From: an uncultured virus (IMG/VR IMGVR_UViG_3300038423_000132)
Lineage: Duplodnaviria > Heunggongvirae > Uroviricota > Caudoviricetes
Virus record (IMG/VR): IMGVR_UViG_3300038423_000132
DNA: 64,000 nt
Direction: 5' to 3' (one strand)
The number at the start of each line of letters is the position of its first letter. Position 1 is the stretch's first letter. The position numbers were made by a program, and so were the translations under genes. This document shows, one piece after another, positions 1-64,000 of the stretch. Under the pieces are notes generated by a model that was not told the origin of the DNA, did not search any database, and saw only the letters and a list, made by a program, of their open reading frames with translations.

Positions 1-152
1 TTTGTGACTGCATAGAAAATCATCGTCCCGGGCCGTCGATGAGCGCGCCATTTGTAGCACGAAAGCCACTCGTAGTCGGCCGCGTCCACGATCGTAACTT
101 GCCCCTGCGTCAACGGGATTTCGCGGTATGATGTTTCTGGTGGGGTTGTCAT
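1..152 (-). CDS. HNH/AP2-type homing endonuclease, 5' part (runs off window)
   Basis: Manual translation MTTPPETSYREIPLTQGQVTIVDAADYEWLSCYKW; resembles the N-terminus of 22724..23272 (RIPLTRDQYAIVDA..F.W); GGAGG upstream. Confidence 0.7.
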   Translation of the reverse strand, partial: MTTPPETSYREIPLTQGQVTIVDAADYEWLSCYKWRAHRRPGTMIFYAVT

Positions 153-214
153 CGGACTCATCCTCCGGTTGGCTGAAGTAGCGCCGGGCGTTCGTTGCGC
201 TCGACAGCCCCATA

Positions 215-1582
215 TTACCACAGCGACGCCTTCAATTCTTCATCACGAAAGAGCGTTTGTTCGCAAATGTATTCGCAATGCGCAACCCCAATTGGCCCTT
301 CACGCTGTTTGCTGACAATAATTTCGGCTTTCCTTTTTTCTTTGTCATCTGCGTTTGGGTTGTAATACCCGGGCCGATGAGGAAAGAGGATCACGTCTGC
401 GTCTTCTTCCACGCTTCCGCTTTCGCGTAGGTCACTGAGTCTCGGTCTTTTGTCGTCGCGCTTCTCGTTTTCACGATTCAACTGGTGAAGCAGCAGAACT
501 GGCACGTCAAGTCCGGTAGCCAAGTCTCCCAGCGCGCGGGTGATGAAGCCGGTCTCCACTCGCCTCTGGAAATACTTCTCTGCGCCGGCAGGCGGCATGA
601 TGTGGTTGAGCTGGTCAATGACGACTAGGTCGAGGTGTCCGGTTTGCGCCTTGAGCCGTGCGGCCTTGGATTGTATCTTGCGCGGCGTTAGACCTCTCTG
701 TGCGTCGATGTAAAGCGGGGCGCCGACAATCTCATTCATTGCCTGCATGGCGTAACGCCGGCTGCTCTCCGTCCATTTCCCTTCGCGGATTTCGTTGAGA
801 CTCACCGTGCTCCGCATGGACACGAGCCTTTGGAGCAACGCTTCCTTGCGCATCTCCAGGGAGAAGAAGGCGACTGTGCGGTCCAGGTCTATCGCGGCGT
901 GTTGTGCGATCGACAGACCGATGCTGGTTTTTCCCATGCCGGGTCGCGCGGCAATAACGATCACCTGTTTCCGCTGGAACCCGCAGGTCAGCGCATCCAA
1001 CTCTCTGAGCCCGGACGGCAGCCCCAAGCTACGCGCGCTGTGCCGGAATACATCGTCAACTGACGGGTAGGCTGATTGAACGAAATCACCAAACGTCTGG
1101 AGCGGAGAGACGATGCCCTGCTCTGAAATCTGCTGCAGTTGTGACTCCGCCTCTTCGATGACTCCGATTGCATCCTCAGATTGATCCGCTGCCTTGGCAA
1201 TGGCCGCCGAACAGATTCCCATGAGTCTACGGAGTTGGGCTTTATCCTTGACTATGCGGATGTAGTCCTCGATCACCGGCCGCCTGGGCAAACCCTCGGT
1301 GAGCGAGGCCAAGTAGGCAACGCCGCCAACACGCTCAACCTCTTTGTGTTTTCCCAGTTCATGCGACAGCGTAACGATGTCGATCGTGCGGTGAGCTTCA
1401 GCGAGATCGGTCATGCGAAGGAAGATGCGACGATGCGAATCGAGCGAGAAGTCGTCGGTTTTGAGGGATTCGATGGCCTCGGCATGGGCGGCGTTGTCCA
1501 GCAGAATCGCGCCCAGAATGGTCCTCTCGGCGTCAACGTTCGCAGGCAGCCCAGATTCGAGAGTGAGATCGGGAACGCTCAT
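215..1582 (-). CDS. dnaB: Replicative DNA helicase DnaB
   Basis: AARPGMGKT Walker A, FFSLEM, QLNRENEKR.DKRP.LSDLRESGSVEEDAD, KQREGP. Confidence 0.97.
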   Translation of the reverse strand: MSVPDLTLESGLPANVDAERTILGAILLDNAAHAEAIESLKTDDFSLDSHRRIFLRMTDLAEAHRTIDIVTLSHELGKHKEVERVGGVAYLASLTEGLPRRPVIEDYIRIVKDKAQLRRLMGICSAAIAKAADQSEDAIGVIEEAESQLQQISEQGIVSPLQTFGDFVQSAYPSVDDVFRHSARSLGLPSGLRELDALTCGFQRKQVIVIAARPGMGKTSIGLSIAQHAAIDLDRTVAFFSLEMRKEALLQRLVSMRSTVSLNEIREGKWTESSRRYAMQAMNEIVGAPLYIDAQRGLTPRKIQSKAARLKAQTGHLDLVVIDQLNHIMPPAGAEKYFQRRVETGFITRALGDLATGLDVPVLLLHQLNRENEKRDDKRPRLSDLRESGSVEEDADVILFPHRPGYYNPNADDKEKRKAEIIVSKQREGPIGVAHCEYICEQTLFRDEELKASLW

Positions 1583-2106
1583 CAGAATGGTCGCTCCTCT
1601 TCTGTCAGCTTCGGCTTGATCTTGCCATCCAGCTTGGCCGCCAGCATCTGTGCCCGCCTGGCGCCCGCTGCCAACGCGTTCGCCTTCTCCAGCCGCGAGA
1701 GCACGTCCTGCCGCGCCAGCGGGTGAACGGTGTCGAGGTACGCGAGCAGCCCCATGTACTCATCCACAGTGAGCGATCCCTTGCGGTCGTTGCACTGCTT
1801 GCAAGGATAGTCCAGATTGCCAAGCTCTGCCGATCCGCCGCGGCTCAGGGGTGTGGCATGGTCGACGGCTGTCTCCTGAAGAGTAAACCAGCGGTGACAG
1901 TACCGGCATTGCAATGCCCCATCCTCGTTGCCGCCCATCGCGCGAGTCACATCGGCCCGGAATTGTTCCAGATCAAACGGCGGCGGCGGAAACTTCTTCT
2001 TCTCCATCCTGGCGCACATATTCTGGTAGCGGCTCCGCGTAGCGTCGACGAACGACGTGCGCGCTATCTTCGGGAACAGGATGCCGCCTTGGACGCAGGG
2101 CTTCAC
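1582..2106 (-). CDS. HNH endonuclease
   Basis: CRYC...VDHATPLSRGG...NL..PCKQCNDRKG; GTG start after GAAGGAG. Confidence 0.85.
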   Translation of the reverse strand: MKPCVQGGILFPKIARTSFVDATRSRYQNMCARMEKKKFPPPPFDLEQFRADVTRAMGGNEDGALQCRYCHRWFTLQETAVDHATPLSRGGSAELGNLDYPCKQCNDRKGSLTVDEYMGLLAYLDTVHPLARQDVLSRLEKANALAAGARRAQMLAAKLDGKIKPKLTEEERPF

Positions 2107-2107
2107 G

Positions 2108-2485
2108 TTACTCCTTCCAGTACAGCTTTTCCGGCTCCTTCCAAAAGATGAGCTGTCCATTAATGGGCAGCCGATCTTCGAAGAAGGTCATCATTTCCGC
2201 GAAGGAAGAAAAGCCATCGTTTCGCGCAAGCACTTCGCATTGCTCGGCGAACACTATTGATCCGGCGATCTTGACGGACCAGCGCGAGATCGTCATCAGT
2301 TCGACTCTCACGCACGGCTGCGCATTGGGCAAGATGCGGAAACAGTTCTTAGTACGCAGCCCGCAGTAGAGGTATAGCAGATCTCCGCGCTTGACGGGAT
2401 GCTTCCGTTCGGCACGGAAGGTGTGAATCTTTGTGCCGAGTTGGATCGGCTCAACGTAACGTTTCTTGAATCCCAACAGGGGCAT
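2108..2485 (-). CDS. ASCH/PUA-like domain protein
   Basis: F....V..I..GTK..T.R....K.GD.LYLY.G.R and ARNDGF patterns. Confidence 0.6.
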   Translation of the reverse strand: MPLLGFKKRYVEPIQLGTKIHTFRAERKHPVKRGDLLYLYCGLRTKNCFRILPNAQPCVRVELMTISRWSVKIAGSIVFAEQCEVLARNDGFSSFAEMMTFFEDRLPINGQLIFWKEPEKLYWKE

Positions 2486-2487
2486 CG

Positions 2488-2718
2488 CTAAAGCTCTTTC
2501 TGGAAAATCTCGGTGTAGGTCGTAAGGAACTTCACGCCGTGTCTACGCTTTGGCAGAATCAATTCATCGTAGTAACAAATGAACGTGCCATCCGGTGCGT
2601 TCCTCGGATCGCGTAGCGCATCGAGGGGGACCTCCTGAAGCCGAATCAGTGTTCGATCTTCCTTGTGACGCTCCTCGACTCGGAGAATCTGATGACGGTG
2701 CAGCTTCTTTCTTGGCAT
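2488..2718 (-). CDS. Hypothetical protein
   Basis: ORF with AGGAG RBS, packed in the operon. Confidence 0.55.
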   Translation of the reverse strand: MPRKKLHRHQILRVEERHKEDRTLIRLQEVPLDALRDPRNAPDGTFICYYDELILPKRRHGVKFLTTYTEIFQKEL

Positions 2719-2860
2719 GGCTCACTCCTTCGTGTTGTGCGCGGGCTTCTCATTCACGGATCGGGTACTCTTCCTCACCGCTGATCTTGCAGCCTTATCG
2801 AAGGGCCGATCTGCGTGTAACCCGCCGCCCGCGCACCCCACATCCCCGTTGCCGGGGAAC

Positions 2861-4780
2861 TCAATCATTCGCCGACGTACTCGCCAGCACTTCCACGTTG
2901 GTTGTCGAGATCCCATCCTCCATGACCTCGGTAAATTCGATGAACGCCGTCCCCGGAACTTCCGGCACGGCGCCGGCCCTGTGACTTTCCGCAGCCAGCA
3001 AGATTGCCGTGTCCAGTGTCGAGTCGAGCAGCATCCGATTCAGCTTGCGCCGGTCCTCTCCCACGATAGTTTCTGAATCGTCGAGCACCACGAAGTTCCA
3101 GCCGCTGACAATCGCAAGGGCAACAGAGAACGCATTGGCGAAGCGTAGCTTCTCGCTCCGGCTCAGCATGTGCAACTGGCAGGCGTACTGGCTGCCCGTT
3201 CTCCGCACGCTGAAACTCCAAGGCTCAATCGACAGCGAGAACTCGTAGCCCCACTTCGATAGCACGGCGTTGATCTTCTCTTCGAACCCACCGATGTGTT
3301 TGGCGATCAACTCAGCCTTGACTCCCTTGGGGCCGAAGTAGGCGACCAGGCGTTCCAGCCGATCCAACTCCGCGTCGAGAGCAGCCTTGACCTTCAGCGC
3401 CTTCGCGGCATCTTCTTTGAGGGCCTCCGCGCGCGCGGCCTGCTCGAGAAATCCTGTGCCCTTCTGAATACGGGCGTCGATGTCCGCGATCTTCTCGTCG
3501 AGCGAGTCCGGCTTCGGCAGCTCGTCAGGATTGATTGCGTGGGCGTCTTCGTTGGCGCTCGCCGCGGTACGTTCGAGATCCTTGATGCGCTTGTCGATGC
3601 GCTCCACATCCTCAGCGACCGCGTTGTGGGCGTCCAGCTTCTGCTGTGCGCCGGTGGGATCGCCCAGGGCCTTCCGCTTGTCGTAGTCGGCCTTCTGCTC
3701 ACCCTCCATCGTGTCGATGCGCTCGATCAGCGGAGCGCCAAACTTCTCAATGAATTCTTCGGTGATGGGCTGGCAGCACGTCGGGCACTGGCCCTTGTCC
3801 CCAAGTGCGCTCAGGGCTCGGTACTGCTTCTTCTCGGCCTCAAGCCGTATGGCACGGTTTGAGATTGCCGCGTCCAATTCAGCCGCTTTCTTCGCCCCGG
3901 CCGCTTCCTTCTCGTACTCTTTGACCTTGGCCTTCGGCAGCAGGGCTTCGGAGACCCTGGCGCGCTCGGCCTGCTCGGTCACGATCTTGGCTCGCGCCTC
4001 GGCCGCCCGCCGCTCGTGGTTCGCCTTGGCGTCCCTGGCGCGCTGAATCTCGCCAGCGAGCCTTTGCTGCTCGACGGCCAGCGCGGTGCGCTCCTTCTGC
4101 CTGGTGGCGAGCAACTGCCGCACGTCATCGATCGGCGGTCCCTCGTACTTCCCGCTTTCCGCCGGAGGGCGCCAGTCTTTGATTGACCTGTTCACGTCGC
4201 GGCGCATGTCGAAGGCCAGCTTGTAGCAGTGCTCGATGATGACGAATGGCGTCTCCTTCCACGGCGCGCCGATGCGCTGCTCGTGGAGATCGTTCTTGAT
4301 GTTCTCGGGCCAATCGTAGCTGTCGGGAAGAATGATCGACGCCATCAGCGTCTTCTGGTCCTTGGGGTCCATGCCCACAAAGGCGTGGTTGTCGCAGAGG
4401 CAGCCCAGCACGTCTCTGTCGATGCGCAGGTCCTCTTGGAGTGGATTTGGATCCCACGTTTTGTCTGCAGGATTGCGCAGCCCAATCGTGAGCCCGGATC
4501 GGTCGGTCAACGATGCCCTCAGTTCGAGCGGTACGCCGTCGAGGTTGATCCCCAGCTCGACCGATGCCTGCTTCTCTCCGAAGCGCAGCAGATCGGTTTG
4601 CTGGCGCTCCTTGCCGCCCTCTGTCACTTCGCAGTGGCGGGCGAAGGCCATCTCCAGGCAGTTGCGCAGCGAGCTTTTTCCGCTGTGGTTGACCCCTGAA
4701 ATCGTGGTGATCCGCTCAAAGGACAGATCGGTTTCCTTGTGGCTGCGGACGTTCTTGATTTTCGCGCTGGTGATTCGCAT
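2861..4780 (-). CDS. Rad50/SbcC-like coiled-coil ATPase
   Basis: Walker A GVNHSGKSS, coiled coil with central CPTC zinc hook, LSRSE signature-like motif, VVLDD Walker B. Confidence 0.85.
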   Translation of the reverse strand: MRITSAKIKNVRSHKETDLSFERITTISGVNHSGKSSLRNCLEMAFARHCEVTEGGKERQQTDLLRFGEKQASVELGINLDGVPLELRASLTDRSGLTIGLRNPADKTWDPNPLQEDLRIDRDVLGCLCDNHAFVGMDPKDQKTLMASIILPDSYDWPENIKNDLHEQRIGAPWKETPFVIIEHCYKLAFDMRRDVNRSIKDWRPPAESGKYEGPPIDDVRQLLATRQKERTALAVEQQRLAGEIQRARDAKANHERRAAEARAKIVTEQAERARVSEALLPKAKVKEYEKEAAGAKKAAELDAAISNRAIRLEAEKKQYRALSALGDKGQCPTCCQPITEEFIEKFGAPLIERIDTMEGEQKADYDKRKALGDPTGAQQKLDAHNAVAEDVERIDKRIKDLERTAASANEDAHAINPDELPKPDSLDEKIADIDARIQKGTGFLEQAARAEALKEDAAKALKVKAALDAELDRLERLVAYFGPKGVKAELIAKHIGGFEEKINAVLSKWGYEFSLSIEPWSFSVRRTGSQYACQLHMLSRSEKLRFANAFSVALAIVSGWNFVVLDDSETIVGEDRRKLNRMLLDSTLDTAILLAAESHRAGAVPEVPGTAFIEFTEVMEDGISTTNVEVLASTSAND

Positions 4781-4808
4781 TGCGGTGTTCCTCCGTTCGG
4801 TGGTGCGG

Positions 4809-5297
4809 TCAAAGTTCCTTGAGGCTGAATTCGTCGCCGTTCTTGTTCAGCAGGCTCGCCTTGTTCAATTTGCTGATGGCGTCGTAGACGGTCTGCATCC
4901 TGCTCGTCCCAAGATGGATGCGAATTTGGGTGTTGTTCAACTTGCCGTGAATCATCAGGATGTCGATGATCTTCGCGGCTGCTGAGTTCGGCCCCATCTT
5001 CTGCTTCCACGATTCCCATGCGGCCGAGTTCTTTGGGGCACTGGCCGATGGTCCAGGCTCGCCCTGAATTCCCATCGCATCGATTTGGCCGAAGACCATA
5101 CCGAGGGCGTGATAGAGCGGGGCCAGGATTTTCCGCAGTTCGGCAACACCGCCCTCGATGGTTTTGTTCTTGCGGCGCTCCGTGAGAAGTTCGCCTTCGA
5201 GCCTGTCGCCGCGTTCATCTGCCGAACGAAGGGCTCGCGTTAGTTCGTCGATCCTGCGTTGCTGATCCGGCAACGGGTTAAACACCGACAGGGACAT
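4809..5297 (-). CDS. Coiled-coil protein with probable C-terminal winged helix
   Basis: C-terminal IIDILMIHGKL...TVYDAISKLNKASLL..NGDEFSL. Confidence 0.55.
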   Translation of the reverse strand: MSLSVFNPLPDQQRRIDELTRALRSADERGDRLEGELLTERRKNKTIEGGVAELRKILAPLYHALGMVFGQIDAMGIQGEPGPSASAPKNSAAWESWKQKMGPNSAAAKIIDILMIHGKLNNTQIRIHLGTSRMQTVYDAISKLNKASLLNKNGDEFSLKEL

Positions 5298-5889
5298 TGG
5301 AACCTCCCGTCAACTTCGCCCGGAACGCGCCGAGAGTCTGACTTAGCACTGCTGGCGCGCCGACGCGCTCGAGGCCGCGGATGTAGAAGAACGCCAAGCG
5401 CAGAGCGCAGAGATTCAGCCGCGCCTCGGTGTATTGGTCAATCGCCATCACGTACTCGTGCCGGTGCGCGTGAGTGCCAACGATCCAATTCTTAGCTGCG
5501 TTACGCGACTCAACAAGGCGCTTGTAGAGTTCCACATCGCCGCCGTTCGGGTTGTCGGGGTGGCAGGGCTTTACTTTTGCCCGGAATGCCGAGTCGATTT
5601 CCGCAAGCGTCGGTGCTGGGTTTTCAAGTCCGAGCACCTGCTGCCAGGAGAAGTCCTCTTTCGTGAGCGAAAACCAGACTGAAACGCCGGGGTCGAGACG
5701 CTCATCCTCGTGCCGGGTTACGAGAATCGATGTCGCACCCATCTTCCCGAGTTCGGCACTAAGCATCGTCAGGTACTCCGCCCATCGCTTTTTCCATGCC
5801 GATTGGGGTTTCCGTTCCTTGATGCGCGTGCGCTCGCAGCCATCGGGCCAGCGCAGCGGCCGCTCTTCCTGCACGTCGATCTTTTTCAT
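5278..5889 (-). CDS. Phage J-domain (DnaJ-like) protein
   Basis: WQQVLGL...EIDSAFR...CHPD motif; N-terminal PLRWPDG.ERT. Confidence 0.7.
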   Translation of the reverse strand: MKKIDVQEERPLRWPDGCERTRIKERKPQSAWKKRWAEYLTMLSAELGKMGATSILVTRHEDERLDPGVSVWFSLTKEDFSWQQVLGLENPAPTLAEIDSAFRAKVKPCHPDNPNGGDVELYKRLVESRNAAKNWIVGTHAHRHEYVMAIDQYTEARLNLCALRLAFFYIRGLERVGAPAVLSQTLGAFRAKLTGGSNVPVGV

Positions 5890-6242
5890 CGTTTCCTTTC
5901 TCCCTTGCACGCCATCAGCCACGCGAAGTGGCAACGGCCGCATTCTACATGGATGTGCTCGCTAAAAATCCCGAAGCAGGGCACCTTCAGTTCTAGCGGC
6001 CCCATTTGTCCGGTCTGGACGTTAAGCCCCGGGACCTGGACCGTCGAGTTACAGTCCCCCTTGCAATACACGTAGGACTGCGCCGATTCGCCGCGGGAGG
6101 AACGCCACAGGGCCAGCAGCCAGATCCCGGCGCCGAGAGAGCCGCCACATTTCGGGCAGACCGGGAACCGCACCCACGGCTTGACCTCCGGCAGCCTGAC
6201 GCTGGTCTCTTCGGCAACGGGCGCGTGATGCTCGTGGATCAT
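5886..6242 (-). CDS. Zinc-binding hypothetical protein
   Basis: CPKC and HxxCGRC motifs; overlapping start/stop with neighbours. Confidence 0.55.
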   Translation of the reverse strand: MIHEHHAPVAEETSVRLPEVKPWVRFPVCPKCGGSLGAGIWLLALWRSSRGESAQSYVYCKGDCNSTVQVPGLNVQTGQMGPLELKVPCFGIFSEHIHVECGRCHFAWLMACKGERKR

Positions 6243-6493
6243 GGCGTCGGACCCTTTCTGGGCAGCCGGATCATCAGCGCATTCCCGGTAAAGTCGCGGT
6301 CTCCGAAAGGCGACGATGAACTCGACGGCAAATGCTGCCTGACCCATCCGCCCTGGTAGGCATAAAAGCTCCCCTCGTAGGAGATGTCCGGCATCCGTTC
6401 GCGGATCATGCGCAGGATTGCCTTTTCCCATTCACTCTCAGGTGTTAGGGCAAGCTGCGCGTCGTTCTCGTCAAAGTAAAGAGCTGTCCTCAT
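6239..6493 (-). CDS. Hypothetical protein
   Basis: Start/stop coupled ORF in operon. Confidence 0.55.
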   Translation of the reverse strand: MRTALYFDENDAQLALTPESEWEKAILRMIRERMPDISYEGSFYAYQGGWVRQHLPSSSSSPFGDRDFTGNALMIRLPRKGPTP

Positions 6494-7134
6494 GCCCTAC
6501 CTCTGCTGACTTCCTGCTCGTGGAACGCTGCCAGTTGCTTGGGTCCGCTCTTTGCGGCCGGCGGCATCACTTTCACGCGCTGGCCTGGCGGCGGCTGCGT
6601 CAGCGGTAACGTGTCTCCGTCCTCCTCGCCTTCCTCTTCTTCTTCGGCACCGTCGAAGTCGAGTTCGGTCTGAGAGTAGACGGCTTCCATCCAGAAACTC
6701 TTATGGAGATGAGTCCACGCCCAATCCCGAAGATCGATGCTCGCCGGAATGTAGGCCACGAGATGTAATTCCAGTTCGCGTCTCTCGCCTTCTCCCGAGG
6801 CGACCACGGCCAGCTTCTGCATCCGCACGCCCGTGCTGGTAGCCGAACGGCGCTTGCTTTCGTCGGTGGCGAAGATATCGAGCGTAAAACCTTCGAGCTC
6901 GACGTTCAGGCTACTGCGTTCGATTTTCGAGTCATCCTTCGCCATGACGGTAAAGGCTTCGCTGATCGCGCTGTCCATGCCCTTGAGGTTCTGGTTTAGG
7001 AGCGGCATGTGGATATCGAGCTTGATCCGATCCTCTCCAGCCCGCGTTTTCAGATGAGCCCAGGTGTTGAGGGTCGCCCCCCGGCGGTGCCCATTGAAAA
7101 AGCTCTTCAGCTTCGTTGCTTTTTGTGCTGCCAT
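6490..7134 (-). CDS. Hypothetical protein with acidic C-terminal tract
   Basis: 214-aa ORF with GAGG RBS. Confidence 0.65.
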   Translation of the reverse strand: MAAQKATKLKSFFNGHRRGATLNTWAHLKTRAGEDRIKLDIHMPLLNQNLKGMDSAISEAFTVMAKDDSKIERSSLNVELEGFTLDIFATDESKRRSATSTGVRMQKLAVVASGEGERRELELHLVAYIPASIDLRDWAWTHLHKSFWMEAVYSQTELDFDGAEEEEEGEEDGDTLPLTQPPPGQRVKVMPPAAKSGPKQLAAFHEQEVSRGRA

Positions 7135-7149
7135 GATTCGCCTCGTTTC

Positions 7150-7236
7150 TGTGATCCCCGCCGCCTGGTCGCGGAGTCGAACCGGCCTAAGCGGCGGGGG
7201 TTCATCGGCGGGAACGGAGGTACACCGCCGAACTGG
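7150..7236 (-). ncRNA. Candidate anti-Shine-Dalgarno small RNA (two hairpins)
   Basis: Stem 7205-7211/7225-7231 with minus-strand loop UGUACCUCCGUUC; second GC stem (about 7156-7199) containing GGUUCGACUCC. Confidence 0.55.
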
Positions 7237-7428
7237 TTACTTCTTCGCCTTCGCCCAACGCTTGCGCTGCGCCTCCGCGATGCGCTCACGGCCGGCGGCG
7301 CTCAGCTTGTGCTTCGCCGGTTTAGTTGGCTTGGCCGCAGCCTTCGGCTTCGCGCCGCTCAGCACCTTAAATGCCGCCTGGAGTCGACCGATTTCCTTGT
7401 CAATCGCTTTCAGAATGTCGTCTGTCAT
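7237..7428 (-). CDS. Small basic putative nucleic-acid-binding protein
   Basis: K/A-rich; ends LSAAGRERIAEAQRKRWAKAKK. Confidence 0.75.
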   Translation of the reverse strand: MTDDILKAIDKEIGRLQAAFKVLSGAKPKAAAKPTKPAKHKLSAAGRERIAEAQRKRWAKAKK

Positions 7429-7464
7429 GGTTCCTCGATGCAGCCGCTCCGCTGCCGGTGATGG

Positions 7465-8298
7465 TTAGAAGTAGCTGTCGGCCGGCTTGGCGCTCTGCGT
7501 CCCGGTGCCGGTGGACCGCTGCTCGGTTTGCTCGGGCTCGTGCCGCTCCTCGGCCTGGTCCAACTCGTGCTCCACGGCCGCGGCCTCCTGCGCGGGTTCT
7601 TCCTGCTGCGCCGCTTCCGCTTGTGCTGCAGGCTTTGCCGCGCCCCGCGCGCGCGCGCCCACCAGCTTCTTCACGGCGTCCGTCTTGCTGGTCGCTCCGT
7701 CGATGATGGCTTTGCCCGCGAACTCCGGGTTGCCCTCGATCGTTTTGGCCTCGTCCTCGTCCACAATCCCAGAGATCGAAAACGCGATGCGAGAGCACTG
7801 CACAAATGCTCGGTTGCGCGTCATGCGGATCGGCATGGTGTTCCACGGGATCGTGTCGCGCTTGCATTCGTGGGTGTACTCAGTGACGACGACGGGCAGC
7901 GCGCAGTCCTTGCGGTGGATCTTGCAGGTGACCGCCTGAACTTTGCCTGTCTCCTCGTCAAAGTGCTCCTCGAACTCAATGCCGTTGAGCTGTTTGCGGC
8001 TGTTGACGATTTTGCTCCATCCGTCCACGCTCACCACGATCAGGAGTTTGCCTTTCGAGCGGAACGCATAGATTTCTTTCAGGAATGGGTTGAGGTCGTG
8101 AGCATTGCAGACGATCAACGCCGCGGCCACTTCCTCATTCGAAAGCGGTGGCTCGTCCTTGCCTCCCTTGAAAACAGTTGCGGCGACCAGGCTCATCACC
8201 TTGGTGGGGTCGACATCAAACCGCTCGGCAAAGGTTGCTACTACCCCTTTCCGCGTGGTTGTTGCGAGTGCTGTGGTCTGTTCCTTCGGTTCTGCCAT
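7465..8298 (-). CDS. bet: RecT/Bet-family single-strand annealing recombinase
   Basis: LNPFLKEIY, VSVDGW, W..MP.RM.R.RA..Q..R.AF motifs. Confidence 0.9.
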   Translation of the reverse strand: MAEPKEQTTALATTTRKGVVATFAERFDVDPTKVMSLVAATVFKGGKDEPPLSNEEVAAALIVCNAHDLNPFLKEIYAFRSKGKLLIVVSVDGWSKIVNSRKQLNGIEFEEHFDEETGKVQAVTCKIHRKDCALPVVVTEYTHECKRDTIPWNTMPIRMTRNRAFVQCSRIAFSISGIVDEDEAKTIEGNPEFAGKAIIDGATSKTDAVKKLVGARARGAAKPAAQAEAAQQEEPAQEAAAVEHELDQAEERHEPEQTEQRSTGTGTQSAKPADSYF

Positions 8299-8314
8299 AA
8301 CTCCTCCGTTCGGG

Positions 8315-8551
8315 TTAGTAACGTTTCGGTGTCGTGAGCACGGGCGGGCATTCAACAACGAACCGCCCCATTCCGTCGACACGGATCAACCAAAGCGCAC
8401 CGAGATTGTCGAGCGCCAGTAGGTTGTCTTGAAAGTAGAGAACCTGCACCCAGATCGGGTCAGGATAAGTATAGACGACCTTGGGCACGTGAACGCGCCC
8501 GCGTAGGGTGCGCCACGCCATGACCAGACGTTGCCTGAAAGAAACCGTCAT
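8315..8551 (-). CDS. Hypothetical protein
   Basis: ORF preceded by CCGAACGGAGG. Confidence 0.65.
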   Translation of the reverse strand: MTVSFRQRLVMAWRTLRGRVHVPKVVYTYPDPIWVQVLYFQDNLLALDNLGALWLIRVDGMGRFVVECPPVLTTPKRY

Positions 8552-8569
8552 GGATGTCCTCCGTTCGGA

Positions 8570-8881
8570 TTACTGGTCCTGATTCATGCAGGAGATGCTG
8601 CAAAAGCGCAACGTCTCCCAGTCCAGGCTTTTGAGCCACGGACATTCCAAGGTGATAGCTTCGTTGACCGCTGCCAGCACAGCTTGAACCTTGACATCGT
8701 TAGGAGCGATCAGCTCAAGAATCATCGTCCTGTCATCCATGTTTCGGTGAGTGCCCGAACAAATCCACCCCGCCAGATCACTGTTCTGCTCCCGCAGGAT
8801 AGCCACCGCCCGCCCACAGACGTAATAGGCGCCTGTGAGTATCTTTTGCGTAGACTTGACAGTGACGATGTGAGCTATCAT
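8570..8881 (-). CDS. Hypothetical protein
   Basis: ORF packed in operon. Confidence 0.55.
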   Translation of the reverse strand: MIAHIVTVKSTQKILTGAYYVCGRAVAILREQNSDLAGWICSGTHRNMDDRTMILELIAPNDVKVQAVLAAVNEAITLECPWLKSLDWETLRFCSISCMNQDQ

Positions 8882-8897
8882 TTCTTCCGCCTTCAGC

Positions 8898-9107
8898 TTA
8901 CTGAATCATTGTTGTGGGCATCGTGAGCCCGCTATCTGGCAACGGTGCGCCGACCGCCATGTCTTCGATGTCCTTGTACGGGATGCCTTCGTGGTTACAC
9001 CGTGGACAATCGCGGGGCGGGCCTTCCCAGATCGCGCCGCACCCCCTTCGAACACACACCATGGCCGTCGATTGGTTGAGGATGGTCACTTCTTCCACCA
9101 CGCGCAT
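8898..9107 (-). CDS. Small zinc-ribbon protein
   Basis: CxxxxC...CPRC. Confidence 0.5.
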   Translation of the reverse strand: MRVVEEVTILNQSTAMVCVRRGCGAIWEGPPRDCPRCNHEGIPYKDIEDMAVGAPLPDSGLTMPTTMIQ

Positions 9108-9541
9108 AGAGCATCAAAAAGCGAAGAGATTGGATGCTTGTCTTCGCCCTCAAGGAGACGGAAATTACGGGCAGCTTCTTTTTCGAGCGCGTCAATAGGC
9201 AATCCAACCTTCGCCGCCATCGCGCCACGCCAATAAGCCGGGTCATTTTGGATGCCTCTCGTTGGATCGACATAGAGTTCGGGAGCAGTGCGCAACGGAC
9301 GCCAGGAGAGAAAGGGCGCATTCCCTTTCGCGTCTGACTCCACGCTGGAATGCGTATTCCCGTATCTAAACCAACCGTCGCCGTTCCAGGCGAAGACTCC
9401 GTACCAGGGCGCGACTCCAAAAGTGCAGCGGATTTCAATGGGCGATCCATCGCGCGGAGCGTGCTCCATTGGCATCCAGTCATGCAAGGAAGTCATTTGC
9501 GTGCGCTGGAAATATGCCCCTATCTTGAGTGCTCTTTTCAT
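9086..9541 (-). CDS. Hypothetical protein
   Basis: ATGA overlap with upstream stop; W.PME.APRDG motif. Confidence 0.55.
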   Translation of the reverse strand: MKRALKIGAYFQRTQMTSLHDWMPMEHAPRDGSPIEIRCTFGVAPWYGVFAWNGDGWFRYGNTHSSVESDAKGNAPFLSWRPLRTAPELYVDPTRGIQNDPAYWRGAMAAKVGLPIDALEKEAARNFRLLEGEDKHPISSLFDALCAWWKK

Positions 9542-10530
9542 TTCCTTGACCACCATGCCCGCAAGAAGGCAGCGCGCTGTTCTTCCTCGGTGTGTGCCTT
9601 CACGATCTCCGGGTGAAGCGGGCCTACTTCCTTGCCCACGGCCTCCCAATCGGTAACCAGCTTCTTCTCCGGCCTCACCCAGCCCACGCTGCCCATGGGC
9701 GTAATGGCCTTCTGTGCGTCTCCGATGAGCGCCCGCAGGTGATTGTTCGCCTCGCGCTCGCGGGCCTCCCAGGTGGCTTTCTGTTCGCTGGCGGCCCGCA
9801 TCTCCGCGGTGAAGTCCAGAATCTCCTGGCTGGGCTTGGTGATGACCTCGCCGGTCGAGAGCGAGAACTTGCGGGCGAAATACGCTCCGCAACTCACCGT
9901 CTGGTCGATGGGCGGTTCAGTCTTCTTGACAACATAGTCGTGCCAGAATGCGCGGGCGACTTCCGTCATGTTGCGCTCAAACACCGGGTCCCGTTCGATC
10001 CGGTATTCCTGAAGCGTATTGCCAGAGAAGAGGACGCCAAAATTCCAGCCAAATGCTTCGCAGATTTTCATGTACCATGAGTCGGCCACGAAATAGTGGG
10101 CCGGCACTTCCTCGCTTCCCTCGGCGCCCCACTCTCCCGACTTGCGCGCGGAGCATTTCCCCTCGTATCCGCGATTCATAGAAGGAATCCAGCCGTCCGG
10201 GGCGGCGATCATCCAGGGCTCTTCGCCGATGACCAAGTTGATTGCGTTCCATGGCCGCGTGTTCTTGAAGTAAGCGCTCAGTTTTTCAGGGGCGATCACA
10301 TCAACGCCGAGGCGCTGCGCATAGCGATCGCGTACAATAGGTTCGAGAGCGAGTCCCCACCACAGCATCTCGGAGTCGAGGGCGGGGATTTTTTCTGGGG
10401 CGACTTTTGCTTCCCAGACTTCGAATGGGGTTTTCCACGGGCTAAAACCAAGAATTGCGGCTACGTCGCTCCCGCCGAGTCCATTGGCGCGCGACGCCGC
10501 GTAGGATTCTTTCTCTTCGTATACGCTCAC
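9538..10530 (-). CDS. YqaJ-like viral exonuclease
   Basis: GLGGSDVAAILG.SPWKT, G..LEP, APDG, E.K; near RecT. Confidence 0.92.
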   Translation of the reverse strand: MSVYEEKESYAASRANGLGGSDVAAILGFSPWKTPFEVWEAKVAPEKIPALDSEMLWWGLALEPIVRDRYAQRLGVDVIAPEKLSAYFKNTRPWNAINLVIGEEPWMIAAPDGWIPSMNRGYEGKCSARKSGEWGAEGSEEVPAHYFVADSWYMKICEAFGWNFGVLFSGNTLQEYRIERDPVFERNMTEVARAFWHDYVVKKTEPPIDQTVSCGAYFARKFSLSTGEVITKPSQEILDFTAEMRAASEQKATWEAREREANNHLRALIGDAQKAITPMGSVGWVRPEKKLVTDWEAVGKEVGPLHPEIVKAHTEEEQRAAFLRAWWSRK

Positions 10531-10569
10531 GATTGCCCTCCGTTCGGTGTACTTACCGGGCAAGGATGC

Positions 10570-10965
10570 TCATAAGGAGGGTTGTGCGCCCTCATCGGCA
10601 TACCTTACCAGATAATTCTCCGGCATTAAGTTGCAAACGATTTGCTGACCTGCTCTCAGGGCTTGGCCGCGTTTCTTAAATTCGACAAAGAACACTTTTC
10701 CGTCTTTCACCGCTACGCGGTCACAGACAACGGTGGGAGAAAACACCTGAAAGCCCTGCATTTCCAAATCCGCCGCCATCTTTTGTTCATTGTTAAGCTG
10801 TGCTAGTCTGCGACGACTCTGAGCCTCTGAAGAATAAAATCCGCCTGCGTGCCGTCTCTTATTCGAGTTTTTGCCGTTTTGGCTCATTGCCAGCTTGCGA
10901 GCCGGAGTCATCAAAAAATCTGTCATTGGCGCGCTCGATCCCCGCTTAAAGTCATGCTTGTTCAC
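10570..10965 (-). CDS. VRR-NUC-like PD-(D/E)xK nuclease
   Basis: DRVAVKDGKVFFVEFK...L..GQ. Confidence 0.6.
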   Translation of the reverse strand: MNKHDFKRGSSAPMTDFLMTPARKLAMSQNGKNSNKRRHAGGFYSSEAQSRRRLAQLNNEQKMAADLEMQGFQVFSPTVVCDRVAVKDGKVFFVEFKKRGQALRAGQQIVCNLMPENYLVRYADEGAQPSL

Positions 10966-11177
10966 AGCTCCGCGATCTGCACCGACTGGCGCAGCTTGGC
11001 GGCCTTTTCTCGCGTCTCGGCCACATAGTTCGTGCCCGGCGCGTAGGCTTCCAGAAGATCCCGCACATAGGTCCCCAGCGGCTTCTTTGCCGCCTTCGCC
11101 TCGGCTTTCAATTGCGCGATGGTGGAGTTGTTCAGGCGCCAGGAAACGGTGGTTGTCGGTCTGCGGTGTCTGCCCAT
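10962..11177 (-). CDS. Ribbon-helix-helix-like regulator
   Basis: TVSWRL....AQLKAEAK....LGTYVRDLL. Confidence 0.6.
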   Translation of the reverse strand: MGRHRRPTTTVSWRLNNSTIAQLKAEAKAAKKPLGTYVRDLLEAYAPGTNYVAETREKAAKLRQSVQIAEL

Positions 11178-11186
11178 GGTCCCTCG

Positions 11187-11504
11187 CTACTTCTTCGCCG
11201 GCTCAGCCGGTTTAGGAACGCAGTCGGGGTCGGCGTTCACGCTGTCCTGGTGGAGTTGGAACTTGTCGCCGCACACTTTCTGCAGGGCGTCGACCGCCTG
11301 GCGCCAAACCTGGGCTGCGCTCTGCACGTCCCGCTGCGCAGCTTCCATCTCGCGCTGTGCGCGTTGCTGGGCGGCATCGGCCGCGTAGAAGTCCTTCAGC
11401 AATTCAACCGGGATCACCGGCGGCTTCTCGGGCGACTTGGCCGCTTGTGGATAGACCGAGGCTGCCAGAAGGCCAGCCAGGATGAGGAGTGCGATTCGCT
11501 TCAT
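11187..11504 (-). CDS. Small exported coiled-coil protein
   Basis: Signal peptide MKRIALLILAGLLAA; C-terminal Cys pair. Confidence 0.65.
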   Translation of the reverse strand: MKRIALLILAGLLAASVYPQAAKSPEKPPVIPVELLKDFYAADAAQQRAQREMEAAQRDVQSAAQVWRQAVDALQKVCGDKFQLHQDSVNADPDCVPKPAEPAKK

Positions 11505-11537
11505 GTGGAATTCCCCCGCTTTCGGCAATACGCGGTG

Positions 11538-11566
11538 ATAGTACCGCAAGTCAAAACGTATTGCAA
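11538..11566 (-). promoter_or_regulatory. Leftward sigma70-type promoter
   Basis: TTGCAA-17 nt-TACTAT on the minus strand. Confidence 0.6.
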
Positions 11567-11592
11567 GAGGAATTTTCGATAAACATCAATAT

Positions 11593-11636
11593 GTGACAGC
11601 TGTCACGTTGACATTTCTGTCGGATGGGTGTAGGGT
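11593..11636 (+). promoter_or_regulatory. Rightward sigma70-type promoter with adjacent palindrome
   Basis: GTGACAGCTGTCAC (11593-11606), then TTGACA-17 nt-TAGGGT. Confidence 0.6.
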
Positions 11637-11752
11637 GGTCTTCGTCCTGCGCGCCAGCGAAAGGATAGGCGTTCCGGCAGATCACCGGGACAGCGATTGG
11701 CTGGGAGGCGTTCCTTGCGCCTCCCGCCGGCCTCACAAGGAGAGGACAGGGC

Positions 11753-12079
11753 GTGAACGATCAGGATCTCCAGAAAACAACCTTCCGCCAGCGGGTATGG
11801 CAAACGACGCTCGGCGTTCGTGCGAAGTTGCTGCTCATAGCCGCTTCTGAGGTGGGAGCCGTCCAAGGGTTTGAAATCGAAGCCCCGGGAGACCTGTTTC
11901 TCCGGCTAGCACCGATGGCCACCCGGAAACTCTCGGCCGTCGTCCGGACAATCGACAATCTCCAAAAAGTGAAAGTGCTTTTGATCCAACCATCTGCAGA
12001 CGGATACAAGCTCCTCTTCCAACCCGAAAACGAGCGCCATTACTACGAAGAGGGGAAGCGGAGGCCGCGCGCTAAATGA
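11753..12079 (+). CDS. Hypothetical protein, possibly DNA-binding
   Basis: First ORF of the rightward unit, with RBS. Confidence 0.55.
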   Translation: MNDQDLQKTTFRQRVWQTTLGVRAKLLLIAASEVGAVQGFEIEAPGDLFLRLAPMATRKLSAVVRTIDNLQKVKVLLIQPSADGYKLLFQPENERHYYEEGKRRPRAK

Positions 12080-12996
12080 AGGCTCCTGCGTTCCAATTCT
12101 ACCCGAAACAGTGGCTCGGGGACGACAAGGTAATGGCCATGTCGTGGGATGCACGTGCAATGCATATGCATCTGATTTGTATTGCATGGCAACAAGACCC
12201 GCCATGCACACTCCCAGACGATGACGCGATGCTTCGGAGATGGCTCGGAAATCCGCGTGGATGGGAAAGCCTTAAACGGCAGATATTTGCAGCTTGGAAG
12301 CTGATTGATGGCCGCTGGGTGCAAACTGGATTGCTGGAGCAATTTGGGCGTCAAGCGGCGTACCGAGAGAGCCGAAAGAGGGGAGCAGATGCGCGCTGGG
12401 GAACTCATGCATATGCATCCTCAAATGAATGCATAACCGATGCTCTACAGTCTACGTCTTCTACTACATCTACAAGAAAGACTAAAAAGCAAAAACCTTC
12501 CCAAGGGGCAAAGCCCCCTCGGGTTGTCGATCCTCGCTTTGGAGATTTCAAGAAAAACTTCGAAGCCTACTTCCAAGAGGCCAACCAGATTCCGGCAACG
12601 TGGGATGGCAGAGAGGGAAGCGCTTTGAAGGTCTGGCTGGCAGCGAATCCAACAATCGACGTCGCCCAGTGGAGAAAGATTCTCTACTGGAGGCTGAAAA
12701 GCCAAGGCGTAGCACAGGCTACGCGCTTAAGCTCGTGGATCGATGTCGCCATCGGTTGGCTCAAAGGGCCGGCCGACAACTGGGGAAAACCCATCACCGG
12801 AGGAAACAATGGAAAACGCAATACAGCCGTCGAGCGGGAAGCAGCCAACTTTGCTTTCCTACAGCCAGATCTTTCAGGTGAACAAGCCGATAGCCGACCG
12901 GATCACGGCGGCGACGGTGCGCCTGCAGACAGTGAAGGGGAGGGACCTAAACGCCTCAATCCTGGCAGCGTGGATCGAGCAACTGAGCTCTTTTGA
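12076..12996 (+). CDS. DUF1376/YdaU-like replication initiator
   Basis: KAPAFQFYP..WL.D, W.Q...TLPDDD..L motifs; position in replication module. Confidence 0.75.
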   Translation: MKAPAFQFYPKQWLGDDKVMAMSWDARAMHMHLICIAWQQDPPCTLPDDDAMLRRWLGNPRGWESLKRQIFAAWKLIDGRWVQTGLLEQFGRQAAYRESRKRGADARWGTHAYASSNECITDALQSTSSTTSTRKTKKQKPSQGAKPPRVVDPRFGDFKKNFEAYFQEANQIPATWDGREGSALKVWLAANPTIDVAQWRKILYWRLKSQGVAQATRLSSWIDVAIGWLKGPADNWGKPITGGNNGKRNTAVEREAANFAFLQPDLSGEQADSRPDHGGDGAPADSEGEGPKRLNPGSVDRATELF

Positions 12997-13462
12997 CCCG
13001 GTAGCGCTGGCGAATGTCTTCAACCGGGTGGAGCGCGAAGTCCGCGCCTTCCCCGATGTCGCCGATCTTGTCCAGATCCTCGACCGAGCGGAGTTTGACG
13101 CGGCCTTTGCGCTGGTGCTGCGCGGGCTGCGGCGCCATGGCGTCGAGTGGCGGGACCGGGAAGCCTGGAAAGAAAGCGACAAGTGGGACATGACGTCGCC
13201 GGCCGCGATCGCCAAGGGTGACCGGATCCTGGTGCCGGGCAAGGTGCATCCGGCCGAGCCGGCGCCAATCATCCCGCCGCGGATGAAGCGCGCGCTCGAG
13301 CTGTTCGGGCAAGAGGGGATGGTCGAGACCGGCATGCGGCGGCTGATGCGGGACAGCCCAACCCTGTGGACATCTGAGACCGAAAGGGACTCAGGCCAGC
13401 ACGGCCGCCAGGCGTCGCAGATCGAAAGGGACTTGTTGGACTGCTGGAGGCGGAGCCAATGA
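12809..13462 (+). CDS. Replication-associated protein (helicase-loader-like position)
   Basis: GGAGG RBS plus ATG; W..QL...FP..ADL pattern; follows the initiator. Confidence 0.55.
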   Translation: MENAIQPSSGKQPTLLSYSQIFQVNKPIADRITAATVRLQTVKGRDLNASILAAWIEQLSSFDPVALANVFNRVEREVRAFPDVADLVQILDRAEFDAAFALVLRGLRRHGVEWRDREAWKESDKWDMTSPAAIAKGDRILVPGKVHPAEPAPIIPPRMKRALELFGQEGMVETGMRRLMRDSPTLWTSETERDSGQHGRQASQIERDLLDCWRRSQ

Positions 13463-14094
13463 CTGAATCTCTGACTGCTAAAATCCCGCGGATGCACTCG
13501 CCAGTGAATCGGCTGGCAGCACGCGTCATTCAGTCTGGAATCCAGTACGAAGAGACCTTTGTAGCGAAATCCGAGATTGTCAGCGAAGTCCCTCTTCCTA
13601 CGCGCGCTTATCCTTCCTGCGAGCGGCCAGAAGACAATTTAACGGGGCAAAAGTTTGGTCGGTTCACGGTGATTGGGAGAGCAGCTACTTCGGCCTCATG
13701 GGTCGTCCGTTGTGCGTGCGGTCGCTACTGTTACCGCAAAGCCAAGGTGCTCAAGACGGTTGAATTACAGGCAGCCTCTCAGGTCATGTGTCCTAGATGC
13801 AGCAATGTGGCTGGAGGGTCGAGAGCCAATCGACCCGACGCTATAAGCAAAAATCTGCGAGGGGCGGCACTTCCTATGTACGCGGCCCTCAAGGACATCC
13901 TGGCCAACGGCCTCACGACCCACACGCGGGCAAATGCTCGCTATGCGATGGGAATTGCCCTTGGTGAGCCCGAAAGAAATGAGGCGCGCGAAGTGGAGAT
14001 AAAGCACATTTTTATGCGGGATTTTAGAGAGGTGGGGGATGATCCAGGAGCTACGATTCGAGACGGTGCCATTAGCGATCAACCGAAAGGTTGA
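13459..14094 (+). CDS. Hypothetical protein with a homing-endonuclease-type zinc module
   Basis: NLTGQKFGRFTVIG...WVVRCACG, CPRC. Confidence 0.6.
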   Translation: MTESLTAKIPRMHSPVNRLAARVIQSGIQYEETFVAKSEIVSEVPLPTRAYPSCERPEDNLTGQKFGRFTVIGRAATSASWVVRCACGRYCYRKAKVLKTVELQAASQVMCPRCSNVAGGSRANRPDAISKNLRGAALPMYAALKDILANGLTTHTRANARYAMGIALGEPERNEAREVEIKHIFMRDFREVGDDPGATIRDGAISDQPKG

Positions 14095-14272
14095 GTCCGG
14101 TGCCGAGTTCAACACTCGGCTGGACGCTGAGGAGCGGGAGGCGCGCGCTGTGGCCTGCCCGCTGGTGGACAGGTGCGGGGCCCAGGTAGGCGAGCCGTGC
14201 TGCACGGAAGCGGGAGAGCCTAGAATTCGCCACTGTCGGCGTTTGTGGCTGGCGAGGAAGGCGGGGAAGTGA
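14039..14272 (+). CDS. Small zinc-finger protein
   Basis: CP....CGA..GEPC...H..R. Confidence 0.5.
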   Translation: MIQELRFETVPLAINRKVESGAEFNTRLDAEEREARAVACPLVDRCGAQVGEPCCTEAGEPRIRHCRRLWLARKAGK

Positions 14273-16602
14273 CGATACGCAGGATTTACGGAGAAGAGGT
14301 AGACCTGCCCTCTGGGGCAGTTATGGGAGCAGAATTTATCGTGCCAGATCAGAGGAATTGGGGCGAGTATTCGGAGTTTCTTGCGCGAAAGGCTATCGTT
14401 CCGGTAATTTCCGGCCTGAGCGATATTCCTCCACTTCATCCCCGGATGTTTCCCTTCCAGCGCGATGTGGCTCAATGGGCGCTCCGCCTCGGGCGCTCTG
14501 CAGTGTTCCTCGGAACAGGCATGGGAAAAACCCTCATTGAATTAGAATGGTCCAAGCATATCGCCAAGTACACAGATGGCCCAATTCTGATTCTCGCGCC
14601 GCTCGCTGTCGCGCAGCAAACCGTGGAAAAGGAATCTCCGAAGTTTGGATTCGAGTCTCGGATTGTGCGCCATCAGAGGGAGGTTGGCACAGGGATCAAC
14701 GTCACGAATTACGACCGGATAAATGACTTTGACCCATCGAAGTTCGGTGCCGTGGTCTGTGACGAATCGAGCATTCTCAAGTCAATGGACGGTAAGACGC
14801 GCTCTGCGTTGATAGAGATGTTCGCGCGGACTCCGTACAAACTCTGCGCGACAGCAACGCCGGCGCCAAATGACTACATGGAGTTAGGAAACCATGCCGA
14901 GTTTCTGGGAGTAATGACGGCGATGGAAATGCTCGCTATGTTCTTTGTCCATGACGGAGGCGATACGCAGAAGTGGAGACTCAAAGGCCATGCTCGCCGC
15001 GAATTCTGGAAGTGGGTTTGTTCCTGGGCGGTGTCAATGCGGAAACCATCCGATGTGGGCTACGAAGATGATGGCTTCGTGCTGCCGCCAAAGTACGAGC
15101 ACTTCCACGAGGTTCTAGTCGAAACGCCGACCGATGGATTCCTCTTTGCGCTTCCAGCCGAAACCTTGCAGGAACGCATCGGAGCTCGTCGGGCGTCCAT
15201 TGACGAGCGCATCGCAATGGCGATCAGTGTGATTCACAAAGAGCCAGATGAGCAATGGCTTATCTGGTGCAACCTAAATGCGGAGCAAGACGATTTAGCG
15301 CGGCACTTGGGCTCTGATTGCGTTTCGATCTTCGGCTCACTCAATCCCGACCGCAAGGTCGAGTTGCTGAATCTTTGGCTATCCGGCGAGAAGAAATATC
15401 TAGTGAGCAAGGCGTCGATGTTCGGGTACGGGCTGAACCTCCAGAATAGCGCACGGCAATTATTTGTCGGAGTAAATGATTCATGGGAGCAGTTCTACCA
15501 GGCCGTGCGCCGCTCGTGGCGTTTCGGGCAGATGCGCGACGTACATGTGCATATCATCGCCGCCACCACGGAAGGTAACGTGGTTGAGAACCTGAGACGG
15601 AAAGATGCGGAGGCACAAAAGATGGCAGAGGAAATGGCAGAGAACACGCAAGACTTGACCCGCATGAATCTAATTGGCACGTCGCGCACTTCATCGCCCT
15701 ACGTTCGGGACCGAGCCGAGGGTGAGGGCTATCGGATTGACTTGGCCGACTGTGTTGAAATGGCGCGGGAAGTGGCGAACGACTCAATCCACTACTCGAT
15801 ATTCTCGCCGCCGTTCGAAACGCTGTACACTTACTCAAACAGCGACCGCGACATGGGCAACAGCCGCACGTCCGATGAGTTTTGGCAGCACTATCGTTTT
15901 CTAATTAAAGAGCAATTCAGAATCACGATGCCTGGACGCCTTGTGTCGATTCACTGTATGAATCTGCCCACATCGAAGCAGTTCCATGGTTACATCGGCC
16001 TGCGCGACTTTCGCGGGGAAATCATCAAGGCATACGAAGAAGCGGGATTTATCTATCACTCCGAGGTCTGCATTTGGAAAGACCCAGTTACTTCGATGCA
16101 GCGCACGAAAGCTCTCGGTTTGCTCCACAAGCAGATCAAAAAGGATTCCTGCATGAGTCGGCAGGGGATTCCCGATTACTTAGTGACCATGCGGAAACCG
16201 GGAGACAACCCAGAGCGGGTGACAAACACAAATGAGAGTTTCCCTGTAAAGTTGTGGCAGAACTTTGCGAGTCCGGTATGGATGGATATAAACGCTTCAG
16301 ACACCTTGCAAAAGGAATCAGCCCGCGAGCATGAGGATGAGCGGCACATCTGCCCACTACAACTTGAAGTCATCCGGCGCGGGGTGAAGCTGTGGAGCAA
16401 CGTGGGCGATACTGTCTACGATCCTTTCGCTGGCATAGGGTCAACTGGCGTTGTGGCTTTGGAGATGGAGAGGAATTTTCTCGGCAGCGAATTGAAGCGA
16501 TCGTATTGGCTCCAAGCGTGCGCGAATCTAGAATATGCCAGCAAGCGCAGCGACAGTCTTTTTTCTAAAGCTGACGTTTCCGCTTCCGCCTCTTCCTCGT
16601 GA
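14269..16602 (+). CDS. SF2 helicase-N4/N6 DNA methyltransferase fusion
   Basis: GTGMGKT, DESS, TATP, QAVRRSWRFGQ; then SPPF and DPFAGIGST. Confidence 0.9.
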   Translation: MTIRRIYGEEVDLPSGAVMGAEFIVPDQRNWGEYSEFLARKAIVPVISGLSDIPPLHPRMFPFQRDVAQWALRLGRSAVFLGTGMGKTLIELEWSKHIAKYTDGPILILAPLAVAQQTVEKESPKFGFESRIVRHQREVGTGINVTNYDRINDFDPSKFGAVVCDESSILKSMDGKTRSALIEMFARTPYKLCATATPAPNDYMELGNHAEFLGVMTAMEMLAMFFVHDGGDTQKWRLKGHARREFWKWVCSWAVSMRKPSDVGYEDDGFVLPPKYEHFHEVLVETPTDGFLFALPAETLQERIGARRASIDERIAMAISVIHKEPDEQWLIWCNLNAEQDDLARHLGSDCVSIFGSLNPDRKVELLNLWLSGEKKYLVSKASMFGYGLNLQNSARQLFVGVNDSWEQFYQAVRRSWRFGQMRDVHVHIIAATTEGNVVENLRRKDAEAQKMAEEMAENTQDLTRMNLIGTSRTSSPYVRDRAEGEGYRIDLADCVEMAREVANDSIHYSIFSPPFETLYTYSNSDRDMGNSRTSDEFWQHYRFLIKEQFRITMPGRLVSIHCMNLPTSKQFHGYIGLRDFRGEIIKAYEEAGFIYHSEVCIWKDPVTSMQRTKALGLLHKQIKKDSCMSRQGIPDYLVTMRKPGDNPERVTNTNESFPVKLWQNFASPVWMDINASDTLQKESAREHEDERHICPLQLEVIRRGVKLWSNVGDTVYDPFAGIGSTGVVALEMERNFLGSELKRSYWLQACANLEYASKRSDSLFSKADVSASASSS

Positions 16603-16804
16603 CCTTTACCCGCGGCTGGCGCGTGCCGCACTCCGGACACGGCTTCCTGCGCTCAGCCACACCCAGCAAAACGCCGCAGTGGACACACGGCGCGGTTATT
16701 TTGGGTTTGGGGTGGGACCGGGCCGCGCGCCGCCGACCGACCTCGGACCAGAGCTCCGCGTCCGGTACGGATCCCAACTCCCACTCTGGCTCCCACGTCG
16801 TCAT
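16565..16804 (-). CDS. Small zinc-ribbon protein
   Basis: CVHC...CPEC. Confidence 0.5.
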   Translation of the reverse strand: MTTWEPEWELGSVPDAELWSEVGRRRAARSHPKPKITAPCVHCGVLLGVAERRKPCPECGTRQPRVKVTRKRRKRKRQL

Positions 16805-16901
16805 CGAGATCCCACCCATTCGCCCAGCAGGTGCACGGCGTAGGAGAACGACAGGCCGAACAGGGCGCCTACGGCCGCGGCGATCATCTTCTCGGTCAGG
16901 T

Positions 16902-17255
16902 TCATGGCTTGCTCCTGAAAATGACGCGCCATCCGCCGTAGAGCCCGCCGGCGACGGCCAGCCAGCACATCCAACCCAGCGACATGCAGATGAAGGTGAC
17001 GGCGCAAGCCAGGCCTACAACGACCCATCCGGCCGCGATGAAGGACCGGGCGAGGAACGTTCCCACGGGGTTGGGCCGGTGGCTCACGTTCGGCCCCTCG
17101 TGGAGGACGTCAGCCAGGGCGTAGAGGTGGCAGGAGCACGGGCAGGTCTCGTAGGTGCAACGCTCCCCGCCACAGCCCATCATGTCGCAGCGCGTAACCG
17201 GCGCCAGGCCATGCTTGGAGAGAACGCGATTGGTGACATTCTCGGTGAGGGTCAT
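16902..17255 (-). CDS. Small Cys-rich membrane protein
   Basis: Cys cluster plus two hydrophobic segments. Confidence 0.5.
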   Translation of the reverse strand: MTLTENVTNRVLSKHGLAPVTRCDMMGCGGERCTYETCPCSCHLYALADVLHEGPNVSHRPNPVGTFLARSFIAAGWVVVGLACAVTFICMSLGWMCWLAVAGGLYGGWRVIFRSKP

Positions 17256-17674
17256 GGGCGCACCGCCTTGGCGAGCGCGGCGCGGACCGTCTCGAAAGCT
17301 CCATGTGTGGTCGGAATTGCCTGCGCTGCCTGTTGAAGCGCTTCATACATCTCCGGCGCGGCAGCGATAAGGCGCGCGTCCTCGATGGGATGCTGCGAGC
17401 CTGCTACGCCGTAGCGCCCGCTCAGATCAGGTGCGACCATACAGACAGGCGACTGATGGCCGGGCCGTGTCTTGTTCTCGTACCAAACTGCGACGGCCGG
17501 TGCGTCTCCGCTCAGCCAGGGGACGATTTTTTCGTCTGACTTCCAGGGGCCCGGCGTGAATCCCGGTTCGGTGGTTTCTGTGTCATTTTGCGGCGGTTTG
17601 GCGAGCGCGGCATAGGTGAGATCGGCCATGGCCATTATGGCCCGCTCGTGGAAGGTGGCAATCGGTGTAGGCAT
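17252..17674 (-). CDS. Phage hypothetical protein
   Basis: FTPGPW...ARLIAAAPEMYEAL motif; CCGAACGGAGG RBS. Confidence 0.8.
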   Translation of the reverse strand: MPTPIATFHERAIMAMADLTYAALAKPPQNDTETTEPGFTPGPWKSDEKIVPWLSGDAPAVAVWYENKTRPGHQSPVCMVAPDLSGRYGVAGSQHPIEDARLIAAAPEMYEALQQAAQAIPTTHGAFETVRAALAKAVRP

Positions 17675-17693
17675 TGTGGATCCTCCGTTCGGT

Positions 17694-17906
17694 TTAGGGT
17701 CGGTAGTTCACCATCTGCTCGTCGAATCGTTGCTCTTGCAGCTCGCGCCATGCCTTCTTCCCGCACCCATCGCCGGCGCACAGCACCTGCTTGGTAGCTG
17801 GGAAGTACAGCGCGTCCTCGCCCTTCTTGATCCCGAACCCGCACCCGGCACACTTGGCGCCGTAACGCGTGACGAGCCAGAACGGGGCGCTACTGCGGCG
17901 GTTCAC
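17694..17906 (-). CDS. Small zinc-binding protein
   Basis: RY..KCAGCG..IKKG; GGAGG RBS plus GTG. Confidence 0.6.
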   Translation of the reverse strand: MNRRSSAPFWLVTRYGAKCAGCGFGIKKGEDALYFPATKQVLCAGDGCGKKAWRELQEQRFDEQMVNYRP

Positions 17907-18055
17907 GGTGTTCCTCCTCGGCGTTCTCCGTGGGAATGTGCTGGCAGCGTTTCTCGGCGCGATCCTGAGGGCAGTAGTAAGTGCAAGGGGCCTCAAACAG
18001 ACGCCACATTCGAACGCCTGGATCATACACGATCCAAGCCTTGCACCATGAGCAT

Positions 18056-18253
18056 TTACGAATTTGCTGCGGTTTCTGCACGGTGTTCCTCCTGCTCGCG
18101 CGCTCGCGCCCTGTCGCGCTGCAATATGCAGAACTCGTACATCGCGTCTGCTACCGCGCGCTCCTGAGTGGACCGCGACGAGTCTCCTACGATAGCTAAG
18201 AGCTCTCGCGCTTCTGCGGTCAGCAGATTGGACTCGCGCTCGGGGGCGTTCAT
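18056..18253 (-). CDS. Hypothetical protein
   Basis: Coupled small ORF. Confidence 0.45.
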   Translation of the reverse strand: MNAPERESNLLTAEARELLAIVGDSSRSTQERAVADAMYEFCILQRDRARAREQEEHRAETAANS

Positions 18254-18450
18254 TCGCTCACGACCTTGAGGCGGTACTCCACGTGGGGGCAGGCACGTTT
18301 CGCTTTTTCCAAGGCTTTCTTGGCTACTGCCAATCGCACCTTCTTTACGCCTCGGGTGACGTACCGAGATTCGTGTGGAACCGTCCACTTAGTCGGCTCC
18401 CATTTACCGAACCAGAGCATTTCCACGATGTACAACGGCTGCTTTGCCAT
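18250..18450 (-). CDS. Hypothetical protein
   Basis: Coupled small ORF with RBS. Confidence 0.5.
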   Translation of the reverse strand: MAKQPLYIVEMLWFGKWEPTKWTVPHESRYVTRGVKKVRLAVAKKALEKAKRACPHVEYRLKVVSE

Positions 18451-18452
18451 GG

Positions 18453-18626
18453 TCAGCACTCCCTCGCTTGAACTTTTTCGCAACGATGGCAGCGGCGAAG
18501 CTGCACAAGCGTCTGCACGCCCTTGTAGACAGTAGTGATTGGCTCTTGCCACGCCCGCCAATCATGGAACCAGAACCGCTTGTTCCAGTCCGAGGAGCGG
18601 AGATTGTGCTCTTTGCACGGCTTCAT
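18453..18626 (-). CDS. Hypothetical protein
   Basis: GGAGG RBS; HDW...CHRC. Confidence 0.5.
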   Translation of the reverse strand: MKPCKEHNLRSSDWNKRFWFHDWRAWQEPITTVYKGVQTLVQLRRCHRCEKVQAREC

Positions 18627-19014
18627 GGTCACGTCCTCCACGTTCCCGCGTAGCCCTGAAACACCGCCACGCGCACGGCTTATTCATAGTTTCTACCAAT
18701 CCCGGCAATCCTGGGTTTCGCCTGTATCGGCGTTCCGAACGAATGTCGGCTCGGGATGAATCCTGGCCAACTTTCTGCGCGCTTTAGCGACCGCTTCTTG
18801 AGGGCTTTCGGCGGAGACGACAACGATACTCGCATTCACGTTATCGTGCCACACTTGATAAACCATCAGCGTCTCCAGTCGCTCTCGGTCAGATACCGCT
18901 CTGAGCGTGTTGGCCCGTTGTCGGGCGTGTAGATGTCACGGCGGGCAGTCCAGTAGCCCGCGAAGCCGATAAGCGCGCTCCATTCCAGCACCCAGCAGAG
19001 CCAAGCGTGGGCGG

Positions 19015-19224
19015 TCATCGGCGGGCCTCCGGATTGAGCAGTTTCGGATCGCCGATGGGAAGGTCTACGATCTCCCACCAGGATTCCCAGCGCACGGAGC
19101 ACGAATCGAGAGTGTGGCGTGTCTGCATTCGGTAAAGTGTGCCGTCCTCGGTGAGCGCATAGACACTATCGTACGAGTCTTCCGATGCTGTTGCGACTGC
19201 TATCTGTTTGAACTTGAGGCTCAT
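19015..19224 (-). CDS. Hypothetical protein
   Basis: FKQIAV...VYALTEDG motif. Confidence 0.6.
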   Translation of the reverse strand: MSLKFKQIAVATASEDSYDSVYALTEDGTLYRMQTRHTLDSCSVRWESWWEIVDLPIGDPKLLNPEARR

Positions 19225-19284
19225 GCCGTTTCCTCCGCGATAAAGCCGTTAGGCGCCGCCGATTGCGCGACGGCACGGGGTAGA

Positions 19285-20028
19285 TTAGCTTGATTTCTTG
19301 ATCTCTTCCTTGATTGGATTCCCCGCGTTATCGACCTTGTATGGCACGTTTGGTTTGATCCCGTTTTCGCCCACCGCGAAGATCGCTCTTTTGTATTTCT
19401 CTCCGTTCCAATAAAGGATCGAAAGTACGCCTCCGTCGCCTGAGGTGCTGGTGCCTCTGTAGCCTGAGGTGCTGGTGCCTCTGTCGCCTGAGGTGCTGGT
19501 GCCTCTGTAGCCCGAGGTGCTGGTGCCTCCGTCGCCTGAGGTGCTGGTGCCTCTGTAGCCTGAGGTGCTGGTGCCTCCGTCGCCTGAGGTGCTGGTGCCT
19601 CCGTCGCCTGAGGTGCTGGTGCCTCTGTCGCCTGAGGTGCTGGTGCCTCTGTAGCCTGAGGTGCTGGTGCCTCCGACGACAAGAGTTCCAGCGGGGGCAT
19701 AACGGGAGATCAGGGCAGTAGCTTCTTCTCGCGTGCCGAAGTATTCGACGATTGCTTTTGGGACCTTGATCTTGCGGTTAATTTCGACGACCTGCGAAAG
19801 TTTGACGCGTGCCACAACCCATGCAGCGTCGCCCCAATTCAGTACTAAGCCATCGCCTGCTCCCCAGAGCAGCCCGTGCAGACCATTGCCGCATCTTGGT
19901 TCATCGTTCCAATCAGGACATTCGACCGGACCAGACTTTGGCCAAACAAAACCATCGTAGCTGGTGCCATCTGGATTGCAGGTGCGGAGCATCAGCGCTT
20001 CGCCCTTCGCTAGTTTGATTCGTTTCAC
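19285..20028 (-). CDS. Phage protein with GTSTSG[DY][GR] octapeptide repeats
   Basis: N-terminal CGNGLHG domain, ten repeats, C-terminal VGENGIKPNVPY. Confidence 0.8.
   Translation of the reverse strand: MKRIKLAKGEALMLRTCNPDGTSYDGFVWPKSGPVECPDWNDEPRCGNGLHGLLWGAGDGLVLNWGDAAWVVARVKLSQVVEINRKIKVPKAIVEYFGTREEATALISRYAPAGTLVVGGTSTSGYRGTSTSGDRGTSTSGDGGTSTSGDGGTSTSGYRGTSTSGDGGTSTSGYRGTSTSGDRGTSTSGYRGTSTSGDGGVLSILYWNGEKYKRAIFAVGENGIKPNVPYKVDNAGNPIKEEIKKSS
19429..19674. repeat. 24-bp tandem repeat, about 10 copies
   Basis: gcctgaggtgctggtgcctc(t/c)gt(a/c) units. Confidence 0.95.
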
Positions 20029-20068
20029 GGTGTTACGCTCCTTTGTTGCGCCTACTGGCGGGGTTGCG

Positions 20069-20269
20069 CTACATCCAATCGTTTACGAGCCGGCGGATGA
20101 TTTCGTGAGCAAGGGCATCGTTCTTCTTCATCTCAGGCGTATGCGGCTTTATGGTGCCCCGCGCGACCAGGTGGACAAACGATGCCATGCGCTCAAGCTG
20201 CTCAGAGAAATACATCAGCGATTCGATGTGCTTCTTACGCTCTTCCTTCGTTCCACAAAGCTCACACAT
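20069..20269 (-). CDS. Hypothetical protein
   Basis: AGGAG RBS. Confidence 0.55.
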   Translation of the reverse strand: MCELCGTKEERKKHIESLMYFSEQLERMASFVHLVARGTIKPHTPEMKKNDALAHEIIRRLVNDWM

Positions 20270-20321
20270 GGCGTGCTCCTTGAGATGCGGGGTTGCGGCC
20301 GGGGCCGGTTAGGCGAAAACT

Positions 20322-20519
20322 TCATAGCTTCGATGGGACTGTTTCCTGTATCTCGACAGCGAGATTGAGGAGACCATGGAAGCCATTCAGCATCTTCTCA
20401 ACATTTTCCGTTTTGACGCTCGCGCACAGAAAGTCTATCGACACTGTAGGCTGCGCCGTCCCGCGTCCCTCGTTGGACGCCTTAAGATGCAGAGTAAATG
20501 AGTGTTGTAACGTGGTCAT
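20322..20519 (-). CDS. Hypothetical protein
   Basis: First ORF after the leftward promoter. Confidence 0.5.
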   Translation of the reverse strand: MTTLQHSFTLHLKASNEGRGTAQPTVSIDFLCASVKTENVEKMLNGFHGLLNLAVEIQETVPSKL

Positions 20520-20557
20520 TGTGTCTTTCCTTCCCAGATGCTTTCTCGTTCCCCATT

Positions 20558-20587
20558 ACATTACGCACGCCAAATGCCCTTTGTCAA
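20558..20587 (-). promoter_or_regulatory. Leftward promoter
   Basis: TTGACA-18 nt-TAATGT on the minus strand. Confidence 0.5.
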
Positions 20588-20643
20588 CACAAATCGTCAT
20601 AGCCTATACAACTTTCTGTGTACCATTCCCGTAAACACCCAAC

Positions 20644-20671
20644 TTGACAATTCTACAAATCAGCCTACAAT
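20644..20671 (+). promoter_or_regulatory. Rightward promoter
   Basis: TTGACA-16 nt-TACAAT. Confidence 0.6.
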
Positions 20672-20894
20672 TCCGAGTTGTTGGCACCATCGCAATGAGG
20701 GGGAAAGGGGGAGCCGCAAGAGGTGCCCCAAAAGTTTCCCCGTTGATGATGACGTTCCGGCCCATCCTGCCGGTTGTTTGCTGGGCCAGGCAGGGGGTGG
20801 TGGCGGGGTGGCACCAGCGGTTTCCATCTCCCCAACAGCAACCCGTCGATTGACGGGGTTTGGGGCGGGTATCCCCGAAAGAGCCAGTGATTGA

Positions 20895-20910
20895 TGTTCC
20901 ACGTGGAACA
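20895..20910. promoter_or_regulatory. parS: parS-type palindrome
   Basis: TGTTCCACGTGGAACA, perfect 16-bp palindrome, intergenic. Confidence 0.85.
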
Positions 20911-21058
20911 ATCGAGGCTCAAAGGCATTCCGCGGGCCGAGGATAGAGGCCCATTTCCGAAGCTGGAGACGCAGGCTGCTTGAACACGCAGAAGCAACGG
21001 ACCAGCACAGACGAGGGGCAGCTCTTTACCGGGCTGCCCCTTCTGTTTGGAGGGTTGA

Positions 21059-21487
21059 TTGGCTCACGTTCAGCAGATCCAGACAGGCCTGAAGGTCATC
21101 ACCCATGTCCACGGCCGGGTCTACCGCCAGCAGCCGGGCCAGAGCCGAATCCAGACGACCGCGGCGCGGATCCAGCCCAAGGCGGTGCAGCGGCGCCGGG
21201 TATGCCTGCTCTCGAGCCGCGACGCGCGCTGGCTGACCGAGTACCAGATTGCTCAGCCGTGCTTTGGACCCGGCTGTTGCCACGCGCACCACACGCGGCG
21301 GGAGATTGAGCGGCTGGTGGCGGCCGGCATCCTGGTGTGGGTGGGCGCTGGGCAGAACGTGGCGACCTGGCCCGACGATTACCGCTGGATCAGCCGGCGA
21401 TCGGGAGGGTTTTCGGTGCTGCAGTTGGTGGACATGCGCCGGATGCCGGATCGCAAGCATTTGGCGAAAATCACCCAAAACGCTTGA
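21059..21487 (+). CDS. Hypothetical protein
   Basis: GGAGG plus TTG start. Confidence 0.55.
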   Translation: MAHVQQIQTGLKVITHVHGRVYRQQPGQSRIQTTAARIQPKAVQRRRVCLLSSRDARWLTEYQIAQPCFGPGCCHAHHTRREIERLVAAGILVWVGAGQNVATWPDDYRWISRRSGGFSVLQLVDMRRMPDRKHLAKITQNA

Positions 21488-21520
21488 AAACAACGCAATA
21501 GGAGCCTCGTAGGGGCGTCG

Positions 21521-21790
21521 ATGAGCACTCAGCCAACCCCCAGCACGGCGAAAACGTCAGAGCTTATCGTGTTTCCGATGCTCGACGCTTACCAGTGTTC
21601 TCGGTGCGGGGAGACGCTCGAGGTGCCCAAGTTCGCCATCCTGGCCGGGGCAGCCAAGCCGGTGAGGATCAAAGGCGACCCGCTGAATCACCTGCTGTGG
21701 TTCGAAGAGCAGGCGGCCAAGCACCAGGCGTGTCCAGTTCGGGAACGCCGGAGCTGGCTGGACGAGATCAGGGTGTGGAGGCCGGCATGA
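21521..21790 (+). CDS. Hypothetical zinc-binding protein
   Basis: CSRC...HQAC. Confidence 0.55.
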   Translation: MSTQPTPSTAKTSELIVFPMLDAYQCSRCGETLEVPKFAILAGAAKPVRIKGDPLNHLLWFEEQAAKHQACPVRERRSWLDEIRVWRPA

Positions 21791-21890
21791 GCCCTGTGGT
21801 TCTTGGCCTGGCCGTGATCCTGCTTTACGTCGGCGTGCTGGTTGTCGTTATCTTCAGATCTTCGAAAGCCAAACCCAAGGAGCACAAGCC

Positions 21891-22373
21891 ATGAGCAGCA
21901 CCGCAACACCGCACCTCCGCCCGGAGGAAGTATTTGGCATCGCCAAGAAAATGTATCTGGAACTTGAAAAGTACAACATCAATGACCATTCCGCCATAAT
22001 CTCGATGGAACACGCGATGTGCGTGCATCGGGAAAACCGGATGAAGATGGACATGCAACAGGCACAGATCGACGCGCAAGAGGCAGCGATGGACGCGGCG
22101 CGGAAGGCGCACGCCGAGGCGCAGGTCCTGCGGGAGGCGAAGATCGCCGGCGAGATCCGCAAGGTGGTCGAGGAGCCCGCGTCTCAAGCGATGGGTGGGA
22201 TGAGGGATAATCCAAAGCCGCCGCGGCTGTCGATCGTGCTGGACAGGCCGTCGCCGGATGCACACCTCGGCGCCAGCGAGCAGGGCCAGCCCAGCGCGGC
22301 CGACCTGGACGCCGATGCGGCCGAGAAACAGGCTGCTGCGCAGACGGCGGCGCCTGCGGAGGTTCTCCAATGA
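21891..22373 (+). CDS. Hypothetical protein
   Basis: AAGGAG RBS, coiled coil. Confidence 0.6.
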   Translation: MSSTATPHLRPEEVFGIAKKMYLELEKYNINDHSAIISMEHAMCVHRENRMKMDMQQAQIDAQEAAMDAARKAHAEAQVLREAKIAGEIRKVVEEPASQAMGGMRDNPKPPRLSIVLDRPSPDAHLGASEQGQPSAADLDADAAEKQAAAQTAAPAEVLQ

Positions 22374-22675
22374 GCGGCCGAACTACACTGCCCAACAACG
22401 CCGAGGTTGTCCCGGGGATTGTGGCCGGAATCTACTGGCCGAAGGTTCGAAACGGCTGCTGGACCGACCAGAACGACATCTTGCTGCGGATTCCCAAGGA
22501 CAAGGGCGTCGACTGGATGTTTGCGGTCGCAGCCGGGCGAGACAACCCTCTTCCGGCGGCTGAGATCATGGCCGCCTGCCAGGCGTGGCCTGAAGGGTGG
22601 ACAGAGGTCAAGCGGGCTGGCGGGGCGTACCCCACGTCCAAGGATGAAGAAGAGATCGAAGGAGTTCCAGTCTAG
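22370..22675 (+). CDS. Hypothetical protein
   Basis: Coupled ORF. Confidence 0.55.
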   Translation: MSGRTTLPNNAEVVPGIVAGIYWPKVRNGCWTDQNDILLRIPKDKGVDWMFAVAAGRDNPLPAAEIMAACQAWPEGWTEVKRAGGAYPTSKDEEEIEGVPV

Positions 22676-22723
22676 TGATCGCTCGACTTCGCATTTCACT
22701 TTGTTATTGTGTACAATGGTGGA

Positions 22724-23272
22724 ATGTACAACAAATCAGCCAACAAGCCCAAAGCAGACCCGACCGTTTATTCCGACCAGCATGGCTTTTACCGGCGCAT
22801 CCCGCTTACGCGGGACCAATACGCTATAGTGGATGCGCATCGTTTCGATGAACTATGCCGCTTCAACTGGTACGCCCAGTTTGCCCAACACACGAAAAGC
22901 TTTTACGCTCGCAGGGCTGAGTGGGATCCGGAAACAAAGAAAAACCGCACTGTTGGAATGGTTGCTCAGATTTGCGGGGAAAAAGAGATACGCGACCATG
23001 CCGATGGCAATACGCTCAACAACCGGGAGTACAACCTGCGTCCGGTTTCGGAATCGCAAAACGCTTGTAACCGTAAAGTCCGCAGTAATAGTAAGAGCGG
23101 ATTTAAGGGGGTAACTTGGCACAAACGGCAAAAGAAATACAATGTTCGGATTACGGTTCTCGGCAAGACCATCGAACTAGGATCCTGCACAGACCCCAAA
23201 AAGGGAGCCGCAATCTACAATGCTGCAGCGGTTGTTTATCATGGACCGTTCGCCAAGTTAAATATTATTTAG
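22724..23272 (+). CDS. HNH-AP2 homing endonuclease
   Basis: DHADGNTLNNR.YNLR, SKSGFKGV, AAIYNAAA..YHG.FA.LN. Confidence 0.92.
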   Translation: MYNKSANKPKADPTVYSDQHGFYRRIPLTRDQYAIVDAHRFDELCRFNWYAQFAQHTKSFYARRAEWDPETKKNRTVGMVAQICGEKEIRDHADGNTLNNREYNLRPVSESQNACNRKVRSNSKSGFKGVTWHKRQKKYNVRITVLGKTIELGSCTDPKKGAAIYNAAAVVYHGPFAKLNII

Positions 23273-24789
23273 CCTTTATTTTATTTCTTCCTCTTACGTC
23301 TCATGCGCAATTCGTGACACTTACCGGGGTTATTCAATCCAGCAACGGACTTCCAGCCTCGAACTACACGATTTCATTTGTTCCGAATCAATTTGGATTT
23401 ATAGCTGGGATTGGAGTTGTCGTTAATAACCAAAGTTACTGCGGCACCGATCCTCTCGGCGCTGTCGTTGGCATCACCAATCCCCAGCAGCCCTCCCTCA
23501 ACACCCCCTCCTACTCAGGCGGCACGCTCGCCGCGGCCAACTACTTTGTTGAGTTTGCCTGGTACACGTCCACCGGGACGGTGACGCAGGTCTCGCCCGA
23601 GTCGACGGCCCAACTCACAGCCCAGGGCAATCTGCAGGTTGCGCCGCCGTCCATTGGCTTGCCAGCAGGCGCGGCCGGCATGAACGTCTACATCGGGACG
23701 AGCTCCGGCACGGAGACCTACCAGGGCCAGACCACGGGATCCAACGTCTACACCCAGTCCGTCGCGCTCGTGACGGGCGCCAATCCTCCCGCTTCCAACA
23801 CCACCATCTGCAAACAGGTTGCGAATGACGCCATCTGGCCCACCGGGACGGGGTACACGGTCTCGATGACTGACCCGAGCGGCAACACGCTGCCCGGCTA
23901 CCCGATGATGTGGCAGTTGCTCGGCCCGAACACAACCATCAATCTTTCCTATGGGTTGCCGTACTACCACGGCGTTGTGACGTTCCCGGCGCCGATCCTC
24001 GCCTCGCCCCAAAACCACGCTCAGCAATCGATCTCGGGACCGCTGTCTCTGGGCAGCTACTACATGACGGCCGCCGGATTCGGTGTCGGTGTCCTGAGTC
24101 CGATCTACGGCGTCGATGTCGAGGGTTCTGGCAACTACGGTAAGATCCACGCCAATGGCACGATCAATGCCAACGGAGGTTACCTGGTCAACCACAGCGG
24201 CGGCACGGCCGGCCAGGGCCTATGCTCGGACGGGACCTCGGTCGATACGTTCTGCAACTTCTTGACCAGCGTCACCACGTATTATCAGACAGTTGCGGCG
24301 AACGGCACAGCGAAGACTCAGCGGCCAGTACTAAACTTCTCCCCGCGGCTCACGGCGACGGACTCAGCATCGCCGGCGGAGACGACGATCGATCTTGCGA
24401 CCAGCGGAGTGACGGCGGGCAGCTACACCACGCCCAACATCACAGTCGACGCCTACGGTCGGATCACTACAGCCGCAAGCACGAGCGGTGGCTACACGTC
24501 TGGCAACAACGCCAATGGCTACTGGATCAAGGACCCCACCGGCCACATCCACCAATGGGGCAGCATCACCGGCTCCGCTTCGGTGAGCACGGGGACGGCT
24601 GTGACCTTCCCAACAGCCTTCACAACCTCGGCGAGCATCGTGGTCAACGCCACCAGCATCACGATCTACAGCAGCGGGATCGGGTTCATCAGCATCGAAG
24701 CCACAACGGTGAACACCACAGGATTTACGGTTGAGGTCGGCGCCGAATCTTCGACGGATGGCATGTACTGGACGGCCGATGGCTACTAA
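23257..24789 (+). CDS. Tail-fibre-like protein with signal-peptide-like N-terminus (start uncertain)
   Basis: KYYLAFILFLPLTSHAQ; AGSYT...ITVDAYGRIT; C-terminal NANGYW....G.I.QWG...VTFPTAF fibre-tip motif. Confidence 0.7.
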   Translation, partial: VKYYLAFILFLPLTSHAQFVTLTGVIQSSNGLPASNYTISFVPNQFGFIAGIGVVVNNQSYCGTDPLGAVVGITNPQQPSLNTPSYSGGTLAAANYFVEFAWYTSTGTVTQVSPESTAQLTAQGNLQVAPPSIGLPAGAAGMNVYIGTSSGTETYQGQTTGSNVYTQSVALVTGANPPASNTTICKQVANDAIWPTGTGYTVSMTDPSGNTLPGYPMMWQLLGPNTTINLSYGLPYYHGVVTFPAPILASPQNHAQQSISGPLSLGSYYMTAAGFGVGVLSPIYGVDVEGSGNYGKIHANGTINANGGYLVNHSGGTAGQGLCSDGTSVDTFCNFLTSVTTYYQTVAANGTAKTQRPVLNFSPRLTATDSASPAETTIDLATSGVTAGSYTTPNITVDAYGRITTAASTSGGYTSGNNANGYWIKDPTGHIHQWGSITGSASVSTGTAVTFPTAFTTSASIVVNATSITIYSSGIGFISIEATTVNTTGFTVEVGAESSTDGMYWTADGY

Positions 24790-24862
24790 GTGGGCCAAGC
24801 GCGCCCTCATCGCGGCAGCATTCCTCGCCTTCACGGTCTTCTGCGTGTGGGCCAGCCTTTAA
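24779..24862 (+). CDS. 27-aa membrane peptide
   Basis: Manual translation MATKWAKRALIAAAFLAFTVFCVWASL. Confidence 0.35.
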   Translation: MATKWAKRALIAAAFLAFTVFCVWASL

Positions 24863-24891
24863 TCCATTCAATTCAAAGGAGAATCGTCACC

Positions 24892-25836
24892 ATGCGTACA
24901 TTCGCTCGGAGCTTTATCGTCGTCGCGCTCATCGCACTGGTCGCCATTTGCGCGGCCCCCGTAGCGGTGGCGCAGGGCAACCAAACCTTCATGCAGCGCT
25001 GGTACTTCGCCTCCGACTTCGGTCAGTGGGCGGTTCGCGGCCAGCAGGCCAACACCTACCAGTGGTCCCCGGGCACCGTCTGCCTCGTGAGCCCCACGGG
25101 CAGCGCCGGAGCGGCCTTCTTCCCGTTCGCCACCAATGCCCCGGTCGAGATCGTTGACGTCACCGGCCCGACAACCAACAACGAGGTTGTCACCCCGTCC
25201 GCGGTCACAAACAGCAACGCCTACTGCACGATCGCGGTCTCGCCTGGCAGCAATCACTACTCGTTCGACGTGGTTTCAGGCACAGGCGGTCTACAGGAGG
25301 TGCTGAACAACATCAGCCGGACGGCGACTGCGCCAGCGATCGTGTGGCTCGACCGCAACTGGTACGCGCTGGCCAACTCCGTGCCGAGCACCACGCCGGC
25401 GGCGATCATCGCGGCGGCCAAGGGCGGTGTCTCGGCCATCCTGGTCGACGACACCACGGCCGGATTCACCTACTACGTGTGGAATGGGTCGGCCTACGCC
25501 TCCGGCACCTGGCTCAACACCAAGCCCACCACGGCCTACGGCGCTGCGGTCGGAAGCCCGACCGGCACGTCCGACACCGGCACGGCGCTGACGGGGATCG
25601 TGAAGGTCACCACCGGCACCGGGACCACAGGCATCGTGTTCACGGAAACCTGGTCGACCAGCAACCAGTTCGCATACGCCCCGACCTGCACGGTGGTCTT
25701 GCTCGGTGCCACAGCTCCGCCAACGCTGACAGTGACGCCCACCTACGCCGGCGGGACACACGCCGTGCTGACGGTCACGGTCGCGTCGGCCATGGCCTCG
25801 ACGACCCCGTACAGCTTCCAGTGGTCCTGCTACTGA
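24892..25836 (+). CDS. Exported beta-rich protein, N-domain paralogous to 26914..30252
   Basis: Signal peptide ending AVA-Q; SGTGGLQE and YVWNGSAY motifs. Confidence 0.75.
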   Translation: MRTFARSFIVVALIALVAICAAPVAVAQGNQTFMQRWYFASDFGQWAVRGQQANTYQWSPGTVCLVSPTGSAGAAFFPFATNAPVEIVDVTGPTTNNEVVTPSAVTNSNAYCTIAVSPGSNHYSFDVVSGTGGLQEVLNNISRTATAPAIVWLDRNWYALANSVPSTTPAAIIAAAKGGVSAILVDDTTAGFTYYVWNGSAYASGTWLNTKPTTAYGAAVGSPTGTSDTGTALTGIVKVTTGTGTTGIVFTETWSTSNQFAYAPTCTVVLLGATAPPTLTVTPTYAGGTHAVLTVTVASAMASTTPYSFQWSCY

Positions 25837-25950
25837 GTTCCCCGCGCAGATTCATTCGCGGGCCGCGGCTCCAATTCGGAGCCGATCAATGGGCTGGGTT
25901 CTCTCAGGAGGCCCAGCCCTCACATCTAAGGGACGAGAGGAGCCCCTGAC

Positions 25951-26874
25951 ATGACCAAGATCCGCTTCGCAGTCATTGCGGCAATATGCCTGCTGGGGGC
26001 GAGCCTCGCCAGCGCACAGTACGTCAACCCATCGGCCCCAAACTACGGCGTCAACAAGATGGGCCAGTGCTACAACTCCACCCTGAATAACTGGGTCGAC
26101 GTTCTGCCCACGACGGCCAACTACACCGTCTATCCCGTCCAGTGCGATCAGTATGGGAACCTCACCGGAGTGAGTGCACCGGCGAAGATCTCCACCTCCG
26201 CCATCACGGTCAACTCCCTGGCGAGCGGGACGGACACGACAGCCGGAACAGCATCGACCACCGGCGGCACCATGACGGCCTCGGCGTACAACTACGCTCG
26301 GATCGTCGCCATCGATGCGGCCGGAAATCACACTGCCCCAAACACCATCTCCGCGGCAAAGACGACCACAGGTACGACCGCCAGCATCGCGTGGTCATGG
26401 ACGGCAGTCACGGGCGCGCTCTCCTACCAAGTGTGGGTCTGCACGGGATCATCGTGCACGCCGGCACACTATTTTACGAGCCCCACAAACGTCTATCTGC
26501 AGACATTGCCCGCAACGAGCGGCACAAGCGGCACCCTCCCGACCGTCAACAACACGGGTCAGATAACCGGGATGCTCGGTTCTCCCTACTGGGCAGACCA
26601 CGTGGATGGATACAGCATTCTTTCGACGGATGCGAACATCCGCGTGACCGGCGCATCTAACGCCGTGGTTACTCTGCCCGTGGCGGGATTGATGCAGGGC
26701 CAGATCATCAGGGTGAGCAATAAGTTGACGAACTCCGCGAACGTCACGGTGAATGCTGTCGGCGGTCCCGCGATCGGCAACTCAGGCAATGACACCTCGG
26801 AAGTGGTTTGGACCTACGGCAGCACCGACACGTTCCAGTGGGACGGCACGATGTGGTGGGTGATTGCCCACTAA
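25951..26874 (+). CDS. Exported protein with FN3-like module and fibre-like C-terminus
   Basis: Signal peptide ending ASA-Q; WTAVTGALSYQVW; VTLP...WDGTMWWV. Confidence 0.75.
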   Translation: MTKIRFAVIAAICLLGASLASAQYVNPSAPNYGVNKMGQCYNSTLNNWVDVLPTTANYTVYPVQCDQYGNLTGVSAPAKISTSAITVNSLASGTDTTAGTASTTGGTMTASAYNYARIVAIDAAGNHTAPNTISAAKTTTGTTASIAWSWTAVTGALSYQVWVCTGSSCTPAHYFTSPTNVYLQTLPATSGTSGTLPTVNNTGQITGMLGSPYWADHVDGYSILSTDANIRVTGASNAVVTLPVAGLMQGQIIRVSNKLTNSANVTVNAVGGPAIGNSGNDTSEVVWTYGSTDTFQWDGTMWWVIAH

Positions 26875-26913
26875 GCGGGAGGATAAGCTGAAGAAACAAG
26901 AGGAACAGCACCA

Positions 26914-29900
26914 GTGAAAACATCCAATGTGCTGAGAGCGATCTTCTGGGCAGCCGTGTATGCGTTCCTGATATGGGGAGCGTGCGCCTACGGCCAAGGT
27001 TCGAACGGCGGCATCCTCTATGCCTCCGACTTTGCCGCGTGGTCCCTGCCGCAAGGGACGGGGCCGGCCAACGGGATGATCGCTTGGCCCAGCGCGCAGG
27101 TGTGCCAGATCTCCACGGTGGGCGGCTACAGCTTCACGGCGCCGAAGGTGGGTCGCAAGCTCACCATCGTGGATAACGGAGTTCCGGCGCACACGGAGAC
27201 CGTGACGCCGACGCAGGTGACCGTGGGACCAGGTGGCTGTTCGCTGACGGCCACAATGAGCTACTCGCACTTGAGCTATACCGTCAAGAGCGGCACGGCC
27301 GGGCTGCAGGAGGCGATCGACTACCAGACGGGCTTGCCGCAGGGCGCGCTGGTGGTTTTGACTCCGGCGTGGACGTTGGCCGGCGGGACCACGGGCATGA
27401 TCACCGGAGCCTACGGAACATCGCTGGTGTCGATCTCCGATCAGCGAGATGCTGTGCTGATTGCCTACACTTGGAACGGAAGCGCCTACGTGGCGACTTC
27501 GTTTGGAGGAAGCGCCTGCGATCCCAATACCATCCCCAACGGCTGCACTGGAGGCACTTCATTGCTTGCGGCGCAAGGAAGTTTGGGGATCTCTCCGGTC
27601 CAAAACATCGTCAAGTATGGCGCGGTCATCGATGGCATGTCGGGAACAGACATCGGTCCTGCAGTACAGAGCGCGATCGCGGCCTGCCCGGGCGACAGCG
27701 GCACAGGCGGCGTGTCCTGCACTGTGCTGCTGCCCTGCACCGGCGTGGGTTGCTATTGGAAGACGCAGACCGCCATTACTTCTGCGTATTCGAAATCGAT
27801 CCTGATTCTCATCGAAGGAAAGGTGCAGTTAGGCGATACACTTCTTGAAAACTCTTTCATCGTGCTGCAAGGGAATTCGGGCGGAACGCCTCAAGGATTC
27901 CAGAACCGCGGCCCAGCGGCGGAGATTCATGGCGCGCCGTGGAAGGGCACGATGGGGACGGCGATCACATCGATCGGGAGCCACAGCTTCACGCCGACAT
28001 TCACCACCGGTGTGATCGGAAACTTGAGTACAAATTCATGGCTCACCATCGTAGATCCTGTGACCGTCACAACGATCGGCACTGTGACACGGACGGCATG
28101 GACGGGAAACAGCCCCAACGTGTCGGCAACGCTGACCTCCTACACTCGGATGGCGCCGGGTTCGCTCATCACTGTCAGCGGGTGCACGGATTCCAGCTTC
28201 AACGTGACAAACACCTTCGTGATTGCGGTGAACTACCAGAAGCACCTGATCTCGTGGGCAGAGGACCAAGCGGCGGGAACCACGACCGGCTGCACGATCA
28301 CCGGGTGGAACCAGGACAGCTTTGAGTCCACGCGGCTGACGAACGTGGGGAGTTCCACCCTGACCGCAACGTTCCGCAAAACGCATCTCGCAACCGCGCA
28401 TTGGGGGATTGCCGGTGTCGCGTTGCCGGCCGGAGTCGGTCCTTATGAGCTCGACTATCTGGAGATCCAGTCCGCGACCGGCGCTCAGTTTGTAACGGGT
28501 GATACGGTCGACGCAACGTTGATCGGGGATGGATTCGCGGCGTCCGCCAATGTGACCTCCATCGGTGCCGACGTAAACCTCGGGCTCTCGACTGTCAGAG
28601 ATGTCTCGGTTGCCTCGTCGCTGGCCTCGTTCTGGACGTGTTACACCACCGGATACCAGAACTGCGCTGAGCCGAGTTTCCCTTCGGGAGCGTGGCGTTG
28701 CACCTACTACGGAGACGTTCCGAATGAGGGCGGCTGCGGACATACGAGCTTCAAGGACACGACATTTTACGGTGGCTTCGAGGCAGATAGCAATCAGAGG
28801 ACGGCCTCGGTGTCAATGCCCGACTTCGAGCATGTCGAGTTTCGCATGTCACCGCAGTACGCGGTTGACATCGACAATCGATACGGCTCCTCTAACCCCT
28901 TTCAACTCGACTACGCAGTTCCAGAAGACAACGCAATCGGCACACCGGTTCTTTGCACTGTGGGAACCACTGATGGAGATGCGGGGTATTTCGTTGGACC
29001 AGTGCACGTCGGCCGATGGGAATCGTCGGCGACCTACTGCCTCGCGCCTCCGGACTTCAACGGTCGGCTGATTGCGTGGCCCACGGATAACTTAGAGTTG
29101 CCAGTGAGGCCGGGTTTCCCGGCGGGAACCTTTGATTCGGGTGGAAAGCAACTGACGGAATTCTACGGACAGGATGCTGGACTCGGGCCGAGCGTGATTC
29201 CGTTCGCAACCCAAGCGGTCAATTCCGCGGCGAACGTCTCAGGACAATGCGTCTCTTCAGGTAAATGCACAGTCAGCACGGTCGTCGGGCCGGACGGGTC
29301 TGCCGACGCAATTGAGATCAAGGCAATCTCGGATGCCGCCTATCCCCCGCCGTATGGCTGGACCGGATCAATCGCCACTTATGCCGGAGACTGGATTCTC
29401 TACGGAGCGAAAGTGCGGCACGGCGCCGGGCTGAATGCGCCGAGTTCTCTCGCTGGTAACGCCTCTCTGGACATAGCGAGCTTCGGCACGGACAGCTTTA
29501 TCGGCAACTCTCCGCAGTTCTGGCAGATGGGGATCACGCTCAACGGGGATTGGGAATCAATCGTGGGAGCCGCCACAGTCGTGACGGGTGAGGCGACGCC
29601 GCACACCGTGGGCTTGCGGATGTGGCCAGGCCCCTTGAGCACAGAAGGCAACCAGTTCTACAACTGGTTTGTCATCGTCGTGCCAGGGCCAAACAACCCC
29701 GCATGGGACTTGGTGACGACCGGGGAGACCATCGAGCGGGTGCGGCGCGATCTGTTGCACGGCGCGGTTCCATCGAGCTTCAATCATCCGGGCATTGCAG
29801 TAACACTTGAAAGAGTCGCTGCCCCAGAATTTGACATTCTAACTCCAGCTACGGGCGCGATTACACCGATCGCAGGCACCCCGCAGTCGGTTATCATTGT

Positions 29901-30252
29901 GGCCGACGCAGGAGTCGATCCCTCACATGGTGGAACGGCCGTATGCTGGGATTCGGGACATGGTGGAACGGCAGTGTGCAATTCGACCAGCGGGATTGTA
30001 CTGGTGACATTTGGCACAACGCCGGTGGACGACGATCTTTTCGAGGTAGGCTGGGTAAGCGCGAAAGCGAGCATGCCAGTCCTTACGCCAGCCCAAGTTC
30101 ATGCGACAGCACCGCCGCAGTGCTGGATTCAGGAAGATGCCGATAACAGCACAACGCTCAAAGGTGTTATTATCCAGAATTCAGCTACTTGTGGATTTAT
30201 TTCGAACATGACCGAGTATGTCAGTTACCACATTGATCCGGTACTTCCGTGA
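26914..30252 (+). CDS. Large exported tailspike-like protein
   Basis: Signal peptide; NIVKYGAVIDG..DIGPAVQSAI tailspike neck motif; Cys-rich. Confidence 0.75.
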   Translation: MKTSNVLRAIFWAAVYAFLIWGACAYGQGSNGGILYASDFAAWSLPQGTGPANGMIAWPSAQVCQISTVGGYSFTAPKVGRKLTIVDNGVPAHTETVTPTQVTVGPGGCSLTATMSYSHLSYTVKSGTAGLQEAIDYQTGLPQGALVVLTPAWTLAGGTTGMITGAYGTSLVSISDQRDAVLIAYTWNGSAYVATSFGGSACDPNTIPNGCTGGTSLLAAQGSLGISPVQNIVKYGAVIDGMSGTDIGPAVQSAIAACPGDSGTGGVSCTVLLPCTGVGCYWKTQTAITSAYSKSILILIEGKVQLGDTLLENSFIVLQGNSGGTPQGFQNRGPAAEIHGAPWKGTMGTAITSIGSHSFTPTFTTGVIGNLSTNSWLTIVDPVTVTTIGTVTRTAWTGNSPNVSATLTSYTRMAPGSLITVSGCTDSSFNVTNTFVIAVNYQKHLISWAEDQAAGTTTGCTITGWNQDSFESTRLTNVGSSTLTATFRKTHLATAHWGIAGVALPAGVGPYELDYLEIQSATGAQFVTGDTVDATLIGDGFAASANVTSIGADVNLGLSTVRDVSVASSLASFWTCYTTGYQNCAEPSFPSGAWRCTYYGDVPNEGGCGHTSFKDTTFYGGFEADSNQRTASVSMPDFEHVEFRMSPQYAVDIDNRYGSSNPFQLDYAVPEDNAIGTPVLCTVGTTDGDAGYFVGPVHVGRWESSATYCLAPPDFNGRLIAWPTDNLELPVRPGFPAGTFDSGGKQLTEFYGQDAGLGPSVIPFATQAVNSAANVSGQCVSSGKCTVSTVVGPDGSADAIEIKAISDAAYPPPYGWTGSIATYAGDWILYGAKVRHGAGLNAPSSLAGNASLDIASFGTDSFIGNSPQFWQMGITLNGDWESIVGAATVVTGEATPHTVGLRMWPGPLSTEGNQFYNWFVIVVPGPNNPAWDLVTTGETIERVRRDLLHGAVPSSFNHPGIAVTLERVAAPEFDILTPATGAITPIAGTPQSVIIVADAGVDPSHGGTAVCWDSGHGGTAVCNSTSGIVLVTFGTTPVDDDLFEVGWVSAKASMPVLTPAQVHATAPPQCWIQEDADNSTTLKGVIIQNSATCGFISNMTEYVSYHIDPVLP

Positions 30253-30260
30253 GGAGAACC

Positions 30261-30779
30261 ATGAAACGCATCTTTGCAGCATTCGCACTCGCAGTTCTAG
30301 CGGCAGGTTGTCACGGGCAGGTCCCGCCCGCTTCGTCGGCCAAGGTAGTTCTGACCTGGACCGCGCCAGTCGCAAGCGGCAACTGGACCGGCTGCACCAC
30401 GGCCGCGCCATGCACCTACGCGATCTACCGCGCGACAGGCGCAACGTGCCCTGCCTCGACCAGCACAGCTTTTCAGGAGGTCACCACGCCCACGGCGCGT
30501 CCCTCGGGCACAACCTGGACTGATACCACGGCGACCGGGATGACGGTCTGCTACATCGCAGCAACGATCCAGGGGACGCAGAACAGCGGGCCGTCGAACA
30601 CGGCTGGGCCAATCGCAGTTCCGGGCGTTCCGCTGGCTCCGGCGTTGGGGACTCCATCGACCGCGGTGCTCGAGAAGTCTCCGGGCTGCTTCGATTGCTT
30701 CACGCCGGAGCAGGTGAACTGCTGGGAAGGATCGTGCACTGCGCCGTTGAGTCTGATGGCGACGCTGAAGAGGCGGTGA
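30261..30779 (+). CDS. Exported or lipoprotein FN3-like protein
   Basis: LAAGC lipobox-like; VLTWT...YAIYR...WTD...S.PSN. Confidence 0.7.
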   Translation: MKRIFAAFALAVLAAGCHGQVPPASSAKVVLTWTAPVASGNWTGCTTAAPCTYAIYRATGATCPASTSTAFQEVTTPTARPSGTTWTDTTATGMTVCYIAATIQGTQNSGPSNTAGPIAVPGVPLAPALGTPSTAVLEKSPGCFDCFTPEQVNCWEGSCTAPLSLMATLKRR

Positions 30780-30948
30780 TGGACACGCCGCTGCGCATCT
30801 GCGCGGATCTGGACCGGCTGCGTCAGTCGGTTGGGAGCAGGCCGTTGGAAGGCATCCGTGCGACGCGCGTGTTGAAGGAACTGGCGCACGTAGACGAGCG
30901 GCTCAAGGTGATTTTGGCAGGACAGGTAGGGTAGGATAGGGGAAGGCG

Positions 30949-31374
30949 ATGAGCGATGATGGGCGTCTTGGCGAGCTCGATGGGCGTCTGCGGAAACTGG
31001 AGACAGATATGGCCTCACTGACAGCGGATCACAAGAGCGTGATGTCCGACCTCTACGGCAACGGGCAAAAGGGACTTCTCGATACGCTCAACGAGTTCGT
31101 TGCGGCGTACAACACGCGGGAGACAGAGCGAGAGAAGGCGTTCATCACGCAGCAGAATTCGGTTAGGGACGTGCTGGATATTCACAACAAGAAAGTCATG
31201 CGATGGGTTGCAATCATAGGACTGCTGGTGGCTGTCCTAACACTCGTAGAGGGGACTAAACTCCTGCCAAAAGGAGTGCTGAAGACACCGGCAATCATCG
31301 CTTGTCAGACCGCTACTCATCTGACCAGCGGATGCGCAAACCCGGCGTATGGCAGTAGCATGTACAGCAGGTAG
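30949..31374 (+). CDS. Coiled-coil protein with a single TM helix (lysis-region)
   Basis: LYGNGQKGL motif, C-terminal hydrophobic helix. Confidence 0.6.
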   Translation: MSDDGRLGELDGRLRKLETDMASLTADHKSVMSDLYGNGQKGLLDTLNEFVAAYNTRETEREKAFITQQNSVRDVLDIHNKKVMRWVAIIGLLVAVLTLVEGTKLLPKGVLKTPAIIACQTATHLTSGCANPAYGSSMYSR

Positions 31375-31508
31375 ATCAGGAAGATCACGGCGACAATCAC
31401 CTGAGCCACGCGGCCAAAGGGCGCCGGCAGGGGAATGAGGCTGATGATCCAGTACACCACGCCGAAGATCAGGCAGACGATGAGAAGCGTTACCAAGATC
31501 GAAAGCAT
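31317..31508 (-). CDS. Small two-TM membrane protein, antisense to the late operon
   Basis: MLSILVTLLIVCLIFGVVYWII..IPLPAPF; GAGGT RBS. Confidence 0.7.
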   Translation of the reverse strand: MLSILVTLLIVCLIFGVVYWIISLIPLPAPFGRVAQVIVAVIFLIYLLYMLLPYAGFAHPLVR

Positions 31509-31663
31509 CGAAGCACCTCTACCTGAGAAGAGCACTAGGGGCAGCGAGCCGTCTGTGCAATCCGGTACATCCAGGCCAGCTCCGCGCCCGATCACCGACC
31601 GCGAAATGGCTGAGTGGAAACGGGAGCAGGGTCGGGCGTAGAATTCTGAAAGGAGAACCGACA

Positions 31664-31906
31664 ATGTGGAGCACAATCGTTAGCGCATGGGCGCATTTTA
31701 CGCAGAACTGGAAATCGACCGCGGCGAACTTCCTTACGCTGGTGGTCATCACCGGCGGCTACTTCGCGGTGATTCCCGTCGCCACGCTTCAGGAGCACGG
31801 CATCACCCAGAATGAAGTGTTCTGGGGAACGGTGATCTGCGGGCTGGCCAAGCTGTACGTAGGCCTCATCACGAATGACGCCAAGTCCACCCAGGCGGCG
31901 AAGTGA
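31664..31906 (+). CDS. Putative holin
   Basis: Small protein, NWKST motif, two hydrophobic segments. Confidence 0.5.
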   Translation: MWSTIVSAWAHFTQNWKSTAANFLTLVVITGGYFAVIPVATLQEHGITQNEVFWGTVICGLAKLYVGLITNDAKSTQAAK

Positions 31907-32172
31907 ACCTCGCCCTCACTCCCGCGCAGTTCGCGGCCCTGCTCGTCGCGCTGATCGCTGATGCCGCCGTGCACCTGGTCCAGACCGGCCCGCTGACCGG
32001 CAACTTGTCCTATCGGGGCGCTACGATCGGCTACGCCTATGACGGCGCTCTCCAGGTGACCGTGGCGATCCTCGATAAGCACTTCCCGGCGATCCTGCTC
32101 ACGGACGACCAGATTTTCGCCAAGATCACCGAGAAGTTCAACCAGTACATCGCAGGAGGCAACACCGCATGA
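31903..32172 (+). CDS. Hypothetical protein
   Basis: Coupled ORF. Confidence 0.55.
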   Translation: MNLALTPAQFAALLVALIADAAVHLVQTGPLTGNLSYRGATIGYAYDGALQVTVAILDKHFPAILLTDDQIFAKITEKFNQYIAGGNTA

Positions 32173-32876
32173 GACTCAGAGGCGCAAGACCATCTCCCAG
32201 GCATCGCCTCGCGGCTGCACGGCCACACGTTCCATTGGCTCCGACGCCGCCACAGTTCCTGTGGAAGCCTGTGCAGATATCGATGTGGGCCAACGATGTC
32301 GATGGCGACTGTGTGACAGCCGAAGAGGCGTTCGCCAAAGCCTGCCACTCGCCGGAGATTTTCGTCACCGACGATGAGGTAGTCGCCTGGGCGACGGCGA
32401 ACGGCGTTCTAAATGGGGCCGATCTGACGCAGGTTCTCGACCTGATGCAAAAGGGTGGATTCCTCCAGGGAAGTTCGCGCCTGGATGACGGGCCTTACGT
32501 TTCCGTGGATTGGACCAACGCGGCGATTCTCAAGAACGCCATCGCACAAGGGCCGGTCAAGATCGGAGTAGCCGCGGATCAGCTTGAAAACGCGGTTCCC
32601 GATCCGCCTACAGACGGCTGGCTCGCCTCGGGATTCAAGCGGGACCAGAACGAGGATCATTGCGTCTCGCTCTGCGGGTACGGAGAGATCGGCTGGCTAG
32701 CTAAGCAACTCGGAGTGACAGAAGACGGCTATCTCCTCGAAGCTGATTCTTCAGGATACGCAATGTTCACCTGGAACTCCATCGGGATCATCGACGTGCC
32801 CTCGCTGCTGGCAATTTGCGGGGAGGCATGGCTCAGGAATCCCACAACCGTTGTAGCCGCGATGGCGGCACTTTAA
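32169..32876 (+). CDS. Papain-fold cysteine peptidase-like protein
   Basis: ND..GDCV, DHCV.L.GY, TW motifs. Confidence 0.6.
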   Translation: MRLRGARPSPRHRLAAARPHVPLAPTPPQFLWKPVQISMWANDVDGDCVTAEEAFAKACHSPEIFVTDDEVVAWATANGVLNGADLTQVLDLMQKGGFLQGSSRLDDGPYVSVDWTNAAILKNAIAQGPVKIGVAADQLENAVPDPPTDGWLASGFKRDQNEDHCVSLCGYGEIGWLAKQLGVTEDGYLLEADSSGYAMFTWNSIGIIDVPSLLAICGEAWLRNPTTVVAAMAAL

Positions 32877-32937
32877 CAAACGAGACAGCCCATGGGGGCA
32901 GCGAGGTTTGCCGTGGATCCAGAAAGTGAGCTAGTCA

Positions 32938-33234
32938 ATGAACCGGCGTGAAGCTCTTGGAACGTTTGTAATCGCGGCGGCAAGTCCAGTTTTGGGCGCA
33001 CAGACTGGATCCGAAACGGCTGCTTCCTCTTACGCTCGGTTAGTCAACGCCACCGGAGAGGACGCTGCTGAACGAAAGCGCCAATACGCGATCTGCAAAG
33101 AACGTGGGCACGCACACGGAATAGGAATGTTTGCAGCCTATCCCGAAGAAACAAATCCGTTTGTTCCCTGCAAATTCTGTGGCACGGGATTCCGTTTCGT
33201 AACTACAATGGAGGAACAAGGTGCTCCTGAGTAG
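32938..33234 (+). CDS. Small protein with twin-arginine-like N-terminus
   Basis: MNRREALG; C...GH...CKFC. Confidence 0.5.
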   Translation: MNRREALGTFVIAAASPVLGAQTGSETAASSYARLVNATGEDAAERKRQYAICKERGHAHGIGMFAAYPEETNPFVPCKFCGTGFRFVTTMEEQGAPE

Positions 33235-33339
33235 AATTGTCTGGGCATATGCCGAACTGGGCCTTGGCGCTTTCTGGCTCTTGGTTCTTCTGAGCTTTTC
33301 TGCGTCAGACCTCATCAAGAAATGGAGAAGGAGACAACC

Positions 33340-33912
33340 ATGAAGCACATTCTCATCACCGCGGGCCTGTTGTTGTTGTTCCTCGCTGCGGCAATGGCCG
33401 CCAGCGCGCAGGTCACAGTTGGAACGACCGCAAGCGCCTACTACTACCAGAAAGCCTGGTTTGTGGGCAACGAGACGACCGCCAGCGTGCCCTTTCTGTA
33501 CCTGGGCACCGCGAAGAACAACATCCTGTCGCTGGGCGGGCGCAACGATGTGGCTGCGAACGCGTTCGACGCCTACACCGGACTCGTGAGCTTCCAGCCC
33601 GACCTGACCAAGTATTTCGGCAATCAGGTGGCGCTCTCGCTCGACGTGGGAGGCGGCGCGGCCACGCTTGCGGCCGGAGGGACCAAGCCTGCCGTCCAGG
33701 GCACGCTGAACTTTACCGTCATGCTCACGCCGAACACGTCTGCTATCGGCGGGTACGCCGGGGGCGGCTTGATTGGCGGCAACAAGTTTGGGAAGTTCTC
33801 GGCCGGCATTGCGCATTACTTCGGCGGTCCTGCCACGGTGCAGAGCCAGGCCAAGAAGAACTTCGTGAAGCGATACCTTTCGACCCACTTCAAGAAGCAG
33901 ACGGGCCAGTAG
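33340..33912 (+). CDS. Exported protein, possible outer-membrane beta-barrel
   Basis: Signal peptide ending ASA-Q; amphipathic beta strands. Confidence 0.6.
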   Translation: MKHILITAGLLLLFLAAAMAASAQVTVGTTASAYYYQKAWFVGNETTASVPFLYLGTAKNNILSLGGRNDVAANAFDAYTGLVSFQPDLTKYFGNQVALSLDVGGGAATLAAGGTKPAVQGTLNFTVMLTPNTSAIGGYAGGGLIGGNKFGKFSAGIAHYFGGPATVQSQAKKNFVKRYLSTHFKKQTGQ

Positions 33913-34081
33913 CCATGGACCGCTTCGTCTTGATCGCCCAGGCCGTCTCGCCGGGTGGGAGCGCGGAGTTCGACGTGAAGCTCTACGTCTGCGAAAAGTG
34001 CGGTGCCATCGTAGCCGAAGATCGGCGGCAGGCGCACCGGGAGTGGCATGAGCACGTCGCGGCCCGCGCAACATCGGAGGG

Positions 34082-34510
34082 ATGATGCACACCAGCGAGA
34101 ACGGCATCGCGTTCATCGAGTCGAATGAAGGGTTCGCCGCCCAGGTCTACAACGACAACGGGAACCCCGCGATTGGATTTGGGCACGATCTCCTGCCGTG
34201 GGAATCGTTCCCCAACGGCCTGACGCGGCCCCAGGCGGAGGCCTTGCTTATCTCCGATCTGCGCACACGCTTCGAGTCTCCGGTGAACGCACTTATCCCG
34301 CCGACCTGCACGCAGAACCAGTTCGATGCCTGCGTAGACTTTTGCTTCAACGAGGGGCCGCGCGCCTTTGCGATTATGATGCACCATGGATGGGATCAGG
34401 TTCCCGAGCAGATGCTGGCGTGGGTCTGGGAGCACGTGAAAGGCGTATTGGTGAAGTCGCCGGGGCTCCAGGCACGCCGCGAGGCCGAAGTTCAGATGTT
34501 CAATTCATAG
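34082..34510 (+). CDS. GH24 phage lysozyme (endolysin)
   Basis: EG....Y.D.G...IGFGH, QNQFDA..DF.FN.G, GL..RR..E. Confidence 0.93.
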   Translation: MMHTSENGIAFIESNEGFAAQVYNDNGNPAIGFGHDLLPWESFPNGLTRPQAEALLISDLRTRFESPVNALIPPTCTQNQFDACVDFCFNEGPRAFAIMMHHGWDQVPEQMLAWVWEHVKGVLVKSPGLQARREAEVQMFNS

Positions 34511-34601
34511 CCGGTTCCGGCGGAAAGGCAGGTCGCGGACAGTCAGAGCAGCAGAGGGGACGGCTCCAAAGGCCGTCCCTTTTGCTGTCCGCGAAACTCC
34601 T

Positions 34602-34784
34602 ATGGCAGAGAAAAAGAACTGGGCGGCCGGCGCATTCAAAAATGCCCACGGCCAATTGCACGAGCAACTCGACGTGGATCCCAAGAAACCCATCCCGAAG
34701 CAGAAGCTGATGGCCGCGGCGCGCGGACGGTACGGCAGCCTAGCGAAGAAGCGGGCGATGCCGGTAGTGAATGTCCAAAAGTAG
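34602..34784 (+). CDS. Small basic phage protein
   Basis: NW...A.K..G.LH.QL.V....IP..KL. Confidence 0.65.
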   Translation: MAEKKNWAAGAFKNAHGQLHEQLDVDPKKPIPKQKLMAAARGRYGSLAKKRAMPVVNVQK

Positions 34785-34800
34785 AGAGGGAGCTCTTCCC

Positions 34801-37800
34801 ATGAGAAAAGTTCTGATTCTGGCGCTCGCGTTCCTCGCGGGTGCATCGCTCGCGTGCGCCCAAGCGCTTCCGGTGGGACCAAAGGCGTATCTCGGCTACT
34901 GCCTGGCGACTTCTGGCGCCAATGCCGGCCTCTACATTCCGATCGCCGTCTCTGCGAACAGCTCCGTCGTTCCGAATCCCCCCACCGCCATCACTCTCTA
35001 CGGATTCGATTCGACGAACTACGATCCAGTGACCTGCGACTCGAGCGGAAACTTGAACTTTGGATCTTTCCCGAAGTTTGCCGCGGCACCATCTCACTGC
35101 TCGGCCGGGCAGGTCTACTTCAACACGGTCAGCACAACGCCCTATTATTGTTCTGCGACGGACACATGGACGGCGTTCGGCAGCGGCAGCTCGATGACCT
35201 GGCCTACTACTCCTGGCTACGCGCTCTGGTCGAGCGGTACTTCGTGGGCGACGCCGCACCTGTTCGATGCTACCGGATTGGTCTATACCACCGAGCCGTT
35301 TTATACGTCTTACATCGGCACGGCCTCTCAGTCCTCGCTTTACGCAACAGGGGCACCTTACACGGGCGGCACGGCCACAACCAATTTCCCGCTTGCCTAT
35401 CTCAACGGCGGGGGCGCTGTTTCGTCGTTCTCCACCTCGGGTACGGAGTTTGGCATCAACGCTCCGAGCGGCTTCACCGGGAACTTCCTCGACTTCCACG
35501 TAAATGGCGGAGCCTCGGTCGGAAAGGTTGACTACACCGGGAAATTCACCTTTGCTACCGCTCCGGTTTTCACTGGGTTGACGGGGTATCTCTACGCAAA
35601 CGGAGCCTCACAGGCCAGCGCAGCAACGACGATTCCACTCGGCAGCATCGTGAGCACGGCGGGAACGCTTGCACCCCTGGTTCTGGCAAACGCCACGAGC
35701 GGCCTATTGTCGCTTCAACCAGCTGACGGAGCAATCACATCCTACACAATCGAGCTTCCGGTTGCGCAGCCGACCTCCAGCAATACTCTTCTTTCCTGCA
35801 CGGCAGCCAATCCGGCGGTCTGTACATGGACCGGAAACGCGCCCACGGCCTCCAGCGCAACCAAGAGCACAAACATTGCAGGCGGCGCTGCGGGATCAAT
35901 TCCGGTGCAGAGCGCAGCGGACACTACGACGTTTGCCACAGGGAACTCTACCGGATCAACGGACGCCGTTCTGACCAGTACCTCATCGGGCGGGGCTTAC
36001 AGTGCGACAGCGTTCAAGAACGCGCCGGCGGTGAGTCTCGCCAACGTCACCGCAGCCGCGATCCCGGTGAACGTGAGCACGCCGGGCTTGACGCTAAGCG
36101 CCGTAACCGACGCAGCGGCCCCCACAGGCGCAGCAACAAACTCAGGCCAGTCCGTGCCCGCGAGCACAACGAATCAAGCCGTGCTGACCTGCATCGATTC
36201 GAGTGGCGTAAACACCACAAATGCACTGAATGCCTCAGCCAACGTGACGACCACGGGCGGTTCCAGCTTCATCGTGTGGACCTATGGCACTGTGCCTACA
36301 GGATGCACGACGCCGTATCTCTGGCTGAAGAACACAGGCTCGTTTGCGTATTATCACGCGGTATCTCCGTCACAGACGACCTGGGAGCAGGACGCGGCGT
36401 ACACGACCTACACCCCTGCGGCAAGCTATCCCGTTGCAGGAGTGCTGCCCGCCGCGAACACCACGGGCTTGCCGATCCTGCAAGCGATCAAGAGCGCTAA
36501 CGCTCTCGCCACAGGCTCAGACGGCCATGTAACAGCGCAGTCCGCAGCGCAAGCCGCAGCGCAGATTGCGGGGCAGGATATTGAGCCAAATCTTGTCAGT
36601 TCCGCCATGTCTCCTATAAACGTAACAAATCCTGGTTACGGCGCGAAGGGCGATGAGCGGATGGTGTCGGATGCCTCAATCAACGCCGGATCGTACACTC
36701 TCCATTCTGCAACTGCAGCCTTCACTTCTTCGGATAATGCCCGCACCTTTACGGTGGAAATGGGTTCGCGGATCATGGCGAACGGAACTTATCAGTCAGG
36801 CGGAACGATTAGTGGACCAACTGGAGGGTTTTGTTCACTGAGCGCTTTCAACGGTGCATCTGGGGTCACAGGAAATGTATGGCTGACAAGCACCGATACT
36901 ATCGCTGCCGGAAGCGATCTGATCTTCACTAACGTGGGGTCCGGTATTGCGACTGCTCCAACCTCCGCCACACTTGGCAACGGTATCGCGGCTACTGGAA
37001 CAGTTAATACCGTAGGTGCTGAAGTGTCTTGGATTAGTGGCGGGATGTTCTCTCCAAATTGGGTAGGTTACAGCATGACGATTGGCGCAACCACCTACAC
37101 AATTCAGGGCGTGGAAGGCGGAAATCATCTTACACTAGCGACATCTGCGGGAAGTCAGACGGGAGCTTCTTTCACAATCACCGGGGCGACGTGCAGCGGA
37201 ACTGCCACGATTTCGACGAACCTTTTTGCAAAACCCGTGACAACGACTGGGACCATCGTCAACTCCACAACGGTAACGCTCGGCACGGCGGCGACGAATA
37301 ACGTGAGCGGCGCAAATGCGTGGATCGGTACAGATGATACAGCGGCTTTCCTAGCGGCAATCAGCGTTGCTGCGCTCAAAGGTGGCACCGTGTACGCCCC
37401 AGAAGCTCAAGGGTGTCCAACTGGATATACGGGCGTGTGCCAGTATCTGATTCTTGGACAATTAACCTTTCCGGTTTCTACCTATAGCCCCTGCACTTTT
37501 GATGGTGGAGCCTGTTTGAATCAGCAGGCTCCTGTCTATATTGCTGGCGATGGTCCTAGTTTCTTGTATCCAGGCGCTAACCAAGTCCCACCCGCAACGC
37601 CTTTTGGTGGCACGATCTTGGATATGCGGAGCACGACCAGTCCGGCAAAGATTGTAGACTTAGCCCAAGGATATTTAGACATCTCTGCCATCACGTTAAC
37701 AGACAACGGATGGGACACGAACCCCTACGTATTGACCACAAACACGGTGCTCCACGCCCACGATATGTATGTAGATGACAATGCAATTTTGAATGGGTGG

Positions 37801-39213
37801 CACGCGGGGACGTGGCTAAAAGATGCCTTTGTCATCGGCGGGCAGGACGCCGTACCAAGTAATTTGACTACTGCACCGTTCTTTGGCTACGGCTCTAGTA
37901 TCGAGCGCGTGGGGTTTGGCCGCATCCAGCGTGGTGTACTGACGGGGGCGTGGGCATCGTCTATCGCCATATCCGACAATGTGTTCTACGCGACAGGAGG
38001 ATCGGACAGTACCGCTGCGGCTATTGAATTAAATGCCGGCACAAATGCGCCGCTGGGCGGAACGTTACACAACCACATCAACGATAATCTAATTGAAATG
38101 TTAGGAAGGGCGTATGGCATCAAATTCACTGTATCTTCAGATAGTACCATTGCAGGAAATTACTACGGGGATGCCTCGAATTATAGGACCATAGCCTTTG
38201 ATCGCTTTGAGGTAAATTCAACAGGGAACATTGTCTCGGATGAAGACAGCCATACTTATAGTTATGGCTATCCAGGAGCTCAGTGCGCCTGGGTGTCATC
38301 AGCAACGAACGACAACTTTGTGCAGTTTACGAGTGTGCCGCCGCTTTCTCCGAGCGGATTGCGCACATTCTGTAATCCCTGGTTTGGCGGTATCGCTGCA
38401 GCCATTCCCCTAGTCTTAGGGCCATTTGCTATCGAGAGCGCGCCTGGAGCTAACTGGCCCGCTTACGAAATATTTGATACGAATGCAAATGCGAATACGC
38501 GCAACTGGGCTTTGGTATCAACCTACGAAGCCTACGGAACATTGTGCGTCAATCACAGCAATCTAATTGGCGGTGATCCTCTTGCGGCGGGCACACCCAG
38601 TATATGCTTCGGCCCAACCGGAGGCGTCAATATCGGAGACGTAAGTGATCCCGGTGCGGGTAACCTAACCGTGGGGGGAGCGATCAAGTGGGGTTCCATG
38701 ACGGCCTCTCCGGTGACTGCTACGTCGCTTTCAGCGACATTCCCCTTCACGCTAAATGGGTCGGCGAGTGGACTCAATACTTATATCCAGCTTCTGAATA
38801 ACAGTTCGCCCATTGCCATCTTAGGCAGCAGCAGTTCCCTTTATGGTGGCGATCCGGCGGCAAATGTTGGGTTATGGGTGTACGGGACGAATCAGTTCGA
38901 CCTTTCTACAAACGGGGTCAAGCGATTCTCCGTGGCGGGCTATGGGGGCGTAGGAATTGGTATAACCCCATCTTCCCCGTTATTGTTTGAGGTTAACGGC
39001 ACTTCGGAGTTTGTTGGCGAAGCGAGCTTTGAAGGAACCTCATCTAGTATCAGCGCCGCTGGTACGATTCAAGCGGATGGTGGGGCCACTGTAATGGATC
39101 ATTGCGTAGGTGGAACTATGGATGGTGCATATATCGCGGCATCCAGTACCCAGGCGACCGCCTGCACAGTGGGCGGCGGTACGCTAATTGTCTCGGGATT
39201 TCTTGGAAATTGA
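34801..39213 (+). CDS. Large exported tailspike/beta-helix protein
   Basis: Signal peptide MRKVLILALAFLAGASLACA-Q; YGAKGD and GTDDTAAF.AAI neck motifs; beta-helix-like region. Confidence 0.8.
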   Translation: MRKVLILALAFLAGASLACAQALPVGPKAYLGYCLATSGANAGLYIPIAVSANSSVVPNPPTAITLYGFDSTNYDPVTCDSSGNLNFGSFPKFAAAPSHCSAGQVYFNTVSTTPYYCSATDTWTAFGSGSSMTWPTTPGYALWSSGTSWATPHLFDATGLVYTTEPFYTSYIGTASQSSLYATGAPYTGGTATTNFPLAYLNGGGAVSSFSTSGTEFGINAPSGFTGNFLDFHVNGGASVGKVDYTGKFTFATAPVFTGLTGYLYANGASQASAATTIPLGSIVSTAGTLAPLVLANATSGLLSLQPADGAITSYTIELPVAQPTSSNTLLSCTAANPAVCTWTGNAPTASSATKSTNIAGGAAGSIPVQSAADTTTFATGNSTGSTDAVLTSTSSGGAYSATAFKNAPAVSLANVTAAAIPVNVSTPGLTLSAVTDAAAPTGAATNSGQSVPASTTNQAVLTCIDSSGVNTTNALNASANVTTTGGSSFIVWTYGTVPTGCTTPYLWLKNTGSFAYYHAVSPSQTTWEQDAAYTTYTPAASYPVAGVLPAANTTGLPILQAIKSANALATGSDGHVTAQSAAQAAAQIAGQDIEPNLVSSAMSPINVTNPGYGAKGDERMVSDASINAGSYTLHSATAAFTSSDNARTFTVEMGSRIMANGTYQSGGTISGPTGGFCSLSAFNGASGVTGNVWLTSTDTIAAGSDLIFTNVGSGIATAPTSATLGNGIAATGTVNTVGAEVSWISGGMFSPNWVGYSMTIGATTYTIQGVEGGNHLTLATSAGSQTGASFTITGATCSGTATISTNLFAKPVTTTGTIVNSTTVTLGTAATNNVSGANAWIGTDDTAAFLAAISVAALKGGTVYAPEAQGCPTGYTGVCQYLILGQLTFPVSTYSPCTFDGGACLNQQAPVYIAGDGPSFLYPGANQVPPATPFGGTILDMRSTTSPAKIVDLAQGYLDISAITLTDNGWDTNPYVLTTNTVLHAHDMYVDDNAILNGWHAGTWLKDAFVIGGQDAVPSNLTTAPFFGYGSSIERVGFGRIQRGVLTGAWASSIAISDNVFYATGGSDSTAAAIELNAGTNAPLGGTLHNHINDNLIEMLGRAYGIKFTVSSDSTIAGNYYGDASNYRTIAFDRFEVNSTGNIVSDEDSHTYSYGYPGAQCAWVSSATNDNFVQFTSVPPLSPSGLRTFCNPWFGGIAAAIPLVLGPFAIESAPGANWPAYEIFDTNANANTRNWALVSTYEAYGTLCVNHSNLIGGDPLAAGTPSICFGPTGGVNIGDVSDPGAGNLTVGGAIKWGSMTASPVTATSLSATFPFTLNGSASGLNTYIQLLNNSSPIAILGSSSSLYGGDPAANVGLWVYGTNQFDLSTNGVKRFSVAGYGGVGIGITPSSPLLFEVNGTSEFVGEASFEGTSSSISAAGTIQADGGATVMDHCVGGTMDGAYIAASSTQATACTVGGGTLIVSGFLGN

Positions 39214-39221
39214 GAGGGATT

Positions 39222-39491
39222 ATGTCTAAGAGAATCGCACTCATTTGCTTGCTGGCACTTCCATTGTGTGCGCAGGATAAACCTGCCCCACAGTCTCCAA
39301 CGATACCGGCTCCTGTCTCGCAGCCCGCGTCGAAGCCGGATCAAATCTCTGTGTTGAAGCTGGAAATTCGCCTTGTAAAGCAGCAGGCCAAATTGCAGAC
39401 AAAGGCGCAAGTTGACCAACTGAAACTACAAATCTTCCAGCGGGAAGTGGACGTTAAACTCGCAGCGGCCCGAGCGAAGGCTGCAAAATGA
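39222..39491 (+). CDS. Small exported coiled-coil protein
   Basis: MSKRIALICLLALPLCA-Q. Confidence 0.6.
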   Translation: MSKRIALICLLALPLCAQDKPAPQSPTIPAPVSQPASKPDQISVLKLEIRLVKQQAKLQTKAQVDQLKLQIFQREVDVKLAAARAKAAK

Positions 39492-39901
39492 AACGCATTC
39501 TTACCCTTGCCGTGCTTGCCCTTGCCCTTCCCGCCAGTGTCCGCCCGCTGGAGCCATCGCAGCCGCGCCTGATGCTCATCAAGCATGTGCCGATACGGAC
39601 AATGCGTCTTCAGGCGCAGCATGCCGTGCTGGCATCCTGGTACGGCCAGCACTACGCCGGACGCGCTACGGCAAGCGGCGAGCCATTCAACCCGCACGCC
39701 ATGACCGCCGCACACCGGACGCTGAAGCTCGGCACGCGCATCCGGGTGACCAATCCGCGCACGGGCGCAAGCGTGGTGCTGGTGGTCAACGACCGCGGGC
39801 CATTCGTGGGCACGCGGGAACTGGACGTGAGTGAGGCGGCGGCGGAAGTGCTTGGGATACGCGGGCGCGGAGTGGCACGACTGCTCGTTGAAGCGCTGTG
39901 A
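39488..39901 (+). CDS. rlpA: RlpA-family lytic transglycosylase (DPBB domain)
   Basis: ASWYG, TASGE.F, MTAAHRTL, VNDRGPF, DVS.AAA. Confidence 0.93.
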   Translation: MKRILTLAVLALALPASVRPLEPSQPRLMLIKHVPIRTMRLQAQHAVLASWYGQHYAGRATASGEPFNPHAMTAAHRTLKLGTRIRVTNPRTGASVVLVVNDRGPFVGTRELDVSEAAAEVLGIRGRGVARLLVEAL

Positions 39902-39937
39902 GAGAAACGACCAAATTAACTGACTGAGAGGAAGATC

Positions 39938-40339
39938 ATGGCAAAGGCGGGCGGACCTAACACCACAATCCGGCTGATCGACATTGGCGCGAACGGAGCT
40001 GGGACGAAAGTCTACGCGACTGGCCCCACGCGTGGCTGGAGAGTTTTCGAGAGTGTCATCACTGCGGGAGGGGCGAACAACGCGCCTCAGGGTTTCCAGA
40101 TCAAGATTCCGAATGACAACTCAGCGTCTGGATTCACGACTTGGTTTGCGCGCGCCGCCGACGTTCCGTTCGACCAGCGCAACTTCATCTCCGAGCACGC
40201 GGCGTATGGTGAAGTCTTTGCCGGCCCAGGGAATGCCACCCCAGGTCTCGGCATCGGCGCCACTGCGGCTACTCTCCTCTGCATAATTCAGTCGGCCACA
40301 GCGACAGCAACGACAATCGAGATTGTCGAAGAGTTCTAA
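39938..40339 (+). CDS. Hypothetical protein, possibly structural
   Basis: RBS, beta-rich. Confidence 0.6.
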   Translation: MAKAGGPNTTIRLIDIGANGAGTKVYATGPTRGWRVFESVITAGGANNAPQGFQIKIPNDNSASGFTTWFARAADVPFDQRNFISEHAAYGEVFAGPGNATPGLGIGATAATLLCIIQSATATATTIEIVEEF

Positions 40340-40539
40340 TGGCAGAGCCAATTCCAGTCAACAGCTCGTGGGTCCAGAGCATCGATTACTCCGGCGGTCT
40401 GCTCACTGTGACCACCAAGAAGGGGAAGCGTATCGTCTTTCTCGGCGTGCCGCCTGGAATATGGGAACAACTCCAGGGCGCGCCGAGTAAAGGCGAATTC
40501 ATCAACAGGCATATCAGAGGCAAATTCAAGGAACTGTGA
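40339..40539 (+). CDS. KTSC domain protein
   Basis: VNSS...IDY...GVP...L..APSKGEFIN..IRG. Confidence 0.85.
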   Translation: MAEPIPVNSSWVQSIDYSGGLLTVTTKKGKRIVFLGVPPGIWEQLQGAPSKGEFINRHIRGKFKEL

Positions 40540-40784
40540 TGCTCGACTTCATGTTTGTCAGCAAGCGCGAGTACACCGCGATGGAGAAGCAGATCGCGGA
40601 CCTCAAAGAAGCGAACGCGAAGTTGTGGGAACTCGTCGGCGCGAAACAGGGAGTGCCGGAAAGTACTGAGCCCGGAGAAGAGCCGGCACCGCCGCGCCCG
40701 CACCGCATACTCGGCGCGGAGATGCGCGCACGCTGGCGCAGAGAAGCCGATGAACGCGCACGGCAACAAGGGGTGACCAAGTAA
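40536..40784 (+). CDS. Hypothetical protein
   Basis: Coupled ORF before the portal gene. Confidence 0.55.
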   Translation: MMLDFMFVSKREYTAMEKQIADLKEANAKLWELVGAKQGVPESTEPGEEPAPPRPHRILGAEMRARWRREADERARQQGVTK

Positions 40785-40788
40785 AGCG

Positions 40789-43338
40789 ATGGCGACAAAT
40801 CCAGTAGCGATCGGATCGGCAGGAATGCCCCAGGATCAACTCAACATCGCCCATGGTCCGGACAATCCGCAGACGGAGACAGCAGAGCAGCAGGAGCAGC
40901 GTCTCCAATTCCCACCCGGCTACCAAGCGAAGATGATTGAGACGATCACCTCCTATCGCTCGGGTTGGGCTCCGGACAGACTTCTCCGCATCCCTGGCTG
41001 GATGCGCAACGTCTTGATGTTCCGCGGCAGCCAACTCATCGAGTACGACCCAGCTTCGAACACCTACGTGGATGTGCTCGCCTGGAACCGCCAGAACAAC
41101 AAGGCCGAGGCGGAGGACACTTACCTCGAAAAGTACGGCAACAACATCACACAGATGCTTGAAGGCGGGTTCTCTTCAGTGATTGCCGGGGCCGTCCCAT
41201 CGGTGATCGTAAAGCCGGAGAATGCTGAGATCCTGGCCGACGTAACGACCGCGAAGGCATCTCAGGAAGCCATCTCGATCATCGAAAGGATGAACGAAAC
41301 TCCGGACATGCTGCTGGAGGAGAGCAGCCTGCTCTATCTCTACGGCGTCTACTTCAAATACACGAGACCGGTTCTCGACGGAGATTGGGCTGGCTGGGAC
41401 TTCGAAGACACGTTCGGAACCGTCACCGTGCAGAAGCCGGCCCGCTACCACTGCTTCAAATGCGGGACCGACACGCCCGCGCAGATGTTCCAGCAGGATC
41501 AGGCGAAGAGTTGTCCGAAGTGCGGGGCGCCGCTCGGCCCCGAGAGCTTTTTCCCGCCCGAGCAGAGTGACGAGGTATCTCGCACAGGCCAGCAGCGTGT
41601 CCCGCGCGCCATGGTCAAGTGGAGCGTCCACGGGCCAATGGAGATCGATCTTGACCCGATGGCGAAGTCGATCGACCAGACCCCCACCCTGAGCTTCGAC
41701 CAGGAAATCGACATCGGCGCTTTGCGTCTGACGTTCCCGAAAATCTTTGAGCAAATCACGCAGGGCGCCGAGATCGGGACCACACCGAATGCGTCCTATG
41801 AGAAGTTGCGGCGCAACGAAATCTATTCGATGGGGTGGGGATACACCTCGGACTCGCAGAACCAAAAGCCCACCTTCTCGCAAAACTGGATGCAGCCCTC
41901 TTCCTATGGCCGCATTGGGGACAAGGATTTCGCGGCGTGGATGAATCAGAACTTCCCCGATGGTGCCAAGATCACGCTGATTGGCGAACTGGTTGCCGAC
42001 GTGCGGAAAGCCAATCTGCCGAAAGAGTGGACGGCATGTCTACTGCACAAGAATGTGGGCATGTACCCGCCGTCGATCGCTGACAACGTGGTTCCCTTCA
42101 ACATTCGGCTGAACGACGCCATGGACATGATCGACGATTGGATCGAGCGGTGCGCGGCCGGGATGACGATCTACGATTCGAACAAGATCGACCGGCGGGA
42201 GATGGCGGGCCGCGTGATGTCTCCGGGCGTGCTGAACGGAATCCAGACCAAAGGCTCTGGCATCGATAAACCGCTTACCGATTCGCTCATGCAGTTCAAG
42301 TTCGCACTCGATCCGCAGGTGTTTACCTATCCCAACATGCTCATCACGATGTGCGAGTTGATCTCCGGCGTGACACCGCAGACCTTCGGTGGTGGCGGGC
42401 AGGAGGGAATCGAGACCAAAGGCGGCCAGGAGCAGGCCCTCAACACCGCCCTGGGTAAACTCAACATCTTCTGGAAGAAGGTAAAGCGGGAACACGCGCG
42501 CGCGGCGCAGAACGCATTGGAATCTCTCCAGAAGCTGATGAAGGCCGGCGCGGTTGGCGAGTTGTTCGACGTGATCCAGGCCAATGGCTCTGAGTTCCGG
42601 AACAACTACGTCAACTGGGAAAAGATGCAGGGCCACATCAAGGTTTACGAGGATACGGACCAGGGGCTGCCGCAGACCCCTGAGCAGATCCGCGAGACCA
42701 CGATGAACATCGTCAAGATGGCGAGCGAAAAGAACCCGATCGCCATGGAGATAATGGACTGCGTTCCCAACCAGGAATCGGCGATCGCCATTCTCGGAAC
42801 CCCGGACATGGTTCTGCCGCAGGCCGCGCAGCGGGCACGCACGCTCCAGGCGATCAACACGCTGATGGAGAACGACTACATCGCCGTGCAGGACCCACAG
42901 ACGGGCCAGCAGGTGAATCAGTTGCCGGTGATGCCAGAGAAGAACGTCGAGGACTTCCCGGTTCTCAGGGACACGATGCGGCTGTTCTGGCAGGAGAACG
43001 GAGACTACAAGAAGTCGAACCCGGGCGGCTGGCAGAGGACGCAGGAGTATTACGAGGCGGCGCTGAATCTCGAGGCGGAGACCGCGGCAGAAGAGGCCCA
43101 GAGACAATCCAAGGTAAAGATGGCGGGGATGCCGCCGCCACCGGCGCCAGACCCAAAGGAGCAGCAGGTTCTGCAGTTGCTCACCCAGGACGGCGCGCAG
43201 GCCGTCCAGCGGCTTCAGGAACTCTCAGAAATGCCACCGCAACCGCCGGGCGTAAACATCACGCCCCAAGTGAGTGCCGCAAACGACATCGCAAAAGCAG
43301 CCCTTGACGCGCAAAAGGCCGCCAAGGCGGGGAAATAG
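40789..43338 (+). CDS. Portal protein (P22-like)
   Basis: Size, position before scaffold and capsid, helical Q/P-rich tail, ELISG motif. Confidence 0.75.
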   Translation: MATNPVAIGSAGMPQDQLNIAHGPDNPQTETAEQQEQRLQFPPGYQAKMIETITSYRSGWAPDRLLRIPGWMRNVLMFRGSQLIEYDPASNTYVDVLAWNRQNNKAEAEDTYLEKYGNNITQMLEGGFSSVIAGAVPSVIVKPENAEILADVTTAKASQEAISIIERMNETPDMLLEESSLLYLYGVYFKYTRPVLDGDWAGWDFEDTFGTVTVQKPARYHCFKCGTDTPAQMFQQDQAKSCPKCGAPLGPESFFPPEQSDEVSRTGQQRVPRAMVKWSVHGPMEIDLDPMAKSIDQTPTLSFDQEIDIGALRLTFPKIFEQITQGAEIGTTPNASYEKLRRNEIYSMGWGYTSDSQNQKPTFSQNWMQPSSYGRIGDKDFAAWMNQNFPDGAKITLIGELVADVRKANLPKEWTACLLHKNVGMYPPSIADNVVPFNIRLNDAMDMIDDWIERCAAGMTIYDSNKIDRREMAGRVMSPGVLNGIQTKGSGIDKPLTDSLMQFKFALDPQVFTYPNMLITMCELISGVTPQTFGGGGQEGIETKGGQEQALNTALGKLNIFWKKVKREHARAAQNALESLQKLMKAGAVGELFDVIQANGSEFRNNYVNWEKMQGHIKVYEDTDQGLPQTPEQIRETTMNIVKMASEKNPIAMEIMDCVPNQESAIAILGTPDMVLPQAAQRARTLQAINTLMENDYIAVQDPQTGQQVNQLPVMPEKNVEDFPVLRDTMRLFWQENGDYKKSNPGGWQRTQEYYEAALNLEAETAAEEAQRQSKVKMAGMPPPPAPDPKEQQVLQLLTQDGAQAVQRLQELSEMPPQPPGVNITPQVSAANDIAKAALDAQKAAKAGK

Positions 43339-43347
43339 GAGGATTCA

Positions 43348-43755
43348 ATGTCCCACCGTTTCAATGACATCGTAACTCTGGTGCGCGGGAACGTCGAAAC
43401 GCCCGCGCTGGTTGTCCAGTCCGTACAGCAGCCGAACGGCGAGCATCTGACGGTTGTCAGCTTGGACCCCGCCAAGGCGAGCCCGCTCCTGAGCGGATCA
43501 AACGTGGACGCGGCAATCCGGCGCGACTTCGTTACCCCGCTGACCGGCGGGAAGACGTTCGGGTGGAAGGAGCGGCCCGTGCCTCCGAAGGGATTCGGGC
43601 AGGCAATCGCTGAGGCCATCGCGGCACAACGACCATCTGCCGCCGAACTGATGGATGAGGTCCAGGGGCCCGTCGAGGGTGGCGATCCAGAATCGCCGCA
43701 CGCGCTCGTCCAGCCAGCGGCGTCCAGCGAAGTTCCGACTGAGCCGGAGTCGTAA
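43348..43755 (+). CDS. Hypothetical protein
   Basis: AGGAGG RBS. Confidence 0.65.
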   Translation: MSHRFNDIVTLVRGNVETPALVVQSVQQPNGEHLTVVSLDPAKASPLLSGSNVDAAIRRDFVTPLTGGKTFGWKERPVPPKGFGQAIAEAIAAQRPSAAELMDEVQGPVEGGDPESPHALVQPAASSEVPTEPES

Positions 43756-43781
43756 TCAATCCATCACGGTTCACCGATAGC

Positions 43782-43810
43782 AGGGTCGCTTTCGAGCGGC
43801 CCTTTCGTTT
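43782..43810 (+). terminator. Probable intrinsic terminator
   Basis: AGGGTCGCT-TTCG-AGCGGCCCT followed by TTCGTTT. Confidence 0.6.
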
Positions 43811-43834
43811 GCCCGAAACACCAAGGAGAAGAGC

Positions 43835-45499
43835 ATGGCCACGAGTACCGTAGCACCCGCAGCACCGACCCCAGCGCCGACAGCGACAGCACCCTCGTCG
43901 TCACCCGGCGCGACGACGACCCCAGCCTCGCCGCAACCCGCAGCGCCAGCGCAACCTTCTTCGCCGGCGCAGCCAGAAGTACCCGCACAGCCCGCAGCGG
44001 CCCCAGAAGGCCAGCCAGCCACCCCAGCGCAGCCTTCCGCCCCAGCCGAGGGCGCAGAACCACAGCAAGCTGACTTTCCGGGCGACGTCGTAGGCTTCCT
44101 CGAAGCGCACAACGCCTGGGAACGTAAACGCGACGGTCTGGATCAACCAGCAGCCGACCAGGCTTCACAGGCGCAGCCGGCCGAAGGTGAGCAGCCGAAG
44201 CCGGAGGACCAGCAGCCCAAGATTCCCGAGCCAGAGCAGTCTCTGACGCCCGAGTCCTTGAACGCCTTGGCCGAGAAGAGCCCCGAGCTAAAGGCGGCGC
44301 TCGAAGCATCGCCCGAAGTGAAAAACGCGCTCTTTGCCATGGCGCGCAAGAACGCCCAACTGGCTCCCATCGGAGAACTCTTCCCGAATCTCGAGGCAGC
44401 GAAGTTCGCCGCCGAGACCTCGAACACAATGGTGAACCTCCGGACGCAGTTCATGGAGGCGATCGACAGTCCCGAGTCGTTTCCAGCCGCCTTTGAGCAG
44501 TTCGCAGACGAGTTCGCCATCAAGGACAAAGACGGAAAGCCGGTCCTTGACGCCGCCGGCAACCCGACCTACGGCGAAGATTTCCAGATGCTCAACGACT
44601 TCATCGTGGACACCTACCACGGGATCGAGATTGCAGACCTCGAAGCCGCGCAGCAGGCCGGCAAGTTCGCCGCAGGCGACGGCAGCGCCGATGACATGGC
44701 GCTCCAGGCGCTCAAGTACCTCAAGGATTGGAAGGCTGGCAACGCCGAGGGCCAGAAACTCGATCTGACCGGGCTACCCCAAGACCAGATGGCAATCCTC
44801 GAAGCCAGGGAGCGCGCCGTCAAGGAGCGTGAGGAAGCTCTGGAGGGTAAGGGCAAGCAGCAGAACGCCGAGCAGCGCAAGCAGGAGCGCGCGAACTACG
44901 AGCTCTCCGTCCAGAAGAAGGTGGGAGGATCGGTCGGCAGCCGCCTCAAGGCCATGATCGATGAGCACGAGAAGGCGGCCGTCTTCATCCCGAGCTACGT
45001 TCTCGACGCCAAAGACCCCGAGACGGGGATCTCGGTCTTCGCCAAGACCTTGCTCGACACGTTCGAGGAGAAGACCTACGGGCGCGTCGACCGAAAGACC
45101 GGAAAGGTCATCGGCGGGGTGGCGTACATCCGCGACCAGGCAAAGATGCTGGCGCGGCGCCCGCCGTCTCCCGAAGCCGAGCAGGCCCGCGTCGACTTTG
45201 CCAACCGGCTGATCGACGAGCATCTGCCGGCGATCTTCGATGCGCAGTTGCGCGAAATTCAGAAGAAGGACATTGCCGATCGCAGCAAGCGGCAGGGGAG
45301 CGTGCAGGCCCGGGAACAGATGGCCGAGCGCGAACCGAAAGCTGGCGGCGGTGCGGCAGCGGCCAAACCAACGACTCCGCAAGAAGCGATGGCCGAGGCT
45401 TACAAGTGGGTCGATCAGAACTTTCCGGACCTCAGCCCCGCTGAGCGGACGGAGAAAGCGATCATCAAGAAAAACGAGTTATCGGGAAACCGCTACTGA
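43835..45499 (+). CDS. Capsid scaffolding protein
   Basis: P/A/Q-rich N-terminus, coiled coils, directly upstream of the capsid gene. Confidence 0.7.
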   Translation: MATSTVAPAAPTPAPTATAPSSSPGATTTPASPQPAAPAQPSSPAQPEVPAQPAAAPEGQPATPAQPSAPAEGAEPQQADFPGDVVGFLEAHNAWERKRDGLDQPAADQASQAQPAEGEQPKPEDQQPKIPEPEQSLTPESLNALAEKSPELKAALEASPEVKNALFAMARKNAQLAPIGELFPNLEAAKFAAETSNTMVNLRTQFMEAIDSPESFPAAFEQFADEFAIKDKDGKPVLDAAGNPTYGEDFQMLNDFIVDTYHGIEIADLEAAQQAGKFAAGDGSADDMALQALKYLKDWKAGNAEGQKLDLTGLPQDQMAILEARERAVKEREEALEGKGKQQNAEQRKQERANYELSVQKKVGGSVGSRLKAMIDEHEKAAVFIPSYVLDAKDPETGISVFAKTLLDTFEEKTYGRVDRKTGKVIGGVAYIRDQAKMLARRPPSPEAEQARVDFANRLIDEHLPAIFDAQLREIQKKDIADRSKRQGSVQAREQMAEREPKAGGGAAAAKPTTPQEAMAEAYKWVDQNFPDLSPAERTEKAIIKKNELSGNRY

Positions 45500-45676
45500 C
45501 GCAAGCTCACCGGAGTATTCGCCCAACCCGGGGGCGTAGAGCAGAATAGCGCGAAAGTTTGGTTCCCACAGAACACGCAAACCGTTCCCGGCAATGGTCG
45601 GAAGCGCCACGCCAAGCAGTGCCCCACAGCCCCATAGCCGCAGGATCAGTACGGGTGCGGCGAGAAGAGGCACAGA

Positions 45677-46963
45677 ATGGCAGCGCCCAATCTCGGAGCA
45701 GCGTCCCAGCAGACTGCCTGGATGCTCCAAAAAGTCAACGCCGATGTCCAGATCTCGGAGAACCTGGACATGGCCGGCGATTCGTTGTTCTCCCAAGCTC
45801 CAACCGAGGAGATCGGCCTCCAGCAGTACCGTCACCCGATCGAGATCGAAGTCGGCGGCATCGCCGGCTACTACCAGCCTGACGGCGGCTCCTACTTCCA
45901 GGGCCAGGCCAACCAGGTTGACCAGATGATCGTGGCTCCGTTGCCGATCATGGTAGCGATCTCCGCAACCGAACTCGCCCGCCGAATCGCCAAGGGCGGA
46001 CGCGACATCACGGTCGACAACTGGATTGCGCGCATGATCTCCAAGGTCAAGGACAAGACTGCGCACACCCGGAACGCCTACCTGCAGGGCTACAACAACG
46101 GCCTGCTCGCAACCATCACCGCGGTCAACGGCACCGTGCTGTCGCTGCTGACGCCTCCGTTCGGCGGCCGTCTGCTCGATAGGAACGGCTACTACCAGGT
46201 GACCGACGCCAACTTCAACGTGGCTGGGAACATCAACGTTCTCGACCTCGAGAAGAACGGCGTGGGAACCACCGACACCTGCACGGTCGATGCAGTACCG
46301 GGCGGAACGGGGAACGGCTACCAGATCATCCCCATTGGCCTGGCGACCGGCAATCCCATCGGCATCAACGGGCTGGACTACATCATCAGCGGATCGACCG
46401 CACTCGAATACTGCGGCATCTCGCGGGCGAACTCCTACGTCCAGTCTCCTACCTACAACGCGAACGGCGCCTACCTCACGCTGGGCATGGTGTCTGCGTT
46501 CATGACGCGGATGCAGCAGGCCCTCGGGACGGCGCGGTTCAAGCAGCGCAAGCGGAACGTGTGGTATGCCCACCCGGCCCAGAAGGTCTCCGCCGACATC
46601 CTCGGCTTCTCGAAGACCCTCTTCATGGCTGGCGGAGGCAAAACACCTGACAGCTACGACGTGGCTGTAAACCCGTTTGCGACCTGGATGGTTGCCGGCA
46701 TCGAGGTTGTGGAAGACTCGATGTGCGCAACCGACAAGATGCGCTGGATTGACAAGGGCTGCATGAAGCGGGTCCGGTATCCCGGCTCGATGGCATTCAT
46801 CCCCGGCATGGTCGAGGGCATCTTCTGGCCGCGGCAGGCCGGCGGGCTGTGGGTTGCAGAATCGGACGCGATGTATCAGGACTCGCTGAATTACTACTCG
46901 TCGCTTCCATGGGCGTCTGGCGCCATAACCTCGCTCGGCGTACAACCCTTGCTTTCAAATTGA
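45677..46963 (+). CDS. Major capsid protein
   Basis: 428 aa, follows scaffold, strongly biased codons, INGL..I motif. Confidence 0.75.
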   Translation: MAAPNLGAASQQTAWMLQKVNADVQISENLDMAGDSLFSQAPTEEIGLQQYRHPIEIEVGGIAGYYQPDGGSYFQGQANQVDQMIVAPLPIMVAISATELARRIAKGGRDITVDNWIARMISKVKDKTAHTRNAYLQGYNNGLLATITAVNGTVLSLLTPPFGGRLLDRNGYYQVTDANFNVAGNINVLDLEKNGVGTTDTCTVDAVPGGTGNGYQIIPIGLATGNPIGINGLDYIISGSTALEYCGISRANSYVQSPTYNANGAYLTLGMVSAFMTRMQQALGTARFKQRKRNVWYAHPAQKVSADILGFSKTLFMAGGGKTPDSYDVAVNPFATWMVAGIEVVEDSMCATDKMRWIDKGCMKRVRYPGSMAFIPGMVEGIFWPRQAGGLWVAESDAMYQDSLNYYSSLPWASGAITSLGVQPLLSN

Positions 46964-46974
46964 GCCATTTGTTT

Positions 46975-47844
46975 TCAATGGCTTGCAGTTAGTGTTGGGG
47001 GTTCGGTTGAACCCCCAATACCTTTCCATGTTCTACCGATGTGGGCGTTGTAGACAGCCATCGCAGTGGCACCTAAAAGCGTGGCTATCTTCGCGTAGGA
47101 AAGACCTTTTGATCGCAGTTCGGGAATGCGTTGCACGGCATCCACGGTGAGCTTCGTGGTGCGTCTGCGGCGCTGATTCACAATCGGTGGCACAGCTTCA
47201 AGATGCTTTGGGTTCACGCAGGAGGTAACAAAGCACAGATGATCGACATCGTAACCTTCTGGGATCGGACCATTGTACTTCTCGTAGTAGGCGCGGTGTG
47301 CGCGAACCTGTTTTCGGTTTACGCTCGCGCCACCATAGCCATCCTTGTCGAGATTCTTTTGCCAGATCCAGCACGGCGTTTTGTAGCCGCGATCCTCAAC
47401 GACGTAATCCAGGGTTCGGCCATGATGGTTGTGAAGAAAATTCTCGGGCTGGCCGGCTGCGTATCCGCGTTCCTTGCGGGTCACCTTCGAAATGAGTGTT
47501 GGTTTTCCACAGCCACACATGCACAACCCGGATTCATTTTCCGGCACAACCATGCGTGCGTAAGAACTGCCATGGCCGACGCAGTAGCGACGATGCTCGC
47601 CAAGCACGTTCCCGGTCTGATGGGAGGTGTAGATGGCGAGCGGCGTCTTGCGACCGCATCCGCACATGCAGAGTCCATCTGGGTTGGGTGGCAGCGTAGA
47701 GCCGACAGCTTTGGTCGCGCGCCCGTGGCCGCACAGAAACTTGTACGGCTGCCCTTTGACGAAGCCCCAACGCGGGACCGTGTTCTTTGCGATGTTGGTT
47801 TTCTTGCCGCAGCCACAATGGCAAAAGCCGAACGGAACTTCCAT
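46975..47844 (-). CDS. HNH endonuclease with three CxCGCG modules
   Basis: CWIW, GYG, RAHR, VDHLC....CVNPKHL; C-terminal HTH. Confidence 0.9.
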   Translation of the reverse strand: MEVPFGFCHCGCGKKTNIAKNTVPRWGFVKGQPYKFLCGHGRATKAVGSTLPPNPDGLCMCGCGRKTPLAIYTSHQTGNVLGEHRRYCVGHGSSYARMVVPENESGLCMCGCGKPTLISKVTRKERGYAAGQPENFLHNHHGRTLDYVVEDRGYKTPCWIWQKNLDKDGYGGASVNRKQVRAHRAYYEKYNGPIPEGYDVDHLCFVTSCVNPKHLEAVPPIVNQRRRRTTKLTVDAVQRIPELRSKGLSYAKIATLLGATAMAVYNAHIGRTWKGIGGSTEPPTLTASH

Positions 47845-47993
47845 GGTTTCCTCCCCAAGCGGACGGGCTGCAAGGCTTGGGGCGATGCAGCCCTAACATC
47901 TGTTTCGAAAGCAGATGCCCTGCCGGCGTGAGCCGACGTAACCAGTATACACCGGGTCGGCTTCGGTCGGCCCGCTCCATTTTGAAGGACCGC

Positions 47994-48692
47994 ATGAGCA
48001 TCACCAACCCGTCTACCGACGCACCGAAATCCGTACAGGACGCCATCGCCAGCCACGGGGGAAAGGTGCCCGGCCAGGACCGCCCGATGTGGCGGCTTGT
48101 CCTCGCACAGAACTGCTTGATCGTGGCGAACGGCATCATGCACGAGCTTGAAACCGGCGATGTGGCCTGTTTCGCCACGGGCCCGGACGGCAAGCGGTAC
48201 TACCAGAAGCCGAACGACCGGGTGACAGCAGGCCGCGTGAAGATCCCGAAATACCCGTGCGAAGGGTGGGTGCTCGAGCGCTGGTTCCCGCCGACGACAT
48301 GGGGAAGCCCGGAAGAGTGGCGCAGCCACAAGTCGGAAGACGGCTCGACCATCATGGGCGAGTACCCGAGCCGAGGCGATTACTGGATGCTGGCCGGCCC
48401 GTTCGAACGAATTCCCGAGCTGGCCGATCTTCGCCAGGCGATCGACATGCACCGGCAGGCGATGGCGAACCAGCCAACCAACTACGCGCGCGTCCTGAAG
48501 CAGACGATTCTCGACGAGGAGGCGAAGCGCGAGGCGCGGAGAGAAAAACTCGAAGCTGATCTCGCGTACATGCGCAAGACCGAACTTGTCCCTGTGCTCA
48601 AAAGCACGTCACTTGCAGCGCAGCGTTTCCGCAACCAGCTCAGCGAATCCATCGGCGATCGGAGTCATCTGGGAGCCGTGCACGACGCATAA
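47994..48692 (+). CDS. Hypothetical protein
   Basis: GAAGGA RBS; late operon. Confidence 0.7.
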   Translation: MSITNPSTDAPKSVQDAIASHGGKVPGQDRPMWRLVLAQNCLIVANGIMHELETGDVACFATGPDGKRYYQKPNDRVTAGRVKIPKYPCEGWVLERWFPPTTWGSPEEWRSHKSEDGSTIMGEYPSRGDYWMLAGPFERIPELADLRQAIDMHRQAMANQPTNYARVLKQTILDEEAKREARREKLEADLAYMRKTELVPVLKSTSLAAQRFRNQLSESIGDRSHLGAVHDA

Positions 48693-48731
48693 CCCGCACC
48701 GAAATCCCGCAACACCAGGAGAAAAGGAATC

Positions 48732-49742
48732 ATGGGAACACCAGCATTTACACCCGTAAACCCGATGGCAAACCCCGATCTAAACGGCTGGCTCAGCCGC
48801 CGGATCGATGGCAAGTCGATGCGTGCGCTCAAAGTTGAGCGTGAAGCGCTGCTCTTGTCTCTGAAGGCAACCGGGCTCGCCCAGCCGGCCACAATCCTCA
48901 ACTTCAACCCCGTACCGCTCTCGCTCGACGGCGGGATCGGATTCAAGGTACCGTCAATTGTCGATGAGGCCGTGCAGGAAAATAGCCGCTTCCACTGGAA
49001 GCACGAAGGGCGAACCTACCGGGCCAGCGTCCTCACGATCAAGGAGCCGCGCGTCTTCCCGCAGATCAAGGATGTAAAGGTCGAGGAAGGTGTCGAGGCC
49101 GGCGTCTACGACATGAAGGCGTGCAAGCAGATCGAGATTGCCAGTTGCTTCCTCGTGGCTTACACGCAGGGAACGCCGTCGAGTTCCGGCATGGGCGGAG
49201 TCGTCGCCTTCGAGGGTGACCGTCGCGTGCTCGACCGCACCGAGGATCGGAAGAAACGGCTCACGATCCGCGTTCCAGCCTTCGTCCGCCTGCCCAACAG
49301 GACCCGCGAGTACATCACCGAGGACGCAGACTTTGAAGAGACTGTGGCCGCAGCGCTCGCGATGCAACGCCGGTACTGCAACAGCCAGACTCAGCAGGCG
49401 CAGAACTACTGGGACCAGGGCGATGAGGAGCGGAAGAACATCACCGTGGTGCACAGGGTCTGGCATCAGTTTGAAATGGACATGGGCTGGCGGCAGACCG
49501 TGGCGCCGTGGGTCACGCTCCAGAATGAGGCGCAGGAACTGTGCGCCGGCTGCGGAGAGCCCAAGAAGCGCGTCGACGCATTCTTCTGCCACAAGTGTCA
49601 GCGCGTGTACAACCCACTCGCTGCCTACATGGCCAGGGAAATCCAGGTCACGCACCCAGCGATGGACCGCATCGAGGATGCCGACTGGCCGAAGGTCAGG
49701 AAAGAAGAGGAGCGCCGGAAGGCACTTCGCACAGGGCTGTAA
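48732..49742 (+). CDS. Hypothetical protein with C-terminal zinc ribbon
   Basis: CAGC...CHKC. Confidence 0.7.
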   Translation: MGTPAFTPVNPMANPDLNGWLSRRIDGKSMRALKVEREALLLSLKATGLAQPATILNFNPVPLSLDGGIGFKVPSIVDEAVQENSRFHWKHEGRTYRASVLTIKEPRVFPQIKDVKVEEGVEAGVYDMKACKQIEIASCFLVAYTQGTPSSSGMGGVVAFEGDRRVLDRTEDRKKRLTIRVPAFVRLPNRTREYITEDADFEETVAAALAMQRRYCNSQTQQAQNYWDQGDEERKNITVVHRVWHQFEMDMGWRQTVAPWVTLQNEAQELCAGCGEPKKRVDAFFCHKCQRVYNPLAAYMAREIQVTHPAMDRIEDADWPKVRKEEERRKALRTGL

Positions 49743-49754
49743 TCGGAGGTTGCC

Positions 49755-50465
49755 ATCAACACGCTACTCGATGTGAAGGCTCGCGTGCGGTCGCTCATTG
49801 GCGACCCAGACGCCGATTTTGCGACCGACGCCTATTTACTGCCTCTCATCAATCAGGCACTGGACCGGGCCGTGAACTATTTGGAAGGCACGTGCTCTCC
49901 CTTCATCACACAGCTCCAGGTGGCGACCAACATCCCGCTCGGGACTTCCGACCTCACCGAACAGCAGAAGCCAGGCCAGCCTTTCTATGGCTTGGTGAAT
50001 CCTCTGGACCTTGAGGTGAAGCAGACCGGACTGCCGGAGTTGAACTACGTCATGGGCAGGCGATACGACATTCTGCCCAACAGCACAAACTACGCTCCGG
50101 GCAATCCGGCGATGAACTTCTGGGGAAAATTTGGGTGGGAGTGGAGGAGTTACGTGATCTACATAACTCCTCTCGCCTTCCCGTTCGACATCCGAATCCG
50201 CGGCGAATTTCGGCCACCGGCACTCGTCAAGGATTCGGACATCATCACCATCCATCCGCAGATGGTGGCGGCGCTCTCGTTCATGACGGCCGCACTGATC
50301 GGCGGAGAGCGGATCAACGCGAGCTACGTGCAGAACTACGGACAGCAGGCGACCGAGACGTTGGACGACATTTCGGCAACACTCGTGCGCCAGCAGCAAG
50401 GCACTTCCAGCAGAGTAGGACGAATGGGACGCGGCAACCGTGGTGGGCGTCGCGGGCAGTGGTAA
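49755..50465 (+). CDS. Head-tail adaptor-like protein (possible ATC start)
   Basis: TL.DVKARVR.LIGD...L...INQA; position after capsid. Confidence 0.65.
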   Translation: MNTLLDVKARVRSLIGDPDADFATDAYLLPLINQALDRAVNYLEGTCSPFITQLQVATNIPLGTSDLTEQQKPGQPFYGLVNPLDLEVKQTGLPELNYVMGRRYDILPNSTNYAPGNPAMNFWGKFGWEWRSYVIYITPLAFPFDIRIRGEFRPPALVKDSDIITIHPQMVAALSFMTAALIGGERINASYVQNYGQQATETLDDISATLVRQQQGTSSRVGRMGRGNRGGRRGQW

Positions 50466-50495
50466 ACCAAAAACCAAATCAAGGAGAAGACTCTC

Positions 50496-50855
50496 ATGGG
50501 AATCAAGTTTCAGGTTCTGAAATACGTCCCGAGCATTGGCGCTCCGGATGCGGTTCTACTCAACTCGGTGATGAGCGGCAACTATGTCCCCGGGCAGGGC
50601 GGAACGACTGTCGATCTCAACCCAGGCACGTTCTCTGACCCCAACAGTGTTGGCGTTCTCGGCGAGCCGCTGAATCAGCCGACCACGCCTCCGTCAATCG
50701 AATCGTGTCAGTTGGCGGCCGGCGTGTACGCGCAACTCACGCCGGGTGCGACACTGGCGACGAACAAGATCAGCCTGTGGACCAACAACAATGCGGAACT
50801 GGGGAATACGGCCTATCCGGCGGGCACGCTTGTGGTGAAACTGCCACTCAGGTAG
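50496..50855 (+). CDS. Small virion protein candidate
   Basis: AAGGAG RBS; structural module. Confidence 0.6.
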   Translation: MGIKFQVLKYVPSIGAPDAVLLNSVMSGNYVPGQGGTTVDLNPGTFSDPNSVGVLGEPLNQPTTPPSIESCQLAAGVYAQLTPGATLATNKISLWTNNNAELGNTAYPAGTLVVKLPLR

Positions 50856-50864
50856 GGGTGAGTT

Positions 50865-53800
50865 ACGGCCAACTTTTTGGGGTCCGCGACCGTAATAAGT
50901 CGCATGTTAGGCATGGTCGATCAGGATGACAGTAGCAACCTCCCTAGTGGTCTGTCTGCCCAGGTCCGCAACTGCTGCTTTGACTCTATGACTTCTGTTC
51001 GCACCCGCGACGGGATCAATACCACGATGCAGGGCGAGCATGAAAGCCCGATCACGGGCCTGATCGGGACGCTCTACACGCCGGAAACCGCTGCGCAGAA
51101 CTTCCTCCAGGTGCCCACCATCTTCGACATGACCGGCGCTCTTCAGTACGAGAGCCCAGTCGGCTCGGGCGAGATGGTTCCCTTCCCGCTAAATTCCACG
51201 TTCACGCCTCCAGCGAACGCCCACATGATCTCCGTGCAGACGGGGAACAAAATCTTTGCGGCGTTCTCCGATCTCAACGTGCCGCTGTCAAGCATGGCGG
51301 TGATCGATCCCCTAACAAAAGCCGTGTGGCCCTATGGCCTAAAGCCTTTCGGATGGGTTTGGACGGCCAACACCCCGGTTCTCGCGGGAGAGGTGTGCAC
51401 GCCCACAGCGCCGAGCGGAAACGGCCATACCTACCTCTGCACGCAGGCTGGAGTCACGGGGAACAACGAGCCGCTGCCTTGGCCGACCGCCGAAGAGGCG
51501 ATCGTCAATGACGGGTCCGCAAAGTGGAAAGAGTACACGGCGGTCATGGCGAACCGGCTTTCCCCGCCTCCCGTGCCAGTGCTTGCGCTGGCCGGCGGTG
51601 GGACCATCGCAGCGACCCAGGACGTGTACGTCGTCATCACGCTGGTCAACACGATGGGCGAAAGCCTTCCCTCGACGCCGACGTTCATCGAAACTCTGGC
51701 GGCTTCCACAACGGTCAACGTGCCATTGCCAACGCTGACTCTCGGCTCTTTGCCTGGCTGGATGCAGGAACTCGGGGCCAGTTACATCCCGACCGGCTGC
51801 AACATCTATGCGGCCATTGTGGCTCACGGGTCATCGGCACCGCCACTGTCGACCTACCAAAAGGTCAACGTCGGCGTTCAGGCTCTTGGCTCGACTTACG
51901 GGATCACCGCCGCGGGAGCAGGCGTCGCCCCGCCATCGCTCTGCACTGCCCGCGTGGTTCCCGGCCAACTCCCCACGCCAGATGCGCAGGTTCAGATTCA
52001 GAGGATTCCGGTCGGCTCGACGGTTGCTCCGCCGAATGCTCCAGGGCTGGCACTTGCGGCCGGAATAGTCGCCATCCACCGCACCTTTTACGTGGCCCTA
52101 ACGCTCGTCAATGCGGCTGGAGAAACAACTCCGGGGGCCATGGCCAACATCACCACGACTGGCAACAATCAAGGTGCGCAGGTATTTCTCGCAAGCAACT
52201 ACGGCCCGACCGTCACAGGAGTAAATATCTACGCGACAGATGTGGCCGAAGGCAGCGCTCCGCCTCTGGTTAGCTCTCTAAACTTTCAAGGAACCTTCGC
52301 TCTCGGATCGTCTCCGATCATTACCGGAGCTGGCGGAGGGGCAAATCCGCCATCTGCCAATACGGCCACTCTTCCAGGAGGACTCTTCCCTGCCGGCCGT
52401 GACATCTACGTCGCACAGACTTACAAAAACAGCGCGGGCGAGACTACTCTCGGGCCGCTCAATTCAATCATCAATTCCAACGGCGACGATGCCGTGCTCG
52501 TCACAATCGCCGTGCCCCAGGACGAGAACAACAACGACCTCTACACCATCGCCTCAGTGGGCATCTACGAAGCGGACGTGCCCACTGGAGATCCTGCGCC
52601 TCCATCGACAGCCTTCTCCCTCGTCGGCTACTACCAGAACACGAATCAGCCGTTCATTCTTGAAACGGCCGCGGGCGCCAACCCTCCCATCGTGAATGGG
52701 ACTGGACCGGGCGGGGCTATCGTGGCCGACACGGCGACTGGCGGGATCAACGGAACGCAGGGCTATCGTTACGCGGCCATCATGTACATGAACCAGAACT
52801 ACACGGTCTCAGGGTTCACGGCCGCTTCGGTGATCCAGTACGACGTGGATGAGGATGGTTGGGAACTCGGAATCTTCAAGGTCGCAACTGGACCTGCGTA
52901 TGTGCTCGGACGTGCAGTTGCGTTCAGCGTGGCTGATGGATCGAATGCTGGCCCGTTCTGGTGGATCGGCAATGTCAACCTACAGATCCCATCACAGAAT
53001 TTCGTTTACCCCCAGACCTTTCTTTCGGACACGGTAAACCAGAGCTCGACGTTCTTTCTCGACAACGTAACGACCAACGGGACTTTCAACTTTACCGACG
53101 AGTATCTGACCAGTTCGAACAACGTCACCGACAGGCTTGATGTGATCTGGCCGAATCAGGCGGTCCACTGCACCTACTGCCCGAGTGTCGATCGCATCTT
53201 CCAGGCTGGAGTTCCAGGCTACTACTCCGGCTGGTGGGTATCGCTCGCCGGCGATCCCGAGTCCTACTATTCGGACCTGAGTTACATCTCGGTTGGATCA
53301 GACGATGGCGAGCGCGCGTGGGGAACGATTGAGTATCGCGGCACGGTCTACGGACTCCGCGATAGGTCTGGGTACACCTTCACGGCGAATCCCAATAACC
53401 CGCAGACCTGGACAGCAACAAAACGGTGGAGCGAGCGCGGCCCGTGCGGTCCAAGAGCGTTCGATGCCTGCGGCGACTTCCTGATCTTCGTTCACAGGAG
53501 CGGAATCTATCGGTACACCGAGACGACGCCGGAGTTGGTGACCAAGGAGATTCCCTACTTCTGGAAGACGATCAACTGGCTCGCGGCCAACGTCATTTGC
53601 TGCAAGATCGACCAGGAGAAGCACGAAGTCCACATCCTCGTGCCGGTCGGAAACTCGACGGTGCCCAATCAGGAGGTTGTGCTCAACTATCTCGAGGGCT
53701 GGAATCAGCCGGTGCACTTCTCGACCTACTCTCAAAAAGAGATCGCCGTTGCCGAGGTGCGGAAGTTCTCGATCAACGATGTGCAGGCTTTTGTTTGCGA

Positions 53801-54335
53801 TCGCATCGAGCGCACGCTGCCAAACCCAACTCCGTTCCCGCAGGGGCAGGCCGGCGTTCCGTTCCTCGATTCGAGCTACTTCACTTCTCAGTTTGTCTAC
53901 GGATCGAGCGCGGCTGATGGGACGGTGCAGGCGGTGACGCCTGGAACGTTCTCCGACAATGGGGCGGGAATTGACTGCGTGTACGAAACCGTCTCGCCTG
54001 AAACCACGATGGCGCTCTCGAAGATCGAGGGGTTCACTTTGAACGCCCGAGGCAACGGAACGCTTTATCCCTACTTCCTGGCCGGTCGCACGATGGTGAC
54101 GGGCAATGTCCCGCTTGGCCCAGTGAATCCGATGGTCATTCCGTGCAGGCCAATTCAACTCGACATCATGGAGAGCGAGGGGTTGAGCCGCATGGTGCCA
54201 AGCCGAATCTCGGAAAGATGGCGGATGAGGTTCAGCAATGGTAAGGTTCCGGGCGCGTGGTTTGCGCTCAAATGGCTGGCTATCTACTCGATCCCAATGT
54301 TCCAGGCCCGCGAGGAGAGTGAGTTAGGTGGCTGA
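50865..54335 (+). CDS. Tail nozzle/stabilisation-like protein with inserted FN3-like repeats (possible ACG start)
   Basis: Position; RGPCG..A...FVHRSGIY propeller-like region; three Y.....N..GET modules. Confidence 0.65.
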   Translation, partial: TANFLGSATVISRMLGMVDQDDSSNLPSGLSAQVRNCCFDSMTSVRTRDGINTTMQGEHESPITGLIGTLYTPETAAQNFLQVPTIFDMTGALQYESPVGSGEMVPFPLNSTFTPPANAHMISVQTGNKIFAAFSDLNVPLSSMAVIDPLTKAVWPYGLKPFGWVWTANTPVLAGEVCTPTAPSGNGHTYLCTQAGVTGNNEPLPWPTAEEAIVNDGSAKWKEYTAVMANRLSPPPVPVLALAGGGTIAATQDVYVVITLVNTMGESLPSTPTFIETLAASTTVNVPLPTLTLGSLPGWMQELGASYIPTGCNIYAAIVAHGSSAPPLSTYQKVNVGVQALGSTYGITAAGAGVAPPSLCTARVVPGQLPTPDAQVQIQRIPVGSTVAPPNAPGLALAAGIVAIHRTFYVALTLVNAAGETTPGAMANITTTGNNQGAQVFLASNYGPTVTGVNIYATDVAEGSAPPLVSSLNFQGTFALGSSPIITGAGGGANPPSANTATLPGGLFPAGRDIYVAQTYKNSAGETTLGPLNSIINSNGDDAVLVTIAVPQDENNNDLYTIASVGIYEADVPTGDPAPPSTAFSLVGYYQNTNQPFILETAAGANPPIVNGTGPGGAIVADTATGGINGTQGYRYAAIMYMNQNYTVSGFTAASVIQYDVDEDGWELGIFKVATGPAYVLGRAVAFSVADGSNAGPFWWIGNVNLQIPSQNFVYPQTFLSDTVNQSSTFFLDNVTTNGTFNFTDEYLTSSNNVTDRLDVIWPNQAVHCTYCPSVDRIFQAGVPGYYSGWWVSLAGDPESYYSDLSYISVGSDDGERAWGTIEYRGTVYGLRDRSGYTFTANPNNPQTWTATKRWSERGPCGPRAFDACGDFLIFVHRSGIYRYTETTPELVTKEIPYFWKTINWLAANVICCKIDQEKHEVHILVPVGNSTVPNQEVVLNYLEGWNQPVHFSTYSQKEIAVAEVRKFSINDVQAFVCDRIERTLPNPTPFPQGQAGVPFLDSSYFTSQFVYGSSAADGTVQAVTPGTFSDNGAGIDCVYETVSPETTMALSKIEGFTLNARGNGTLYPYFLAGRTMVTGNVPLGPVNPMVIPCRPIQLDIMESEGLSRMVPSRISERWRMRFSNGKVPGAWFALKWLAIYSIPMFQAREESELGG

Positions 54336-55137
54336 TAACAAGAGCCTGATCGAGTCGGCGTGCAAGGGGAACGTGAACGACCTGCGCACGCTGCTTCTCC
54401 AGTTCAACGATCAATTCGAGATCCACAACCAGGCCACGGGTACGAACTGGGTCAGCCCGACATCGGGAGTGCAAAAGCCGTCAACAACTCCGCCTCCCGC
54501 CGCGACAGCAGCCGCCTCGGGCGCGAATGGGACCATCGCCATCCAGATCACGAACCCGGCGCAAGCCGCCAAAGCGACGATCTATCACAGGATCAGATAT
54601 TCCCCCGTGAAGAACTTCTCTCAAGGCGTGACGGAGTTGCCGCCGTCTCCGGCGAGTACCGTCAGCATTCCCGCTCCCGGGGAGACGCACTTTATTGAAC
54701 TCAGTTCCAGCTACGACGGATCGACATGGAACGCTCCCCGGCTCATTCAGCAGACAGCGGTCGCCGCGGGGCTGCAGTCGAGCGCAGCGTGTGAGCCGGC
54801 CACGGTTCTGAACAACTGGAATTACGCGAACGTCGTCGGTGAGGGATCAGCAGGCGTAGCGCCGGTCATCCGGGTTTACGGTCCCAACGGGCCGTACAGC
54901 GGATACACGGCTGGACGGGGAACGGCGCAGGTTAGCCGGCCATCGGCCACGATTCTCAATTACAGCTACAAGCAGAATCAGATTGTGGCGTTCGACGGCA
55001 AGCGGTTTCAACTGGCGTCTACTCTGCCGGGAGCGATGAAGGATTCATGGGAGCCGGTGGGACAAGCGGGAACACAGGAATCGCCAGGCGGCGGTGGGAA
55101 CATGGGTGGAAACGGCGGGAGGCTGACCGCGATATGA
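54328..55137 (+). CDS. Tail-associated protein
   Basis: Follows the nozzle-like gene; FN3-like segment. Confidence 0.55.
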   Translation: MADNKSLIESACKGNVNDLRTLLLQFNDQFEIHNQATGTNWVSPTSGVQKPSTTPPPAATAAASGANGTIAIQITNPAQAAKATIYHRIRYSPVKNFSQGVTELPPSPASTVSIPAPGETHFIELSSSYDGSTWNAPRLIQQTAVAAGLQSSAACEPATVLNNWNYANVVGEGSAGVAPVIRVYGPNGPYSGYTAGRGTAQVSRPSATILNYSYKQNQIVAFDGKRFQLASTLPGAMKDSWEPVGQAGTQESPGGGGNMGGNGGRLTAI

Positions 55138-55406
55138 GTTGGGATCTGAAGCACCACGAGTTCGACCACACGGTGCAGCGGCACTACGCCGTGCTGCACG
55201 ATCCGGCGACGGGCGCGGAGCACCATCTGATTATTCTCACCGGCCACGATGCGTGCCCAACCTGCGGACACGTGCAGCCAAAAACCAACACGGGCGAGAT
55301 CGACTTCCAGGCGATTCTGAAAGAGGAACTGGCTGCGCTCGAAGCGAGCCATGCGCAGAGCGTGGCCTACGCGAAGAAGTTCAACGTTCCAAGGAAGGCG
55401 AAATGA
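55134..55406 (+). CDS. Hypothetical protein
   Basis: GGAGG RBS; CPTC. Confidence 0.6.
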   Translation: MSWDLKHHEFDHTVQRHYAVLHDPATGAEHHLIILTGHDACPTCGHVQPKTNTGEIDFQAILKEELAALEASHAQSVAYAKKFNVPRKAK

Positions 55407-55852
55407 GCAAGACCATCCTCCGGCTGGCCGAACCGCGCGACATGCCAGCGTTGCTGCACAAGCTGGCCGAGCAGAACCTCCGCGACAAGACGCGCTACCC
55501 GATGCCCGAGATATTCGACGAGGACGGTCGGCAGGCCGACAACGTGCCACTGGCCTATGTGATTGAGCATTGCGGAGAGGTTCTTGGGGGCACGACATTC
55601 GAGTCGAAGGGGCTCGAAATGATGTTGATCGGGATCGATCCTCGCGTAACAGCGACGATCGCGCGTGAGTCGCCCGGCATTCTCTTCACATTGAAGGCCA
55701 TGGGCTTCAACTGGATTCGCTGTTTGGTCACACGCTCGATTCTCAAAGCTGGCCGCCGAAAGGCCAAGGCCAACCCCGTAAGTGCCGCGATGAAAGCAGC
55801 AGGGTTCAGGCGCGACGATACACGATTCGCCAGTTTCTTCAGGGAGGTGTAA
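55403..55852 (+). CDS. GNAT-like protein
   Basis: LRLAEPRD N-terminus, MKAAGF C-terminus; position before ejection genes. Confidence 0.5.
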   Translation: MSKTILRLAEPRDMPALLHKLAEQNLRDKTRYPMPEIFDEDGRQADNVPLAYVIEHCGEVLGGTTFESKGLEMMLIGIDPRVTATIARESPGILFTLKAMGFNWIRCLVTRSILKAGRRKAKANPVSAAMKAAGFRRDDTRFASFFREV

Positions 55853-55853
55853 G

Positions 55854-56426
55854 TTGTCGAGAGCCCAGGAATCTCAAGTCGAAGGCACGGCCACAAATCA
55901 GAACGCGGGCTATTACAACGATGCCCAAAACTCCTATGCCGCTGCCCAGGGTGACGTCGAGGACTACAAGGACCAGCTCGCTAAGTACAAGGCGAGCAAC
56001 CCCTACGTCCAGGGCGGCCAGTTCCAGACCACAACAAATCAGATGCTGGCAGACACGGCGGACGCCGGCGCGCGCGCGGCCGGAGAGCGGCTGCAGAGTC
56101 AAGCCCTACGCACCGGGCAGAACAGCGCGGGCAGTGTAGCAGCGACCGAGCAGATGGAGCAGCAGGGCACGCGGACGCTATCGGCCGATGAGGCCAGAGC
56201 CAACCAGGAGCGGATCGTGGCTGGCGCGGGATACGGCCGGAACGTGCTTCAGGCCACACAGGCACCAGCAGAGATGGAATCCCGGCTCGCCGGGCAGCAG
56301 GCCGAAGCCGCTGGAGGCGTGCTGAACACTGCACAGAAGGCCGGCGAAACGCCGTCTTGGTGGGATCAGTTTGGAGATGAAGCCGCGAAGGGGTTCGGAC
56401 AAATGGTATTCGGACCGAAGGGATAG
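55854..56426 (+). CDS. Internal virion/DNA ejection protein
   Basis: A/Q/G-rich helical protein; position. Confidence 0.65.
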   Translation: MSRAQESQVEGTATNQNAGYYNDAQNSYAAAQGDVEDYKDQLAKYKASNPYVQGGQFQTTTNQMLADTADAGARAAGERLQSQALRTGQNSAGSVAATEQMEQQGTRTLSADEARANQERIVAGAGYGRNVLQATQAPAEMESRLAGQQAEAAGGVLNTAQKAGETPSWWDQFGDEAAKGFGQMVFGPKG

Positions 56427-56432
56427 GGGAGA

Positions 56433-57764
56433 GTGGCGACGATGGCAGGCGATCCAAGTCAATTTTTATCGGAAGACGAACAGTATGGCGCCATGCTGGG
56501 CCGGCTTCTCAACCCTCCCCCGGAGGCTGAGCAGCAGGTCGCACAGAATACGGCGCCAGCGGCTCCGGTCCAGAGACCTGCGCTCGCTCCCGCACAACCT
56601 GTGCCATCACCATCGCCAGCGGTGCCGCCAAAGCCAGCGACGCCGAACGCTGTCTCTCCGAACACGCCATCGTTCTACCAGCGCGGGCAACAGGGCGCAC
56701 TGAACATGGCCGACCAGGACGCCCGAACGGTTACGGCGTTGGAGAACCAGCCGAACGCCGCGACTGAGAATAAGCTGCTCGAAGCGCAACGCGTCGCCCT
56801 GGCACAGCCTCTGAATCCTCAAGACCAAGGCTATCGCCCCGGAATCGGAACCAGAATCGCACGCGGACTGGCCGCGGCCCGCAAGGGTGGTATCGCCGGG
56901 GCCATTGACCCAACCGCAGTAGGAGCAACCGCTTACGGCGCACCCAACCGCCAATTCGACATCGACACCGCGCGCCGGCAAGCGCAGGCGACCGTCCTTC
57001 AGTCCGAAGAGGACCGCAACATCGCCAACGAGAAGGCAGAAAGCGAGCGGATCAAGGATGTCGGGACGGCGGCCGGCAGGGTTGGAACTGCCTACGGCGG
57101 TGTGGCCAGGGACGCCACGGCGCAGCAGAGCGCTGAGCAAAAGAGCCAATACGAAGGCCAGATCGCCGACCTTCGCCAGCAGCTCGCTAACCAAGGCGGC
57201 GTGCCCAAGACCTACGAGCAGGCCGTAATCGCCTCGCAGATCGATCCAGACCCGCAGAAGCGGCAGGGATACGCCGCCGCAGCGAAGCAAATCGCCTCCC
57301 AGGAAGTCAAGAGGTTCCAGTACGCCAACCGGGCGGTTGGAGGCGGCGAAGACGATCCCCGGCGCCAGCCGCTCATCGACGCTGCAACCGCACAGGTTGA
57401 CAAGCTCAACACTTACGAGTGGGATCCTGAAGCCCAGAACGGCGCGGGCGGATTTTACGACCCGCACAGCGACGGGACAAAAACATACTCCCCGGCCGAG
57501 TTCACGGCGATGAAGAACGCGATCGCTACAAAGCTGGACGCGCAGCTTACCCAAAAGAAGATGCGCCCGCTCGGCGTCCGGTTTACCGTCGCGGCGACGA
57601 CTCCCGGCGGCGCACCCGCCGCGGCACAGCCAGGCGCGCCAGCCGCTCCCGCGCAGACTGCGCCATCCGCCACGACGGTTACACAGGGCCAGGTCTACAA
57701 GGGATACAAGTACCTCGGCGGCGATAGGGCGAACCCGAAAAGCTGGCAGCAGGTCCAGCAGTAA
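56433..57764 (+). CDS. Internal virion/DNA ejection protein
   Basis: A/Q-rich; C-terminal GYKYLGGD..NPKSW motif. Confidence 0.65.
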   Translation: MATMAGDPSQFLSEDEQYGAMLGRLLNPPPEAEQQVAQNTAPAAPVQRPALAPAQPVPSPSPAVPPKPATPNAVSPNTPSFYQRGQQGALNMADQDARTVTALENQPNAATENKLLEAQRVALAQPLNPQDQGYRPGIGTRIARGLAAARKGGIAGAIDPTAVGATAYGAPNRQFDIDTARRQAQATVLQSEEDRNIANEKAESERIKDVGTAAGRVGTAYGGVARDATAQQSAEQKSQYEGQIADLRQQLANQGGVPKTYEQAVIASQIDPDPQKRQGYAAAAKQIASQEVKRFQYANRAVGGGEDDPRRQPLIDAATAQVDKLNTYEWDPEAQNGAGGFYDPHSDGTKTYSPAEFTAMKNAIATKLDAQLTQKKMRPLGVRFTVAATTPGGAPAAAQPGAPAAPAQTAPSATTVTQGQVYKGYKYLGGDRANPKSWQQVQQ

Positions 57765-60700
57765 TGGGCAGCGCAGCGGTCCAACTCGCCCCGTGGGAAG
57801 AGGCGGCGCAGCAGACCCCTCCGTGGGAAGAGGCTGCACAGGCGCAGACCAAAGCCGCGCCATCTCCCTACCCTCCCGGCACTCCCCCTGCAGCCCAACC
57901 ATTTAGCGACCAGGACGCCGCGCGGTTCACGCGGCCAGCCGGAACATCTGTTCCTCCAACCTTTTACAACAGAACTCCAAATACACCTAGCACGCAAAGT
58001 GCTGCACAGCCTCCATCCCCTCCCGGATTCTGGTCTTCGGTCGTTAAACCTGCCGCATCTTCGTTCGCGCGCGCTGTTGGTTTGCCTGGCTCCGTCGAAG
58101 AAGCTGCGCAACAGCAGGAGCAGCGACAGGCTGAGTTGCGCGCCCATCCCGTAAAAGGCACCATCGAGGCTCTCGCCGGTCCCCCTGGACAATTTGCGGA
58201 GGGGCTGTACGCGGGCGCAAAGCGCATCACCGGCGAGCTGAAAGAGGGAGGCGAGGCGCTCGCAGAGGGCCAGCCTGGCTTCGCGGCGGTCCATGCGGTC
58301 CAGGCGATCCCATTCGTCGGTGCGGGGATCCAGACCGGCGTTCAGCAACTCGGGCCGAACGAGCTGATAAACCCAGCGGAAGTTGGCACGGTCCTTGGCA
58401 CAGCCGCCCAGGTTGCCCCCATGCTTTTGGGCGGAGGCGGTGAAGCCCGTCCAAAACTCAACCTCGGCGTTTACACCCCTCACGAGCCTCCGATGCTCCC
58501 GCTTCCCCCGGCAGAGCCTGAGTACGTGGGCGAGCCGGAAGCCCCTCCGCAGCCAGCAGGCATCCCTGACGCCGAGGTGACGCCGTGGGAGGAGGCTAAG
58601 CAGGCGCAACTGCCGGCCACGACATCGGCCGGACTCCGCCCGCCGCCGCCCGTCAACCGCGCCGAGGCCGTCGAGCGCACGACGCCGCCTCCGCAGTTCG
58701 CGCCGCGGCCAGCGCCGACCGCCGCTCGGGGAATGATCGTCGACCAGCAGGGGAATGTGCTCCCGGTGCGCCCCGGTCTGCCGCCGCCGGTTGAGACGGC
58801 CGGCCGGAAGACGCCGATCATCGCCAAGCCTGTCCCGCCGACCGTCCAGCCCGGGCCCGTCGCTCCAAGGTTGGCCACGCCCGCTGTGATGGCACCAGCG
58901 CCCGCGCAGGCTGTCCCTGTACAGGCCGCGCCCTCCCCGGCAGGCCAACCCACCATCCTGCAGCCGAACGCCCCACAGGGCCAGCCAGAGGCCCAGCGGC
59001 CTGTGGTTCAGGCAAGCACCGAACCGGCCGAGATCCGGCAATCGGCCGCGGAGCAGAAGCCGGTCCTCAAAGACATGGCCGAGACCGCCGTCGAGGGGAT
59101 CCCCGGCGCCAAGGTCGAGGGGATGCGGGTCAAGGAGCCAGAGGCCGTCGAGAACAAGGAGGACCGCGGCAAGCCACCGGAGACCATCGTTGACCACCTC
59201 GGGGCTCGAGTCTCGGCTCCCACGCCAGAGGCGGTTGAGCAGATCAGGCAGAACATCGAGAGCCAGCTTCCGGTTCGAAGTGCCGACAAGATCGATTCGA
59301 ACGGCGTGAATGCCGACCAATACGCCGTGCAGACCGGGATGCCGGGAGAGCCGAACCAGCAGTCTGAACTCCAGGTTGTGACCGCGCCGGTCGCCGAGGC
59401 CATGAAGGCCACGGACGACCTGTACGACCAGCAGAAGAAGGCGCTGGCGGCCGGGGACCAAGCCAAGGCCGATGAACTGGGCGCGCAGATCGCCGCCAAG
59501 ATGCAGGACGCCCAACAGCCGGAGCTCCAGGGCCGCGCCGTGCTGGCCGAGTCGCCGGAGCAGACGCAGCTTGGCAACCCACCGCCCAAGGCGGGCGATA
59601 CCGTCGCCTACCAGACCAACGGCGGGAAGACGCGGAACGCGAAGGTCGTCCGGGTCGACGGCCAGGACGCCTACCTGCGCGACGGGTACGCGACGGTCAA
59701 GAAGCCGATCGCAAGCCTGAAACCGGCAGGCGCGCCCGCCGCCGCGCCAGTGCCGCAACCCGCCGCACCCGCGCCAGCAAAGGCCGCGCCCGTTGCGCGC
59801 GCCGCCGCCGCGCCGCCGCCGCCCGTCCAGCAGGGCCAGCCAGCGCCCGGCACGCCCCGCCCGGTTGGAGAGCCGATCCGGGCCCGCATCGATCAGATCA
59901 AGGACCTTGAGGCCAAGGGCCAGAAAGTCGTCATCTTCTCTGCCGAGGCCGACAACCCGGCGGTCAAAGAGGCTTTGACCAAGGCAGGTCTGGGCAACCT
60001 GCCGGTGACGAATATCAAGGGGCCGGACTTCGGCGCGCTGCTCGACAACGATGTAAACGTGGAGCGGAACGGGACCGGGCCGATGACGATTCCGCCCGTG
60101 GTGCCCGGAAAGTCTCTCTACGTCGATTTCGACGGAACGCTGTTCATGGAGCCGGGAGAGAGAACAGGAGCGCAAGCCAATGCCATTGAACCTCGGAACG
60201 GCGGCCAGCCATCAGGCCCTTCAGAAGCAAGTGGTGGTGGGGAGAAAATCAATGCCAATGAAATCGCAGGCAATGCGCCGCGCGCTGTGGGCCAAGGACC
60301 CCAAGGTGGCGCAGGAGTTCGAGAACGAGACACCGAAGGGCGCGGTACTGCCGGAGCGATTGCACCCGCCGTCGAAGAAAAGCCACTGGGTCAGCCGGGC
60401 GGTGGGGAGAAACCGGAAAAAGTAACGACCACCAAATACAAGTACGGCAACACCCAGGCCGACATCCCGCGCGGCTCGGAAGCCGGGAAAGCGCTCGCGG
60501 CTGCACGCGCCAAGATCGCCCCGGATGACCTGATGCCTACCAGCAACACATCGGATGGCGGAGGTCTCGAAGAAGATTCCCATGTGACCGTCCGGTACGG
60601 GATTGACAGCGACGACACGAGCGGCATTCGGACGCATCTTGAGAAGCAGACACCGTTCGAGGCATCTCTGGGCAAGGTCACATCGTTTCCGCCGAGCGAA

Positions 60701-63679
60701 CATTCGGACGGAGCAGCACCGATTGTCGTGGCAGTCGAGTCTCCCGAACTCCGTAAGTTGGAGAAAGAACTCGACAAGCACGGCGCATTTGTTGAGCGTA
60801 GCTTCCCCGAGTACAAGCCCCATGCGACTCTCGCCTACGTGAAACCGGAGGCGGCCCAGAAATATGTGGGGATGCCCGGAACTGAGGGCAAGAAGTTCAC
60901 GGTCAACAGCATCTCGATCACGGATAAGAACGGCGATTCTGTCTCGGTCCCGCTCAAAGGCAAGCACGCCCCCGCCTTCTACAGACCCAAGCCCGCGCCC
61001 GCTCCGGTAGAGAAGCCAGCCGCGCCGGTCAAGACGGAAGCGGATGCCGTCGCGCCGGGAACTGCGCCGCCGACTGAGTTGGAGAACCTGGCCTCCGCCG
61101 AGCAGGCCGCCAAGGAGCCAAAGGAAACGCCGTCCGCTCTCGGCTCGACGACCTACGCTGGCGGTTTCCTCGATCCCGAACTCTTCAAGACGCTCTTCCC
61201 CGACCTGGCTGAGCGATTCAAGAACTGGGCCACAGACGAGATCACTCCCGGCGACACGCAGCGCGAGATGATGCGCGAGACCCGCGGCGAGCGTGACCGG
61301 CAGGTTGCTGCAATCGCCAAGAAGCTCCAGCCGTCGCGGAACTCATGGACGTTCCGCCCGCGCTCCGACTCCACCAAGTTCTTCAATGCTGTCGAGAGCG
61401 GGGATCTTTCCTCCCTCGATCCCAAAGACCGCGCGCTGGCCCAACTGTTCAAGGGTGGATTCGAGCCGCTCATCAAGGAGATTCAGGAGCTAAAGCCCCA
61501 AGTCCTGCAATCCCTGATCGAGAACTACTTCCCGCACATCTGGGAGCAGCCATCGATGGCCGCGAAGACCCTCCGTGCGGTCATGTCCGGGCGCCGCCCG
61601 TTCGCCGGATCCGGTTCATTCCTCAAGCAGCGTACCATTCCCACCATTCAGGACGGCCTCGACATGGGCCTCAAGCCAGTGTCGTGGAATCCTGTCGATC
61701 TGTTCCTGCGCAAGTATTCGGAGATGAGCCAGTTCCTGATGGGACACAAGACGCTGGAGATGATGAAAGAGGCCGGGACCGCAAAGCAGGTTATGGTTGG
61801 CAAGAAAGCTCCAGACGGATGGCGGCAGTTGGACGACAGGATCAGTACGATATTCAGCTACGATGATGACGACCATCTCTTCATTCGCGGCCATTACTAC
61901 GCCCCTCCCGATGTAGCCAAGGTCTTCAACAACTTTGTCTCCCGTGGTCTCGCCGGCCGCTCCGCGCTCTACGATGTGCTGCGCTGGACGAACAACAACC
62001 TCAACTCTCTGCAGTTGGGCATCTCCGCGTTCCACGCCTCGACCACGGCGGTCAACGCCGCAACCAGTGAAGTCGCTCTGGGAATCCAGAAACTGAGCGA
62101 GGGGAAACCCCTCGAGGCGGCAGGTCACATCATCTCCGGGGCGACTGTAGCTCCCAGCGTAATCCGCACAATGGTCAACGGCTCGCGGATGATGAACGAA
62201 TATCTCAGCCCTGGCAGCTATCGAAAGTTCGCGGCAGAAGCGTCTGCTGTTGCCGAGGCGGGCGGCAGGGCCAAGATGGATGTGGTTCCCATGACCGCCT
62301 TCCGCAAGACTGTGAACGCATTCAGGAACGGCGCAGTGGCAGAGGGGCTGCTCTCCCTCCCAGGCACGGTACTCCAGACTACCATCGCTCCGGTCATGGA
62401 CTACATGGTGCCCCGTGTGAAACTTGGAGCCTTCTACGACATGGCCCACGACATTCTGGATGAGGCTGCCGAGCACAACTGGGATGAGGAGGCGACGCGC
62501 CGGAAGATGCAGCGGGCGTGGGACTCGGTAGACAACCGCTTTGGCCAACTGGTCTACGACAACCTCTTCTGGCATCGCGCTCTTCAGGACACCCTCATGC
62601 TGGCCAGCCGGTCAGTAGGATGGAACTTTGGCGACATACGCGAATTGGGCGGAGGCATCAAGGATATAGGGCAGCAAGCTGCAGGCGTCTTTCAAGGGAA
62701 AATGCCGGAGGTTACTCCCAGGATGGCCTTCGCTTTTGCGCTGCCGCTGGTCACGGGCCTGATTGGCGGAGTGCTGACCTATCTCTGGACCGGCCACAAG
62801 CCGGATACGTGGAAGGACTACTTCTACCCGAAGCGGCAGGATGGAACGCGAGTCTCGATCCCCGGTTACATGAAGGATGTCATAGGCTTTGCGCAGCATC
62901 CTATCGGCACAGTGACCAACAAGATGAGCCCGCTGCTTGAGATGACGGCCGAGGCGATCAACAACCGCGACTTCTACGGCACTGAGATCCGGCACACGGA
63001 TGACCCCTATGTGAAGCAACTCCTTCAAGTCTCTCGGTGGGCGGCGGGACAGACCGAACCCTTTGCTATCTCCGGCGGTCAGAAACTGCTGGCCAAAGAG
63101 GGGGAGGATACCACGTTCCGGTGGGCGCATCCCGTCGAGTCGGTAGAGCGCATTGCCGGCGCGGCCGTCAGACACCCCGGCGATCTTGCGCTTGGTCAAC
63201 TCGGGTTCCAGCCGGCACCGGCCTTCATACAAAACTCGAAGGCACTCAACATGGCCCGCGAGTATGGACAGGCTAATCGGCCATCGGGAACAAAGACGCA
63301 GGCAGAGGCTGAGAAGTCCCAGGCCATGCACACGATCGAGGATATGTATCGGGCGAAGCAAGTCAACCAATCGGTGATCGACGAGTACAAGAGATCTGGG
63401 GTAGTCAACGAAAACGATCTTGTGCGCGCAAGATTCTATGCTCGCACCGATCCATTGGTGGCAGCCGTGCGCTCTCTGCATTCCGACCAGGCGCTCAACG
63501 TGTACCTGGCGGCCACGCCAGCAGAACAGAAGACGCTGCGGCCATTGATCGAATTGAAGAATCGGGAGATACCAAAGGACACCCCCACCGATCAGCAGCA
63601 GCAACTCAAGGATGCCTACCGCAAGGCCCTGCATCCGCAACCGAAGTTTACGGGACCGAGCACCGGACCCGCCGCGTAG
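57764..63679 (+). CDS. Large polyvalent internal virion protein
   Basis: 1971 aa; RelA/SpoT-like, HAD-like and 2H phosphoesterase motifs; helical C-terminal region. Confidence 0.75.
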   Translation: MGSAAVQLAPWEEAAQQTPPWEEAAQAQTKAAPSPYPPGTPPAAQPFSDQDAARFTRPAGTSVPPTFYNRTPNTPSTQSAAQPPSPPGFWSSVVKPAASSFARAVGLPGSVEEAAQQQEQRQAELRAHPVKGTIEALAGPPGQFAEGLYAGAKRITGELKEGGEALAEGQPGFAAVHAVQAIPFVGAGIQTGVQQLGPNELINPAEVGTVLGTAAQVAPMLLGGGGEARPKLNLGVYTPHEPPMLPLPPAEPEYVGEPEAPPQPAGIPDAEVTPWEEAKQAQLPATTSAGLRPPPPVNRAEAVERTTPPPQFAPRPAPTAARGMIVDQQGNVLPVRPGLPPPVETAGRKTPIIAKPVPPTVQPGPVAPRLATPAVMAPAPAQAVPVQAAPSPAGQPTILQPNAPQGQPEAQRPVVQASTEPAEIRQSAAEQKPVLKDMAETAVEGIPGAKVEGMRVKEPEAVENKEDRGKPPETIVDHLGARVSAPTPEAVEQIRQNIESQLPVRSADKIDSNGVNADQYAVQTGMPGEPNQQSELQVVTAPVAEAMKATDDLYDQQKKALAAGDQAKADELGAQIAAKMQDAQQPELQGRAVLAESPEQTQLGNPPPKAGDTVAYQTNGGKTRNAKVVRVDGQDAYLRDGYATVKKPIASLKPAGAPAAAPVPQPAAPAPAKAAPVARAAAAPPPPVQQGQPAPGTPRPVGEPIRARIDQIKDLEAKGQKVVIFSAEADNPAVKEALTKAGLGNLPVTNIKGPDFGALLDNDVNVERNGTGPMTIPPVVPGKSLYVDFDGTLFMEPGERTGAQANAIEPRNGGQPSGPSEASGGGEKINANEIAGNAPRAVGQGPQGGAGVRERDTEGRGTAGAIAPAVEEKPLGQPGGGEKPEKVTTTKYKYGNTQADIPRGSEAGKALAAARAKIAPDDLMPTSNTSDGGGLEEDSHVTVRYGIDSDDTSGIRTHLEKQTPFEASLGKVTSFPPSEHSDGAAPIVVAVESPELRKLEKELDKHGAFVERSFPEYKPHATLAYVKPEAAQKYVGMPGTEGKKFTVNSISITDKNGDSVSVPLKGKHAPAFYRPKPAPAPVEKPAAPVKTEADAVAPGTAPPTELENLASAEQAAKEPKETPSALGSTTYAGGFLDPELFKTLFPDLAERFKNWATDEITPGDTQREMMRETRGERDRQVAAIAKKLQPSRNSWTFRPRSDSTKFFNAVESGDLSSLDPKDRALAQLFKGGFEPLIKEIQELKPQVLQSLIENYFPHIWEQPSMAAKTLRAVMSGRRPFAGSGSFLKQRTIPTIQDGLDMGLKPVSWNPVDLFLRKYSEMSQFLMGHKTLEMMKEAGTAKQVMVGKKAPDGWRQLDDRISTIFSYDDDDHLFIRGHYYAPPDVAKVFNNFVSRGLAGRSALYDVLRWTNNNLNSLQLGISAFHASTTAVNAATSEVALGIQKLSEGKPLEAAGHIISGATVAPSVIRTMVNGSRMMNEYLSPGSYRKFAAEASAVAEAGGRAKMDVVPMTAFRKTVNAFRNGAVAEGLLSLPGTVLQTTIAPVMDYMVPRVKLGAFYDMAHDILDEAAEHNWDEEATRRKMQRAWDSVDNRFGQLVYDNLFWHRALQDTLMLASRSVGWNFGDIRELGGGIKDIGQQAAGVFQGKMPEVTPRMAFAFALPLVTGLIGGVLTYLWTGHKPDTWKDYFYPKRQDGTRVSIPGYMKDVIGFAQHPIGTVTNKMSPLLEMTAEAINNRDFYGTEIRHTDDPYVKQLLQVSRWAAGQTEPFAISGGQKLLAKEGEDTTFRWAHPVESVERIAGAAVRHPGDLALGQLGFQPAPAFIQNSKALNMAREYGQANRPSGTKTQAEAEKSQAMHTIEDMYRAKQVNQSVIDEYKRSGVVNENDLVRARFYARTDPLVAAVRSLHSDQALNVYLAATPAEQKTLRPLIELKNREIPKDTPTDQQQQLKDAYRKALHPQPKFTGPSTGPAA
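60252..60425 (+). CDS. Nested out-of-frame small basic protein
   Basis: GGAG RBS plus MPMKSQAMRRALWAKDPKVAQEFENETPKG..LPE. Confidence 0.55.
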   Translation: MPMKSQAMRRALWAKDPKVAQEFENETPKGAVLPERLHPPSKKSHWVSRAVGRNRKK

Positions 63680-63693
63680 TACAGGAGGACGCA

Positions 63694-64000
63694 ATGCCGA
63701 ACGGACGCAAGCCCGGGTGGAGGCCGCCGCCCGAACCGAAGAAGGAACGCCGGCCGCGTATGAGCCTTGAGCAGCGACGTGTACTCCGTGCCGAGAGAAA
63801 GGCTGCGCAGGAGCCTGGGTACATCCCTGTGCCCCCCGAGAAGCCCCACGTACCGAAGATCATGGACCCCGATCCCAACATCTTCCCACCCAAACTGCGG
63901 CGCGTGCTGCAGTATTACCTCGACACCTGGCCCCGCGACCTCGACAAAGCAGCAAGGGCAGCGTGGATGCTGCCAGATGAATTCAGGGAGCATCTGAAGT
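63694..64000 (+). CDS. Hypothetical protein, 3'-truncated (possible terminase small subunit)
   Basis: AGGAGG plus ATG; MPNGRKPGWRPPPEPKK..., open to the window end. Confidence 0.5.
   Translation, partial: MPNGRKPGWRPPPEPKKERRPRMSLEQRRVLRAERKAAQEPGYIPVPPEKPHVPKIMDPDPNIFPPKLRRVLQYYLDTWPRDLDKAARAAWMLPDEFREHLK

Follow-up and report, generated by a model that had tools for sequence, protein, structure and literature searches.

What could an 11-base string do that recurs, letter for letter, in front of five genes of a single phage? We approached this question by an exact search of the window, which is the whole 64-kb stretch of DNA that was analysed, for the sequence CCGAACGGAGG. It lies on the minus strand and appears as CCTCCGTTCGG on the plus strand.

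Copies of the 11-mer and the genes behind them

We observed that the five copies named in the preliminary description are present exactly at their positions, at the distances from the starts of the five genes that had been given there (Table 1), and counting on both strands revealed a sixth exact copy that had been missed. The total of six compares with 0.04 copies expected by chance and was reached by none of 100 shuffles, and CCGAACGGAGG ranks top among the 11-mers of the window when the tandem repeat is excluded. The repeat is far beyond chance and, with five copies standing before starts, tied to translation starts, as had been proposed. The 11-mer occurs 9 times in 20.4 Mb from five non-host bacterial genomes, in which the reversed control occurs 11 times.

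All six copies share one absolute DNA orientation. Their edges are sharp: the longest stretch common to any pair is 13 nt, the 3′ flanks differ, and by inspection of the window no variant with 1–2 mismatches was seen at a gene start. GGAGG occurs 3–12 nt upstream of the start in 19 of the 70 predicted genes of the 64 kb, in a window that may be less than the whole genome; five of these 19 sites have the 5′ flank CCGAAC in common, and the remaining 14 flanks are all different. The five start-linked copies are confined to the leftward early clusters in the non-structural part. Every one of them lies within an untranslated spacer, and for three the TAA of the ORF upstream is exactly 1 nt away (8314, 8569 and 17693).

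Table 1. Features discussed in the text, with coordinates in the window
Feature	Coordinates	Strand	Remarks
Motif copy 1 (CCGAACGGAGG)	4790..4800	-	9 nt upstream of ATG 4780 (SbcC/Rad50-like); 8 nt past TGA of ORF 4809-5297
Motif copy 2	8303..8313	-	4 nt upstream of ATG 8298 (RecT); 1 nt past TAA of ORF 8315-8551
Motif copy 3	8558..8568	-	6 nt upstream of ATG 8551 (78-aa ORF); 1 nt past TAA of ORF 8570-8881
Motif copy 4	10537..10547	-	6 nt upstream of GTG 10530 (YqaJ/RecE-like); 22 nt past stop of ORF 10570-10965
Motif copy 5	17682..17692	-	7 nt upstream of ATG 17674 (140-aa gene); 1 nt past TAA of ORF 17694-17906
Sixth exact copy	46154..46164	+	within sense strand of probable major capsid gene 45677-46963
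Second repeated initiation string, GGAGGAACACCG	17906..17917	-	runs into GTG 17906
Hairpin 1	7205..7231	-	in 102-nt spacer between ORF 7237-7428 and ORF 6490-7134
Hairpin 2	7156..7199	-	long G+C stem closing T-arm-like GGUUCGACUCC hairpin
SbcC/Rad50-like ATPase gene, 639 aa	2861..4780	-	AAA_23/SMC_N and PHROG SbcC-like; core gene, 33-36% identity in relatives
RecT/Bet-like annealase gene, 277 aa	7465..8298	-	core gene, 57-70% identity in closest relatives
78-aa ORF	8315..8551	-	no family, no relatives found; motif on both sides
YqaJ/RecE-like exonuclease gene, 330 aa, GTG start	9538..10530	-	core gene, 51-58% identity in relatives
140-aa gene	17252..17674	-	phrog_1273

The labels Rad50-like, RecT and YqaJ were confirmed by the AAA_23/SMC_N, PHROG SbcC-like, RecT and YqaJ/RecE-like matches, and the start codons of these three genes are consistent with the N-termini of their homologues. 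For the 78-aa ORF, the annotated frame scores best for codons among the three frames, and the 140-aa gene is absent from three whole related phage records. Many early proteins of the phage are without known function.

The sixth copy is read in frame within the probable capsid gene as CCT CCG TTC GG. It is antisense to transcription, and the probable capsid mRNA carries the 11-nt complement of the motif. There is no start codon 3–12 nt from this copy, and it is not a ribosome-binding site.

A 12-mer, GGAGGAACACCG, is also repeated. It occurs three times, and at 17906-17917 and 18081-18092 it runs into GTG starts (17906 and 18081). Its third occurrence (4783-4794) overlaps motif copy 1, making the SbcC ribosome site a fusion of the two strings. 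Re-use of initiation strings is general in this phage genome.

Four peat runs proved near-clonal, with 5 isolated single-letter differences in 16 kb, together with a cluster of differences seen in one contig only (16074-16161) and, near 7285, two deletions of 1 nt each. None of the differences in the four runs falls at or near any motif copy.

The 11-mer as a proposed extended ribosome-binding site

We give about an even chance to the 11-mer being the ribosome-binding site of the five early genes, in the form of a lineage-specific, start-associated, extended Shine-Dalgarno (SD) box that acts in cis via the ribosome. Its GGAGG would pair with the anti-SD CCUCC, and its GAA would add three pairs with UUC of the 16S 3′ tail over one C·U mismatch, giving a two-part SD of intermediate strength, provided that the 3′ tail of the host 16S rRNA contains CCUCCUUUC. 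A single mismatch separates the GAA-C-GGAGG part from GAAAGGAGG, which complements the common 16S tail in full, and against that tail, which may not be the host's, the predicted pairing energies are −11.6 kcal/mol for the motif, −9.3 for GGAGG alone and −16.3 for the perfect complement. The tail ...GGATCACCTCCTTTCT was found exactly in three of five bacterial genomes, which represent three phyla, and the window genes at 31664 and 5889 have GAAAGGAG and GAGAAAGGA, both fitting the common tail. The only lead on the host is Acidobacteriota.

The six bases 5′ of GGAGG had been taken as not needed for SD pairing. This does not hold for GAA, which can pair with UUC of the common tail ...CCUCCUUUCU, but it does for the 5′ CC and the internal C, which are invariant in the box, are not explained by an SD role and stay unpaired against the common tail (again, possibly not that of the host). 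The distance from box to start varies over 4–9 nt, which is SD-like and is not what a start-codon-linked operator with fixed spacing would give. Ribosomes that end translation of the upstream gene may re-engage at the box, since it lies in short untranslated spacers and three times follows the upstream TAA by 1 nt. In this way the YqaJ exonuclease, the RecT annealase, the SbcC-like ATPase and two small proteins would have one common initiation signal, with probably matched expression.

The relatives do not share the 11-mer. We found no exact copy in 135 related loci and none in three whole related phage records even when one mismatch was allowed, and it precedes the orthologous YqaJ, RecT and SbcC genes in none of the relatives examined. 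Therefore selection on the full 11-mer cannot be shown, and the earlier argument that five identical copies imply selection fails, in the letter, by its own test. Only a related 6–8-mer is kept before the orthologues, e.g. CCGAAAGG before the RecT gene of the relative L004, which is 1 nt from CCGAACGG. The relatives have GAAAGG upstream of SbcC in 6/6 loci, of RecT in 7/9 and of YqaJ in 5/7, and the fraction of GAAAGG occurrences that precede ORFs of at least 50 aa is 8/11, 5/9, 4/6, 10/20 and 6/10 in relatives versus 5/34 in the window. Strings recur there too: the 12-mer GAAAGGCAAGGT is common to YqaJ and RecT of L004, and GAAAGGNAAGG occurs three times and twice in two relatives, against ∼0.1 expected. 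The gene order of the relatives is YqaJ-RecT-(0–2 genes)-SbcC-...-HNH-DnaB, the part from SbcC to HNH being filled by other genes. In the window, additional ORFs separate YqaJ from RecT and RecT from SbcC.

It appears that initiation strings were re-used or copied in this lineage during the insertion of accessory genes between core genes. The exact identity of the copies, including the three bases unable to pair with rRNA, most likely reflects a common origin, and a dedicated regulator of the box is not required. However, several points speak against an SD box spread by copying. The identity of the CC and the internal C in five copies, the sharp edges and the lack of copies with 1–2 mismatches at starts are left unexplained. 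We know of no process that copies an 11-nt string to five places. For three of the genes, which are core genes passed on vertically and have different sites in the relatives, concerted change must be assumed. A complementary sequence also exists in a hairpin of the same operon. Such sharpness and exactness would be expected of sites with a sequence-specific reader, as Pope et al. (PMC3203893) argued for the start-associated sequences (SAS) of mycobacteriophages.

Other possible roles of the 11-mer

The complementary hairpin leads to a reading, in our judgement rather unlikely, in which an antisense RNA from the same operon, similar to the c4 RNA of phage P1, targets the box. Hairpin 1 lies in the largest spacer of its operon, and its loop and 5′ arm, GCGGUGUACCUCCGUUC (7228-7212), carry CCUCCGUUC. 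Nine nucleotides of it are perfectly complementary to GAACGGAGG of all five copies, and with the SbcC initiation region the complementarity extends to 16 of 17 nt, the best among 28 early initiation regions. A lysine-rich 63-aa protein is encoded directly upstream of hairpins 1 and 2. Hairpin 1 might be set free from the polycistronic transcript at the tRNA-like hairpin 2; its loop CCUCCGUUC would pair with GAACGGAGG of all five sites, the SbcC site being bound most strongly, and would thereby block initiation; the capsid mRNA with its full 11-nt complement could add to the block late in infection. The predicted duplexes (−17.8 to −26.3 kcal/mol) are consistent with such pairing, as is the ensemble, in which the four loop bases CUCC are 0.94–0.95 unpaired. 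The base at which the loop departs from the common 16S tail ACCUCCUUUC is the very one that faces the odd C of the motif, and by a hand estimate the chance of a 9-nt match in the ∼1.6 kb of sense-strand spacers is ∼0.03.

The controls weaken this reading. Matches of 16/17 were obtained for 1/28 queries in two of three control schemes and for 0/280 shuffled queries, so that the match is ordinary window-wide and only its location, judged after the fact, is suggestive. The spacer folds weakly better than shuffled sequences (z −1.8; 13 of 200 shuffles fold equally well), and no promoter-like or terminator-like site delimits a separate RNA. Hairpin 2 is neither called as a tRNA by ARAGORN nor matched in Rfam. 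The whole window yielded no Rfam family at gathering score, and 7050-7320, searched with E up to 10, returned only an unrelated sRNA model (E 0.26; 14.9 versus a 70-bit threshold). No homologous element was found for covariation, and the extra 7/8 match is peculiar to the SbcC spacer and would fit an inverted DNA duplication of the site equally well. The proposal that an RNA from 7150-7236 targets the 11-mer thus keeps its complementarity, and conservation, Rfam and expression lend it no support; none of the RNA runs contained the stretch.

The c4 antisense RNA of P1/P7 was reportedly described by Citron and Schuster in 1990 (cited in PMC8198154). It resembles the predicted situation of hairpin 1 in being a structured RNA within the operon whose targets lie downstream and whose exposed bases can pair with a ribosome-site region later in the same transcript, and the tRNA-like look of the neighbouring hairpin 2 is a c4-like feature as well. 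It differs in pairing through two loops instead of one stretch of 9–17 nt, and a c4-type RNA would here have five targets, up to several kb off and in a second operon. Moreover, a c4-type RNA would be expected to match its curated family, and 7050-7320 is without an Rfam match.

We consider it unlikely that the box is an operator of a phage or host RNA-binding protein, which would switch the recombination genes together by translational repression (T4 RegA, CsrA) or by mRNA cutting (T4 RegB). In T4, the RegA operators place the reading of early mRNAs in the ribosome-site region and so switch a gene set. The exactness, sharp bounds and asymmetry of the site, bases unreadable by rRNA included, would suit a protein, and so would the A-N-GGA core within the box and the functional set of exonuclease, annealase and SbcC-like ATPase among the five genes; the many early proteins of no known function, the lysine-rich 63-aa protein among them, offer candidates, and for SAS, Pope et al. 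(PMC3203893) allow for a host or a phage factor. Yet the scan of 72 phage proteins detected, within its E-value limits, no member of the CsrA, Hfq or cold-shock families and none of any other recognisable RNA-binding family; the spacing to the start is variable, and the box is not kept in relatives. Each leader has a single site, and the box is about half unpaired, with no hairpin presenting GGA. A CsrA-type operator, offered earlier as an alternative, calls for CsrA, GGA in a hairpin loop and usually at least two sites per leader, none of which was seen among the 72 phage proteins and in the leaders, and this alternative is unsupported. The T4 RegB/S1 site does not fit as a model either. According to PMC1702504, that phage system likewise reads the ribosome-site region of an early mRNA set, at a site that is also 11 nt long and is built on GGA(G), but with GGA at its 5′ end, its 3′ part being A-rich and degenerate. 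The invariant part of the box instead lies 5′ of GGAGG, its 3′ flanks differ, and no RegA- or RegB-like protein was found among the phage proteins scanned.

A junction repeat for gene shuffling had been suggested as a further alternative. We regard it as quite unlikely that the main role of the box is that of a recombination joint, comparable to lambdoid boundary sequences or to the PeSL cassettes of T4-type phages, at which accessory blocks end and are swapped or inserted, the ribosome-site role merely coming along. Synteny breaks relative to the relatives do coincide with the box before YqaJ, RecT and SbcC; it marks the accessory-to-core edge before each of these core genes and brackets the 78-aa ORF, RecT and YqaJ give the phage a recombination pair of its own, and initiation strings recur in direct and inverted orientation. 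The PeSL cassettes (Arbiol et al. 2010, PMC2839356) are similarly repeated expression signals; they border non-essential genes of a variable early region, at sites where gene content differs among relatives. However, they consist of promoter and terminator stem-loops of tens of bp, with exchange between close relatives demonstrated, whereas the box, an 11-nt ribosome site, lacks promoter-like and terminator-like sites at every copy and has no partner genome. The related loci and whole relatives, which lack the box, supply no exchange partner or swapped block. Blocks other than the 78-aa ORF have the box at their downstream edge only, 11 nt is very short for homologous exchange, and loss of the 78-aa cassette was seen in no contig of the four runs, though contigs drop rare forms. 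A junction repeat is therefore compatible with the synteny but cannot be shown.

Least probable, and hardly to be expected, is that a DNA-binding protein of the phage recognises the box at the DNA level, in the manner of the stoperators described in Cluster A mycobacteriophages: the asymmetric 11 bp in short intergenic spacers and the single absolute orientation of all six copies, the late-gene copy included, would suit it, but GGAGG at SD distance in 5/5 spacer copies needs no DNA role to account for it, no copy lies in the divergent control region (11505-11752), and no repressor was identified among the phage proteins scanned.

Relation to start-associated sequences

The extended SD box shares with ordinary extended SD sites the GGAGG core, a spacing typical of SDs and predicted additional pairing with the 16S tail, and the relatives have SDs of the GAAAGG type. 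Ordinary SDs, however, vary from gene to gene, as do the 5′ flanks at 14/14 other GGAGG sites of the window, whereas the eleven letters of the box are identical five times.

The closest known analogue of the box is the SAS of the Cluster K mycobacteriophages (Pope et al. 2011, PMC3203893). Both are short asymmetric repeats with an SD core plus conserved bases unable to pair with 16S rRNA (judged for the box on the common tail, which may not be the host's). Both stand a few nucleotides upstream of start codons (3–7 nt for SAS, 4–9 nt for the box), in the non-structural part of the genome only and in one orientation, with rare reversed copies (a lone one for the box) away from starts. They differ in sequence, CCGAACGGAGG for the box versus GGGATAGGAGCCC for SAS, and in number, with 5 start-linked copies in a window that may be less than the whole genome versus 11–19. 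A few SAS copies deviate, whereas the box has no near-consensus variants at starts, and it lacks the upstream inverted-repeat extension (ESAS). SAS are kept across three subclusters, before genes of different families, whereas the box is not kept in the nearest relatives. The phage is unrelated to Cluster K, and its host phylum is very probably also unrelated.

The same 11-base ribosome-binding sequence thus fronts three recombination genes and two small genes, and we regard the box as a small, lineage-specific example, in an uncultured peat phage, of the still unexplained start-associated sequences of phages.

A shared ribosome-site box before five early genes

We observed six plus-strand copies of the 11-mer CCTCCGTTCGG in the window, where 0.04 are expected, and six copies were reached in none of 100 shuffles, which rules out chance as their source. 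Leaving a 24-bp tandem repeat aside, this box is the top repeated 11-mer of the window. Five copies, read as CCGAACGGAGG on the minus strand, stand at Shine–Dalgarno (SD) distance before start codons (see the table), exactly as the preliminary description had reported. The sixth, which that description had overlooked, lies in frame within the probable capsid gene; it is antisense to transcription, and no start codon follows it.

All five start-linked copies lie in untranslated spacers, three of them exactly one base past an upstream TAA, and the starts of RecT, YqaJ and the SbcC-like protein are consistent with the N-termini of their homologues. An SD-like 4-mer precedes 55 of the 70 predicted genes, and GGAGG stands at SD distance in 19 of the 70. 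The 5′ flank CCGAAC is common to 5 of these 19 sites, and the remaining 14 flanks are all different. No start in the window carries a box with one or two mismatches, so that the pattern is all-or-none. By predicted accessibility, the box sites are about as unpaired as the other GGAGG sites. The feature is real and, with its function assigned by position, it is well supported that the box is the ribosome-binding site of five early genes. It marks a functional set, namely an exonuclease, an annealase and an SbcC-like ATPase.

The window is a 64-kb phage genome segment (59.8% G+C), and fragments identical to it occur in viral and in peat or wetland metagenome collections (L003, L050, G001). Its left 21 kb comprises two leftward early gene clusters with a rightward cluster between them. 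The long leftward cluster codes for DnaB, an HNH protein, an ASCH protein, the SbcC/Rad50-like ATPase, RecT and the YqaJ/RecE-like exonuclease, along with numerous small ORFs that belong to no known family. A rightward structural and lysis module fills the right 43 kb; its family matches are few, and it includes an SU10-adaptor-like protein and, on an Atlas lead only, probably an SU10-type major capsid protein.

Coordinates of the features discussed
Feature	Coordinates	Strand	Remark
SbcC/Rad50-like ATPase	2861-4780	−	box ends 9 nt ahead of start
RecT	7465-8298	−	box-to-start gap 4 nt
78-aa ORF	8315-8551	−	gap 6 nt
YqaJ	9538-10530	−	GTG start; gap 6 nt
140-aa phrog_1273 gene	17252-17674	−	gap 7 nt
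Sixth box copy	46154	+	
Second initiation string GGAGGAACACCG, three copies	17906-17917, 18081-18092, 4783-4794		
Small cysteine-rich ORFs	17694-17906, 17890-18081		GTG starts
Near copy of GGAGGAACACCG	~32152-32171		GGAGGCAACACCGCATG, ahead of plus-strand gene 32169
Hairpin spacer	7135-7236		102 nt
Hairpin 1 (predicted)	7205-7231	−	
Hairpin 2 (predicted)	7156-7199	−	
63-aa protein	7237-7428		directly upstream of hairpin spacer
Interval beside YqaJ	9108-9537		~430 nt, up to next confident ORF (8898-9107)
Rightward early cluster	11753-16602		
785-aa ORF	14245-16602		
24-bp tandem array	19435-19680		within minus-strand gene 19285-20028 (phrog_18079)
HNH endonuclease gene	46975-47844		
1971-aa protein	57764-63679		end of structural module

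Several other features of this setting were recorded. The interval beside YqaJ holds no convincing gene, its 162-aa ORF having a poor codon score. The 785-aa ORF unites, in one frame, an SNF2/DEAD-type helicase and an N6/N4 DNA methyltransferase domain; its GC3 falls below the 0.68 cut-off, which most neighbouring long ORFs pass. The tandem array consists of about ten copies of its unit and encodes an 8-aa repeat; three relatives (L004, L007 and L008) also have 24-bp tandem arrays, in a gene just downstream of RecT. The HNH gene lies on the opposite strand of the otherwise rightward module, right after the probable capsid gene, a placement resembling that of homing endonucleases. The 1971-aa protein has a 2′-5′ RNA ligase-like domain (E 8e-9) and a sub-threshold match to Acb1 (anti-CBASS) at residues ~937-1052. 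The 63-aa protein is basic and lysine-rich, and is a possible nucleic-acid binder, as a weak lead. The Atlas clusters closest to it consist of small hypothetical proteins, and the largest cluster is mostly from Acidobacteriota; these look-alikes point weakly to Acidobacteriota as hosts.

The box is not the only initiation string used repeatedly. Two copies of GGAGGAACACCG lead directly into the GTG starts of the small cysteine-rich ORFs and lie within the final codons (..EEHR..) of the ORF upstream. The third supplies the 3′ portion of the SbcC site, a fusion of the box with GGAGGAACACCG. With two such strings, initiation strings recur in this genome beyond the box, which speaks for copying or common origin rather than for five independent selections. 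A near copy of GGAGGAACACCG was also seen ahead of a plus-strand gene.

Relatives, frequency and pairing with 16S rRNA

RecT-based scans covered viral, metagenome and genome collections. The RecT proteins of relatives are 57-70% identical to that of the window, and closer matches came only from the identical fragments (L003, L050); in bacterial genomes the best match was 48%, all prophage-like matches being at or below this value. Scans with the 140-aa and 78-aa proteins matched only the phage itself, and the 140-aa gene was without a match in three whole relatives, a negative of little weight. In relatives the core order YqaJ-RecT-(0-2 genes)-SbcC-...-HNH-DnaB is conserved, other genes standing between SbcC and HNH. 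Additional ORFs in the window separate YqaJ from RecT and RecT from SbcC, and the second of these blocks contains the hairpin spacer.

The exact 11-mer was present in none of 135 related loci and, with one mismatch allowed, in none of three whole related records (58-69 kb). At the orthologous genes of relatives we observed GAAAGG-type sites (SbcC, 6/6 loci; RecT, 7/9; YqaJ, 5/7). GAAAGG stands ahead of ORFs of at least 50 aa in 8/11, 5/9, 4/6, 10/20 and 6/10 of its occurrences in relatives, against 5/34 in the window, and is a general early-gene ribosome site in related phages. In the relative L004, RecT is preceded by CCGAAAGG, one base off the window's CCGAACGG, and a 12-mer, GAAAGGCAAGGT, is common to the YqaJ and RecT sites; GAAAGGNAAGG occurs three times and twice in two relatives, against ~0.1 expected from the window's shuffles. 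These sites indicate a family trait, an extended and partly repeated ribosome-binding site ahead of the recombination genes, whereas exact CCGAACGGAGG is private to this lineage. Selection on the full 11-mer, which the preliminary description had read from its five identical copies, is not shown, since by that description's own yardstick the 11-mer is absent before the orthologous genes. Contigs assembled from four peat runs show almost no variation and are thus uninformative on constraint. An ancestral ribosome site left upstream while inserted blocks brought the box was also considered; the g69 junction alignment with L007 and L008 was ambiguous and was dropped as evidence.

Five bacterial genomes (20.4 Mb, none a host) contain nine copies of the 11-mer against 11 of its reversed control, a density of ~0.4 per Mb, compared with 94 per Mb for the window. 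At least 120 stretches of viral contigs carry the box with ATG, at a single locus per contig among the matches listed, which is uninformative on enrichment. One unrelated viral contig (L155, 108-172) has the 11-mer twice, inverted, as 13-bp arms 43 nt apart.

How much of the box is plain SD pairing? The 16S 3′ end ...GGATCACCTCCTTTCT is exact in three of five bacterial genomes drawn from three phyla. The full complement of the common tail is GAAAGGAGG, from which the box, GAA-C-GGAGG, is one mismatch off. With this tail the box is predicted to form a duplex of -11.6 kcal/mol, between the -9.3 of GGAGG by itself and the -16.3 of the perfect complement. Two further window genes have GAAAGGAG and GAGAAAGGA, which suggests a host with the common tail and a box C that is a true mismatch. 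The 5′ CC and the internal C are thus left unexplained by rRNA pairing. The claim that the six 5′ bases are irrelevant to SD pairing therefore holds for these bases but may not for GAA, which pairing with the 16S tail may explain.

The favoured reading and its rivals

We favour the reading, with about an even chance of being right, that the box is a shared initiation box read by the ribosome and owes its exactness to common origin. Its closest described kind is the start-associated sequences (SAS) of Cluster K mycobacteriophages (PMC3203893); invariant, recurring boxes of this type at the ribosome sites of phage early regions date back to that 2011 description. As SAS are described there, the box shares their start-linked position, conserved non-pairing bases, restriction to early genes, single orientation and lone reversed copy, but differs in copy number and in conservation across relatives.

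The box might instead be the target of an antisense RNA from the hairpin spacer, as had been proposed for 7150-7236. We consider this unlikely. The two hairpins of the spacer (predicted -44.6 kcal/mol) are weakly better than shuffles (z -1.8). In the model, hairpin 1 would expose CCUCCGUUC, the 9-nt complement of GAACGGAGG in all five sites; its loop CUCC is 0.94-0.95 unpaired in the predicted ensemble and departs from the common 16S tail precisely at the base facing the box C. The complementarity reaches 16/17 nt at the SbcC site, the best of 28 early initiation regions. Controls, Rfam and relatives count against the proposal: 16/17 was also reached by 1/28 queries in two of three control schemes (0/280 shuffled queries), no Rfam family matches 7135-7236, and relatives offer no counterpart of the spacer for covariation. 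Nothing resembling a promoter or terminator delimits a separate RNA there, and among the RNA runs listed none contained the region. The added complementarity is confined to the SbcC spacer, and an inverted duplication of that site explains it equally well.

Hairpin 2 is a long G+C stem closing a T-arm-like hairpin, GGUUCGACUCC, and so is a tRNA-like minihelix; ARAGORN calls no tRNA and Rfam gives no match for it, and no tRNA, tmRNA or known RNA family was found at 7135-7236. Relatives hold no convincing counterpart of the anti-ribosome-site hairpin, their only one-mismatch matches being two in coding DNA, at chance level. The spacer shares two short words (CCT(T)CCGTT and GAAACGAG) with the RecT-SbcC spacer of the related locus L006 and fails to align with it. 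Transposon-end inverted repeats around 4799-7209 were rejected: inspection by eye showed no duplicated target site, and no transposase family was found. Longer chance inverted repeats are plentiful (407 pairs of at least 14 nt in 21 kb). On a Phycisphaerales MAG contig (L130, 11260-11520), two T-arm-like words lie downstream of a RecT homologue, each followed by an apparent acceptor strand and D-arm whose order is permuted. They may be permuted or split tRNA-like elements, although ARAGORN calls no tRNA there.

That the box is the operator of an RNA-binding protein is quite improbable. It contains A-N-GGA, yet there is one box per leader and no hairpin presenting GGA, and among the 72 proteins scanned no CsrA, Hfq, cold-shock or other recognisable RNA-binding family was found at the E-value limits used; the suggested CsrA-type operator thus finds no support. 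The RegB/S1 target, as given in PMC1702504, is GGA with an A-rich 3′ part, whereas the box is conserved with the opposite polarity.

A recombination joint is more doubtful still. The box does lie at the edge from accessory to core genes ahead of YqaJ, RecT and SbcC, and it flanks the 78-aa ORF on either side, but most blocks have it at the downstream edge only, and no partner genome carries it. The four peat runs gave no deletion form and no joint removing the 78-aa cassette, in contigs, which drop rare forms. A DNA-level, stoperator-like site is highly improbable: all six copies share one absolute orientation, but GGAGG at SD distance in 5/5 spacer copies needs no DNA role.

A possible orthogonal initiation system

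A bolder proposal, which we regard as improbable, is that the phage has an anti-ribosome-site regulon, in which a loop mimicking the 16S tail is paired with a compensating C in a private SD variant and capsid mRNA adds to the effect. The mimic, ACCUCCGUUC, one base off the common tail ACCUCCUUUC, would be coded inside the early operon, possibly released at the adjoining tRNA-like minihelix, and matched by the compensating C in GAA-C-GGAGG of the recombination genes. The RNA would shut off these five genes and only these, and late in infection abundant capsid mRNA, which contains the 11-nt complement in full, would reinforce this repression.

The box is one base off the perfect 16S-tail complement, and the compensating base lies in a hairpin of the same operon. 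If such boxes are no more than ribosome sites spread by copying, there is nothing unusual in the finding; if the regulon proposal is true, it would be a phage-evolved orthogonal SD/anti-SD pair giving gene-set-specific translational control.

Follow-up and report, generated by a model that had tools for sequence, protein, structure and literature searches.

The spacer described here lies in a stretch of 64,000 nucleotides from an uncultured virus (Caudoviricetes; IMG/VR record IMGVR_UViG_3300038423_000132), which we call the window and which has a G+C content of ~ 60%. Its early genes are read from the minus strand, from ~ 20.5 kb down to 0.2 kb, and include those for a YqaJ-type exonuclease, RecT, an SbcC/Rad50-like ATPase (SbcC-like below), an HNH endonuclease and a DnaB-like helicase. 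The late genes, few of which have a PHROG match, are on the plus strand. The phage is novel: blastn of positions 5000–9500 against a GenBank phage collection gave zero matches, and 6400–8400 is without a match in the nearest record (G001). Public sequencing runs that contain the window DNA are labelled as peat and wetland metagenomes, and no RNA runs were among the listed holders.

Between the RecT and SbcC-like genes, the genes for a 63-aa protein and a 214-aa protein flank a spacer that holds two GC-rich hairpins (Table 1). A search of both flanking proteins found no DNA-binding family. The 63-aa gene is probably expressed well. The Atlas clusters nearest to its product are commonest in Acidobacteriota, a weak hint that the phage infects a member of this phylum.

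Table 1. Features of the spacer, the neighboring early genes and the shared ribosome binding site (RBS) cassettes, in window coordinates.
Feature	Position	Strand	Remark
Intercistronic spacer, 102 nt, holding both hairpins	7135–7236	minus	From TAA 7239–7237 to ATG 7134
Hairpin 1, 7-bp stem UCGGCGG/CCGCCGA, 13-nt loop UGUACCUCCGUUC	7205–7231	minus	−13.5 kcal/mol
Hairpin 2, perfect 9-bp outer stem leading into an irregular ~ 17-bp helix, 7-nt loop UUCGACU	7156–7199	minus	
Anti-RBS 9-mer CCUCCGUUC in the hairpin 1 loop	7212–7220	minus	GAACGGAGG on the plus strand
T-loop-like motif GGUUCGACUCC	7173–7183	minus	In hairpin 2
Upstream gene, 63-aa Lys/Ala-rich protein	7237–7428	minus	No family; GC3 0.75
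Downstream gene, 214-aa protein	6490–7134	minus	No family; own RBS GAAACGAGG
YqaJ-type exonuclease gene	9538–10530	minus	GTG start at 10530
RecT gene	7465–8298	minus	Early gene
SbcC/Rad50-like ATPase gene	2861–4780	minus	Early gene
HNH endonuclease and DnaB-like helicase genes		minus	Among the early genes
Leader of the SbcC/Rad50-like gene (start 4780)	4782–4800	minus	CCGAACGGAGG cassette at 4790–4800
CCGAACGGAGG cassette, RecT gene (start 8298)	8303–8313	minus	
CCGAACGGAGG cassette, 78-aa gene (start 8551)	8558–8568	minus	
CCGAACGGAGG cassette, YqaJ-type exonuclease gene (GTG 10530)	10537–10547	minus	
CCGAACGGAGG cassette, 140-aa gene (start 17674)	17682–17692	minus	

The hairpin that the original prediction had placed behind the stop codon of the 63-aa gene, with a 7-bp stem and a 13-nt loop, is present on the minus strand as described. 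Its stability was equaled by 1 of 200 dinucleotide shuffles (z −3.52), and that of hairpin 2 (−31.0 kcal/mol) by none of 200 (z −3.86). The whole 106-nt stretch was less striking (z −1.81, equaled by 13 of 200 shuffles), and the plus strand of the spacer folds too (−50.8 kcal/mol, z −2.19). When folded in a 431-nt context, the hairpin 1 stem had pair probabilities of 0.74–0.89 and the center of its loop, CUCC, was unpaired at ~ 0.9, with the flanking bases of the 9-mer CCUCCGUUC mostly paired. Hairpin 2 forms its ~ 17 bp with two bulges.

The bases 3′ of the two hairpins (UGAACCC and AUCACAG) contain no U-tract. A scan of 6000–9000 found no U-tract terminator at the element and 0 sigma-70-like sites, a promoter type that may not be the one used by the host. 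Across the window, ~ 8.3 kb of crudely defined non-coding DNA contains 17 distinct hairpins with perfect stems, of which only the one at 34557–34579 runs directly into TTTT. At 25866–25884 and 25891–25919, behind the ORF at 24790–25836, two more GC-rich hairpins stand in tandem, again lacking U-tracts, and the loop of the latter hairpin has AGGAGG on the coding strand. A 31-codon minus-strand ORF starting at AUG 7204 was set aside, as it has no Shine–Dalgarno (SD) sequence and overlaps the next gene.

The loop of hairpin 1 carries the complement of a sequence that is repeated in the leaders of the early genes. GAACGGAGG occurs seven times in the window (0.75 expected; 0 of 100 shuffles reach seven). 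Five copies lie 4–7 nt ahead of minus-strand starts at 4780, 8298, 8551, 10530 and 17674, where all of them read CCGAACGGAGG, identical over 11 nt and situated 2–7 nt past the stop codon of the preceding gene. The sixth copy, at 46154, has no start behind it, and the seventh is the plus strand of the hairpin 1 loop. The prediction that the loop 9-mer is the exact complement of the RBS sequence of five same-strand genes was thus borne out, and we reproduced the more extended pairing proposed for the Rad50-like gene: of the 17 nt made up by the loop and four stem bases, 16 are complementary to the SbcC-like leader. A further leader named in the prediction, that of the gene at 17694–17906, also matches, the GTG at 17906 being preceded by GGAGGAACACC.

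Two features of the cassette bear on whether the loop shaped it. The G of the loop pairs with the idiosyncratic C of GAACGGAGG, and in the relatives identified by their RecT (L003–L013) the YqaJ, RecT and SbcC-like genes share a different extended RBS of GAAAGG type, for example AGAAAGGCAAGG. The conservation of CCGAACGGAGG also extends 2 nt past any possible pairing with the loop, to positions at which one CC would stand against another, so that the 11-nt identity exceeds the pairable stretch and is not explained by the loop. Both GAACGGAGG and the GAAAGG-type sites resemble the complement of the usual bacterial 16S rRNA 3′ tail, GAACGGAGG being one base off that complement. Given this resemblance, the shared cassette can be an extended Shine–Dalgarno sequence inherited with the tightly packed gene junctions.

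A 14-mer from the loop was found at 73 non-self places in viral contigs. At 23 of these, or 20 of 58 when only distinct contexts are counted, a start codon that opens at least 40 codons lies 4–12 nt after GGAGG on the opposite strand, as compared with 190 of 1,460 random positions. None of the 73 is flanked by stems of at least 7 bp, the longest being 6 and 5 bp, and the T-loop motif does not occur close to any of them. Judged by these occurrences, the plus strand of the hairpin 1 loop is ordinary phage RBS sequence. A plus-strand gene behind this RBS-like sequence in the window was rejected, there being no ATG, GTG or TTG within 12 nt.

As to how unusual the match is, the window contains 169 inverted pairs of at least 15 nt, some of them 22–25 nt long at 84–91%, and the BLAST E-value of the 17-nt match (0.15 for a 201-nt query) equals that of an unrelated 13-nt match. 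What is unusual is the placement, a hairpin loop set against same-strand RBSs, and not the match length. The 17-nt loop segment was therefore judged by its pairing energy with the 69 translation-initiation regions of a crude gene list. Its best duplex, with the SbcC-like leader, has −26.3 kcal/mol, a value reached by 11 of 500 loop shuffles and 19 of 1,000 genomic 17-mers. The five motif leaders range from −17.8 to −26.3 kcal/mol, and the five best duplexes sum to −111.6 kcal/mol, a total reached by 2 of 500 shuffles and 8 of 1,000 genomic 17-mers. The energetics of the loop against the leaders are unusual, not extreme. Among the 17 intergenic hairpins, this loop is the strongest of those no longer than 17 nt; loops of 30–34 nt score higher through their length. 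A rate of 0.8% per loop over 17 hairpins gives a probability of ~ 0.13 that one such loop occurs in a window, and as this window is one of very many surveyed, a chance origin is disfavored only.

RNAcofold cannot keep the stem during loop-to-strand pairing, and stem opening was therefore charged to the interaction. With this charge, the SbcC-like leader ranked first of the 69 at −15.4 kcal/mol. The remaining leaders formed a continuum headed by three without the motif, those of the starts at 7428 (−11.0 kcal/mol), 22370 (−10.4 kcal/mol) and 17906 (−10.3 kcal/mol). The motif leaders of 17674 (−9.0 kcal/mol, rank 8) and 8298 (−7.0 kcal/mol, rank 12) came lower, and those of 8551 and 10530 were outside the best 12 of 69. 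A single preferred target is thus better supported than five, since only the SbcC-like leader stands out once stem opening is charged.

The other copies of the locus that were found are all 100% identical (L001 over 3,027 nt and L050 over 6,642 nt), and contigs from four further DNA runs showed 0 differing letters; among the matches listed in those runs, one record (7136–7343) spans the element. The exact 27-mer of hairpin 1 was present in viral contigs only as a 100% identical fragment. For the 214-aa protein, too, all copies in viral and metagenome contigs are identical, and genome contigs have none. For the 63-aa protein there are seven non-self partial relatives, whose downstream DNA is unrelated, and short contigs of other organisms match its gene at a C-terminal motif (7253–7301) only. 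The best RecT match in genome contigs is at 48% identity.

Twelve loci with RecT at 62–70% identity (L003–L014) have the order YqaJ, RecT, a variable segment and an SbcC-like gene. With tblastn, the five genes in the gap between RecT and the SbcC-like gene, both spacer-flanking genes included, had no match in these loci, and BLAST of the 201-nt element against them gave nothing significant. A covariance model built from the single 89-nt element was searched against 63 sources (484,215 bases) and recovered itself only (121.9 bits), with every non-self match at an E-value of 3.6 or worse. Two of the relatives (L007 and L013) have a shared extended RBS of their own, and a crude 8-mer search, noisy and weak as evidence, found no reverse complement of it on the coding strand of the loci searched. 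A similar-looking hairpin in L012 (4799–4837) was rejected since it is part of the coding sequence for a C-terminal extension of RecT. This L012 RecT (3968–4882, 304 aa) has a Cys-rich C-terminal extension that contains the GC-rich, hairpin-forming stretch.

We consider that the spacer most probably holds ordinary intercistronic mRNA hairpins, with a loop that happens to be an inverted RBS-like sequence, and give this reading a probability of about 0.45. Two GC-rich stem-loops would form in the long early mRNA, behind a small gene and where two gene cassettes meet that are missing from the relatives. There they may block 3′ exonucleases, serve as sites for a double-strand-specific RNase, or do both, and in either role they would make levels differ between the gene that precedes them and those that follow. 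This is favored by the finding that each hairpin is more stable than its shuffles and fills the gap between same-strand genes, by the lack of a promoter-like site and of a U-tract terminator at the element, by the recurrence of GC-rich hairpins without U-tracts across the spacers of this phage, and by the variability of the RecT-to-SbcC interval in relatives. We think that the hairpins are neither a canonical terminator nor a separate small RNA gene; that they stabilize or direct processing of the mRNA is what we infer. The hairpin 1 loop is most simply explained as what remains of an RBS cassette that became inverted, or else as an accidental outcome of stereotyped leaders. An RBS-like sequence in reverse fits the use of the plus-strand 14-mer as an RBS in other viral contigs, although such a relic would require a history that is not seen here, as no plus-strand start codon follows the RBS-like sequence. 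Three observations argue against an ordinary intercistronic element: the exact complement of the most repeated RBS 9-mer lies in an open loop on the same transcript, a placement unlikely to arise by chance; few genomic 17-mers or shuffles pair equally well, with this loop the strongest of its size class; and the loop G matches the unusual C of GAACGGAGG where relatives use GAAAGG-type sites.

A rival reading is an antisense element. Hairpin 1 might present an anti-Shine–Dalgarno loop whose main partner would be the SbcC-like leader, 2.4 kb downstream, with weaker pairing to the remaining GAACGGAGG leaders. Acting in cis on the polycistronic mRNA that contains it, or as an excised RNA, it would lower the translation of recombination and nuclease genes by a logic like that of c4. 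We regard this as rather unlikely. The 9 of 9 nt shared with five leaders, the 16 of 17 nt with the SbcC-like leader, duplex energies that put the loop in the top 0.4–2% of the nulls, the open loop center and the first rank of the SbcC-like leader even with stem opening all point this way, and c4 RNA itself acts through loops on the RBS region of its target, according to the portion of PMC12197685 that deals with it. The complementarity is the sole evidence for a small RNA. Against it stand the lack of an Rfam match, promoter or terminator at the element, the identity of all other copies and the absence of the element from relatives, the ~ 0.13 chance of one such loop among 17 hairpins, the cofold scores of 7428, 22370 and 17906, leaders that lack the motif yet do as well as three of the five that carry it, the failure of the conserved cassette CC to pair with the flank of the loop, and the relatives L007 and L013, which lack a reverse complement of their own RBS on the coding strand. 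A more specific version is unlikelier again: hairpin 1 would be an operon-embedded anti-RBS RNA, unrelated in sequence to c4 and CI and addressed by the private cassette CCGAACGGAGG, that throttles the SbcC-like nuclease first and RecT and YqaJ more weakly, with hairpin 2 and its T-loop-like cap as a processing or stability handle.

Two further explanations dispense with a function of the folded RNA altogether. Both palindromes share a hexamer, in the order CGGCGG, CCGCCG, CCGCCG, CGGCGG, and these four sites might bind a phage or host protein at the DNA level, as an operator or in replication, with the RNA fold incidental. The equally good folding of the plus strand is what DNA palindromes should show, but no promoter-like site is close by, the hexamer spacings are irregular by eye and no DNA-binding family was found in the flanking proteins, and we hold this explanation to be improbable. 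It is similarly improbable that the spacer is now functionless and hairpin 2 the remnant T-arm and 3′ acceptor strand of a decayed phage tRNA. The tRNA T-arm-like sequence that had been pointed out in hairpin 2, GGTTCGACTCC, is indeed there, once in the window; the likeness is not significant, the motif arising in 13 of 100 window shuffles. A 17-mer around this T-loop recurs exactly at the T-arm/acceptor junction in tRNA-Cys genes of two viral contigs (L143 and L144) and is also present in tRNA-like sequences of L145 and L147, with six non-self matches in total, yet ~ 7 chance matches are expected for a 17-mer by a rough estimate that assumes the collection size. The T-stem of the tRNA-Cys genes is CGCGG/CCGCG, and its 5′ strand is unlike the GCCGG at hairpin 2, which gives only three of five pairs; no 5′ acceptor strand lies beside hairpin 2. 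ARAGORN found 0 tRNA genes in the window, and Rfam no tRNA match to 6900–7500 at E-values up to 10. The tRNA-like sequences in the viral contigs L145 and L147 have complementary acceptor-like ends and a perfect T-arm, and neither was called as a tRNA by ARAGORN.

The view that the element is of no described family agrees with the Rfam search, which gave 0 matches to the window at gathering score, the C4 antisense RNA family (RF01695) included. At E-values up to 10, the only match to 6900–7500 was Bp2_287, which scored 14.9 bits where the gathering score is 70. On this sequence comparison, the element is not a C4-family member.

Several known systems nevertheless offer parallels. CI RNA of phage P4 is counted with c4 as the same kind of system, and c4 RNA is reportedly cut from a precursor by RNase P, in work by Hartmann from 1995. 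The c4 RNA of P1 and P7 blocks translation of ant by binding around its RBS, with the complementary sequences likely placed in loops, as set out in the c4 portion of PMC12197685, and RNase P substrates include C4 RNA and polycistronic operon mRNAs in the part of PMC11143913 concerned with them. Like c4, the element is embedded in an operon, and its loop complements the RBS region of a gene transcribed together with it. Unlike c4, it is not matched by the Rfam C4 model, its best target is 2.4 kb away instead of adjacent and its context is not an immunity region.

In the early region of T7, RNase III sites in the spacers act as intercistronic processing and stabilizing hairpins; sites of this type comprise about two turns of irregular duplex RNA. 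The hairpins described here resemble these in being irregular, GC-rich and without a U-tract, in spacers of early genes on one long transcript, whereas hairpin 1 with its 7 bp is too short for a typical site. Bacteria have anti-Shine–Dalgarno small RNAs with C/U-rich loops, such as cuckoo/CcsR and AbcR, each encoded separately between a promoter and a terminator of its own and often present in tandem copies. The hairpin 1 loop likewise shows a CCUCC-type sequence that could base-pair with numerous SD sites, but it is a single copy inside an operon and has no Rfam match. In the RNA phage MS2, an RBS is masked over a long distance within one RNA. Here, too, a far-upstream sequence is complementary to a downstream RBS on the same RNA; the difference is that the present phage has a DNA genome and a polycistronic mRNA, and that the putative masking sequence would itself lie in a hairpin loop.

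If the loop does mask RBSs, the recombination and nuclease genes would be timed by a tiny RNA element of their own operon through a private RBS variant. It would join the very few phage antisense RNAs that are proven repressors of translation, as a case unrelated to them in sequence, and would support the idea that self-addressed elements are common in uncultured phages. As a structural hairpin only, it would be ordinary. Because stereotyped SD and anti-SD sequences let matches between loops and leaders arise without function, conservation or expression data are needed before the element is called a small RNA.

Some other features of the window were noted in passing. A 785-aa ORF on the plus strand (14245–16602) matches both a helicase family (phrog_16) and a DNA methyltransferase family (phrog_67) and sits within the early region, which is otherwise on the minus strand. 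A 1,971-aa ORF (57764–63679) has a short RNA-ligase-like match to phrog_755 at residues 936–1032 (E = 4.8e-10). A head-to-tail array of 24-nt repeats occupies 19381–19740, with 11 registers of a 120-nt reference at 65–100% identity, inside the minus-strand ORFs 19221–19700 and 19285–20028, the latter of which matches phrog_18079. The repeat unit of this array is ~ 91% complementary over 22 nt to positions 56249–56270.
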